A stretch of DNA of 41,097 bases from an uncultured Flavobacteriales bacterium (lineage in GTDB: Bacteria > Bacteroidota > Bacteroidia > Flavobacteriales > UBA7312). The first letter of the stretch is position 1. Every line of letters begins with the position of its first letter. Shown here one piece after another: positions 1 to 41,097 of this stretch. A program made the position numbers and the translations under genes. The stretch is taken from assembly GCA_964003875.1 (NCBI GenBank), contig CAXFLH010000003.1:1-41097 (forward strand), given 5' to 3'. The notes under the pieces are model-generated. The model saw only the letters and a list, made by a program, of their open reading frames with translations. It searched no databases and was not told where the DNA came from.

Positions 1-129
1 AAAACTAATATGAAGATAGAATTAGGTCTAACTAACAGGTCCTTGAGTGATAGAAATACCTCCGATGACAATCAGTACCTTTTCTTTTCATTCAAAACCG
101 ATTTGCAGAATATTTACTACGATTTTTAG
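1..129 (+). CDS. 3' end of an outer-membrane protein, probably gliding motility protein RemB-like (partial)
   Basis: Frame 1 is open from base 1 to TAG at 127-129 and reads KTNMKIELGL...YLFFSFKTDLQNIYYDF. The aromatic C-terminus resembles RemB, and from recall remB commonly precedes cyoE in Flavobacteria. Not in the ORF track. Confidence 0.6.
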   Translation, partial: KTNMKIELGLTNRSLSDRNTSDDNQYLFFSFKTDLQNIYYDF

Positions 130-222
130 ATTAACTCTAAATTGAAAATTTTGCTAAATATTTAGCAAATAAAGCCTATGAAAATATAAAAAGTGGTAAA
201 TTTATACCCTAGATAAAAATGG

Positions 223-1119
223 ATGATTTTTATCTTAAAATGTTCAAAATCAAACACTTATAAATTGTCCATAAACGATATTTTACAGCTTTCAAAAATT
301 AGACTGACTACGAGTGTGGTCTTTTCTGCCATTTCGGGCTATTTTATTGCTGGAGGAATATTCCAATCTTTTGATTTAATAGCTTTGGTTTTGGGTGGTT
401 TTTTGGTCGTAGCATCTTCTAACGGTATCAATCAAGTTATCGAAAAAGACTTTGATAAATTGATGAAACGAACTGAAGACAGGCCGTTGCCAAAACAAAG
501 AATGACTACCAATCAAGCACTAATATTGTCATTAGCGATGGGCCTTGTTGGCGTGTTTTTCTTATTTTCAATTAATTTTTACTCTGGGTTTTTCGGATCG
601 CTTTCGGTACTCTTGTATGTGTTAGCTTACACACCCTTAAAACGGATTTCATCCTTCTCTGTATTTGTGGGAGCATTTCCTGGAGCTATTCCTTTTATGT
701 TAGGTTGGGTGGCAGTTACTAACGATTTTGCTATTGAAGCAGGTATCCTTTTTGCTATACAATTTATCTGGCAGTTTCCACATTTTTGGGCTATTGCTTG
801 GGTTTCTGACGAAGACTATACCAAAGCAGGTTTCAAAATGCTTCCTGGTGAGAAAGGAAAGGCTACCGCTTTCAAAACATTGATTTACACCTTATTTTTA
901 ATTCCCTTATCCATATTACCCATTTTTGGATTTGCTGGGAAATTAGAACTTTCATTATTAGCCTGTTTATTGGTAGTGATTTTGGGCTTATGGTTTTTTA
1001 CAAAGTCCGTAATGTTATTCAAAACACTCTCCGACCCAGATGCCAAGAAGCTCATGTTTGCTTCCTTCATATACCTTCCTTTATTACAATTAATTTACGT
1101 TATCGATAAACTATTATGA
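223..1119 (+). CDS. cyoE: Protoheme IX farnesyltransferase (heme o synthase); true start may be slightly downstream
   Basis: UbiA-family motifs NQVIEKDFDKLMKRTEDRPLP, YTPLKR, GAFPGAIP and WQFPHFWAI; multiple TM helices. Confidence 0.97.
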   Translation: MIFILKCSKSNTYKLSINDILQLSKIRLTTSVVFSAISGYFIAGGIFQSFDLIALVLGGFLVVASSNGINQVIEKDFDKLMKRTEDRPLPKQRMTTNQALILSLAMGLVGVFFLFSINFYSGFFGSLSVLLYVLAYTPLKRISSFSVFVGAFPGAIPFMLGWVAVTNDFAIEAGILFAIQFIWQFPHFWAIAWVSDEDYTKAGFKMLPGEKGKATAFKTLIYTLFLIPLSILPIFGFAGKLELSLLACLLVVILGLWFFTKSVMLFKTLSDPDAKKLMFASFIYLPLLQLIYVIDKLL

Positions 1120-1682
1120 CAACATTTAAAGAACAAAAAAAGAAGTCAGCTAAGCCACTATTATGGATATCTATGATAAGTATGTCCATGGTTTTTGCTG
1201 GTTTAACAAGTGCCTTAGTGGTAAGAAAAGCTGAAGGAAATTGGTTAGTTTTTGATTATCCGATTTGGTTTTATATCAGCACAGCGCTTATCACACTTTC
1301 TAGCTTTACTATGAATTGGGCGAAAAATAACGTAAAGAAAGATAATCTTGAGATGGCACAGAAAGGCTTTCTATGGACTTTAGCATTAGGCTTATGTTTT
1401 GCCTTTTCGCAGTACCTTACCTGGGGAGCTTTGTATAATGAAGGCGTTTATTTTACAGGGCCTGGCAGTAATGCTTCGGGCTCTTTTCTTTATGTCCTAA
1501 CTTTATTGCACTTATTGCACTTGGCAGGAGGAATAATTGCCTTGTTAATTACGACTTACAAAGCTAAAACAGGAGCTTACTCTAGTCAAAATTTTTTAGG
1601 TGTAGAGCTGTGTGCTATTTTTTGGCACTTTTTAGATTTTTTATGGCTTTATTTGTTCCTATTTTTACTATATATTCACTAA
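1116..1682 (+). CDS. Cytochrome c oxidase subunit III family (first copy)
   Basis: HLLHLAGG and FWHFLDFLW motifs; overlaps cyoE by 4 nt. Confidence 0.93.
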   Translation: MTTFKEQKKKSAKPLLWISMISMSMVFAGLTSALVVRKAEGNWLVFDYPIWFYISTALITLSSFTMNWAKNNVKKDNLEMAQKGFLWTLALGLCFAFSQYLTWGALYNEGVYFTGPGSNASGSFLYVLTLLHLLHLAGGIIALLITTYKAKTGAYSSQNFLGVELCAIFWHFLDFLWLYLFLFLLYIH

Positions 1683-1710
1683 TATTGCAAAACTTTTCAA
1701 ACCTAGAAAA

Positions 1711-2607
1711 ATGGCAGACATTACAACAAATGAAAACAAAGCTTGGGCTGGAGGAGATATTCCTTTCAAAGCAAGTTATGGCAAACTGATGATGTGGTTT
1801 TTCCTAGTCTCAGATGCACTTACTTTCTCAGGATTCTTGTGCGCTTACGGATTTATGCGTTTCAAATATGCCCATGTATGGCCCGTAGCTGATGAAGTCT
1901 TTACTCATTTCCCATTTTTAAAAGGAGAATATCCTATGTTATTTGTTGCATTAATGACATTCATTTTAATTATGAGTTCTGTAACAATGGTACTTGCGGT
2001 TAATGAAGGTCATAAAAACAACAAGAACAAAGTGATTTTATGGCTTGGATTAACAATTGTTGGAGGTTTTATCTTCCTTGGCTCACAAGCGTGGGAGTGG
2101 GGACACTTTATTCACGGAGACAAAGGCGGTATAGAATTAGCAAACCACGATATAGTACATGTTGTTGATTCCGATGCTCATTTTTATTCTATTTATGATT
2201 TAGTTGGCGTAGACTCCTATGCCGATGACGTTAATATTACTATCGATGATGTCAAAGGGGCATTGATGGCAGATAGTCAATACGGCATCAGATTAGCTGA
2301 TAAGTCTGTCGTTAGTGGAGAAGCAGCAATGGCTTATTTGAATAATGCCGAAGTTGTACTTGGGGCCAACCTTGTAAGAAATGAATATGGACACCAATTA
2401 TTCGCTAATTTCTTTTACTTCATTACTGGTTTTCACGGATTTCACGTATTTAGTGGTGTAGTGATACTCATTGTAATTTTTATCAACGTAATTAAAGGAA
2501 CATACGAAAGGAGAGGGCACTATGAAATGGTTGAGAAAGTAGGTCTATATTGGCACTTTGTGGATTTGGTATGGGTATTCGTATTTACCTTCTTCTATTT
2601 AGTATAA
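1711..2607 (+). CDS. Cytochrome c oxidase subunit III family (second copy, with soluble insert)
   Basis: KLMMWFFLVSDALTF, TGFHGFHV and GLYWHFVDLVWVFVFTFFYL. Confidence 0.95.
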   Translation: MADITTNENKAWAGGDIPFKASYGKLMMWFFLVSDALTFSGFLCAYGFMRFKYAHVWPVADEVFTHFPFLKGEYPMLFVALMTFILIMSSVTMVLAVNEGHKNNKNKVILWLGLTIVGGFIFLGSQAWEWGHFIHGDKGGIELANHDIVHVVDSDAHFYSIYDLVGVDSYADDVNITIDDVKGALMADSQYGIRLADKSVVSGEAAMAYLNNAEVVLGANLVRNEYGHQLFANFFYFITGFHGFHVFSGVVILIVIFINVIKGTYERRGHYEMVEKVGLYWHFVDLVWVFVFTFFYLV

Positions 2608-2631
2608 ACAAACAATTTAAACAGATATATT

Positions 2632-2949
2632 ATGTCAGAGCAAACAGGAACCTGGTGGATTTGGAGAGTATTTTGGATTCTATTAATCGTTACAGCTATT
2701 GAGGTTATTTTAGGTATTATCAAACCGGCAGTACTTATCGACAATTCCTTTTTAGGAACAACACTGTTGAATCTTATTTTTATTATTCTTACTATAATAA
2801 AGGCAGCTTACATTGTAATGGAGTTTATGCACTTAGGACAAGAAGTTAAAGGTTTGAAACTCTCGATTCTTTTACCAGCAGTCGTATTAATTCCTTACCT
2901 TATGTTTATTCTTTTAACAGAGGGTCATTATATTTTCGGAACACTTTAG
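2632..2949 (+). CDS. Cytochrome c oxidase subunit IV family protein
   Basis: Three TM helices, KAAYIVMEFMHL motif, operon position. Confidence 0.9.
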   Translation: MSEQTGTWWIWRVFWILLIVTAIEVILGIIKPAVLIDNSFLGTTLLNLIFIILTIIKAAYIVMEFMHLGQEVKGLKLSILLPAVVLIPYLMFILLTEGHYIFGTL

Positions 2950-2952
2950 CAA

Positions 2953-3639
2953 ATGAAGAAGTATAAAGGTTTATTAGCAATTTTAATTCTTGTTTTACCT
3001 ACTGCCATTTATATTTTTTTGACCTATGGTAAACATAACTTCACGCATTTACCTTATGTAGGTCCACAGACCGATTCTACTTATCACAGTATTCCAGACT
3101 TTGCCTTTGTCAATCAGTTTAACGATACTATCAGTCAGTCCGATTACGAAGGGAATATCTACTTAGCGAATTTTGTTTTTACGACTTGCCCAACTATATG
3201 TCCTGTAATGACATACAATATGCGCAGAGTACAGCAAAAGATGGCGCAATACCCTAATTTTAAGATATTGTCACATACTGTATTTCCCGAATACGATACG
3301 CCGGAGGTCCTCTTAGAATACGCCAACAAGATGGAAGCCGATTTATCCAATTGGAATTTTGTAACAGGAAATAGAGAAGACATTTATTCCATTGCCAATT
3401 CTTATTTTGTTAATGTAATGGAAGACAGCACAGCCCAAGGAGGTTTTCTTCACTCTGAATACTTTGTATTAGTAGATAAAGAAGGTCGTATCCGAGCTAG
3501 AGATGATGATAATGGTAACAACATAGGTGTTTATGATGGCACTGACGATTACGAAGTTGGACTATTGATTGATGACATTAAGGTTTTGATGGCAGAATAT
3601 AATTTAGCAAAGAAAGATAAGAATGAATCAAAACGATAA
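2953..3639 (+). CDS. SCO1/SenC copper chaperone
   Basis: FTTCPTICP (CxxxC), DTPEVL and conserved His in FLHSEYFVLVD. Confidence 0.95.
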   Translation: MKKYKGLLAILILVLPTAIYIFLTYGKHNFTHLPYVGPQTDSTYHSIPDFAFVNQFNDTISQSDYEGNIYLANFVFTTCPTICPVMTYNMRRVQQKMAQYPNFKILSHTVFPEYDTPEVLLEYANKMEADLSNWNFVTGNREDIYSIANSYFVNVMEDSTAQGGFLHSEYFVLVDKEGRIRARDDDNGNNIGVYDGTDDYEVGLLIDDIKVLMAEYNLAKKDKNESKR

Positions 3640-4159
3640 ATTCTATATTCCATTGATAGTAGCTTTATCGGTTATTATTCCTTTGGCAGTTGCAGGGTTA
3701 ATGTTTTTACCTGACGATTTACGCCTTTCTTTTGGTGGTGCTGATTTACGTTCTTTACCGTTTTTTCATGCTGTACTGAATGGCTCAACCGCTGTTTTAT
3801 TGTTGGTAGGTTTTGTTTGGATTAAGAATAAAAAGATTGCCTTACACCGTATTGCTATGATGAGTGCATTTATCTTATCGGCAGTATTTTTGGTGTCTTA
3901 TGTGATTTCAAAGTTGTCCAATGCACCAACGCCTTATGGTGGTGAAGGCTGGTTAAGACCGACTTATTTCTTTATACTTGTTTCGCACATTATACTTTCC
4001 ATTCCTGTACTTCCTTTAGCGTTATTAGCGATTTATAGAGGAGTTACTGGCGAATTCCAAAAGCATGTAAAAATCGTAAAATGGACATTTCCTATTTGGA
4101 TGTATGTGGCTATTACTGGAGTACTTGTCTATATTTTTATGATGCCATATTATGCTTAA
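3623..4159 (+). CDS. DUF420 membrane protein (CtaM/YozB-like oxidase assembly factor)
   Basis: HAVLNG, HRIAM, FLVSYV, HIILS and PIWMYVAITGV motifs. Confidence 0.92.
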   Translation: MNQNDKFYIPLIVALSVIIPLAVAGLMFLPDDLRLSFGGADLRSLPFFHAVLNGSTAVLLLVGFVWIKNKKIALHRIAMMSAFILSAVFLVSYVISKLSNAPTPYGGEGWLRPTYFFILVSHIILSIPVLPLALLAIYRGVTGEFQKHVKIVKWTFPIWMYVAITGVLVYIFMMPYYA

Positions 4160-4164
4160 ATTTG
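4157..4164 (+). promoter_or_regulatory. Bacteroidota -7 promoter element TAnnTTTG
   Basis: TAAATTTG, 5 nt before the ATG at 4170. Confidence 0.55.
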
Positions 4165-4169
4165 TACCT

Positions 4170-4394
4170 ATGAAACACTTCACTTTTATCGTATTATTTT
4201 TAGTAACTCTGATGAATCAAGCTTACGCTCAGTGTGCTATGTGTAAATCGGTTGTAGAAAGCAATATCGATGGAGGTAGTGCCATAGGCTCAGGCTTGAA
4301 CGATGGTATATTATATCTTATGGCGATGCCTTATTTGGCTTTGGCAATAGTCGCTTTTGCTTGGATGCGATACAATAAACGCCTCAAAGCATAG
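4170..4394 (+). CDS. Small conserved Bacteroidota membrane protein (AQCAMC type)
   Basis: Signal peptide, AQCAMCKS, GLNDGILYLMAMPY TM segment; ATG at 4170 follows a -7 element. Confidence 0.8.
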   Translation: MKHFTFIVLFLVTLMNQAYAQCAMCKSVVESNIDGGSAIGSGLNDGILYLMAMPYLALAIVAFAWMRYNKRLKA

Positions 4395-4409
4395 TTAACC
4401 AAATAACTA

Positions 4410-4417
4410 TATCTTTG
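4410..4417 (+). promoter_or_regulatory. Bacteroidota -7 promoter element TAnnTTTG
   Basis: TATCTTTG, 5 nt before the TolC ATG. Confidence 0.6.
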
Positions 4418-4422
4418 ATGGT

Positions 4423-5778
4423 ATGAAAAGAATCCTTATTCTTATTTGTTTTGTTTTTGCTACGGCTAGTATTTATGCCCAAAAGCAATGGACTTTAGAA
4501 GATTGTCTGCGCTATGCACAAGACAATAATATTACGATTAAAAAAGCCTTTCTAAATACCGAAATTAATAAGCAAAATCATTTTCAATCTAAAATGGCCT
4601 TATTGCCTAACTTGAATGCTAGTCTTTCAAACAACACCAATTTTGGACGTAACATAGATCCTGTAACTAATCAAATAACGATTGATAGAGTACGCAATAA
4701 TAATTTCAGTTTGAGCTCATCAGTAACACTTTTCAATGGTTTTCAGAGCATCAATAACATCAGAAAAAATAATTTTGATTATTTGTCATCGAAATACGAT
4801 GCTGAAAAAATAGCCAACGATATATCGGTAAATATTGTAACAGCCTATTTGCAATTGCTATACAATACGGATTTGGTAGAAGTCAGTCAGCAAAAGGTTG
4901 ATGTTTCAGAACTGCAAGTAGAACGCATTTCCAAGATGGTAGAAGTGGGTAGTTTGCCTAAAGGTGATTTGCTCAATACCGAATCTCAAAAAGCCCAAGA
5001 AGAGTTGCAACTCATCAACGCTCAAAATCAAAGAGATATCGCTAAATTGAATTTAATGCAGCTATTGGATTTGTCGGTTTCCGAATCCTTTGATATTGTT
5101 CAGTTGGAGGTTGATGTCGATGAAAATTACATTACAGTTGACAATCAAGCGGTATATACTCTAGCTTTAGAAAATTTACCAGACGTAAAAAGTGCCGAGA
5201 CTAAGCTCAAAAGCTCTGAACGTTCCTTAGCCATATCACAAGGAGCTAGGAGTCCACGTTTGAGCCTATCGGCTAGTGTAGGAACTTTGTATTCTGATGC
5301 CAATAAACGCTTAGTTTACGATTCTTTAGGAGCTATACCAACTCCTCAAGACTATCCTTTTGAAGATCAATTTAACGACAACGTTAGTCAAGCTATCAGT
5401 TTGAGTTTGAGTATTCCCATTTTTAATAATTGGCAAGCCAACTCATCTATTAGCCGAGCCAAGATAGGAGTCTTACAAGCCCAATACAGTTTGCAGGAGG
5501 CTAAAAACAATTTGAGAAAAACCATAGAACAAGCTCAGAACGATGCTCGTTCGGCACAAAAAAAATACATAGCAAGTAAAAAGTCCGTGGCATATCAAGA
5601 AGAGTCTTTCCAATATACTCAGAACAAGTACGACTTGCAGTTGGTCAATTCTTACGATTATAACAACGCTAAAAACACACTTTTCAAGGCTGAAACCGAT
5701 TTGTTGCAGTCCAAATACGATTACCTATTTAAAACCAAGATGTTGGACTTTTATATGGGCAAACCCCTTACATTTTAA
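4423..5778 (+). CDS. TolC family outer-membrane efflux protein
   Basis: Signal peptide, WTLEDCLRYAQDNN, two OEP repeats (LLPNL...TLFNG; SPRL...IPIFNN). Confidence 0.93.
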   Translation: MKRILILICFVFATASIYAQKQWTLEDCLRYAQDNNITIKKAFLNTEINKQNHFQSKMALLPNLNASLSNNTNFGRNIDPVTNQITIDRVRNNNFSLSSSVTLFNGFQSINNIRKNNFDYLSSKYDAEKIANDISVNIVTAYLQLLYNTDLVEVSQQKVDVSELQVERISKMVEVGSLPKGDLLNTESQKAQEELQLINAQNQRDIAKLNLMQLLDLSVSESFDIVQLEVDVDENYITVDNQAVYTLALENLPDVKSAETKLKSSERSLAISQGARSPRLSLSASVGTLYSDANKRLVYDSLGAIPTPQDYPFEDQFNDNVSQAISLSLSIPIFNNWQANSSISRAKIGVLQAQYSLQEAKNNLRKTIEQAQNDARSAQKKYIASKKSVAYQEESFQYTQNKYDLQLVNSYDYNNAKNTLFKAETDLLQSKYDYLFKTKMLDFYMGKPLTF

Positions 5779-5781
5779 CTT

Positions 5782-7071
5782 ATGACAGTATTTATTATTT
5801 TCATTTTAGTTGGCATCGCTTTGTTCTATTTCGGTAGAAAACAAGAAAATCGTTTGATGCGAATTTTTGGTATCTCTTTATTTGCTTTGGGACTACTATT
5901 ACTCATTGCTAAATGGGTAGGTTGGATATCTTCTGAAGACGGTATTAATGTACAAACCACTAATGTGCAAAAGAGAACCATAGTACAAACGGTTTCGGCA
6001 AGTGGTAAGATTCAGCCAGAAGTAGAAGTTAAGATATCGCCTGATGTTTCTGGTGAGATTGTACAACTTTACATAATGGAGGGCGACCAAGTAGAAAAGG
6101 GCGATTTGTTGTTGAAGATAAAGCCTGACACCTACCAATCTATGTTGGAAAGAAGTCAAGCCGCTTTGAACACTTCTAAGTCAGCACTTGCCAAAGCCAA
6201 AGCCCAATTGATAGAGAGTGAAGCTAACTTTAACAGAAACAAATCACTGTACGATAACGGTACTATTTCTAAATCTGAATTTGAAAAAATACAAGCCTCC
6301 TATACTGTTGCTCAGCTCAATGTAGAAGATGGAGAATATGCAGTTAGTAGCGCTCAAGCCTCTTTAAGAGAAGCTCAAGAAAATTTGAATAAGACTAATA
6401 TTTATGCTCCTATTGGTGGTACTATTTCACGCCTCAATGTAGAGTTGGGTGAGCGAGTGGTAGGAACGGCTCAAATGGCAGGAACGGAGTTGTTGCGTTT
6501 GGCTAATTTAAACCGTATGGAAGTAGCCGTTGAGGTTAATGAGAACGATATCAATAGCGTGAGTTTGGGCGATACAGCCCTTATTGAAGTGGACGCTTTT
6601 TTAGGAGAAAAATACAAAGGCTTAGTTTCTGAAATTGCCAATTCGGCTAATGTAACAGGCTCTAGTGCTGACCAAGTGACTAACTTTGAAGTCAAAGTAA
6701 GGATTATAGATTCTGTCAGATTTAGACCCGGTATGACTGCTACTGTGGATATACAATCTGAACGTGCCAAAGACGTATTGTCTTTGCCCATACAAGCCGT
6801 AACAACTCGTAAAGATACAGCTGGGGGAGACGATAAGCTGGAATGTGTCTTTGAAGTGCAAGGTGCTACCGTTAAGATGCTAGTGGTAAAAACGGGGATT
6901 CAAGACGATGAATACATACAGATACTTTCGGGTGTTAGCGATAGTATGTCTGTTGTCAAAGGTCCGTATAGTGCAGTTTCACGATTACTCAATGACGGTT
7001 CATTTATCGTCAATGATGAGTCATCATCTTCCAAAGGCTCAGGCATTTCATTTTCAGTAAGCAGTAACTAA
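5782..7071 (+). CDS. Efflux periplasmic adaptor (HlyD/MacA-like membrane fusion protein)
   Basis: SASGKIQP, ISPDVSGEI, GDQVEKGDLL, coiled coil, IYAPIGGTI and RPGMTA. Confidence 0.93.
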   Translation: MTVFIIFILVGIALFYFGRKQENRLMRIFGISLFALGLLLLIAKWVGWISSEDGINVQTTNVQKRTIVQTVSASGKIQPEVEVKISPDVSGEIVQLYIMEGDQVEKGDLLLKIKPDTYQSMLERSQAALNTSKSALAKAKAQLIESEANFNRNKSLYDNGTISKSEFEKIQASYTVAQLNVEDGEYAVSSAQASLREAQENLNKTNIYAPIGGTISRLNVELGERVVGTAQMAGTELLRLANLNRMEVAVEVNENDINSVSLGDTALIEVDAFLGEKYKGLVSEIANSANVTGSSADQVTNFEVKVRIIDSVRFRPGMTATVDIQSERAKDVLSLPIQAVTTRKDTAGGDDKLECVFEVQGATVKMLVVKTGIQDDEYIQILSGVSDSMSVVKGPYSAVSRLLNDGSFIVNDESSSSKGSGISFSVSSN

Positions 7072-7072
7072 T

Positions 7073-7741
7073 ATGGCTTGGATACTATGCATAGAAACAG
7101 CTACTAAAAGCTGTTCGGTAGCTTTAGCTAAGGACGGTCACTTAGTGGCTGTCAAAGAAGAAGTTTCAGAACAGTATTCTCATTCCGAACAACTCACCTT
7201 ATTTATAGAACAACTTTTACAACAAGAGGGGCTCAAGGTATCTGACTTGGACGCTATTGCCGTAAGCTCAGGGCCGGGCTCTTATACGGGACTCCGTATA
7301 GGCGTATCTACTGCCAAAGGTTTGTGTTATGCTAGTGATGTGCCTTTGATAGCTGTATCCACTTTGGGTGCTATGGCACAAGCTATGAAAGACAAGTATC
7401 CTGAGGCACAATTGTGCCCTATGCTCGATGCTCGACGTATGGAAGTCTATTGTGCGCTTTATTATAAATCACAAGCTAGTCCAGTAGTGGCAAAAATCAT
7501 AGACCAGGATTCTTTTGCGGAGGAATTGGCACAAAGACCCCTATTATTTTTTGGCGATGGTGCAGACAAATGCCAAGATGTGCTAACACACACTAATGCC
7601 CATTTTGAATTGGGCGTTTACACTTCGGCAGCGAATATGATTCCTTTAGCACAGGACAAATTTCAAAACCAAGACTTTGAAGATGTAGCCTATTTTGAGC
7701 CTTTTTACCTTAAGGACTTTGTGGCGGGAGTGAGGAAGTAA
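7073..7741 (+). CDS. tsaB: tRNA threonylcarbamoyladenosine biosynthesis protein TsaB
   Basis: IETATKSCSVAL, GPGSYTGLRIG, DARRMEVY and FEPFYLK. Confidence 0.97.
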   Translation: MAWILCIETATKSCSVALAKDGHLVAVKEEVSEQYSHSEQLTLFIEQLLQQEGLKVSDLDAIAVSSGPGSYTGLRIGVSTAKGLCYASDVPLIAVSTLGAMAQAMKDKYPEAQLCPMLDARRMEVYCALYYKSQASPVVAKIIDQDSFAEELAQRPLLFFGDGADKCQDVLTHTNAHFELGVYTSAANMIPLAQDKFQNQDFEDVAYFEPFYLKDFVAGVRK

Positions 7742-7755
7742 ACATCTCCGATGAC

Positions 7756-7860
7756 AACACACCCCTAACCCCTCTCAAGAGGGGAGATACTTGGGCTATA
7801 CCTTTTTTACCCCCCCCCTCTTTAGAGGGGAAGTTTTGCAAAGCAAAACAGGGGTGTGTT
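7756..7860. repeat. REP/REPIN-like palindromic element
   Basis: Outer 11-bp inverted repeat AACACACCCCT (7756-7766) / AGGGGTGTGTT (7850-7860). It encloses two CCCCTCT-N2-AGAGGGG hairpins (7769-7784, 7815-7830) and GTTTTGC-AAA-GCAAAAC (7833-7849). Confidence 0.8.
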
Positions 7861-7889
7861 TACATCGCTTTTGTCTAATTTTGTACTTC

Positions 7890-8255
7890 ATGAGTTCATT
7901 CATTATCTATATCGATTCTTGGTGTCCGATGTGTGTACGTTTTGGATCTTGGCTAAAGCGTTTGGATATCTTCAATGGTATCCGTCAAGCCGATATACGC
8001 ACTTATGAAGGCACAGCTATTTCTAAAGAAAAAGGTTTAGCACAACTAGCATCTATCAACAGAAGTTCTCGTATTTTTTACGGTTACGATAGCATTTGGC
8101 AAATCCTAGTCAGACTGCCTATCTTGTGGGTGTTTGTTCCTGTCTTTTATATTTTAAAAGTGAGTCGGCTTGGGCATTGGGCTTATAAGGAATTGGCTAT
8201 TAAGCGTCAGATTATTCCTTTGCATTGTAAAGAAGAAGACTGCCGCCCTAACTAG
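7890..8255 (+). CDS. DCC1-like thiol-disulfide oxidoreductase (DUF393)
   Basis: N-terminal DSWCPMC (DxxCxxC) and C-terminal YKELAIKR. ATG 7890 follows TAATTTTG (7876-7883); the track's start at 7791 runs through the repeat. Confidence 0.88.
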   Translation: MSSFIIYIDSWCPMCVRFGSWLKRLDIFNGIRQADIRTYEGTAISKEKGLAQLASINRSSRIFYGYDSIWQILVRLPILWVFVPVFYILKVSRLGHWAYKELAIKRQIIPLHCKEEDCRPN

Positions 8256-8745
8256 CGTTTTGGGCTTTTTTCATAGCCTTTGCTAGGGCTTGGTGCTCTT
8301 GACTGCCAAACAACACCTTTCTACCGTTGGTCAATTCTATTTGCAAACCTTTATCGCCACTGACGTTGTATGCCTTGCTCTCAAAACCAAAGCGTATGCC
8401 CCAACCCCCAAACTCCTTTATGGGTGAGTAGGTACGGGCTTTATAGCTTTTGATATCTTCAAAGGGAATCAGTCGTTCTTTGATATGTATGGGAAAAAAC
8501 TGATAGTGCAGTCCTTCAGAGCTAACTCTTAGCTTGAGTTTCATGAACCAAAACAATACGGGCAAACCTAAACCAACAAGTAAGGAAAAGGTAATTACAC
8601 CCTCATCGCTGAGTGGTTTATCGCCAATGACATTGCCCATCATAACTTGTTGGTAGATGCCGTACAAGGAAAATGCTGGAAAAAAAAGGATAACTAACCA
8701 AAGTAGTTTTTGTCTAAAATGTTGTTCTTCTTTGAAGTAATTCAT
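8248..8745 (-). CDS. Membrane protein, DUF6141 / PH-like domain family
   Basis: FKEEQHFRQ, two TM helices, [13 protein letters not shown] and [14 protein letters not shown]. Confidence 0.8.
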
Positions 8746-10763
8746 TGCAATAAATTTAATACTTTTTTAAGCTTTGTAGTTGGTAACTGACAACTTTTGT
8801 TTTGGCAAAGGTAGAAGGTCGTTTGCCCCTCGATCATTTTGTTTTGCAACAAAGGCAATGGGCTATCGGTCGTACTGCCTAATAGCAAGGTGTTGGGGGC
8901 ATAGTGTTGTTTAAAGTCTAGGGCTTTTTGTTCGGCTTGAGTTCCAACAATAGCTACTTCATAAAAAGGGGCTACATAGTTTAGCATCAAGATAGCCCAA
9001 TTGGAATAGCCTGAACCGTAAGAGGGCATATCGCTTTTGATGTTGTTCAATTGCAGTTGTGCCATATTCAAATAGTCGCTATTGTCTAAAAGGTGTCCTA
9101 AAGCAAATAGGTTATTGGCCATAACGGAAGACGAGGCTGGTATAACGTTGTCGTTAATTTCCATTTTACGAGCGACAAGGGGTGCGTCTAAGTCTGAGGT
9201 GAAGAAAAACATACCGCTCTGACTATCGTAAAAATGTGCTTGGCAATAGTCTGTTAAGTCCTTAGCCTTGTTGAGCCATTGCTCGTCAAAGGTCGCTTCG
9301 TACAAGCGTATCAATGCCGAAATGGTCAAGGCATAATCTTCTAAAAAACCATTAATAGAAGACTGTCCGTCTTTGTAGCTGTGCCACAAACTATGGTCAC
9401 TTTGGTATTGTTTGTCGAGAATAAAACGTGCGTTTTTTATTGCAGTGTGCAAATAGTATGTGTTGCCAAAAGCTAAGTAAGCATCGGTATAGGCTTGGCA
9501 CATGAGGGCGTTCCAAGAGGTTAAGGATTTATCGTCTAAAGCTGGGCGTGTGCGTTGTTCTCTTTCTTCTAACAATTGCCTTTGCCAATGTTTGACTTTT
9601 TGCTGAAAGACGTCTAGCTCTAGATTTTCTTTTTTACAAAAGTCGGCATCGCTTTGGTCTTTGACTAAAATGTAATTGCTTTCTTCCCAATAGCCTTTGT
9701 GGTTGATGTTGTAGTATTTAGCAAATAGGGGATAGTCTTGCTCCAAAAGGCTTTTGAGTTCTTCTTTTTTCCAGACGTAAAACTTACCTTCAAGCCCTTC
9801 ACTATCGGCATCTAGGGCTGAATAGAAAGCGCCATTGTCGTGGCTCAACTCCCTTTCAACAAAGGCTAAAGTTTGTTCGACAATGTCCTTATACATTTCT
9901 TTACCATAGCAGGTGTAGGCTTCGCTATACAAACTCACCAATTGGGCGTTGTCGTACAGCATTTTTTCAAAGTGTGGTACTTTCCATAGCTTATCGGTAG
10001 AATAACGGGCAAAGCCACCACCCACTTGGTCGTATATGCCACCCCAAGCCATTTTATCTAAAGTTAGCTGAACGTACTCACTCAGTTTGTTGTCTTGTTT
10101 GAGGTGTGCATAACGCATCAAAAAAAGGTAGTTGTTGGGAATGGGGAATTTAGGTGCTCGGTTAGGACCTCCCTCTTTGTAGTCGAATTGTTTGCTCCAA
10201 GGCTCAAGGGTATTTTCCAAATCCTGCCAACTGAAGTTGGGCTTTTCTTTATTGTAACTGACTAGCTCCGACTGTTGTATGCCTTTGGCTAACTTTTGGG
10301 CATAGTCTAGCATATCTTGTGGGCGTTGCTCGTAAAAATTGGCGACTTGTTTAATCTGTTCTATCCATTGTTCCTTAGGGAAATAGGTGCCTCCCCAAAC
10401 GGGTTTGCCATCTGGCAAGGCGATGCAATTGAGTGGCCATCCTCCACGCTGTTGCATGAGTTGAACGGCATTCATATAAACTTGGTCAATGTCTGGGCGT
10501 TCTTCTCTATCGACTTTGATATTTATAAAACACTCATTCATGACTTGCGCCACTTGTTCATCTTCAAAACTTTCGTGCTCCATAACGTGACACCAATGAC
10601 AAGCCGAATAACCAATGCTAATGATAAGAAGTTTACCTTCTTCCTTCGCTTTAGCTAGTGTCTGTTCATTCCATGGATACCAATCAACAGGATTGTGAGC
10701 GTGTTGTAATAAATAGGGACTGCTCTCATTGATAAGGGTGTTGTTATGTTGGTGTTCGCTCAT
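8742..10763 (-). CDS. Thioredoxin-domain protein, YyaL/SSP411 (DUF255) family
   Basis: [41 protein letters not shown] and [13 protein letters not shown]. Confidence 0.96.
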
Positions 10764-10787
10764 TTCAGTCCTTCCTCAAATGCAAGA

Positions 10788-11231
10788 CTATTTGTAGATA
10801 GTCAAGGGCGATGATGTTATGGTGTTGCTGCTATTCCCTGCTCTATCAATGGCGTAGATATCAAAAGTGACTTCTTGTTCGTTGCTACCATCTGTTATGG
10901 AGGTGGTATTCAAGACAATGTCTATAGTGCCAATGATGGCAATATCTGCCCCTTGTGGTGCTAACTCTTGAATACGGTATTCGTAGGTAATGCCGTTTCG
11001 TTGGTCTTGTAAAAATAGATTTTTGACGTTGGGGTCGTTTTCTCCCAAATCGCCATCGCCATCTTGATAAGAGATGCTAAAGGTAATGGGTCCTCCAAAT
11101 TCTTCAATGGAGGTGGGGGATATGCTTTCAAAAGTGAGTTGAGGAACAACAGACAAACCATCCTCATCTTTTTTACATGAGGAAAATATTAAAACGACTA
11201 AAAGTAAAGCTACTGAACGATAAATGACCAT
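10788..11231 (-). CDS. Hypothetical lipoprotein (beta-rich, DGDGDLG motif)
   Basis: Lipobox FSSC, acidic YQDGDGDLG loop, DRAGNSSN near the C-terminus. Confidence 0.75.
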   Translation of the reverse strand: MVIYRSVALLLVVLIFSSCKKDEDGLSVVPQLTFESISPTSIEEFGGPITFSISYQDGDGDLGENDPNVKNLFLQDQRNGITYEYRIQELAPQGADIAIIGTIDIVLNTTSITDGSNEQEVTFDIYAIDRAGNSSNTITSSPLTIYK

Positions 11232-12133
11232 ATGGATTTGATATAGATTTCACTTTCATTTTCGGGGTGTTCTGACATTTGAGGGCTCTCGTCTTTAGTG
11301 TAGTACCTCATAAAATACTGTTGGTTGCTAGAAAAAACGGAAGAATTTATGCTGATAATAAAGGGATAACCGTATTGTTCGCTATCTACACAGTTGGCTT
11401 GAAATTCTTGAGCTTGAGAAAAATCATTGATGTCATTAGATACCAATAGTTTGTTGTATTGTAAGTCGAGATTGTGTGTATTGTCGTCATCTACATCAAA
11501 AATGATATTGACATCAGTATTTTCAGGCATAAGGAAGGGGTTGTACCATTCGTCATCGACTTTATTGTCGCTAAACACCGTTTCGTAAGTGGTGTCGTAA
11601 ACGGCAAAATAATGAATGTTTGGCAGAGCATTAGGTTCGTTGGCAACATTGGACGATAAGTCTCTAGCGCCGTCCATTATCCAACTGCCAATTTGGTCTA
11701 TAGCTTCTTGTGGCATAGCTATACCGATGTTGTCTTGAGGCATTCTATCGTTTTCATTAACAAAACAACAGTTGGTGATGCGTTCCCACAATACTGAATT
11801 GGCTGTGTCGTAAGGAATGACTCTATATTCAAACTCTTGAGCTAAATTATTTTTGTTAATTCTATGATAAACAAGTGTAGAAAAGCTGCTATGTGGTGTT
11901 CTGAAATCGGGCTCGAAAGAACCATCGTGACAGCCGAGTACATTACACTTTGGTTCGAAAACTTCTTCATGTGTTCTGGTCAAAGAATTGGGACTTGAAC
12001 TGTTGTTAATGTTGTTTACAGGATAAATGATATCGGCATAGGGGTTATAAGGTTGCACGTCTTTTTTACAACTTATTAATATGCAAGAAGTCAGTATGAC
12101 TAAAGAAAAAAGGTAATAGTTAAATCGTTTCAT
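11210..12133 (-). CDS. Hypothetical lipoprotein with putative atypical c-type heme domain
   Basis: Lipobox LISC, VFEPKCNVLGCHDG (CX4CH), SVLWERI...RMP and IGSWIMDGA, as in monoheme planctomycete-type cytochrome domains. Confidence 0.6.
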   Translation of the reverse strand: MKRFNYYLFSLVILTSCILISCKKDVQPYNPYADIIYPVNNINNSSSPNSLTRTHEEVFEPKCNVLGCHDGSFEPDFRTPHSSFSTLVYHRINKNNLAQEFEYRVIPYDTANSVLWERITNCCFVNENDRMPQDNIGIAMPQEAIDQIGSWIMDGARDLSSNVANEPNALPNIHYFAVYDTTYETVFSDNKVDDEWYNPFLMPENTDVNIIFDVDDDNTHNLDLQYNKLLVSNDINDFSQAQEFQANCVDSEQYGYPFIISINSSVFSSNQQYFMRYYTKDESPQMSEHPENESEIYIKSIWSFIVQ

Positions 12134-13449
12134 CAGTTAAAAGCTTCGTTAAGAACATTGCCATTAATTCTTCCGGCCGGTATATCGTTATCAAAGCCTA
12201 GTATGTTAGCTACAGTAGGCACAATATCAATGGTTTCTTTTTCTATATCAATAATAGAATTGGTATTGACAAAACTATCGGTTTGATGCCCTAAAACCAT
12301 AGTAAACACATCTCTACTCATAGCATCGCCTGTATGGTCTGTGCCTTCACGACCAAAGCCATCTACACGTCCATTGGTCTGCGAATTACGTCCGTGTTCC
12401 GGCACAGCAATTAAGATGGTATTTTCCATACCCGTTGTAGTTTTTATAGTTTCCCACAAATGAGAAAGAGCATAGTCAGCACGTTTTAGATTGTTGAGAT
12501 AATTAGTAGTATTAGCATGGGCAGTATCTACATTCTGCATATTTACTACTAGTAATTCAGGGGTAAATTCTTTGATGATTTCTTCAGCAAAAAACACAGT
12601 TAACATATCGTTGTTGTAGGCATTAGCACCTAAACCCCATGGATCATTGAAAGCCCCTAAGGCAGCTTTTTCAAAGTTATCTTGTATGAATGCTTCTAGT
12701 AAAATTCTATCTTCCAAAGTATTGACAATGCCTTCGTTGTTGCTAAACTCTCGACTGAAGTTTTCATCACAAAAGCCTCTTATTGCATCGATGTTTTGCT
12801 TGGAGTTTTGGTTGTTGCCAAAAGCAAAACTTTCAGCCGAATATATGGAGTCGTAACCAACATTCAAAAAGCTTTGGGGCTGAATGTAGTTGGCACCATA
12901 AGCTGAGCCATAGCTAGGGTCAGTGCTGTAATTAAGTTGAGGATAGGGTCCTAATGAATTAGAAACCCACCAAGCATTTAGTGCACTCATTGAAGGGGAG
13001 TTGTGTTTTCTATACAATTCGAACAAAGTCGGATATTGTGGATTGGAGTTAATGTTCAAATTGGTATCTGTATAAACTCCGGTTAAGAGAGTGGCGTGTC
13101 CGTTGTAATGGCCTGTTGGTCCTTGTTTCAGCTTAACATTGGAAAACAAAGTGCCTTGTTCTTGTAGAGTTTGTCCGGATGGTGTTCCTAAGGTTTGCCC
13201 CACATCAACACCCGCTAAATTTTCAGTGCTACCGTTAAAGGTATAGGGCATAACATTGCCATAACTTCCATTGGCAAACAAATGAGATTCTAAACTTCTT
13301 ACACCACCAGCGAATAAACAGACGACTACGTGATTGGCTTTTCTTGCACCAGTAGCAGCAAAAAGTCTACCTGATGGTAAGATGTAGGGAGCGGCTAATG
13401 TAGCTCCGGTGGTTAATCCTAATTTTTTAATGAATGTTCTCCTTTTCAT
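12133..13449 (-). CDS. Tat-exported DUF1501-like / alkaline phosphatase superfamily protein
   Basis: Twin-arginine signal MKRRTFIKK, HVVVCLFAGG, GH...LLTG, DTAH, PEHGRN, GTDH and DIVPTVANILG. Confidence 0.7.
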   Translation of the reverse strand: MKRRTFIKKLGLTTGATLAAPYILPSGRLFAATGARKANHVVVCLFAGGVRSLESHLFANGSYGNVMPYTFNGSTENLAGVDVGQTLGTPSGQTLQEQGTLFSNVKLKQGPTGHYNGHATLLTGVYTDTNLNINSNPQYPTLFELYRKHNSPSMSALNAWWVSNSLGPYPQLNYSTDPSYGSAYGANYIQPQSFLNVGYDSIYSAESFAFGNNQNSKQNIDAIRGFCDENFSREFSNNEGIVNTLEDRILLEAFIQDNFEKAALGAFNDPWGLGANAYNNDMLTVFFAEEIIKEFTPELLVVNMQNVDTAHANTTNYLNNLKRADYALSHLWETIKTTTGMENTILIAVPEHGRNSQTNGRVDGFGREGTDHTGDAMSRDVFTMVLGHQTDSFVNTNSIIDIEKETIDIVPTVANILGFDNDIPAGRINGNVLNEAFN

Positions 13450-13451
13450 AA

Positions 13452-13940
13452 TTAATAGTATCGGTATTCATTAGATGTCATTAATGCATAATAGACCATT
13501 TCAGCATCTATTTCTTGGTGGTTTTGAATATAATCTGTCAAATACCACTTTTCAAATGCATTGGGTGTTCTATTAAAAATGGTTTCGTAGGTTTCTTGAA
13601 CAAATTGCTCTACCGTTTGTTTACTTTCTCGGTTTATGTTCGGAATTTGACTATCCTCATTCGAAATGAACTTACGAATAATCATTTCTATAACAAGCGA
13701 CTTATCGCCAAAGGACTTATATACCGTAATGATGTCATCAAGCTCACCTTGTGAAATATTTTGACCATACAAATCATTGTAGGCAATGGATACAAATTCA
13801 ATGTCTGTTTTTAGTCTGTTTTTATCGGCAGAGGCTGGGTTGACTTCAACATTCTCTACTTCAAACAAATAATTGGGGTCTTTAGAACAAGCAACTATTA
13901 AGCATGTACAAATAAGACTTATGTAAAAATAATGTTTCAT
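13452..13940 (-). CDS. Hypothetical lipoprotein with helical R-x-P-x3-E motif
   Basis: Lipobox IVAC, FVQETYETIFNRTPNAFE and C-terminal ALMTSNEYRYY. Confidence 0.75.
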   Translation of the reverse strand: MKHYFYISLICTCLIVACSKDPNYLFEVENVEVNPASADKNRLKTDIEFVSIAYNDLYGQNISQGELDDIITVYKSFGDKSLVIEMIIRKFISNEDSQIPNINRESKQTVEQFVQETYETIFNRTPNAFEKWYLTDYIQNHQEIDAEMVYYALMTSNEYRYY

Positions 13941-14800
13941 TCTATTCCTAGGTATTCGTCTGTTATTAAAATGCGCTTTTGCAATTCCTTATAATCCTTA
14001 TCAGTCTTAAAAAGAGTAGTGAGCTCGTAACTTTCTGATGAGCTAGGGTCACGGAATAATATTCTATTGTAAATATTGATTACTTGACCTTCATAATAAC
14101 CATCGTGGTTGAAAAATAAATCGTTAAAATCCGATTTGCTATTTCCATTGCCTCCAAAACAAACGGCTTGTTCATCATCTAACATATTAACGCCGTTTTC
14201 TATTTCATATTCTGTTGGGTATCTGTGTAAAAAATTTTGATAGATAGATACGACATAATTAAAACTACCCATATTAATTTCGTCATAAATGAAATTATCT
14301 ACGCATCTAGCTTGGATTTCTGTAATAGTAGCGTCATTGGATTTCAAATCGTCAGTACTGTTATAAAGTAAATACAATTTTACTAAACCTTCTTCAATCT
14401 CTTGTATTTCAAATGGGTCGTCGCTGTTTTCTAAAGCTTCTTCAAATCCATTAATATAATCTTCTCTTATTTGATTGGTATCTACGCCATTGATTAAATC
14501 TTGTCTAATGATATTAAACATATTGCCGTAGTATTCCTCTTTGGCTTGTACGCTTTCTACAAGAAGTTCTCGACTTTCTTGAGTTACCTCATCTCCTAAT
14601 AAGTTTCTTGCTGAATTGAACTCGTTTGTGTTGGGCTCTCGTCCCAGCATACTAATATAGAGTTTATTGATGTAATTTTCTTTTATTACACGATCTACGG
14701 TATAGTCTGGCGGAGCTACATTATTGGGGATAAGCTCCGTAGAGTCTTTACTACAACTGAATACTAAAGCAAGAACAAATAAGTAAAGGCTGTTACGCAT
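13937..14800 (-). CDS. Hypothetical lipoprotein with three helical Y-x3-L-x-R-x-P-x3-E repeats
   Basis: Lipobox VFSC; repeats LYISMLGREPNTNE, IYQNFLHRYPTEYE and IYNRILFRDPSSSE; ends ILITDEYLG. Confidence 0.75.
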   Translation of the reverse strand: MRNSLYLFVLALVFSCSKDSTELIPNNVAPPDYTVDRVIKENYINKLYISMLGREPNTNEFNSARNLLGDEVTQESRELLVESVQAKEEYYGNMFNIIRQDLINGVDTNQIREDYINGFEEALENSDDPFEIQEIEEGLVKLYLLYNSTDDLKSNDATITEIQARCVDNFIYDEINMGSFNYVVSIYQNFLHRYPTEYEIENGVNMLDDEQAVCFGGNGNSKSDFNDLFFNHDGYYEGQVINIYNRILFRDPSSSESYELTTLFKTDKDYKELQKRILITDEYLGIE

Positions 14801-14808
14801 TGAGAGAA

Positions 14809-16197
14809 TTATTGATTTAACTCTCTAAATTTAGCAAAAAAGTGTGGAATAGTTTCTATTCCTTTTAGAAAATTGAAGATTCCATAATGCTCATTAGGCG
14901 AGTGTATGGCATCGCTGTCTAGTCCAAATCCCATTAGTATGGACTTCACATTTAGTTCTTTTTCAAATAGAGCTACAATAGGAATACTACCTCCACTTCT
15001 AACGGGTACAGGCTTTTTGCCGTAGGTAGCCTCCATGGCAGCACTCGCTGATAAGTAAGCTGGACTATCTGTAGGAGCTACATAAGGTTCGCCACCGTGA
15101 TGTGGACGCACTTCTACTTTTACACTCTTTGGTGCAATGGCTTTGAAATGGTCTTCAAATAGCTTAGTAATTTCTTCATCGGTTTGATTGGGAACTAGAC
15201 GCATAGAAATTTTAGCAAATGCTTTGGAGGCAATGACTGTTTTTGCGCCTTCTCCGGTATATCCGCCCCATATTCCATTAACGTCAAGGGTAGGGCGAAT
15301 CCCTGTTCGTTCCATAGTGGTATAGCCTTCTTCACCGTGAATATCGCTAAGATCTAAGGCCTTTTTATAATGTTCGAGAGAGAATGGAGCTCGTGCCATA
15401 TCTTCTCTTTCTTGGGCTGATAATTCAACCACTTTATCATAAAACCCAGGTATGCTGATATGATTGTTTTCATCTTTCAAGGAAGCAATCATTTCACATA
15501 AAATATTGATAGGATTGGCAACAGCACCCCCATATAAGCCAGAATGTAAATCTCGATTTGGCCCCGTAACTTCTACTTCTAGATAGCTTAAGCCTTTTAA
15601 ACCTGTTGTAATTGATGGTGTGTCGTTAGCGATAATTCCAGTGTCAGATATAAGAATAGCATCGCATTCGAGGCGTTCCTTATTAGCTTTGACGAAATCG
15701 CCCAAGTTATCAGAACCGACCTCTTCTTCGCCCTCAATCATAAACTTGACATTACAGGCTAAAGTGTTGGTTTGCATCATCAACTCAAAAGCTTTGACGT
15801 GCATAAACATTTGTCCTTTATCATCGCAAGCTCCACGAGCAAAAATAGCACCGTCAGGGTGTATGTCTGTAGTTTTAATTACGGGTTCAAAAGGGCCGCT
15901 CTCCCAAAGTTCTAAGGGGTCGGCAGGTTGTACATCGTAATGACCATAGACTAAAACAGTAGGTAGATTAGTGTCAATGATTTTTTCACCATAGACAATA
16001 GGGTATCCTACAGTGGGACAAATTTCTACCTGGTCAGCACCAGCTTTGACTAAATGGTCTTTGACGGATTCGGCACAAGCGTGAACGTCTTGGCTATAAG
16101 CGGGGTCTGCACTAATGGAAGGAATACGAAGTAAATCCATTAATTCTTCTAAGAATCGGTCTTTATTTTCTTGAATGTATGTCTTAATGTGTTCCAT
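14809..16197 (-). CDS. M20 family dipeptidase (CNDP/Dug1-like)
   Basis: YGHYDVQP, ARGACDDKGQ, EGEEEVGS, DLHSG, GGSIP and HSPNE. Confidence 0.95.
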   Translation of the reverse strand: MEHIKTYIQENKDRFLEELMDLLRIPSISADPAYSQDVHACAESVKDHLVKAGADQVEICPTVGYPIVYGEKIIDTNLPTVLVYGHYDVQPADPLELWESGPFEPVIKTTDIHPDGAIFARGACDDKGQMFMHVKAFELMMQTNTLACNVKFMIEGEEEVGSDNLGDFVKANKERLECDAILISDTGIIANDTPSITTGLKGLSYLEVEVTGPNRDLHSGLYGGAVANPINILCEMIASLKDENNHISIPGFYDKVVELSAQEREDMARAPFSLEHYKKALDLSDIHGEEGYTTMERTGIRPTLDVNGIWGGYTGEGAKTVIASKAFAKISMRLVPNQTDEEITKLFEDHFKAIAPKSVKVEVRPHHGGEPYVAPTDSPAYLSASAAMEATYGKKPVPVRSGGSIPIVALFEKELNVKSILMGFGLDSDAIHSPNEHYGIFNFLKGIETIPHFFAKFRELNQ

Positions 16198-16199
16198 AA

Positions 16200-17714
16200 T
16201 TATACGAGACTATTTCCTGTCATTTCTTGGGGGATGTCTATTCCCATAATGGTTAGTATAGTTGGGGCAATGTCGCCCAGTTTTCCGTTGTTTAAATGCG
16301 TGTAATCGCTGTTCAATAAAAAGCTTGGCACTAGGTTAGTAGTGTGTGCTGTGTTAGGACTACCGTCAGCATTAATAGCAAAGTCGGCATTGCCGTGGTC
16401 GGCAATAATGATAAAGGCATAATCGCTTTTCAGTCCTGCTTCAACAACTTCTTTAGTACATTGATCTACTGTTTCTACAGCTTTAATGATGGCGTCATAA
16501 TCTCCAGTATGTCCTACCATATCGGGGTTGGCAAAATTAAGACATACAAAGTCGGCAGTAGCTTGTTCTAGCTCAGGCACAATTTTAGCTACAACTTCAT
16601 GAGCACTCATCTCGGGTTGTAAGTCGTAAGTAGCTACTTTTGGAGAGTTTGCCATCAGTCGATTTTCACCTTCAAATTCTGCCTCTCTACCGCCTGAAAA
16701 GAAAAAGGTAACGTGCGGGTATTTTTCTGTTTCTGCAATACGTATTTGCTTCAATCCATTTTCGGCAATGACTTGTCCAAGTGTATTGTTTAGGTTGTCT
16801 TTTTCAAATATGACGTTTACATTTTTGAAATTTTTATCGTACATCGTCATAGTTGTATAGTGTAAGTCTAAAGTAAACATATCAAACTCTGACTTATCTT
16901 CTTGAGTCAGTACAGAAGTGATTTCTCTACATCTATCTGTTCTAAAATTAAAACAGATGACAGCATCACCGTCTTTAATCCTTGCTACAGGCTCATTATT
17001 ATCATTGACACAAACTAAGGGTTTTATAAATTCATCAGTAACACCATCTTCATAAGATTTTTGAATACTCTGTACTATATCTTTTGTCGATTTTCCTTGA
17101 CTTTTAGTTAATAAATCGTAGGCTAGTTTCACACGTTCCCAGCGATTATCTCTGTCCATAGCGTAATACCTGCCACAGACTGAAGCTATCTTTGCACCAT
17201 AAAGGTTGTTTTCTAATTCTTCTATGAATCCTTTGCCACTTTTTGGGTCGGTGTCTCTGCCGTCGGTAAAGACATGAACAAAAACTTCTTTTACTCCAGC
17301 TTTTTGTGCTAAGCGACATACTTCGAATAGGTGTTGGAAATGGGAGTGGATACCACCATCTGAAACGAGTCCCATAAAATGCAAAGCTTTGTTATTGTCA
17401 TTAGCATAGTCAAAGGAAGCTTGCAAGTTTGGCATTTGCTCGAGAGTGTCTTCAGCACATGCTTTATTGATTTTAGCTAGGTCTTGATAAACAATCCTTC
17501 CTGCGCCAATGTTGAGGTGTCCAACTTCAGAATTTCCCATTTGTCCTTCAGGTAGTCCTACTTCCAAACCATCGGTTTGCAGTTCAGCATTGGGGTAATT
17601 GTTGTAAAGTGAATCTATAAATGGGGTGTTAGCATTATGAATAGCATCCGATTTAGTCTTATCACCATGACCCCATCCGTCTAAAATCATTAAAACCGTC
17701 TTCTTTCCTCTCAT
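16200..17714 (-). CDS. gpmI: 2,3-bisphosphoglycerate-independent phosphoglycerate mutase
   Basis: LMILDGWG, MGNSEVGH, DGRDT, ETEKYPHVTFFF, NPDMVGH and ADHGN. Start placed at MRGKK after a minus-strand TATATTTG (17721-17728). Confidence 0.98.
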   Translation of the reverse strand: MRGKKTVLMILDGWGHGDKTKSDAIHNANTPFIDSLYNNYPNAELQTDGLEVGLPEGQMGNSEVGHLNIGAGRIVYQDLAKINKACAEDTLEQMPNLQASFDYANDNNKALHFMGLVSDGGIHSHFQHLFEVCRLAQKAGVKEVFVHVFTDGRDTDPKSGKGFIEELENNLYGAKIASVCGRYYAMDRDNRWERVKLAYDLLTKSQGKSTKDIVQSIQKSYEDGVTDEFIKPLVCVNDNNEPVARIKDGDAVICFNFRTDRCREITSVLTQEDKSEFDMFTLDLHYTTMTMYDKNFKNVNVIFEKDNLNNTLGQVIAENGLKQIRIAETEKYPHVTFFFSGGREAEFEGENRLMANSPKVATYDLQPEMSAHEVVAKIVPELEQATADFVCLNFANPDMVGHTGDYDAIIKAVETVDQCTKEVVEAGLKSDYAFIIIADHGNADFAINADGSPNTAHTTNLVPSFLLNSDYTHLNNGKLGDIAPTILTIMGIDIPQEMTGNSLV

Positions 17715-17827
17715 AGAGCACAAATATAATTGCTTTATTGTCAATTTTAAAGACTAAAACCACTTAAATAAGTTAACCTATATTCATCTTTGATGGCAAC
17801 CTAAAGACAATGTTTAGAATGGAATAT

Positions 17828-17992
17828 TTATTTCAAATAGGCTGAGTATATCCACACTAAATTTTCCTCACTTTCAATGCTAAACATGTACTTGCCAATA
17901 GGAAATAATATTAAAAATAAATTAGTAATAATCAAATGAATAGCTATTGTAGCATTTGAATATTTTTGATTGAGGTCATTTGTTGTTTTCAT
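17828..17992 (-). pseudogene. Probable truncated cytochrome b561 (YceJ-like) remnant
   Basis: Manual translation: MKTTNDLNQKYSNATIAIHLIITNLFLILFPIGKYMFSIESEENLVWIYSAYLK*. This resembles the N-terminal Y-S-x5-H-W helix of b561, with W replaced by L, and stops after 54 aa. Confidence 0.55.
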
Positions 17993-18012
17993 GGTCTTGT
18001 TTTTTAGAAGTT

Positions 18013-18390
18013 TTAGGGGTATAAAAGCTGTTCTAATTCTTTGAGGTCTTTTGGTATAATTGAATATTTTTTGTCATTAAGTTGGTATTGTATTTTACAA
18101 ACTGTGTCAGAATCCCAAATTTCTTTGCTTTTGTATGCAAATAACAATAAGGTATCGCCTTTCTCAAATTTCTCAGGCTTTATGCTGTAGTTTAAAACCT
18201 TTTGATGTGCTTTTATGGATTGTATTTTAAAAAAAGAGTCATTAGCTGGAGCGATGCATTTAAAACGATAATTCGTACCGCTACCCGTTTCTGGACGTCC
18301 TCCAATCCAATGTTGATATGTAGAAGAAATTATAAATTCTTGAGTGTTACAAGAAAAAAGAATAACCAAGAAAATTAAGTGCATTTTCAT
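18013..18390 (-). CDS. Hypothetical lipoprotein (Flavobacteria-type)
   Basis: Lipobox LFSC, WIGGRPETGSGTNY, ends LLYP; minus-strand TAACTTTG at 18395-18402. Confidence 0.75.
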   Translation of the reverse strand: MKMHLIFLVILFSCNTQEFIISSTYQHWIGGRPETGSGTNYRFKCIAPANDSFFKIQSIKAHQKVLNYSIKPEKFEKGDTLLLFAYKSKEIWDSDTVCKIQYQLNDKKYSIIPKDLKELEQLLYP

Positions 18391-18437
18391 ATTACAAAGT
18401 TAATAAAAAACACTTTGAAAAATCATTTTAAAATTTC

Positions 18438-18460
18438 TTATTTAAAATTAGTCTAAATAA
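18438..18460. promoter_or_regulatory. Putative Fur box
   Basis: TTATTTAAAATTAGTCTAAATAA has TTATTTA/TAAATAA arms and is two mismatches from the recalled flavobacterial TTATTTAGAATnATTCTAAATAA palindrome. It lies just upstream of the -7 element TATCTTTG (18473-18480). Confidence 0.6.
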
Positions 18461-18510
18461 AAATAATGTATTTATCTTTGCTAAAAATTAAATACAAAAA
18501 ACTCAAAATA

Positions 18511-19641
18511 ATGAGATTAAAATCACACATATTAATTGCTTTAAGCTTTCTAGCAATACCTTTATTACAGGCTCAAAATACAGCTGAGAATATATTAGGT
18601 GGTAAAGAAGGTTTGATTATTGGAGGTTATGGTCAAATTGATGGAAACTTCAATTTAGACGATGACAACAAAATGAATTCTAATGGTAAACTTGATGTTC
18701 ACCGTTTGGTAACCTTTTTAGGTTATAAGTTTAATGACAAAGCTACTTTTGTTTCGGAATTAGAGTACGAACACGTTGTAGAGCTTTATGTTGAACAAGC
18801 CTTTTTAGACTATAAAATAAAGGACAATATGAGTCTTCAAGCTGGTTTGATGCTTATTCCTATGGGGATTCAAAATTTATATCACGAGCCTCCAACATTC
18901 AATGGTGTTGAACGTACTAACGTAGACAAATATATTGTTCCTACGACTTGGAGAGAAATTGGCGTTGGAATTAATGGTCGCTTAGATGAGCAATCCATTA
19001 ACTATCAGTTGATGATGGTCAATGGTCCATTAGGATACGACAATGGTTCAGCTAATTTTAGTGGTAAAAAAGGTCTTAGAGGTGGTCGTCAGAAAGGTGC
19101 AGAAGCGACTGTTTCGGACTTTGACTTTGCAGGTAGATTATCTTACTTCGGTATGTTAGGTTGGAACTTTGGAGCATCTTTTTATAAGGGTAATTCTGAA
19201 ACTTCTGATTTTGAAGCAGATTCTACTCAAGTTGGCATAACTATGATGGGAGTTGATGCGAGATATAATAACGGTCCTTTCCAAGCTAGAGGTCAGTACA
19301 TTCTTGCCAATTTAGAAAATACGGCTGAGTATAACGCTAAGACTGGTGCTGATGTGGGCTCAAAATTATTAGGTTATTACTTAGAAGCTGGATACAATGT
19401 TTTAGATGGTAAATCTGAAAATGAGCTAATTGTATTCGGACGTTATGAGAATTATAATACACACGAAGAAACAGATGGTTTTGACGCTAATGCTGCTTAC
19501 GATAGAATTGACAAGACAGTAGGTCTGACTTACAAGTTAAATCAAGGTGCTGCTTTTAAAGCGGACTATCAGTTAAAAAGTACTGAGGCATCATCTGAAG
19601 AAACAAAACACCTTAACCTTGGCGTTGCCGTTTGGTTCTAA
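18511..19641 (+). CDS. Outer-membrane porin (OprO/P-like, iron-regulated type)
   Basis: Signal peptide from MRLKSH, IGGYGQ, ELEYEH, VEQAFL, HEPPTF, IVPTTWRE and C-terminal GVAVWF. Confidence 0.8.
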   Translation: MRLKSHILIALSFLAIPLLQAQNTAENILGGKEGLIIGGYGQIDGNFNLDDDNKMNSNGKLDVHRLVTFLGYKFNDKATFVSELEYEHVVELYVEQAFLDYKIKDNMSLQAGLMLIPMGIQNLYHEPPTFNGVERTNVDKYIVPTTWREIGVGINGRLDEQSINYQLMMVNGPLGYDNGSANFSGKKGLRGGRQKGAEATVSDFDFAGRLSYFGMLGWNFGASFYKGNSETSDFEADSTQVGITMMGVDARYNNGPFQARGQYILANLENTAEYNAKTGADVGSKLLGYYLEAGYNVLDGKSENELIVFGRYENYNTHEETDGFDANAAYDRIDKTVGLTYKLNQGAAFKADYQLKSTEASSEETKHLNLGVAVWF

Positions 19642-19675
19642 TTTTAGAAAATTGGTTAGTAAAATTTATAATCAA

Positions 19676-20179
19676 ATGCTTATCAAAAGAGTTGTACCTA
19701 CCATACTGGTGGGTATACTCTTTTTAGTACTTTGTGCTAATAAGGCATATGCTCAGTGGGTGCCATCAGACAAGATGTTGTCCAAAGCAGAGCTTAGTGT
19801 TCAGAAGCAGTTTAATATTGATTATTCCAAATCAGCTATCGATTTGAACCCTAATTATTATGAGTTAACTACAAACGATAGCATCATTGGTTATATGTGT
19901 TTACAACAAGCGCCTAGTAAGCACGATATGTTTGATTTTTTAGCCATTTACTCTAGTGAAATGAACTTGCTTAAGCTTCAAATTTTGGCATATAGAGAAA
20001 ATTATGGTGGTGAAATTGCCAATAAGCGATGGCTAAAACAGTTTTTGACACGCCCTACAGAAAAAGTCCAAGCCATTTCTGGAGCAACTATTTCTGTAGA
20101 ATCTATGAAAATGGTCGTATCTTCGCTGAACCAAAAAATGAAAAATTGGCATCAAGTACACCACATAACAAGCAAGTAA
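19676..20179 (+). CDS. Exported FMN-binding domain protein (RnfG/NqrC-like flavinylation substrate)
   Basis: Signal peptide, ILAYRENYGGEI, WLKQF and AISGATIS (SGAT flavinylation motif). Confidence 0.85.
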   Translation: MLIKRVVPTILVGILFLVLCANKAYAQWVPSDKMLSKAELSVQKQFNIDYSKSAIDLNPNYYELTTNDSIIGYMCLQQAPSKHDMFDFLAIYSSEMNLLKLQILAYRENYGGEIANKRWLKQFLTRPTEKVQAISGATISVESMKMVVSSLNQKMKNWHQVHHITSK

Positions 20180-20667
20180 TGGATTTCAAACTTCAGCAAT
20201 TACCCAAAGCCCTCAGAATATCTTTATCTGTTTTTTTGCTGACGCTTTCTTTTGGTTACTTTTCGGGTTTAGATTTATTAAAGCATACTACAGATTTCAA
20301 ATCTAAGGGCATACAAGAAAATGTACTTGGAAACGAATTTAACGAAGAAGCAGAGGAGTTGCATTTTAAGATGTCTGAAAGAGAATTACACGGTATAATT
20401 CATAGTCATGTAATAACTATTTCTATACTATTTGCTATTTTATCTTTTATGGTATTTTTTACTAGTTTACCTAGTGGACTTAAGTCCTTTTTAATGATAG
20501 AGCCTAACATTTCTTTAGTTGTTACCTTTGGTGGTTTGTGGCTACTTTGGTTAGGGCATACATGGGTTAAGTATGTAATAATGATATCAGGTATTTTGAT
20601 GCATTTGTCCTTAATACTGCTGGTTGTAACGCTGTTATGGCAATTACATTTGAAAAAAGACAATTAA
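20179..20667 (+). CDS. Hypothetical four-TM membrane protein
   Basis: ATG overlaps the upstream TAA (TAATG); hydrophobic helices; His residues in LHGIIHSH and LMH. Confidence 0.75.
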   Translation: MDFKLQQLPKALRISLSVFLLTLSFGYFSGLDLLKHTTDFKSKGIQENVLGNEFNEEAEELHFKMSERELHGIIHSHVITISILFAILSFMVFFTSLPSGLKSFLMIEPNISLVVTFGGLWLLWLGHTWVKYVIMISGILMHLSLILLVVTLLWQLHLKKDN

Positions 20668-21107
20668 ACTTTGGCTTCTTTCCAATATTTGAAAGGAACA
20701 ATCAACATTCCAAAACAAGACCCATCTTCTTTTACTAGACTTTTATGATGCACTTTATGTGCTTTTCGTATAGCTTTAAAATAAGGTATGCGTGTGCGCT
20801 TGAATAGCTTTATGCGTTGATGAATGAAGACTTCATGAACTATAAAGTAGGCAAAGCCATAGAGCGTAATTCCAATTCCAACATAAAGAAGGGTAGAACC
20901 TATAATCATAAAGGCAGCGCCAGGAATAGCAAAAATTAGAAAGAAAGCATCGTTGTTTTCTAGGATTCTATCTTTATTGACTTGGTGATGGTCTTTGTGT
21001 AATTTCCATAAAAATCCGTGCATAACATATTTATGCGTTGCCCAAGCGATGAATTCCATTAGCCAAAATGTGACAATAACGATGGATATATTTAAGATTA
21101 AGCTCAT
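20664..21107 (-). CDS. crtZ: Beta-carotene hydroxylase
   Basis: His boxes HKYVMHG, HKDHH, HEVFIHQR and HKVHH. Confidence 0.95.
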   Translation of the reverse strand: MSLILNISIVIVTFWLMEFIAWATHKYVMHGFLWKLHKDHHQVNKDRILENNDAFFLIFAIPGAAFMIIGSTLLYVGIGITLYGFAYFIVHEVFIHQRIKLFKRTRIPYFKAIRKAHKVHHKSLVKEDGSCFGMLIVPFKYWKEAKV

Positions 21108-21116
21108 GAATTGAAA

Positions 21117-21659
21117 TTAAGCAATTAAAACTTCTTTTTTTACGGTTGATTTTATTTTCAAAACTCTGTCAACACAGATTTTAAACCATGGTGTAAAAGT
21201 ATGAGGATTTTCGTTGATTTCCTGTATTAAATCGTTCGAATTTATATATCTATAATCTCCAACTTCAGATGGGTTAGGCTTAGGTTTTTCATCAGAGAAA
21301 CCGATATAAACATGATCTAGTTCATTTTCAATAAGTCCATTGTCAAACGAAGCACGATACAAGAAATTAAAAGCAAAAAACACATCACATTCTATTCCCA
21401 TTTCTTCTTTGAGTCGTCTTTCTGCAGCACGTTTTACTATTTCATTACCTCTAGGGTGACTACATGCTGTATTGCTCCACAGACCCGGTGTATGGTATTT
21501 GTGAAAAGCACGTTGTTGGAGTAACATTTCTCCTTTACTATTAAAAACAAAAATAGATATAGCTCGATGTAAAAGCCCTTTTTGATGTGCTTCTAATTTA
21601 CCTATTTTACCAATAGGGTTGTCATTTTTATCTACCAGTATAACTTGTTCTTCCATCAT
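21117..21659 (-). CDS. idi: Isopentenyl-diphosphate delta-isomerase type 1
   Basis: LHRAISIF, WSNTACSHP, ENELDHV and FTPWF. Confidence 0.96.
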   Translation of the reverse strand: MMEEQVILVDKNDNPIGKIGKLEAHQKGLLHRAISIFVFNSKGEMLLQQRAFHKYHTPGLWSNTACSHPRGNEIVKRAAERRLKEEMGIECDVFFAFNFLYRASFDNGLIENELDHVYIGFSDEKPKPNPSEVGDYRYINSNDLIQEINENPHTFTPWFKICVDRVLKIKSTVKKEVLIA

Positions 21660-22119
21660 TTAATGTTTTGAAAATTGGTATTATAAATTGTTGAAGTTCT
21701 TCTGAAGTTGTATAAATATTATTATTAATAAATTGACTATCCTCTTCCATATTTAGTTTGTAATCTAAAATAGCAGGAGTGCCGTCTTGTACACAAAATC
21801 GTAAAAATCTTAGTTCAATATCTTTAGGGTATTGACTAATCACCTTCTCTAATTGTTCTTTACCTTCTCCAAATGACTTGAGTTTATCAATAGGATTTAT
21901 AGCAAATTTACTCTGAAGTAAAATAGCGATAGCGTGGTATGTAAACTTCTTATAGCCACTTTCAATTGAGCTATTTTTTGTCAGTTCATACAGTTCGTTA
22001 GCCTTATCTTCTTCAAATGAGGCTTCTATGTACAATTCTCTAAGCTCCGAAAGATTAAGTTCTTGTGCTTGGATATTAGCTAAAGAGAGCAATAAGGATA
22101 TGATAATCCAAAATTTCAT
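21628..22119 (-). CDS. Exported hypothetical helical protein within the crt operon
   Basis: Signal peptide, KLKSFGEGKEQLE and ELRFLRFCVQ; overlaps crtB and idi. Confidence 0.75.
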   Translation of the reverse strand: MKFWIIISLLLSLANIQAQELNLSELRELYIEASFEEDKANELYELTKNSSIESGYKKFTYHAIAILLQSKFAINPIDKLKSFGEGKEQLEKVISQYPKDIELRFLRFCVQDGTPAILDYKLNMEEDSQFINNNIYTTSEELQQFIIPIFKTLNDGRTSYTGR

Positions 22120-22955
22120 ATCAAGTTAAATTGATTTTTGACCATAGATTGTAGCATCAAACTGATTTTATTAGAATTAGGAATTCTGATACGCTCTTGT
22201 AAAATTCTTGAAGATGGTAAGGATTTAATCTTGCGGAATAAATTATAATAATAGATATAAGCCAAATAGACTCCACCTCTAGAACTCAATGGTAGTTTTT
22301 TTATTCCAACAAGAGCATCTGCAAAATCAATTTCTATATCTTCTTCTATTTTTTGTTTATCTTCTTCTGAGAAGTTTACCATATTAACTCCTGGAAAATA
22401 GGTTCTCCCTAAATAGGAGAAGTCGCTGTTAGCATCTCTAAGAAAATTAACTTTTTGGAAAGCCGAACCTAAACTCATAGCACTAGGTTTAAGAGCTTCA
22501 TATTGTTCTTCTTTACCCTCAACAAAGACTTTTAAGCACATCAGACCAACTACTTCTGCTGAACCTAAAATATATTTATTGTATTTGTCGGTATCATAGG
22601 TTTGCAATTCATCCAAATCCATTTCCATACTATCTAAGAAAGTATTGATAAGTTCCCATTCAATATTGTAATCATGTACTACTTTTTGGAAACTATTTAA
22701 GATAGGGTTCAAGCTAATTTTAGATTTAATAGCGTCTATAGTATCTTGCTTGAATTTGTGAAACAAACGGTGTTTGTCATAATCGTGAAAGGTATCCACT
22801 ATTTCATCAGCAAATCGGACAAAGCCATAGATGCCATAAATAGGGGCGTGTAATCTTTTATCTAAGGCTTTGATGCCAAAGCTAAAACTTGTACTGTAGG
22901 CTATAGTTGTCAGCTTACTGCATTTGTCAGAGACATTGTCAAAAATATACTTCAT
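22116..22955 (-). CDS. crtB: Phytoene synthase
   Basis: YSTSFS, RFADEIVD, SAEVVGLMC and FQKVNFLRD. Confidence 0.97.
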   Translation of the reverse strand: MKYIFDNVSDKCSKLTTIAYSTSFSFGIKALDKRLHAPIYGIYGFVRFADEIVDTFHDYDKHRLFHKFKQDTIDAIKSKISLNPILNSFQKVVHDYNIEWELINTFLDSMEMDLDELQTYDTDKYNKYILGSAEVVGLMCLKVFVEGKEEQYEALKPSAMSLGSAFQKVNFLRDANSDFSYLGRTYFPGVNMVNFSEEDKQKIEEDIEIDFADALVGIKKLPLSSRGGVYLAYIYYYNLFRKIKSLPSSRILQERIRIPNSNKISLMLQSMVKNQFNLI

Positions 22956-22957
22956 AA

Positions 22958-24430
22958 TTAGATTAGGTTAGATTCTACAATGTGTTTTGCAACGACTTGC
23001 CCGGAAATAATAGAAGGGGGCACGCCAGGTCCGGGTACTGTCAGTTGACCTGTGTAGAATAGGTTATTTATTTTCTTATTAATAATTTTAGGTTTAAAAT
23101 TTGCAGTTTGAAGAAGTGTGTTTGCTAATCCGTAAGCATTGCCTTTGTAAGCGTTGTAGTCGTTTACGAAATCCTTAACACAATAACTTTTTTTATACTC
23201 AATATAATCTCTAATAGTCTGTCCTGTAAAGTTTTCAAGACGCTTAAGCATTATGTCAAAGTATTTTTCTCTAACACTTTCACTGTCTTTAAGTCCTGGT
23301 GCGATAGGCATCAAAAAGAAGATATTTTCTTTACCTTTTGGAGCTACACTTGGATCTGTTTTTGAAGGGCAACAAACATAAAATAGAGGTTTGTTGGGCC
23401 ACTGAGGATCAGTATAAATTTCATTGGTGTGTTGTTCAATATCTTCATCAAAAAATAAATTGTGATGAATAAGTTTATTGAGTTTTTTATTTACACCAAC
23501 ATAAAACAATAGGCTAGAAGGAGAGAAGGTTCTTTTTTGCCAGTAGCTATCATTGTAGTTTCTGTATTTAGGTGGTATTAATTTGCTGTCAACGTGGTTG
23601 TAGTCTGCTGAACCTACAACTATATCCGTTTCAAATATTCTTTTGTCTGTTACGATTGATTGGATAGTTTTATCTTCAATATTAACGGATTGTACAGCTT
23701 CGTTAGTATGAAATTCAACGCCTTGATCTGAACAAATTTCTTTGAAAGCATCAATGACTTTTCCAAAACCTCCCATTGGGTAGAAAGTACCTTTTTTAAT
23801 GCCTGAATAGGTCATTAGACTATATAATGCTGGAGTTTGGCTCGGTGCAGTTCCTAAGAATAGTACAGGAAACTCTAACAAAGATTTTAGATATGGGTTT
23901 TTAAAATACTTAGCTACATGCTTTCTGTAAGAAGTGAATACTTGTAGCTTAAAGACATTAGCAAAAAGCTCAGGCTTGCACACCTCTGATAGAGATAAGC
24001 CGGGTTCGTAAACCAATTGGTTGATGCCGAAGTCATATTTAAATTCGGCTTCTTTCATAAATTCTTCTAACTTTTTAGATGAACCTTTTTCAAAATGCTC
24101 GAACATTTCACAAACTTCTGACCATTCAGATGATAGTTTCATAGTTTTGTCTTGTTCGAAGATGATTTGAAAACCAGGATCTAATTGAATGAGCTCAAAG
24201 TAGTCACTTGCTTTTTTGCCAAATTGAGCAAAAAATTTATCGAATACATCTGCCATCCAATACCAACTTGGCCCCATATCAAATGTATAGCCTTCAGATT
24301 CAAATTGTCTAGCACGACCACCGATACTTGCGTTTTTTTCAAAGACACTAACTTGATGCCCTTCTTTAGCAAGAAAAGCAGCAGCGCTTAAGCCTGAAAA
24401 TCCACTTCCTATGACTGAAATTTTGCTCAT
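22958..24430 (-). CDS. crtI: Phytoene desaturase
   Basis: GSGFSG FAD motif, FDMGPSWY and GQLTVPGPGVPPSIISG. Confidence 0.95.
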   Translation of the reverse strand: MSKISVIGSGFSGLSAAAFLAKEGHQVSVFEKNASIGGRARQFESEGYTFDMGPSWYWMADVFDKFFAQFGKKASDYFELIQLDPGFQIIFEQDKTMKLSSEWSEVCEMFEHFEKGSSKKLEEFMKEAEFKYDFGINQLVYEPGLSLSEVCKPELFANVFKLQVFTSYRKHVAKYFKNPYLKSLLEFPVLFLGTAPSQTPALYSLMTYSGIKKGTFYPMGGFGKVIDAFKEICSDQGVEFHTNEAVQSVNIEDKTIQSIVTDKRIFETDIVVGSADYNHVDSKLIPPKYRNYNDSYWQKRTFSPSSLLFYVGVNKKLNKLIHHNLFFDEDIEQHTNEIYTDPQWPNKPLFYVCCPSKTDPSVAPKGKENIFFLMPIAPGLKDSESVREKYFDIMLKRLENFTGQTIRDYIEYKKSYCVKDFVNDYNAYKGNAYGLANTLLQTANFKPKIINKKINNLFYTGQLTVPGPGVPPSIISGQVVAKHIVESNLI

Positions 24431-24438
24431 TTGTAGTC

Positions 24439-25131
24439 CTATGATTTTACGAATTCATAAAATTCATTTCTTGTTTTATTGGACTTAATGAATTCTCCAG
24501 TTAATTTGGAGGTTTTCATAGATGTTCCTTGATGTCCTACACCTCTACATTGTACGCAATTGTGTGAGGCCTCAATCATGACTGCTACACCTTTATTATT
24601 TTCAACAATTTTGTTTATTGCATCGTGAATTCGAACGGTGAGATTTTCTTGAATAGCACCTCTACGAGCATAATGTTCAACAATTCTATTAAGCTTACTT
24701 AAGCCAATAATCTCTTGGTTAATTTGAGGAATATATGCTATGTGTGCTTTACCCATAATGGTTTGATGGTGGTGTGAACACATAGATATAATAGGAATAT
24801 TACCCTCAAATATGATACCGTCATATTCGTAATTAGGAAAAGTTGTAATTTTAGGAAAAGCATTGTAACGCCCTGCCCACAAGTCATTGACATATGCCTT
24901 AGCAACTCGTTTTGGAGTTTCCATGGAGTTGGGGTCGTTTTTCCAATCGCAACCCAAAGCGTCTAAAAACTCGCCAAACTTAACGGCAGCTTTATCAATC
25001 ATTTCAAGCTTTTCCTCTTCGCTCAAGGCACCATTGATATTTACTCCATCTGCATAACCTATATTTCTAAGTTCTGGGTTTAACTCAATGATTTGAGCTG
25101 ATGAGCCATTTATAAATTTGTTATTATCCAT
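24439..25131 (-). CDS. folE: GTP cyclohydrolase I
   Basis: TPKRVAK, SMCSHH, GLSKLNR, IQE and HNCVQCRG. Confidence 0.93.
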   Translation of the reverse strand: MDNNKFINGSSAQIIELNPELRNIGYADGVNINGALSEEEKLEMIDKAAVKFGEFLDALGCDWKNDPNSMETPKRVAKAYVNDLWAGRYNAFPKITTFPNYEYDGIIFEGNIPIISMCSHHHQTIMGKAHIAYIPQINQEIIGLSKLNRIVEHYARRGAIQENLTVRIHDAINKIVENNKGVAVMIEASHNCVQCRGVGHQGTSMKTSKLTGEFIKSNKTRNEFYEFVKS

Positions 25132-25540
25132 AATATTCTACATAGTTATTTTCTGTTTCATACAATTTTACGCTGTATAGATTGTTGCCTGTAGCTTGTA
25201 TATCACTTTCTAATTCTTCATAAATCTTTATGGCGATATTTTCAGCAGTAGTTATAGTATCTTTCATAAAATCAACTTCAAGGTTTAAGTTTTTGTGGTC
25301 CATTTTTTCAACTATTCTGTTTTTGATAATATCGCTCAATATTTTTAAGTCTATAACATAGCCTGTATCGGGGTCAACAGTTCCTTCAACAGTTACAAAT
25401 AAGTTATAGTTATGTCCGTGCCAATTTTTATTAGCACACTTTCCAAATATTTGCTCATTTTTTTCGTCAGACCAGTTTGGATTGAACAAACGATGGGCAG
25501 CATTGAATCTTTCTCTACGGATAACTTGTACGGTTTTCAT
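25124..25540 (-). CDS. 6-pyruvoyl-tetrahydropterin synthase family (C-X5-HGH type)
   Basis: FNAAHRL, GKCANKNWHGHNY, DHKNLN, TTAENI and ETENN; start taken at MKTVQV. Confidence 0.9.
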   Translation of the reverse strand: MKTVQVIRRERFNAAHRLFNPNWSDEKNEQIFGKCANKNWHGHNYNLFVTVEGTVDPDTGYVIDLKILSDIIKNRIVEKMDHKNLNLEVDFMKDTITTAENIAIKIYEELESDIQATGNNLYSVKLYETENNYVEYYG

Positions 25541-25541
25541 T

Positions 25542-25573
25542 TTGTATAAACTTACGAGGCTAAAATTATACAA
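25542..25573. promoter_or_regulatory. Operator copy 1, TTGTATAA-N16-TTATACAA
   Basis: Arms at 25542-25549 and 25566-25573 between the divergent PTPS and SDR genes; TAGCTTTG -7 element at 25581-25588. Confidence 0.8.
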
Positions 25574-25598
25574 AAATGCTTAGCTTTGCAAAAAAAAG

Positions 25599-26264
25599 AT
25601 GAAAATATTATTAATTGGTTCTTCCAGCGACATCGCTCGCTCTCTAGTAGAAAATACAAGTTCTGAGTTTGAATTTATCGAACTAACTTCAACACCAACC
25701 TTAGCCAATCAACACAAAATTGATATTCAAAATGAGGAAAGCTTCCTTCAAATTGATGGCGAAATCAATGGAATAGTCTATTTTCCTGGCTCAATAAACC
25801 TTAGACCTTTTTCAAGTTTGAAGCTGTCTGATTTTCAGACGGATTATGAAATTAATGTATTGGGTTTGATCAAAACAATGAAGCATTATCACAAACAATT
25901 AGCATCGGATTCATCGGTAGTTTTTATCAGTTCTGTTGCAGCCTCAGTTGGGATGCCTTATCATGCTTCTATTTCGATGTGTAAGTCTGCTATAGAAGGA
26001 CTTTGTCGTTCTCTTGCTGCCGAGTGGTCGCCTAAGGTCAGAGTTAATTGCATTGCACCATCTGTTGTACAAACTAAGTTGTCTTCTCGTTTGTTTAGAA
26101 CAGATGCTCAGGTTGAGCAAATGAATGCCCGTCACCCTCTACAAAAGGTCGGTCAGCCCAAAAATATATCGGACGCTATTTCATTCTTATTGTCTGATAA
26201 GTCTTCTTGGATTACCGGACAGACTTTGCATGTTGATGGTGGACTCTCTAGCTTAAAAAAATAA
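25599..26264 (+). CDS. SDR family oxidoreductase (atypical active site)
   Basis: IGSSSDIA, FISSVA, RVNCIAPS and WITGQTLHVDGG; YxxxK replaced by ISMCK. Confidence 0.9.
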   Translation: MKILLIGSSSDIARSLVENTSSEFEFIELTSTPTLANQHKIDIQNEESFLQIDGEINGIVYFPGSINLRPFSSLKLSDFQTDYEINVLGLIKTMKHYHKQLASDSSVVFISSVAASVGMPYHASISMCKSAIEGLCRSLAAEWSPKVRVNCIAPSVVQTKLSSRLFRTDAQVEQMNARHPLQKVGQPKNISDAISFLLSDKSSWITGQTLHVDGGLSSLKK

Positions 26265-26266
26265 AA

Positions 26267-28342
26267 ATGTTTTCATTCATTTGGCGGTTTAAATACCTGC
26301 TTTCCATTGTCAGCTTAACATTATTTGTCTTTTGTTTTAAGCAACTGCTCAATGCTAATATTTATTTTGATTCTGAAAGGATTATCAATGAATTGGAAGC
26401 TGCCAATGTGGATATCAATGTCTTAGACGATAACAATTTAGTCTTTTTTGGAATGACCTTTGAGGATAGTTTAAGCTATCAAGATATGTTAGATGTTGCG
26501 GCTTTTCACAAATCCTTGAAAAAGTCAGACTATGTGAAGCGTGTTTTTAGTCTTGTAAATGACCGTCAAATTATAAATACGGGCTTGTTTCCAATTTCCA
26601 AAAAAGTATTGAACGTAAATGATAAAGAATCTTACATAAAGTCTATTAAAAAAATAGGTGCTCATGGAAATAACTTCATATCGTCTGATGGAAAGAAGTT
26701 ACTTTTTTTAGTGGAAAATATGTCTAGTCTTAGTAAAGATGATAGTCGAAACTTTGTCAAATCTTTGTATGAAACGGATTTGAACGAAAACATGACTGAA
26801 GTGTTTGTTAGTGGCCGTTTGCCTAGTGAATTATATTTTGAGAATAAAGTCATTCAAGAATTCATAATACTTACTTTAGTTAGTGGATTTTTATGCTTTT
26901 TATTTTTATTGTTCATTACAAAAAATCTGAAGTTAGTTGTACTAACTGTCTTTAGTGTCATTGCTAGTATAGTTGTGAGTCTAGGACTTTCTCAAGTTTT
27001 ATTTGGAGGTATAGAATTGGTAATGATAATTACACCAGCAATCTTATTCATTGTTTGTCTTTCTGATATAATGCATTTAACCAATAAACAATCCAATGTT
27101 ACCTCATCTAAGGGTGCGTTCTTTCATATGAGAATGGATACAGTTGGCAAGGCTGTTGCTTTAACTTCTATAACTACAGCTATGAGCTTTTTGACATTTT
27201 TGGTTAATGATGTAGTACCTATACTTCGTTTTGGCTTAATCACTTCCGTAGGCGTTGTTTTCACACTTTTTATTGCCATCTTAGTTTATGCCATAAGTGT
27301 AGATAAGAACTTTAACGAATCAAGCCCTGTGAAAGTAATTCAACAATTTACAGATGCTGTAATAAGCTTTTTGAAAAATGGGCAAAGGTCTAAGTCTTTT
27401 CATTTTTTTATGGCGATTTTAATTGCCGTTGGTTTGTATGGGGTGACTAATGTTCAAATAGATAATTACCTGACTGATGAAATCAACAAAAAGTCAAAGA
27501 TTTATCAGCAGACAGCTTTTTTTGACAGTCATTTTGGAGGGATTAAACCCATCACTATTTTTTTAGATAAAGAAAACCTTAGTGATTTAGAGGTATTGTC
27601 ACAAGTCGAAAAATCCATTGAAGGATTGGGCTTTATGGTTGATTTTTCTAATACTAATACGACTTCTATGATGTTAGAGCAACTAGGTTTCGCTGATCAA
27701 GATTTAGTCGACAAATATTTTTACATATGTCGCTCTGGCGATGAGGGTTCGCTAGCAACCTTAGAAAAATTAAAATCTTTAGAAAATGAATATACGGCAA
27801 GTGGTTTAGAGTTTAATTATTCTGGTGCTGGATATTTATTTGATATTCTAGGTAATGACCTAACTAGACAGCTTATTTTCGGCTTGCTAATTGCTATATT
27901 TTCTATTGGCTTAGTGTTCTTTTTGCTAAATAAGTTTGACTTCAATTATTTCATTATTGCGATTGTCCCTAATTTGACTCCTATCGTTGTTTGTGTAGGC
28001 TTATTGTATTTGAATGGCTTTTACTTTAGCCTGTCAAATGCCTTCATTTTTACTATAGTTTTTGGATTAATAATTGATGATTCTATTCATCTAATTAGTG
28101 CCTATGCTAATGCTAGAAAAAGAAAAATATCAAAGTCAGAATCTTTGGATGTAGTCGTTAGTAAAACTGGTGACGCTATTCTTAAAACTACTTTGATTGT
28201 TATTATCTGTCTTTTTCCACTTTCTTTTTCGGAGTTTAAGTCTGTTTCTCAGTTATCGGTCATTACGATATTGAGTGCTTTTATTGCTGTCTTTTTCGAT
28301 TTGGTTTATTTACCCTTAATTATCAAAAAACTAACTAAGTAG
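26267..28342 (+). CDS. MMPL/RND family membrane transporter
   Basis: Two membrane repeats with SDIMH / DDSIH, TSITTAMSF, PILRFGL and FGG motifs. Confidence 0.85.
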   Translation: MFSFIWRFKYLLSIVSLTLFVFCFKQLLNANIYFDSERIINELEAANVDINVLDDNNLVFFGMTFEDSLSYQDMLDVAAFHKSLKKSDYVKRVFSLVNDRQIINTGLFPISKKVLNVNDKESYIKSIKKIGAHGNNFISSDGKKLLFLVENMSSLSKDDSRNFVKSLYETDLNENMTEVFVSGRLPSELYFENKVIQEFIILTLVSGFLCFLFLLFITKNLKLVVLTVFSVIASIVVSLGLSQVLFGGIELVMIITPAILFIVCLSDIMHLTNKQSNVTSSKGAFFHMRMDTVGKAVALTSITTAMSFLTFLVNDVVPILRFGLITSVGVVFTLFIAILVYAISVDKNFNESSPVKVIQQFTDAVISFLKNGQRSKSFHFFMAILIAVGLYGVTNVQIDNYLTDEINKKSKIYQQTAFFDSHFGGIKPITIFLDKENLSDLEVLSQVEKSIEGLGFMVDFSNTNTTSMMLEQLGFADQDLVDKYFYICRSGDEGSLATLEKLKSLENEYTASGLEFNYSGAGYLFDILGNDLTRQLIFGLLIAIFSIGLVFFLLNKFDFNYFIIAIVPNLTPIVVCVGLLYLNGFYFSLSNAFIFTIVFGLIIDDSIHLISAYANARKRKISKSESLDVVVSKTGDAILKTTLIVIICLFPLSFSEFKSVSQLSVITILSAFIAVFFDLVYLPLIIKKLTK

Positions 28343-28702
28343 TCATAAGCCATTAAGCTCGGCTTTGAAAAAAGACCATAAGTTTTCGGGAAGATTATCT
28401 TGATCAAAAAAATCGTAGTGGTCATTCTCGTGATTGAGTGAAATGTCACTGCCTTTAGTTTTCGACTTATAAAACCAATATTCATCATTATTAAATGTGC
28501 AGTGTTTTACGAATTGAGGGTTATGTAGCTCTATGCTAGTTTCTTCTTTGGTTTCTCTTATTACAGCTAGATTTGGTTTTTCGTTAGGCTTTATTTTGCC
28601 AACCACTGGTGTCCATATGCCTGGGTAAAAGGGATTAGTCAAAGTCCTTTTTAATAATAGTACTTTATTGTCTTTGAATATGAAGTGGACACAATATTTC
28701 AT
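28343..28702 (-). CDS. NUDIX hydrolase
   Basis: Nudix box GKIKPNEKPNLAVIRETKEETS; start at MKYCVH overlapping the upstream stop. Confidence 0.9.
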   Translation of the reverse strand: MKYCVHFIFKDNKVLLLKRTLTNPFYPGIWTPVVGKIKPNEKPNLAVIRETKEETSIELHNPQFVKHCTFNNDEYWFYKSKTKGSDISLNHENDHYDFFDQDNLPENLWSFFKAELNGL

Positions 28703-29493
28703 TTTTGAACTTTTGGGCAATACCAACTCTTTCTTTGGTCAGAGGTTGTACTACTTATAACCTCATTTCCATATTCATCTTTTTTCTTGCCATACACCTT
28801 AAGTTCAAATTTTGAGACGTGAAAAGGGTTTTTGAAATCTTTGAGTTCGGCACCGCCACTTATATAACTGCTTTGCATGATGTCTTTAGTAGCTAGTAGT
28901 AGTTCTTTGACTTTTTTGGAAGACAGTTTGCCCCATTGTTTTTCAGGGTGTAATTTGGTGGCATACAAGGCTTCAGATTTGATGTAGTTGCCAACACCTG
29001 GAAAGAAGCGTTGGTCCATGAGTGTTGAACAAACAGACTTGCTTTGATTGACTTTTTGTTTGAGGTGTTTCAGGTGCTCGTCAAAGTCATAATCTTCATT
29101 AAGAAGGTCATAAGTGTTGAAATGCTTTTGTTGAAGTTGTTCTTTATTGAGAATTCTCATTTTTCCAAACTTTCTGACATCTCTAAAGAACAATTCTCTG
29201 TCTTCAGCGCTAACTTTAAAATGACAATGTTTTATGTTATTCTCGCTCCAACCACCAGTCATACCGAGGTGGAAATTAAAATATTGTCCATTGGAAAGGG
29301 GTAAAAAAATGTTCTTTCCTATGGTGAATGTGGCTTGAAAATCTTTTGGGTGGTATTGCTTTATACAGTCAAATACGTCTGCATACTTTTTTTCATAATA
29401 TTCAGTAAGTAATTCAAATTTAATATTTTTTGCTCCGTCAAAAAACGAATTATAATAGGAAGATGCTATTTTAACCTCGGGTCCTTCAGGCAT
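28699..29493 (-). CDS. Fpg/Nei family DNA glycosylase (Nei-like, zincless finger)
   Basis: N-terminal PEGPEV, HLGMTG, DVRKFG and H2TH GVGNYIKSEALY; no four-Cys zinc finger. Confidence 0.92.
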   Translation of the reverse strand: MPEGPEVKIASSYYNSFFDGAKNIKFELLTEYYEKKYADVFDCIKQYHPKDFQATFTIGKNIFLPLSNGQYFNFHLGMTGGWSENNIKHCHFKVSAEDRELFFRDVRKFGKMRILNKEQLQQKHFNTYDLLNEDYDFDEHLKHLKQKVNQSKSVCSTLMDQRFFPGVGNYIKSEALYATKLHPEKQWGKLSSKKVKELLLATKDIMQSSYISGGAELKDFKNPFHVSKFELKVYGKKKDEYGNEVISSTTSDQRKSWYCPKVQK

Positions 29494-30047
29494 TATTTTA
29501 ATACAACAATAACTTCGTTTCTTCTATTCAAAACTTTGTAAGGCGAGTCGTAAACCAACAATTCAAATTCATCGGTATATGCGATATCGTATTTTTCAAG
29601 TGTATCTATTAATTCTTGTTTTTTACGCTTGACCTTAGTGCTATTGGAGTATCCTGAAAAGCGAATAGCAGCTACTTTTCTTGAATCCATTTTTATTATA
29701 TCTATCTCATTGGAGTTAGGGGTGGGCAAACTCTCCATTTCATAGCGTTCTGGCATAAGGAACATCATTTCTTTATTTTTTGAGGATAAACGCATATTAA
29801 CAGGTGAAGTCATACCAATTTGTTCGTTTTTATCATTTCCACCAAATATATAATTGGCAAGTACTCTAAATTGAGAGTTATTGCCTGATTGCGAAAAGTG
29901 ACTGGCATATATAAGTGCTGGATACTGCCTAATTTCGACAGAATCTATGGTTCTAATGATATTGTAGTTTTCAGTTTTACTCACGCTAAAAGAAAATAGG
30001 GCATATACACTAAGTATAGCTATGGTTAAAAATAATAATTTTTTCAT
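29493..30047 (-). CDS. SOUL heme-binding protein (exported)
   Basis: EIRQYP, FRVLANYIFGGN, IGMTSPV, AAIRFSG and RRNEV. Confidence 0.92.
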   Translation of the reverse strand: MKKLLFLTIAILSVYALFSFSVSKTENYNIIRTIDSVEIRQYPALIYASHFSQSGNNSQFRVLANYIFGGNDKNEQIGMTSPVNMRLSSKNKEMMFLMPERYEMESLPTPNSNEIDIIKMDSRKVAAIRFSGYSNSTKVKRKKQELIDTLEKYDIAYTDEFELLVYDSPYKVLNRRNEVIVVLK

Positions 30048-30574
30048 TATTTCAGTTTTTCAATAATTTGTTCATCTAGTGGGTTTACGCCACTTTTGAA
30101 ATAAGCAATTAACTCTCCGTCACCGTTTATCAAAAATTTATTGAAGTTCCATGACACCTCAAAATTATCTAATTCGTTTTGCTCTTTGTTAGTCAGCCAA
30201 GCATAAAGTGGGTGCTGATTTTTTCCTTTGACATTTACTTTTTCTGTCATAGGAAATGTCACATCAAACTTACTTTCACAAAATGTTTTTATCTCTTTTT
30301 CGCTTGCTGGCTCTTGTGACCCAAACTGATTGCAAGGAACAGCTAGTACTACCAGTTGATTAGCGTATTTCTGACTTAGCTTTTGCAAATCGGCATACTG
30401 TGAAGTATAGCCACAATAGGAGGCAACGTTTACTATTAGAATGTATTTACCTTTGAAATCTGACATTTTGATTTCTTTATTTTCTATAGATGGTATAGAT
30501 AATTCGTAGAAAGATTGAGAATAAGTTGAGTTCATAATAAAAAATGAAAATATAATTAGAATAAAGGGTCTCAT
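30047..30574 (-). CDS. Glutathione peroxidase family (Cys type)
   Basis: NVASYCGYT, PCNQFGSQEP and WNFNKFL. Confidence 0.95.
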   Translation of the reverse strand: MRPFILIIFSFFIMNSTYSQSFYELSIPSIENKEIKMSDFKGKYILIVNVASYCGYTSQYADLQKLSQKYANQLVVLAVPCNQFGSQEPASEKEIKTFCESKFDVTFPMTEKVNVKGKNQHPLYAWLTNKEQNELDNFEVSWNFNKFLINGDGELIAYFKSGVNPLDEQIIEKLK

Positions 30575-30588
30575 GCTGTTGCTGTGTT

Positions 30589-30621
30589 AAAAAAAGTGAG
30601 AGAGTTTTCACTCTCTCACTT
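30589..30621 (-). terminator. Rho-independent terminator of the fasciclin gene
   Basis: 12-bp stem (AAGTGAGAGAGT 30594-30605 / ACTCTCTCACTT 30610-30621), GAAA loop on the minus strand, followed by a T-tract. Confidence 0.85.
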
Positions 30622-30649
30622 AAAAATCAAATTAACCTTGATTTACAAT

Positions 30650-31984
30650 CTACTTGCGTAGATTGTATCTTTTTATACTTGTTCCATTAGAATAGATGTC
30701 AACTAAAATCTTCTCTTGAGAATCTCTATCGACCAATTCACCTAATAGATTTATGGTGTATAAATATTCTATATCTTTTTCATTTAAAAACGCATTTATT
30801 GTTGTAGGCTCATCATCTGCTATTAGTACAGCATTAATGACATGTACTACTCCATTGTTAGCTACAATATCAGGTTGAATGACTGTTGACATATCAATCA
30901 TTACGCTACCAGCATCTATACTGACAACTAATACATCATCGTTCAATGTTGGTACTTCCATACCATCAGATAAGTCTGTTGATATCACATCACCGGAGTG
31001 AACATGGTGTAAGAGTATTTCTGTCAAAAGAGGAATATCAGCAAGTAAGTCGTCTAATGCTCCTGCAGGTAATGCATCAAAAGCATCGTCTGTTGGTGCA
31101 AATACTGTAAATGGACCGTCGCCCGAAAGTGTTTCGCCTAATTCTGCGGCATCAATTGCTCCTTCTAAAGTAGTGTGAATTGGAGATGCCTTGATAATAC
31201 TGTAAACGGTTGTGTCCTCTTGCCCAAAATCGGGTAATAATACTTTGTCAATAACATGTACTACTCCATTACTTGCGATTAAATCAGCTTGTGTAACTGT
31301 AGCAAGATCAATCATTACAGTCATGCCGTCAATCGATACAGTAAGTTCAGTCTCATTAAGTGTTGGTACCATCATAACATCAGATAAGTCTGTTGATATC
31401 ATATTGCCAGAGTGAACGTGATTCAATAATAAATTTGTTAATTGCTCGGTATTTGCTAATATTAAGTCTAAAGCACCAGCAGGTAAGCCATCGAATGCAT
31501 CGTCAGATGGGGCGAATACTGTAAAAGGACCATTACCGGACAGTGTTTCAACTAAATCAGCTTGTGTAACAGCAGTTTCTAAGATATTGTGATCTTCTGA
31601 ATTTACTATAATGTCTACTACCGTACCGTTATTTACTACATTTATAACCCCAACCATTCCTTGAAGTGCATGATTACCAACAGAGCAATCATAGTTATAA
31701 GTGCCTTCTAAATTAAATGTGTGCGTATAGATAGTAGCACCAACTGTGTTAGTAGAAGGTGAGTTAAAACTTTCAGGATTATTAAAACTTTCTCCTGAAA
31801 TAGAACTAATGTTTCCATTAACATCGTGTGTGCCTCCATCATTAATCCAAACAACTGTATCGCCAACATGTATTGTAAGTTCATTTGGAGTGTAATAGTA
31901 CATTCCAGAATTGACTTGATGTACAGTAGCAAATGCTGTTAATGAAATTAGGGATAAAAATATGGTGCGTAGTAAATGTTTCAT
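30650..31984 (-). CDS. Secreted cupredoxin + 2x fasciclin (FAS1) protein with T9SS-like C-terminal domain
   Basis: Signal peptide; type-1 Cu ligands H(DVNG)...C-SVGN-H-ALQG-M; two GPFTVFAP(S/T)DDAF...NGVVHVI domains; C-terminal TINLLGE...DIYSNGTSIK. Confidence 0.88.
   Translation of the reverse strand: MKHLLRTIFLSLISLTAFATVHQVNSGMYYYTPNELTIHVGDTVVWINDGGTHDVNGNISSISGESFNNPESFNSPSTNTVGATIYTHTFNLEGTYNYDCSVGNHALQGMVGVINVVNNGTVVDIIVNSEDHNILETAVTQADLVETLSGNGPFTVFAPSDDAFDGLPAGALDLILANTEQLTNLLLNHVHSGNMISTDLSDVMMVPTLNETELTVSIDGMTVMIDLATVTQADLIASNGVVHVIDKVLLPDFGQEDTTVYSIIKASPIHTTLEGAIDAAELGETLSGDGPFTVFAPTDDAFDALPAGALDDLLADIPLLTEILLHHVHSGDVISTDLSDGMEVPTLNDDVLVVSIDAGSVMIDMSTVIQPDIVANNGVVHVINAVLIADDEPTTINAFLNEKDIEYLYTINLLGELVDRDSQEKILVDIYSNGTSIKRYNLRK
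30830..31620. repeat. Internal tandem duplication encoding the two FAS1 domains (period 414 nt)
   Basis: CATCAGATAAGTCTGTTGATATCA at 30964 and 31378; CATGTACTACTCCATT at 30841 and 31255. Confidence 0.85.
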
Positions 31985-32033
31985 AATTTATTTTGTTTAG
32001 TTAAGATGGTACAAATATATAACTTTTTTAAAT

Positions 32034-32065
32034 TTGTATAAATTTTTTGCAATAATGTTATACAA
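32034..32065. promoter_or_regulatory. Operator copy 2, TTGTATAA-N16-TTATACAA
   Basis: Arms at 32034-32041 and 32058-32065, flanked by divergent TATATTTG -7 elements (32012-32019 minus, 32072-32079 plus). Confidence 0.8.
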
Positions 32066-32128
32066 AATACATATATTTGCATAACATTTTAAGACTATAG
32101 TGTCTATAAAACTTTAATAATTGGTACT

Positions 32129-32293
32129 ATGCCAAGAAAGAAGAAGCAAAGAATTTCAATAGAAGAAATAAAAAAAAGAACTCCAAAAATTATCTTTTAC
32201 ACAGATAAAATGAAAATCAACTTAAAATCGATGAGTAGTTTGGATTTTTGGTTTAATAAATACCCAAATGGTAAATATATAGTCAATGACTAA
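32129..32293 (+). CDS. Small basic protein (54 aa), unannotated
   Basis: MPRKKKQRISIEEIKKRTPKIIFYTDKMKINLKSMSSLDFWFNKYPNGKYIVND*; lies after the promoter and overlaps the regulator start by 8 nt. Confidence 0.6.
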   Translation: MPRKKKQRISIEEIKKRTPKIIFYTDKMKINLKSMSSLDFWFNKYPNGKYIVND

Positions 32294-33167
32294 GTATAGT
32301 ATAGACCAGTTTTCACAAATTACGGGTATTACAAAATTTGTGTTGAGGACTTGGGAAAACCGATACGGTTTTCTAAAGGCTAAGCGTACTGACACAAAGA
32401 TTCGTTTCTACACCGACGATTTACTTGTTCGTGCTTTAAATTGTAATTACCTATTAGAAAACGGGTACAAAATTTCAGCTATTTCTAAATTATCACATGA
32501 TGAAATATCAACTAAGGTAGACGAAATTAAAAATAGTGCTGAAGATAATTCGATAGAGTCCTATTACATTGCCAAGTTGATAAAGTCAGCTCTTGATTTT
32601 GATTCTAATTTATTCAATTCAACTTATGAAAAAGGTGTAAAGGAGTTGGGTATTATTGAATTTTATAAATCGGTATTATTAGTGACCTTCTCTAAGATTG
32701 GTATTTTTTGGCTCACTAATAGAATTGCCCCTTCGCAAGAACATTTTTTATCGGAATTAATAAAACAAAAAATTGGTGCAGCAGCCGATTCAGCTTCCAA
32801 CAATAAAATTAAAAAAGACTCGTGGCTCTTATTTTTACCAGAAAATGAATTTCACGAAATAGGATTAATTTTTGCTAAGTTTTTATTAATCCAAAACGGA
32901 TATGAAGTGGTTTATTTAGGTTCTAATGTGCCATATGGTTCTTTATTGCAATTAGCAGAGAAAAAACACATAGATAATGTGTTATTCTTTTCTGTTTCTA
33001 ATACGTCGAAAAGCAATTTAGATTTTACCATTAATTATTTGAACAAATCATTCCCAAAGTCTAAACATTTTCTAGTTGCTAATAGCTTAGATATTAATTT
33101 TCTCACAAAAGAACACGATATCACAATACTAGATAATCTAGATGATTTTGTAAAAATTATTTCTTAG
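32286..33167 (+). CDS. MerR family cobalamin-binding regulator (CarH/LitR-like photoreceptor)
   Basis: MerR HTH (LRTWENRYG, RFY), W-x9-EH (WLTNRIAPSQEH), E-x-H-x-x-G (EFHEIG) and YLGSNVP. Confidence 0.9.
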   Translation: MTKYSIDQFSQITGITKFVLRTWENRYGFLKAKRTDTKIRFYTDDLLVRALNCNYLLENGYKISAISKLSHDEISTKVDEIKNSAEDNSIESYYIAKLIKSALDFDSNLFNSTYEKGVKELGIIEFYKSVLLVTFSKIGIFWLTNRIAPSQEHFLSELIKQKIGAAADSASNNKIKKDSWLLFLPENEFHEIGLIFAKFLLIQNGYEVVYLGSNVPYGSLLQLAEKKHIDNVLFFSVSNTSKSNLDFTINYLNKSFPKSKHFLVANSLDINFLTKEHDITILDNLDDFVKIIS

Positions 33168-33567
33168 AAATATTTCTACTTTCAATTAACTTCCGAATAA
33201 ATTTTTTGTGGCCTTTACTATCTACAACCCTTAATTTTATTGTATAGTCATTTATTTGGACTTCTAAAACTCCATCGTTATTCAAAAAACTGATTTGATT
33301 GTAGCGTGACATTAAAACATACTCCTCATTTTTATGTCTAAAATATACTGCTACACCTTTGGATCTGAGCTCAAATGTACAATACACTAAATCTGTATAT
33401 TCTTCAAAATCTATCTCAAAATTCTTTGGGCTTATTTTTAGTAATAGATATTTAGGAGAACCATAAAAACCATTTTTGATTTTTTGAGCTAAGGTGTAAG
33501 GATTGCCGCAAATTGCGAATAAATTTTCTCTGATTTTTTTCTGATTTTGACTTGTTTTAAATAGCAT
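33157..33567 (-). CDS. Conserved flavobacterial hypothetical protein
   Basis: GNPY...GFYGSP...FELRSKG; start at MLFKTS, since the track's upstream extension lies inside the operator. Confidence 0.7.
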   Translation of the reverse strand: MLFKTSQNQKKIRENLFAICGNPYTLAQKIKNGFYGSPKYLLLKISPKNFEIDFEEYTDLVYCTFELRSKGVAVYFRHKNEEYVLMSRYNQISFLNNDGVLEVQINDYTIKLRVVDSKGHKKFIRKLIESRNISKK

Positions 33568-33577
33568 AGTTGTATAT

Positions 33578-33609
33578 TTGTATAACAAAATTAACAAAAA
33601 GTTATACAA
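33578..33609. promoter_or_regulatory. Operator copy 3, TTGTATAA-N16-TTATACAA
   Basis: Arms at 33578-33585 and 33602-33609; minus-strand TAATTTTG (33586-33593) lies in the spacer. Confidence 0.8.
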
Positions 33610-33651
33610 TACTATCATTTATTTGAAAAATTGAGTTTTTTACACTAGACT

Positions 33652-34113
33652 ATGGCGCATTACCAACTTCGAAAAGAACAGTTTCTAAAAACAGATATTC
33701 ACACTATTTGGGATTTTGCATCCTCTCCAGCCAATCTGAAGGAGATTACTCCTGATTATATGCTATTTGATATAACATCAAAAGACCTACCAGAGAAGAT
33801 GTATCCTGGAATGATTATTTCCTATAAAGTTTCCCCTTTGTTAAATATCAGGATGAATTGGGTAACAGAAATAACACAGGTAAAAGACAAACATTTTTTT
33901 ATAGATGAGCAACGTTTAGGTCCTTACAAAATGTGGCACCATCAGCACTTTTTCGAAGAAAAAGATGGTGGTGTATTAATGACTGATATTGTCACTTATA
34001 TTCCTCCCTTTGGTATACTTGGTGATATCGCTAATATTGTGCTTATCAAAAAACAATTGAAAGGCATTTTTGACTATAGATTTAAAGTAATGGATGAAAA
34101 ATTTAATCAATAA
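33652..34113 (+). CDS. SRPBCC family protein
   Basis: WDFASSPANLKEITP, WVTEIT and FIDEQRLGPYKMWHHQHFF. Confidence 0.92.
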   Translation: MAHYQLRKEQFLKTDIHTIWDFASSPANLKEITPDYMLFDITSKDLPEKMYPGMIISYKVSPLLNIRMNWVTEITQVKDKHFFIDEQRLGPYKMWHHQHFFEEKDGGVLMTDIVTYIPPFGILGDIANIVLIKKQLKGIFDYRFKVMDEKFNQ

Positions 34114-34115
34114 AT

Positions 34116-34595
34116 ATGAAACGACCTTGGAATATAATTAGCCCTCCCGTTTATAGTTTAGTGACTTATGACGAACAAGGAAAAGTCAATATGAATATAT
34201 GTACTTATGTTTCGGCAGTAAGTATGAAGCCAAAAATGTATTCTATAGCCATAGATTACACCACCAAAACCTATAAAAATTTAGAAAAATCATCTAAGGT
34301 GGTTCTTCAATTGTTAAGTGCTTCTAACCTTAAGGTAATAAGAAAGTTAGGTAAAATTAGTGGTAAGCTATTTGATAAAGACCGTTACCTCAATTCATAC
34401 AATTTACTTCAATCTTGGAAAGATTATAATGTTCTAAAAGATACTTGTGCATTAATTGAGTTAGAAAAAAAATCGGTAGTCAATAATCACGGAGATCATG
34501 CTATTTTTTTATTTGACGTTACTAGTTTTAAAACCATTTCTGAAAAAAATGTCCTTTCATTTCAGGATTTAGTAGATAACAGAATAATACTATAA
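34116..34595 (+). CDS. Flavin reductase-like (split barrel) protein
   Basis: VSAVSMKP, LGKISG..FDK and GDHAIFL. Confidence 0.8.
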   Translation: MKRPWNIISPPVYSLVTYDEQGKVNMNICTYVSAVSMKPKMYSIAIDYTTKTYKNLEKSSKVVLQLLSASNLKVIRKLGKISGKLFDKDRYLNSYNLLQSWKDYNVLKDTCALIELEKKSVVNNHGDHAIFLFDVTSFKTISEKNVLSFQDLVDNRIIL

Positions 34596-34602
34596 TATAT
34601 AT

Positions 34603-35235
34603 ATGCACCTTACAAAAGAGCAAATACAACAAACTTCACGAATCAAGCGTCTTAATATAATTAACTCAATTACGGGTGTTAAACCAGCAAATTTAATTGG
34701 TAGTATTTCTGAGAATGGGCATAGTAATTTAGCTATTTTTAGCTCTGTAGTTCATTTGGGAAGCAATCCTGCTCTTTTGGGTTTTATCTTACGACCTCAG
34801 CACGAGGTTAGGAGAGATACGTATGATAATATTATGCAAACGAAATATTACACTATTAATCATATTCCCTTTAACTATATTGAAAATGCCCATTACACCT
34901 CGGCTAAATTTGATAAGGAAGATTCAGAGTTTGATAGGTGCAAGTTTACTGAAGAATATTTATTTGATTTCGATGTACCTTTTGTAAAAGAAAGTCGTGT
35001 CAAGATAGGATTAAAGCTAGAAGAAATGTTACCTATCGAGCTGAATAAATGTGTAATGGTTATTGGTTCCATACAGCATTTATGGGTTGATGATGTGGCA
35101 GTCGAAGCCGATGGTCAAATCAATCTTGAGTTATTAGATGATGTTGGAATAGGAGGTTTGAATAGTTATTATAAATTAAAGCGTATTGCTCAGTTTCCTT
35201 ACGCAAGGGTTCAAGAATTGCCAAATTTTAAGTAG
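34603..35235 (+). CDS. Flavin reductase family protein
   Basis: KPANLIGS, NLAIFSSVVHLGSNP, RDTYDNI, YTINH and PFVKES. Confidence 0.88.
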   Translation: MHLTKEQIQQTSRIKRLNIINSITGVKPANLIGSISENGHSNLAIFSSVVHLGSNPALLGFILRPQHEVRRDTYDNIMQTKYYTINHIPFNYIENAHYTSAKFDKEDSEFDRCKFTEEYLFDFDVPFVKESRVKIGLKLEEMLPIELNKCVMVIGSIQHLWVDDVAVEADGQINLELLDDVGIGGLNSYYKLKRIAQFPYARVQELPNFK

Positions 35236-35238
35236 ATA

Positions 35239-35379
35239 ATGAAAAAGTCTCTACCATATAAAAATTGTTTGATTTGTCAGAAACCTTTTTCTTGGCGTAA
35301 AAAGTGGGAACGGGTTTGGGAGGACGTTAAATATTGCAGTGAACGATGTAGAAGAAATAAAAATAACACGAATGGATAG
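35239..35379 (+). CDS. DUF2256 small Cys-rich protein
   Basis: Manual translation [46 protein letters not shown]; below the ORF-track cutoff. Confidence 0.92.
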
Positions 35380-36859
35380 TGTAAATATAATTTTACCTAA
35401 TCAGCTTTTTAAGCATAGTGATTTATTGGATAATACCTATCCTGTTTATCTCGTTGAGGAATATTTATTCTTTAATCACTATCAATTCCACAAGCAAAAA
35501 TTAGCCTTTCATAGAGCAAGTATGCAGTTTTATAAATCTTACCTTCAAGATTTAGGTAAGAAGGTTCATTACATTTCGGCTACAGACTCTAATTCGGATA
35601 TCCGTAGGCTTTTGGAAAAGTTAATTAGTGAGGGTGTTCAAGAAGTTCATTTAATTAATCCCGTTGACAATTGGTTAGAAAAACGAATTTCAAATGCTAC
35701 TAAAGATATCCAATGTGTCGTTTATGAAAGCCCCTATTTTATTAATCATTCGGATGAGTATTCTGAATTTTTTAAAACAACTAAAAAGAAGTTTTTTCAA
35801 ACCTCATTTTATATTGAACAGCGTAAAAGATTAGGTATTTTACTAGATGAAAATGCTTCGCCAATAGGGGGCAAGTGGAGTTATGATACAGAAAATAGAA
35901 AGAAATATCCAAAAGGTAAAACGCCACCCAAAATCACTAAGCTTGAGTCCAATGATTTTTATATTGAGGCGGTAGGTTATGTCAAAAGCAATTTTTCTGA
36001 TAACCCCGGGGATTTGTCTCAGACTCCAATTTATCCCAATGATTATCAACAATCTATTGAATGGCTCAATGATTTTTTAGACCAACGATTTCATGACTTT
36101 GGTGTTTATGAAGATGCTATAGTAGATTCAGAACATTTTCTAAATCATAGTGTTCTTACACCCATGTTAAACGTAGGTTTACTGACACCCATGCAAATTA
36201 TTGATAGTGTGTTAGAATACACTAAGCAAAATGATATACCTTTAAATTCTTTGGAGGGTTTTATACGACAAATCATTGGTTGGAGAGAGTTCATTAGAGG
36301 TATTTATGTGGCTAAAGGGACAGAAGAAAGAAATCGCAATTTCTTTCAGCACAAACGAAAAATACCATCCTCTTTCTATGATGGTACAACTGGCATTATT
36401 CCTATTGATACGACCATACGCAAATTATTAAAAACAGGCTATGCTCATCACATTGAACGACTAATGATTTTAGGTAATTTTATGTTATTGTGTGAGTTTG
36501 ACCCTGATGAAATATACCGTTGGTTTATGGAGCTATTCATAGATGCTTATGATTGGGTAATGGTGCCCAATGTATATGGTATGAGTCAATTTGCTGATGG
36601 TGGTCTAATGTCCACTAAGCCGTATATTAGTAGCAGTAACTACTTAAAAAAAATGAGTAATTACAAAAAGGCTCAATGGCAAGAAATATGGGACGCTTTG
36701 TATTGGCGTTTCATCGATAAACATAGAGAAGTATTTAATAAAAATATTAGAATGAAATTTATGGTTTCTATGTATGATAAAATGTTAACTGAAAAGAAAG
36801 AAAAATTCATCATTATTGCAGACAATTATTTTAAGTCTTTAGACGTTGAACTCAATTAA
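35372..36859 (+). CDS. Bacterial (6-4) photolyase / cryptochrome (PhrB/CryB family, lacking FeS cysteines)
   Basis: [44 protein letters not shown] and TKPYISS; start at MDSVN. Confidence 0.92.
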
Positions 36860-36876
36860 AAAATAAATTACAATAT

Positions 36877-38124
36877 ATGGCTAGAATTATCTTCACAACA
36901 GTACTCATTGGTTTCATTTTAAGTCTTGACCTTTACATATGGTCAGCTTTCAAAACACAACTCATTGAAAGACCTGTCTTTAAATATGCGTTTTGGGTAA
37001 TTACTTTACTGACTATAACTTTTATGTATTTTCCAGCCATTAATACCAATATGACACTATATCCCAATTATATGGTTGTCATTTTTGGTTTTATTTTTTC
37101 CATTATTGCTACAAAGTTAGCCATGGTTCTTCCATTACTGATTGACGATTTACTACGCCTTTTCAAATATGTATATCAAGCTATTTTTGTCCAAAAGAGT
37201 CTTTCCTTAGGAGGTCAGCCAATAACTAGATTGGCCTTCTTAAAGAATACAGCTTTGGGTGTAGGAGCATTGATCTTCTCTACATTTACTTACGGTATTC
37301 TTGTTGGTCGTTTCAATTTTAAAAAACACTTTGTAGACTTAGCATTGAAGAATTTTCCAAAAGGGGCAAAACCTTTAAAAATTGTTCAATTATCAGACTT
37401 ACATTTAGGCAGTTTTCAGAGAAAAGATAAGCTTATGGAAGCTGTTGAATTGATTAATGAAGAAAATCCTGATTTGATTTTCTTTACAGGAGATTTGGTA
37501 AACAACCACGCTTCAGAGGCTGCTCCTTTTGTAGATGTGCTCAAAAAGCTCAAAGCTAAATATGGTAAATATGCAGTTTTAGGTAATCACGATTATGCCG
37601 ACTACATAGGTTTGGATTTGAAGTCTGATGAAGGAAAGTCAAAGTGGCAAAGGAATTTTGATGAAATACAACAGCATTTCACTAATTCAGATTTTAACCT
37701 TTTACTTAATGAAAGCCGATTAATAAATGTTAATGGATTAGAAATAAATGTTGTTGGTGTAGAAAATTGGGGCGATGGTAGATTTTCAAAATATGGTGAT
37801 TTAGAGAAAGCTATGCTATCTGTAAAAGATGGAATACCAACTTTTTTACTCTCTCATGACCCAACCCATTGGGCTAACAAAGTTCTACAATTTTCAAAGC
37901 ATGTGGATTTACAATTAGCTGGTCATACTCACGGTATGCAATTTGGGATAGAAATAGGAGGTGTCAAATGGAGTCCTTCTCAGTGGAAGTATAAATTTTG
38001 GGCAGGTCTTTACCAAGATAAGGAGCAATACCTTTATGTCAATAGAGGCATAGGTCATTTGGGTTATCCTGGTCGAGTAGGTATTATGCCCGAAATTACA
38101 GTATTAAACGTTCAATCAACTTAA
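36877..38124 (+). CDS. Membrane-anchored metallophosphoesterase (YkuE/YaeI-like)
   Basis: SDLHLG, TGDLVN, LGNHDY, SHDP and AGHTHG. Confidence 0.93.
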   Translation: MARIIFTTVLIGFILSLDLYIWSAFKTQLIERPVFKYAFWVITLLTITFMYFPAINTNMTLYPNYMVVIFGFIFSIIATKLAMVLPLLIDDLLRLFKYVYQAIFVQKSLSLGGQPITRLAFLKNTALGVGALIFSTFTYGILVGRFNFKKHFVDLALKNFPKGAKPLKIVQLSDLHLGSFQRKDKLMEAVELINEENPDLIFFTGDLVNNHASEAAPFVDVLKKLKAKYGKYAVLGNHDYADYIGLDLKSDEGKSKWQRNFDEIQQHFTNSDFNLLLNESRLINVNGLEINVVGVENWGDGRFSKYGDLEKAMLSVKDGIPTFLLSHDPTHWANKVLQFSKHVDLQLAGHTHGMQFGIEIGGVKWSPSQWKYKFWAGLYQDKEQYLYVNRGIGHLGYPGRVGIMPEITVLNVQST

Positions 38125-38134
38125 CAAACTACAC

Positions 38135-40516
38135 ATGAAATATTACTTTTCATTAATATTAATTCTTTTATCTCTCAGTTTACATTCTCAAACGGTAAGG
38201 GTCTATGGTAGCGTCAAGAACGAACTTAATAACGAGCCTATACCTTTTGCTAATGTAGTAATAGACGGCACTTCCAAAGGAACAACTACAGATATTGATG
38301 GTAATTTTGAGTTAGCAGAAATTGAACCTGGTCTACATAACTTTAAATGTAGTTACATAGGTTTTAATACCAACTTAAAAGCTGAAATACAAATAACACC
38401 CAACAAGAATTTAAGATTAGATTTTGTATTAACAGAAAATGCTCAAATCATTGATGAGGTACAAGTAACTGCTAACACATTTAATAAAACGGAAGAAAGT
38501 CCAACTAGTTTGCGAACTATTAACGCTTCAGAGATTCTAAGAAGTCCTGGAGGCAATAGAGACATTTCAAAAGTAATAGCCAATTTGCCAGGTGTTTCAA
38601 GTTCACCTTCTTTTAGAAATGATATTGTTATACGTGGTGGTGCGCCTAACGAGAATCGTTTTTTTCTCGACGGTGTAGAAATTCCTAATATCAATCACTT
38701 TGCAACACAAGGATCTTCAGGAGGACCTGTAGGTATTTTAAACGTGAATTTTATTCGAGAGGTAGACTTTTATTCAGGTGCTTTTCCTGCCAATAGGGGA
38801 AATGCCTTAAGCTCGGTAATGGAGCTCAAACAAATTGAAGGAAGTGACGAAGACTTTAGCGCCTCATTTATGTTAGGTTCTAGTGACGCAGGACTTACTA
38901 TTAATACTCCTTTGTCCGAAAAGTCAAGTTTATTGTTGTCTGCTAGACGTTCGTACTTGCAATTTTTATTTAAGGCTTTACAATTACCTTTCTTACCGAC
39001 TTACAACGATATACAATTGAAATATACTTTTAAGCCTAATCCTAAAAATCAATTCAATGTGATAGGATTGGCAGCCATCGATGAATTTACGCTTAATCCA
39101 AAAGCAAATGAAGGAATTGATGATCCTCAAAAATTAGCTCAAAACGAATACACACTCAATAATTTACCTGTCAATGAGCAATGGAATTATACCCTAGGTG
39201 GTACTTGGAAACGCTTTTTTGACAACTCTAATTTATTTGTAGTTCTTAGTCGTAGTCACCTTAATAATACTGCTGTTAAGTATGCAGATTATGGAGATTT
39301 AACCTCTCAAAAGCTTATTGATTATGAGTCACAAGAAATAGAAAATAAATCTAGAGTAGAGTATAATTTTAGAGAAAATAAGATCAAGTTTAATGTTGGT
39401 CTAAATTTAGAAGACGCTACTTATTTGAATTCTACACAGCGAATTTTAACCTCAGGCGATTCAATTTATACTAAGTTGGTAGAAACTGACTTACACTTTA
39501 TAAAATATGGTGCTTTTGCTCAATTAAGCAAAACCTATTTAGTGGATAGATTAGTCACCTCTATTGGTTTTCGAATGGATGGTAATAGCTTTACTGAAAA
39601 TACGACTACTCCTAATTTTTCACCACGTCTCTCCTTATCCTACAACCTTTCAGTCAAGTCTAGTTTGAATGCCAATTTAGGACGATATTATCAGTTACCA
39701 GCCTATACTATTTTGGGTTATGGCTTGAACAATAACTTTTTCAATCAAGACGCTGAATACATACGATGTGATCATGCTGTTTTAGGTTTAGAATATAATC
39801 CGTCCAATTACAGTAAAATAACACTAGAGACATTTTACAAGCAGTACGACAATTATCCTTTTTCAATAATTGATAGTATTTCTCTCGCCAATTTAGGCGG
39901 CGACTTTGGCGTAATCGGCAACGAAGATATTTCATCCATTTCAGAAGGAAGAAGTTATGGAATTGAGTTTTTAGCTCAGCAAAAACTGAGCTCTTCGGTG
40001 TATGGTATTATGTCTCTTACGTATTACAGAAGTGAGTTTGAAGACAAAAATGGGGAGCTTATTCCTTCAGCATGGGACAACCGATTTATATTTAATATGA
40101 CTGCCGGCAAAAAGTTTAAAAGAAATATTGAACTAGGGCTAAAATTCCGTTACTCAGGTGGCGCTCCTTATACGCCTATTGATTTGGCAAATTCTAGTAA
40201 CGTGGCTATTTGGAATGTCAATCAAAGAGGAGTGTTGAATTATAATGCATTAAACACAGAACGACTCAAAAATGTTCATGGCGTAGATTTACGATTAGAC
40301 AAGAAATGGTATTTTAATAAATGGAGTTTGAACGCCTACATTGATGTGGAAAATCTATATAATTTTAAAATACAATTGCCTTCAGAAGTTGGTATAGATT
40401 CAGAAATAGGAGAAGAAATATATACCGCTCAAAATGTTGGAGAATATTCACTTTATGAAATCATTAATGAGTCAGGAACAGTACTCCCTAGCATTGGACT
40501 TTTAATAGAATTTTAA
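38135..40516 (+). CDS. TonB-dependent receptor with N-terminal carboxypeptidase-regulatory-like domain
   Basis: Signal peptide, GTTTDIDGNF, plug LPGV...IRGG..ENRFFLDG and C-terminal GLLIEF. Confidence 0.93.
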   Translation: MKYYFSLILILLSLSLHSQTVRVYGSVKNELNNEPIPFANVVIDGTSKGTTTDIDGNFELAEIEPGLHNFKCSYIGFNTNLKAEIQITPNKNLRLDFVLTENAQIIDEVQVTANTFNKTEESPTSLRTINASEILRSPGGNRDISKVIANLPGVSSSPSFRNDIVIRGGAPNENRFFLDGVEIPNINHFATQGSSGGPVGILNVNFIREVDFYSGAFPANRGNALSSVMELKQIEGSDEDFSASFMLGSSDAGLTINTPLSEKSSLLLSARRSYLQFLFKALQLPFLPTYNDIQLKYTFKPNPKNQFNVIGLAAIDEFTLNPKANEGIDDPQKLAQNEYTLNNLPVNEQWNYTLGGTWKRFFDNSNLFVVLSRSHLNNTAVKYADYGDLTSQKLIDYESQEIENKSRVEYNFRENKIKFNVGLNLEDATYLNSTQRILTSGDSIYTKLVETDLHFIKYGAFAQLSKTYLVDRLVTSIGFRMDGNSFTENTTTPNFSPRLSLSYNLSVKSSLNANLGRYYQLPAYTILGYGLNNNFFNQDAEYIRCDHAVLGLEYNPSNYSKITLETFYKQYDNYPFSIIDSISLANLGGDFGVIGNEDISSISEGRSYGIEFLAQQKLSSSVYGIMSLTYYRSEFEDKNGELIPSAWDNRFIFNMTAGKKFKRNIELGLKFRYSGGAPYTPIDLANSSNVAIWNVNQRGVLNYNALNTERLKNVHGVDLRLDKKWYFNKWSLNAYIDVENLYNFKIQLPSEVGIDSEIGEEIYTAQNVGEYSLYEIINESGTVLPSIGLLIEF

Positions 40517-40517
40517 G

Positions 40518-41097
40518 ATGGCAGAAAAAGTACTCATAACAGGGGCTAGTGGGGCATTAGCCCAGCGAGTAAAGTATCTTCTTTTGGAAAAGGGATATAA
40601 CGTCATTACGCTCACAACTAATAAAGAAAAGGTAAATAGCAAAGATATCTTTTATTGGAATGTTTCTAAAAAAATAGTTGACCCTAAAGCCTTAGTCAAT
40701 TGCAGTCATATAGTTCATTTATCTGGATATAGCATTATGAAGCCTTGGACAGTTGCGAATAAAAAGCTGATGTATGAAAGCCGCATAGATGCTGCCCAAT
40801 TATTGTATGACTCGTGTAAAGATTTGGGAGTTAAACCTAAAACGGTTATATCTGCCTCAGCTATGGGTTATTATGGTATTGATGCCAAAGAACTTATGTC
40901 GGAAGATGATGCGCCAACATATGATTGGCTTTCACAGATGTGTGTTGACTGGGAAAAAGCTACACAAAGCTTTCAATCGTTGGGTAGTAGAGTAGTCCAT
41001 ATGAGAATATCCTTACTATTGAGTAAAGACTCTGGTTTTTTACAACCAACTATGTTGTCAATGCGACTAGGTGTCGGTGTTGTATTCGGTAGTGGAA
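40518..41097 (+). CDS. TIGR01777/DUF1731 NAD-dependent epimerase family protein (3' truncated by window)
   Basis: MAEKVLITGASG, IVHLSG, ESRI, SASAMGYYG and CVDWE; open to the window end. Confidence 0.88.
   Translation, partial: MAEKVLITGASGALAQRVKYLLLEKGYNVITLTTNKEKVNSKDIFYWNVSKKIVDPKALVNCSHIVHLSGYSIMKPWTVANKKLMYESRIDAAQLLYDSCKDLGVKPKTVISASAMGYYGIDAKELMSEDDAPTYDWLSQMCVDWEKATQSFQSLGSRVVHMRISLLLSKDSGFLQPTMLSMRLGVGVVFGSG

Follow-up and report, generated by a model that had tools for sequence, protein, structure and literature searches.

A 32-bp palindrome as the probable operator of a CarH/LitR-type regulator in a few families of Flavobacteriales

The adenosylcobalamin photoreceptor-repressors CarH (LitR) of Thermus thermophilus and CarH of Bacillus megaterium have operators made up of three or four head-to-tail units of 11 bp with the sequence nAnnTnnACAn, and the Wx9EH motif has been tied to the adenosyl-group pocket and to dimer packing (accessible part of PMC8156234). 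The Pseudomonas class II LitR proteins PplR1 and PmlR2 sense light via a LOV partner, and their footprinted operator reads T(G/A)TACA-N12-TGTA(C/T)A (accessible part of PMC9758184). Transcriptome studies have reported that marine flavobacteria induce proteorhodopsin, carotenoid and photolyase genes in the light, and the genes up-regulated by light in Dokdonia MED134 include PR, crtB, crtI, a MerR regulator and photolyase/cryptochrome (accessible part of preprint 10.1101/2023.12.25.573297); the switch behind this induction is not named in the literature that could be searched.

Here, an exact search of the window, i.e., the whole stretch of 41,097 nucleotides under analysis, detected the motif TTGTATAA-N16-TTATACAA (as hexamers, TGTATA-N18-TATACA) three times only, at 25542-25573 (site 1), 32034-32065 (site 2) and 33578-33609 (site 3), with spacers differing in sequence. 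This confirmed the preliminary description, which had reported identical 8-bp arms with 16-nt spacers at these three positions and no further copy in the window. No exact match occurred in any of 100 dinucleotide shuffles of the window. When up to three mismatches were allowed, one additional match was found (34371-34402, within the ORF 34116-34595), and these four matches compare with a shuffle mean of 1.22; since 6 of the 100 shuffles reached at least four, matches at this level are no better than chance. In the whole genome (1.49 Mb, 34.6% GC) the arms occur 70 and 55 times, from which 0.0026 exact N16 pairs are expected. Comparison of spacers from 0 to 40 revealed exact pairs for N16 alone (three), and with up to one mismatch N16 gave five pairs as compared to 0 or 1 for each other spacer; at up to two mismatches N16 (six pairs) was not distinct, as other spacers reached 0 to 8. 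The arms are kept and the spacers vary in all 20 genomes of the family, each of which holds 1-7 sites with at most one mismatch as compared to 0-1 for the reversed control. Judged from these sequence comparisons, the 32-bp palindrome is a conserved cis-element.

As the preliminary description had stated, the copies sit between divergent genes: all three predicted operator sites, to which no strand is assigned, are flanked by divergent ORFs, and exact TAnnTTTG boxes were mapped at or beside them. Leftwards from site 1, whose orthologous sites keep the arms with varying central spacer bases, runs a minus-strand operon of seven genes (20664..25540) with gaps or overlaps of at most 32 bp between neighbours. 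It encodes 6-pyruvoyl-tetrahydropterin synthase (PTPS; ATG 1 bp from the site), GTP cyclohydrolase I, phytoene desaturase, phytoene synthase, a 163-aa protein of unknown function, a NUDIX protein, presumably idi-like, and a 147-aa protein that lacks a Pfam match and that we take to be CrtZ-like. Rightwards, genes for an SDR reductase (ATG 25 bp from the site) and an MMPL/Patched-type membrane protein follow on the plus strand (25599..28342). The plus-strand box at 25581-25588 places site 1 over the -33 region of the SDR promoter, and on its minus side only one-mismatch boxes were found.

Site 2, predicted to be autoregulatory, precedes the transcription unit of the regulator, as described previously, with 63 bp between it and a downstream 54-aa ORF and 220 bp between it and the regulator ATG; all orthologous loci examined likewise have a site in front of the regulator gene. 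The 54-aa ORF (32129..32293, plus strand) overlaps the start codon region of the regulator by 8 nt, is conserved at 76-100% identity in 14 of 14 f1 loci holding the whole region, and yielded no known family in the family search. Leftwards from site 2, the minus-strand unit 28343..31984 encodes a fasciclin/plastocyanin-like (copper-binding) protein, glutathione peroxidase, a SOUL haem-binding protein, an Fpg/Nei glycosylase and a NUDIX protein; a 75-bp gap follows its first gene, so that a single five-gene operon is presumed. The -7 box of this unit is located at 32012-32019, and plus-strand boxes are found at 32029-32036 and 32072-32079. Site 3 lies 10 bp from the gene of a conserved 136-aa protein (33157..33567, minus strand; 50-94% identity in 10 loci, no known family) and 42 bp from that of a 153-aa protein without a family match. 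The latter heads a plus-strand unit (33652..38124) continuing with two flavin-reductase-like proteins, a DPRP/FAD_binding_7 photolyase-related protein and a metallophosphoesterase, the extent of which is presumptive because of a 103-bp gap before the photolyase-related gene. The plus-strand -7 box 33573-33580 and the left arm of site 3 have TTG in common, and the -7 box of the 136-aa gene (33586-33593, minus strand) falls within its spacer. The orthologous loci fetched from genera g1-g3 conserve site 3 with 0-1 mismatch.

In all three intergenic regions, promoter boxes of both strands are overlapped by the site or lie next to it, which fits a single site controlling two transcription units and is consistent with the earlier suggestion that one site, if bound as predicted, could gate two operons. 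Among 128 site-gene pairs, exact -7 boxes cluster at positions -4 (41 pairs), 6 (11 pairs), 17 (9 pairs) and 37-41 (29 pairs) relative to the site, so that the site covers the -7 box, the start site or the -33 region. Such overlap with Bacteroidetes -7 or -33 elements, as predicted from sequence, fits repression. In a further 21 pairs the -7 box lies 47-62 bp into or beyond the site, which places the operator upstream of the -33 element, where simple occlusion is less obvious. The box positions also bear on the notion that the arms act in RNA by forming a stem of 8 bp and a loop of 16 nt, are part of a repeated or mobile element, or arose by chance. The arms are complementary and the genome is AT-rich, but with the -7 box at -4, 6 or 17 the start of transcription would fall within the site and leave one arm untranscribed, which argues against an RNA stem. 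Moreover, the arms are nearly invariant rather than covarying, the flanks are unrelated, the sites serve genes on either strand, positions 24000-37000 gave no Rfam match and the chance expectation is as low as given above, which makes this explanation very improbable.

Conservation beyond the searched arms yields the half-site A-n-n-T-n-n-A-C-A, the extended arm being approximately (A)AAG-TTATACAA-A, and each arm therefore fits the unit nAnnTnnACAn (accessible part of PMC8156234), as had been noted for the CarH/LitR repeat core. The two units are inverted, with the ACA ends outermost and about 24 bp from centre to centre, and columns 13-20 of the aligned sites carry no information and reveal no inner units. 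Tandem direct repeats of 11 bp, the binding mode for which the TtCarH structure was solved, are not present, as C occurs at the required tandem position in only 6%. Tandem repeats are a feature of the characterized operators and not of the CarH protein family. Two further types of site were considered and rejected. The class II LitR type (TRTACA-N12-TGTAYA with an adjacent LOV protein) differs in that the hexamers are N18 apart here and no LOV or PAS domain was found in the island. A canonical MerR activator, with a short palindrome in an overlong promoter spacer and a coiled-coil dimer, does not agree with half-sites 24 bp apart, with site positions varying from -4 to 62 relative to the -7 boxes, or with a C-terminal part that is a B12 module instead of a coiled coil with an effector site.

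The regulator gene (32286..33167, plus strand) encodes a CarH/LitR-type protein composed of a MerR winged-helix domain, a four-helix bundle with Wx9EH and a Rossmann domain with ExHxxG. The N-terminal domain matched Pfam MerR_1 with 53.6 bits (cut-off 21.6), and residues 4-69 align to the DNA-binding domain of TtCarH with a matching fold; the alignment to Thermus CarH (5c8d) covers residues 4-232 with an E value of 1.6e-12. W142-x9-E152-H153 aligns to the TtCarH motif, and the His-on motif E/DxHxxG is present as E188-F-H190-E-I-G193; the Wx9EH residues as well as E188, H190 and G193 are invariant in 18 orthologues. The AF2 model (pLDDT 90.4) had full-length TtCarH as top Foldseek matches, and its cobalamin-binding domain superimposed on that of TtCarH with a TM score of 0.82-0.84 (target-chain normalized) and an rmsd of 3.1 A. 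Identity to TtCarH is about 21%, and the scores for Pfam B12-binding_2 (21.4 bits, cut-off 23) and NCBIfam CarH (76 bits, cut-off 400) are below the cut-offs; the PF02310 profile did not match the regulator. GG is a canonical part of the B12 motif and was not evident in the regulator alignment. Taken together, the alignment and the model indicate that the regulator has the sequence motifs and the predicted fold of Thermus CarH.

The divergence from the curated CarH and B12-binding models is in line with a different reading, namely that the palindrome is the operator of this regulator, which would not sense light via adenosylcobalamin but would be CarA-like or class II LitR-like and receive a light or oxidative signal through another protein, e.g., the cryptochrome/photolyase-like protein or the 54-aa or 136-aa neighbours. 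CarA binds its operator without a need for B12 despite its B12 motif (accessible part of PMC8156234), class II LitR needs a LOV partner (accessible part of PMC9758184), and two conserved proteins of no known family are under the same predicted control. Nevertheless, we consider this reading unlikely: Wx9EH and the His of ExHxxG are invariant in the 18 orthologues, a domain scan of the island found no LOV, BLUF or PAS domain, and a PduO-type adenosyltransferase is present in the genome itself and in five of five near-complete relatives, the corrin-ring marker CbiC not being found in genomes that keep this enzyme. Such abundant small-genome marine Flavobacteriales appear unable to make the corrin ring.

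Co-occurrence of motif and regulator was analyzed in 41 genomes, with a close orthologue defined by at least 44% identity. Close orthologues were detected in the genome itself and in 16 of the 20 family genomes, the other four being 66-81% complete. Outside the family, three of the four motif-bearing genomes (G021, G028 and G034) possess a close orthologue, and the fourth (G023) has a single one-mismatch match and no regulator homologue. The motif had no match in the eight genomes holding only distant homologues of 29-40% identity. In a fresh test, five of five further motif-positive genomes carried a homologue of 41-56% identity, and four of five motif-negative genomes (at least 98% complete) carried none; the fifth possesses a short-form homologue preceded by the variant TTGCATAA-N16-TTATGCAA. 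In all six homologue loci of this test, no more than about 500 bp separate the regulator start from a site with 1-3 mismatches, and every family examined has the motif ahead of the regulator gene. As the genomes are related, these counts are not independent events. A different transcription factor might bind the palindrome, with the regulator gene merely one of its targets, and adjacency and co-occurrence are indeed correlative. This appears rather improbable, though, given that the motif tracks the close orthologue group across families even where the neighbouring genes differ, that the arm matches the CarH recognition unit, and that no other DNA-binding domain was found among the genes of the island or the flanking genes scanned.

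The exact motif occurs in 43 of 401 genomes of the order, distributed over six families, one of which is represented by a single genome in which the reversed control pattern occurs as well. It was absent from 120 other genomes sampled across the phylum and from the sampled large-genome families of the order (0/62, 0/62 and 0/61). The scope of the motif is therefore a few Flavobacteriales families and not the phylum, and the light regulon of the Bacteroidota put forward in the preliminary description is not borne out, distant homologues also being without the site.

Sites found genome-wide and across genomes precede the regulator, carotenoid, pterin, photolyase-like and oxidative-damage genes as well as proteorhodopsin. 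The scan proposed earlier indeed found other light genes, as extra sites in the genome itself lie 1 bp before a photolyase-like gene and, with two mismatches, 42 bp before proteorhodopsin with blh. The latter is not significant on sequence alone, since the level of up to two mismatches is not distinct. In the family, all 16 genomes carrying proteorhodopsin have a site with 0-3 mismatches upstream of it, 38-45 bp from the ATG in 15 genomes and 75 bp in one. The next-best match has 4-6 mismatches, and the arms stand out as phylogenetic footprints between unrelated flanks. Most likely, the genes marked by the palindrome in small-genome marine flavobacteria, proteorhodopsin included, would be kept off in the dark by a B12-type light sensor.

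The palindrome is probably the lineage-specific operator of a CarH/LitR-type adenosylcobalamin photoreceptor-repressor encoded at 32286-33167. The earlier proposal that it is the regulator's binding site stands as a prediction strengthened by its tracking of close orthologues, its location before the regulator gene and the fit of the arm to the CarH unit; binding, repression, B12 dependence, light response and stoichiometry are what we infer. We propose that each arm would be one CarH-type recognition unit, the pair being inverted around the information-free centre. In the dark, two DNA-binding domains of an adenosylcobalamin-loaded oligomer would sit on the arms about 24 bp from each other. 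The oligomer would then mask the -7 box together with the transcription start, or the -33 region, at one or both divergent promoters and in this way block RNA polymerase. On photolysis of the cofactor by light, the oligomer would disassemble and the regulon would turn on, comprising the regulator's own unit, carotenoid and pterin synthesis, photolyase-like and flavin proteins, oxidative-damage enzymes, fasciclin-type surface proteins and proteorhodopsin with blh. We see an even balance for and against the broader view that in streamlined marine Flavobacteriales a B12 photoreceptor directly gates proteorhodopsin phototrophy and photoprotection via a novel mode of DNA binding by CarH, in which two inverted units 24 bp apart are bound by a symmetric pair of DNA-binding domains, with one oligomer silencing two divergent promoters and dark repression needing B12 from other microbes. 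If true, phototrophy and sun protection would be coupled to the supply of a vitamin acquired from outside, CarH would recognize a long-spaced inverted repeat in addition to tandem repeats, a point of importance for how the structure of the photoreceptor is understood, and CarH-based optogenetic tools would gain a new operator design. The motif provides a concrete, directly testable regulator-operator pair and lets light regulons be predicted from metagenome-assembled genomes of uncultured lineages.

The light-induced set found by transcriptomics in Dokdonia sp. MED134 (PR, crtB, crtI, MerR regulator, photolyase and cryptochrome/DPRP) coincides with the predicted regulon; the accessible part of the preprint describes no operator or mechanism (10.1101/2023.12.25.573297). 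Myxococcus xanthus CarA/CarH at carB shares with the system predicted here a large operator overlapping the -35 element, carotenoid control and a MerR-type domain joined to a B12 module; the carB operator spans about 55 bp, is bound by two dimers or four units and involves the antirepressor CarS, whereas here the palindrome is compact (32 bp) and no CarS-like protein was identified. As in Pseudomonas class II LitR, a palindromic pair of TGTAYA-type hexamers overlapping -35 and repression of light-inducible targets including folate/pterin and photolyase genes are found or, in our case, predicted (accessible part of PMC9758184). However, the hexamers are spaced by 12 bp there and by 18 bp here, and their variable positions are on opposite sides. 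Class II LitR senses light via its LOV partner; in the island no LOV domain was found, and the regulator has intact B12 motifs. Domain order, Wx9EH, ExHxxG, predicted fold and the A..T..ACA unit are shared with Thermus and Bacillus megaterium CarH, with which the predicted operator also shares promoter overlap, apparent autoregulation and carotenoid targets. Unlike in those systems, only two units are present here, inverted around an information-free centre, the promoters are of the Bacteroidetes -33/-7 type, and the predicted regulon is much wider, with proteorhodopsin among its members.

Three exact copies of the palindrome TTGTATAA-N16-TTATACAA were found in the window, at 25542-25573 (site 1), 32034-32065 (site 2) and 33578-33609 (site 3), with three spacers that are all different and each in a short intergenic region with ORFs diverging on both sides. 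This confirms the preliminary description, which had claimed one exact operator at three divergent promoters; an exact match occurred in 0 of 100 dinucleotide-preserving shuffles of the window. At up to three mismatches the window contained one extra match (34371-34402, within ORF 34116-34595), a level compatible with chance. The window is contig C3 of an assembly of 1.49 Mb in 146 contigs (86% complete, 34.6% GC), in which the two arms occur singly 70 and 55 times, so that 0.0026 exact N16 pairs would be expected; when spacers of 0-40 nt were scanned genome-wide, exact arm pairs were observed for N16 alone, namely the three. At up to one mismatch, N16 gave five pairs and each other spacer zero or one; at up to two mismatches N16 (six pairs) was not distinct, because other spacers gave 0-8. 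The palindrome is real and far beyond chance. A search of 24000-37000 against Rfam at E up to 0.1 gave no match.

According to ORF calls and Pfam, site 1 lies 1 bp from the ATG of a leftward 6-pyruvoyl-tetrahydropterin synthase (PTPS) gene, followed in close packing by genes for GTP cyclohydrolase I, phytoene desaturase, phytoene synthase, a 163-aa unknown protein, a NUDIX protein and a 147-aa protein; rightward it faces genes for an SDR reductase and an MMPL-type membrane protein. Leftward of site 2 are genes for a plastocyanin-like/fasciclin protein, glutathione peroxidase, a SOUL protein, an Fpg/Nei glycosylase and a NUDIX protein, and rightward a 54-aa ORF overlaps the start of the gene for the 293-aa MerR-type regulator (32286-33167, plus strand). 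Site 3 is flanked leftward by a gene for a 136-aa unknown protein and rightward by genes for a 153-aa unknown protein, two flavin-reductase-like proteins, a DPRP/FAD_binding_7 photolyase-related protein and a metallophosphoesterase, the remainder of the window having housekeeping functions. At 24439-26264 the putatively light-controlled carotenoid unit incorporates genes of pterin metabolism (GTP cyclohydrolase I, PTPS and the divergent SDR, which has weak similarity to pteridine reductase), a hint that a pterin is made in response to light, perhaps to act as photolyase antenna or sunscreen.

Two of the small proteins are conserved. The lysine-rich 54-aa ORF (32129-32293, plus strand) shows 76-100% identity in all 14 family loci that span this stretch (87% mean column identity), and two genomes of family f3 have weaker homologues near the regulator; it did not align with the DUF2452 protein at the equivalent place in relative G021, and its product may be a partner of the regulator. 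The 136-aa protein (33157-33567, minus strand), divergent from site 3, shows 50-94% identity across 10 loci. Pfam and NCBIfam searches assigned no credible family to the 54-aa, 136-aa and 153-aa proteins.

Residues 4-232 of the regulator align to Thermus thermophilus CarH (TtCarH; 5c8d) with an E value of 1.6e-12, the alignment including the Wx9EH and ExHxxG motifs, and among 18 aligned orthologues there is no variation at W142, E152, H153, E188, H190 and G193. The AlphaFold2 model derived from this alignment of orthologues reached a mean pLDDT of 90.4 and a pTM of 0.87; its best Foldseek matches in the PDB were full-length TtCarH chains (E 2.8e-13, 290 aligned columns), and its cobalamin-binding domain superposes on that of TtCarH with an rmsd of 3.1 Å. 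Family scores stayed below their cut-offs (NCBIfam CarH 76 against 400; Pfam B12-binding_2 21.4 against 23), and Pfam PF02310 gave no match. Taken together, the alignment, the invariant motifs, the predicted fold and the low scores point to a divergent but complete CarH-type protein. With regard to the cofactor, the genome encodes a PduO-type cob(I)alamin adenosyltransferase (203 bits) and two other B12-binding ORFs, and the CobA/BtuR type, CbiC and CobS were not found; among five relatives that are 97-100% complete, the adenosyltransferase was present in all five and CbiC in none. This pattern is consistent with uptake of cobalamin from outside and its adenosylation in the cell, the lack of a biosynthetic pathway being judged from one or two marker families only.

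Conservation of the motif was analyzed at up to one mismatch in 41 genomes, i.e., the own genome, 20 relatives of the same family and 20 of other families. All 20 same-family genomes carry it, with 1-7 sites each (0-1 for the reversed control), as do four of the 20 others, namely G021 (three matches), G028 (five), G034 (two) and G023 (one). In orthologous site-1 sequences the arms are kept and the spacers differ. The logo of 79 unique sites revealed that the half-site reaches beyond the searched arms: position 0 is T in 79%, position 9 is C in 48% as compared to a background of 17%, positions 10-12 are A/T without G/C, and the centre (positions 13-20) is information-free. On its ACA-containing strand each arm reads A-n-n-T-T-A-T-A-C-A-A, which fits the CarH unit nAnnTnnACAn given in the portion of the published account available (PMC8156234). 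No tandem neighbour unit was present beside the arms in this logo. At some regulator or target promoters two whole N16 sites stand in tandem, i.e., at loci L050 (G021), L124 (G193), L125 (G268), L030 (G034), L090 (G014) and L123 (G044), with offsets of ~64 bp in three genomes and of 33, 41 and 45 bp in the others.

The own genome and 16 of the 20 family genomes have regulator orthologues of at least 44% identity, the other four being 66-81% complete; among the 41 genomes, G021, G028 (two copies) and G034 were the only ones outside the family to have them. Eight genomes with only 29-40% homologues had no motif match, by-eye inspection of the regions upstream of such homologues revealed no N16 palindrome, and G023, with its single one-mismatch match, had no regulator homologue. 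In a second test, with genomes picked by motif status from the order-wide scan, a 41-56% homologue was present in five of five motif-positive genomes and absent from four of five motif-negative near-complete f3 genomes, the fifth having a short 236-aa form. In all six homologue loci of this test one or more N16 sites with 1-3 mismatches lie within ~500 bp of the regulator start, and the regulator gene is preceded by a site in every family examined, even with different neighbouring genes. It is highly probable that the palindrome is the operator of the adjacent regulator. Short-form homologues of 226-236 aa, aligned only to residues 4-184, were seen in genus g38 of f3 (L126 of G178 and L127 of G089); both loci have N16 arms with TGCATA, not TGTATA, which looks like co-variation of operator and regulator. 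Upstream of a 33%-identical homologue in family f16 (L051 of G035) stands TGTAC-N6-TGTACA in an 11-bp register, an arrangement that resembles the tandem-repeat operator type, unlike the N16 palindrome.

The position of exact TAnnTTTG boxes relative to site position 1 was determined for 128 site-gene pairs (L001-L099), counts that are not independent because many orthologous promoters are included. Boxes started at -4 in 41 pairs, ending within TTG of the arm, at 6 in 11 pairs, beginning within TA of the arm, and at 17 in nine pairs, inside the spacer; at 37-41 (29 pairs) the site lies over the -33 region, at 47-49 (12 pairs) the box is 15-17 bp past the site and the operator reaches the expected -33 region, and at 59-62 (nine pairs) the box is 27-30 bp past the site, with the operator upstream of the expected -33 element. 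A protein bound at the site would cover the -7 box, start point or -33 region of most promoters, an arrangement that, as read from the promoters, has the geometry predicted for a repressor. Site 1 has a box at 40 for the SDR unit and only one-mismatch boxes, at 6 and 20, for the PTPS operon; at site 2 the regulator unit has boxes at -4 and 39 and the fasciclin unit one at 47; at site 3 the box of the plus-strand unit is at -4 and that of the 136-aa gene at 17, within the spacer. One site could therefore serve two promoters by its layout, and of the earlier proposal that one site gates two operons the box geometry on both strands stands, with one-mismatch boxes on the PTPS side of site 1, and the gating is what we infer. 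The box starts are spaced by about one helical turn, which may reflect a face-of-helix constraint or only arm overlap and shared promoter ancestry.

At up to two mismatches the own genome has three sites beyond the window (reversed control, three). C39:1456-1487 (one mismatch) lies 1 bp upstream of the gene for a 361-aa protein bearing the FAD-binding domain of photolyases, C17:11171-11202 (one mismatch) 3 bp upstream of that for a Cys/Met-metabolism PLP enzyme, and C37:6115-6146 (two mismatches) 42 bp upstream of the proteorhodopsin (PR) gene, behind which comes a blh-like ORF and from which umuD/umuC-like genes diverge. The names blh, umuD and umuC were read from translations, Pfam confirming only Bac_rhodopsin and Peptidase_S24. 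The prediction that a genome scan would meet other light genes was thus borne out by PR with its blh-like ORF and by the photolyase-like gene. On C37 (L006:1-1378) the umuD-like (Peptidase_S24) and umuC-like genes share with PR the intergenic region in which the operator lies, at 122 bp from the umuD-like start. The PLP-enzyme site is found in no other genus; at the six copies of the gene retrieved from the own genus (own genome included; L004, L128) it has one mismatch in three and three mismatches in one, and in the remaining two it is degraded or missing. Either the regulon has gained this member in the own genus alone or the site is due to chance.

In the relatives, DNA around the sites (81 unique at up to one mismatch) was fetched and 63 flanking ORFs were scanned with Pfam. 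Recurrent targets comprised the short photolyase-like protein (eight genomes, site 1-22 bp from the ATG), PR (four genomes at up to one mismatch), a 750-aa fasciclin protein with a T9SS sorting domain (five genomes), a 246-aa fatty-acid-desaturase-family protein (three genomes of one genus), YceI-like proteins (two), GIY-YIG proteins (two), an aldehyde dehydrogenase (one) and DXP synthase (one, at 168 bp); they also comprised the plastocyanin/fasciclin protein adjoining the regulator and the divergent PTPS and SDR pair. The photolyase-like protein of ~360 aa (L005:369-1454 on C39; orthologues at L061, L063, L066, L079, L083, L092 and L093) has near its N-terminus the FAD-binding domain that corresponds to residues ~221 onward of full-length photolyases, and a C-terminal extension of ~170 aa of no assigned nature. 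For all PR genes retrieved from the 41 genomes the best upstream N16 match was scored: each of the 16 family genes has one with 0-3 mismatches (0 in two, 1 in two, 2 in seven and 3 in five), which in 15 genes lies 38-45 bp and in the remaining gene 75 bp from the ATG, and the second-best matches have 4-6. The best match was at six mismatches for PR of G031, which has a distant regulator homologue only, and at four for G028. When the 125 bp upstream of PR were aligned, conserved blocks were confined to the two arms, a TATAT(A/G)TTTG box located 7-8 bp past the right arm, and the leader.

Across the order the exact motif was found in 43 of 401 genomes: 19 of 20 in the own family f1, one of two in f2, 12 of 62 in f3, seven of 16 in f9, one of five in f13 and two of 17 in f15; it was absent from f5, f8, f16 and f17 (0/62, 0/62, 0/61 and 0/61) and from the smaller remaining families. 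The reversed control was exact in four genomes (table count), among them the only f13 motif genome, so that the f13 match may be chance. Apart from this genome (4.6 Mb), the carriers have genomes of 0.8-2.1 Mb. A sample of 120 other genomes across the phylum contained no exact motif, and the suggestion of a light regulon of Bacteroidota at large was not upheld. In sequencing runs the stretch 25000-34900 was met mainly in seawater or marine metagenome DNA (13 runs of eight studies, shares of 0.41-0.86), RNA runs covering it at a share of 0.05-0.06 only; four metatranscriptome contig sets contain fragments 90-99% alike over several island genes, among them a 603-nt contig that spans the small ORF together with the 5' portion of the regulator gene, and these yielded neither transcript ends nor a light/dark signal. 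The palindrome is most likely a lineage-specific operator of a CarH-type B12 photoreceptor-repressor and most likely defines, in several families of marine Flavobacteriales with streamlined genomes, a light regulon with PR among its members. The complete mechanism, in which light relieves repression in a B12-dependent manner, appears likely, with less assurance than the operator assignment, all mechanistic steps past the sequence and the predicted structure being our deduction.

Literature searches, with most subscription journals outside their scope, returned in the portions of text available neither a description of the palindrome operator nor a link of CarH/LitR to PR, and the excerpt of a paper on Vibrio cholerae MerR gives a sigma-E motif and no MerR operator. 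In Dokdonia MED134 the genes for PR, crtB, crtI, a MerR regulator and photolyase/cryptochrome are light-induced, according to the part available of a preprint (10.1101/2023.12.25.573297), and a MerR gene beside crtI is noted in the available text of a flavobacterial genome announcement (PMC4732338). Characterized CarH operators are, in the excerpted account, tandem 11-bp direct repeats, three in Thermus or four in Bacillus, and the Myxococcus operator measures ~55 bp (PMC8156234); the class II LitR footprint of Pseudomonas is given, likewise in excerpt, as T(G/A)TACA-N12-TGTA(C/T)A over -35, with a LOV partner required (PMC9758184). The palindrome shares the recognition unit, but its units are two in number and inverted, with ACA on the outside and 18 bp separating the hexamers, and inner units are lacking. 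The regulator family and the recognition unit are thus known, whereas the operator architecture and the reach of the regulon are new.
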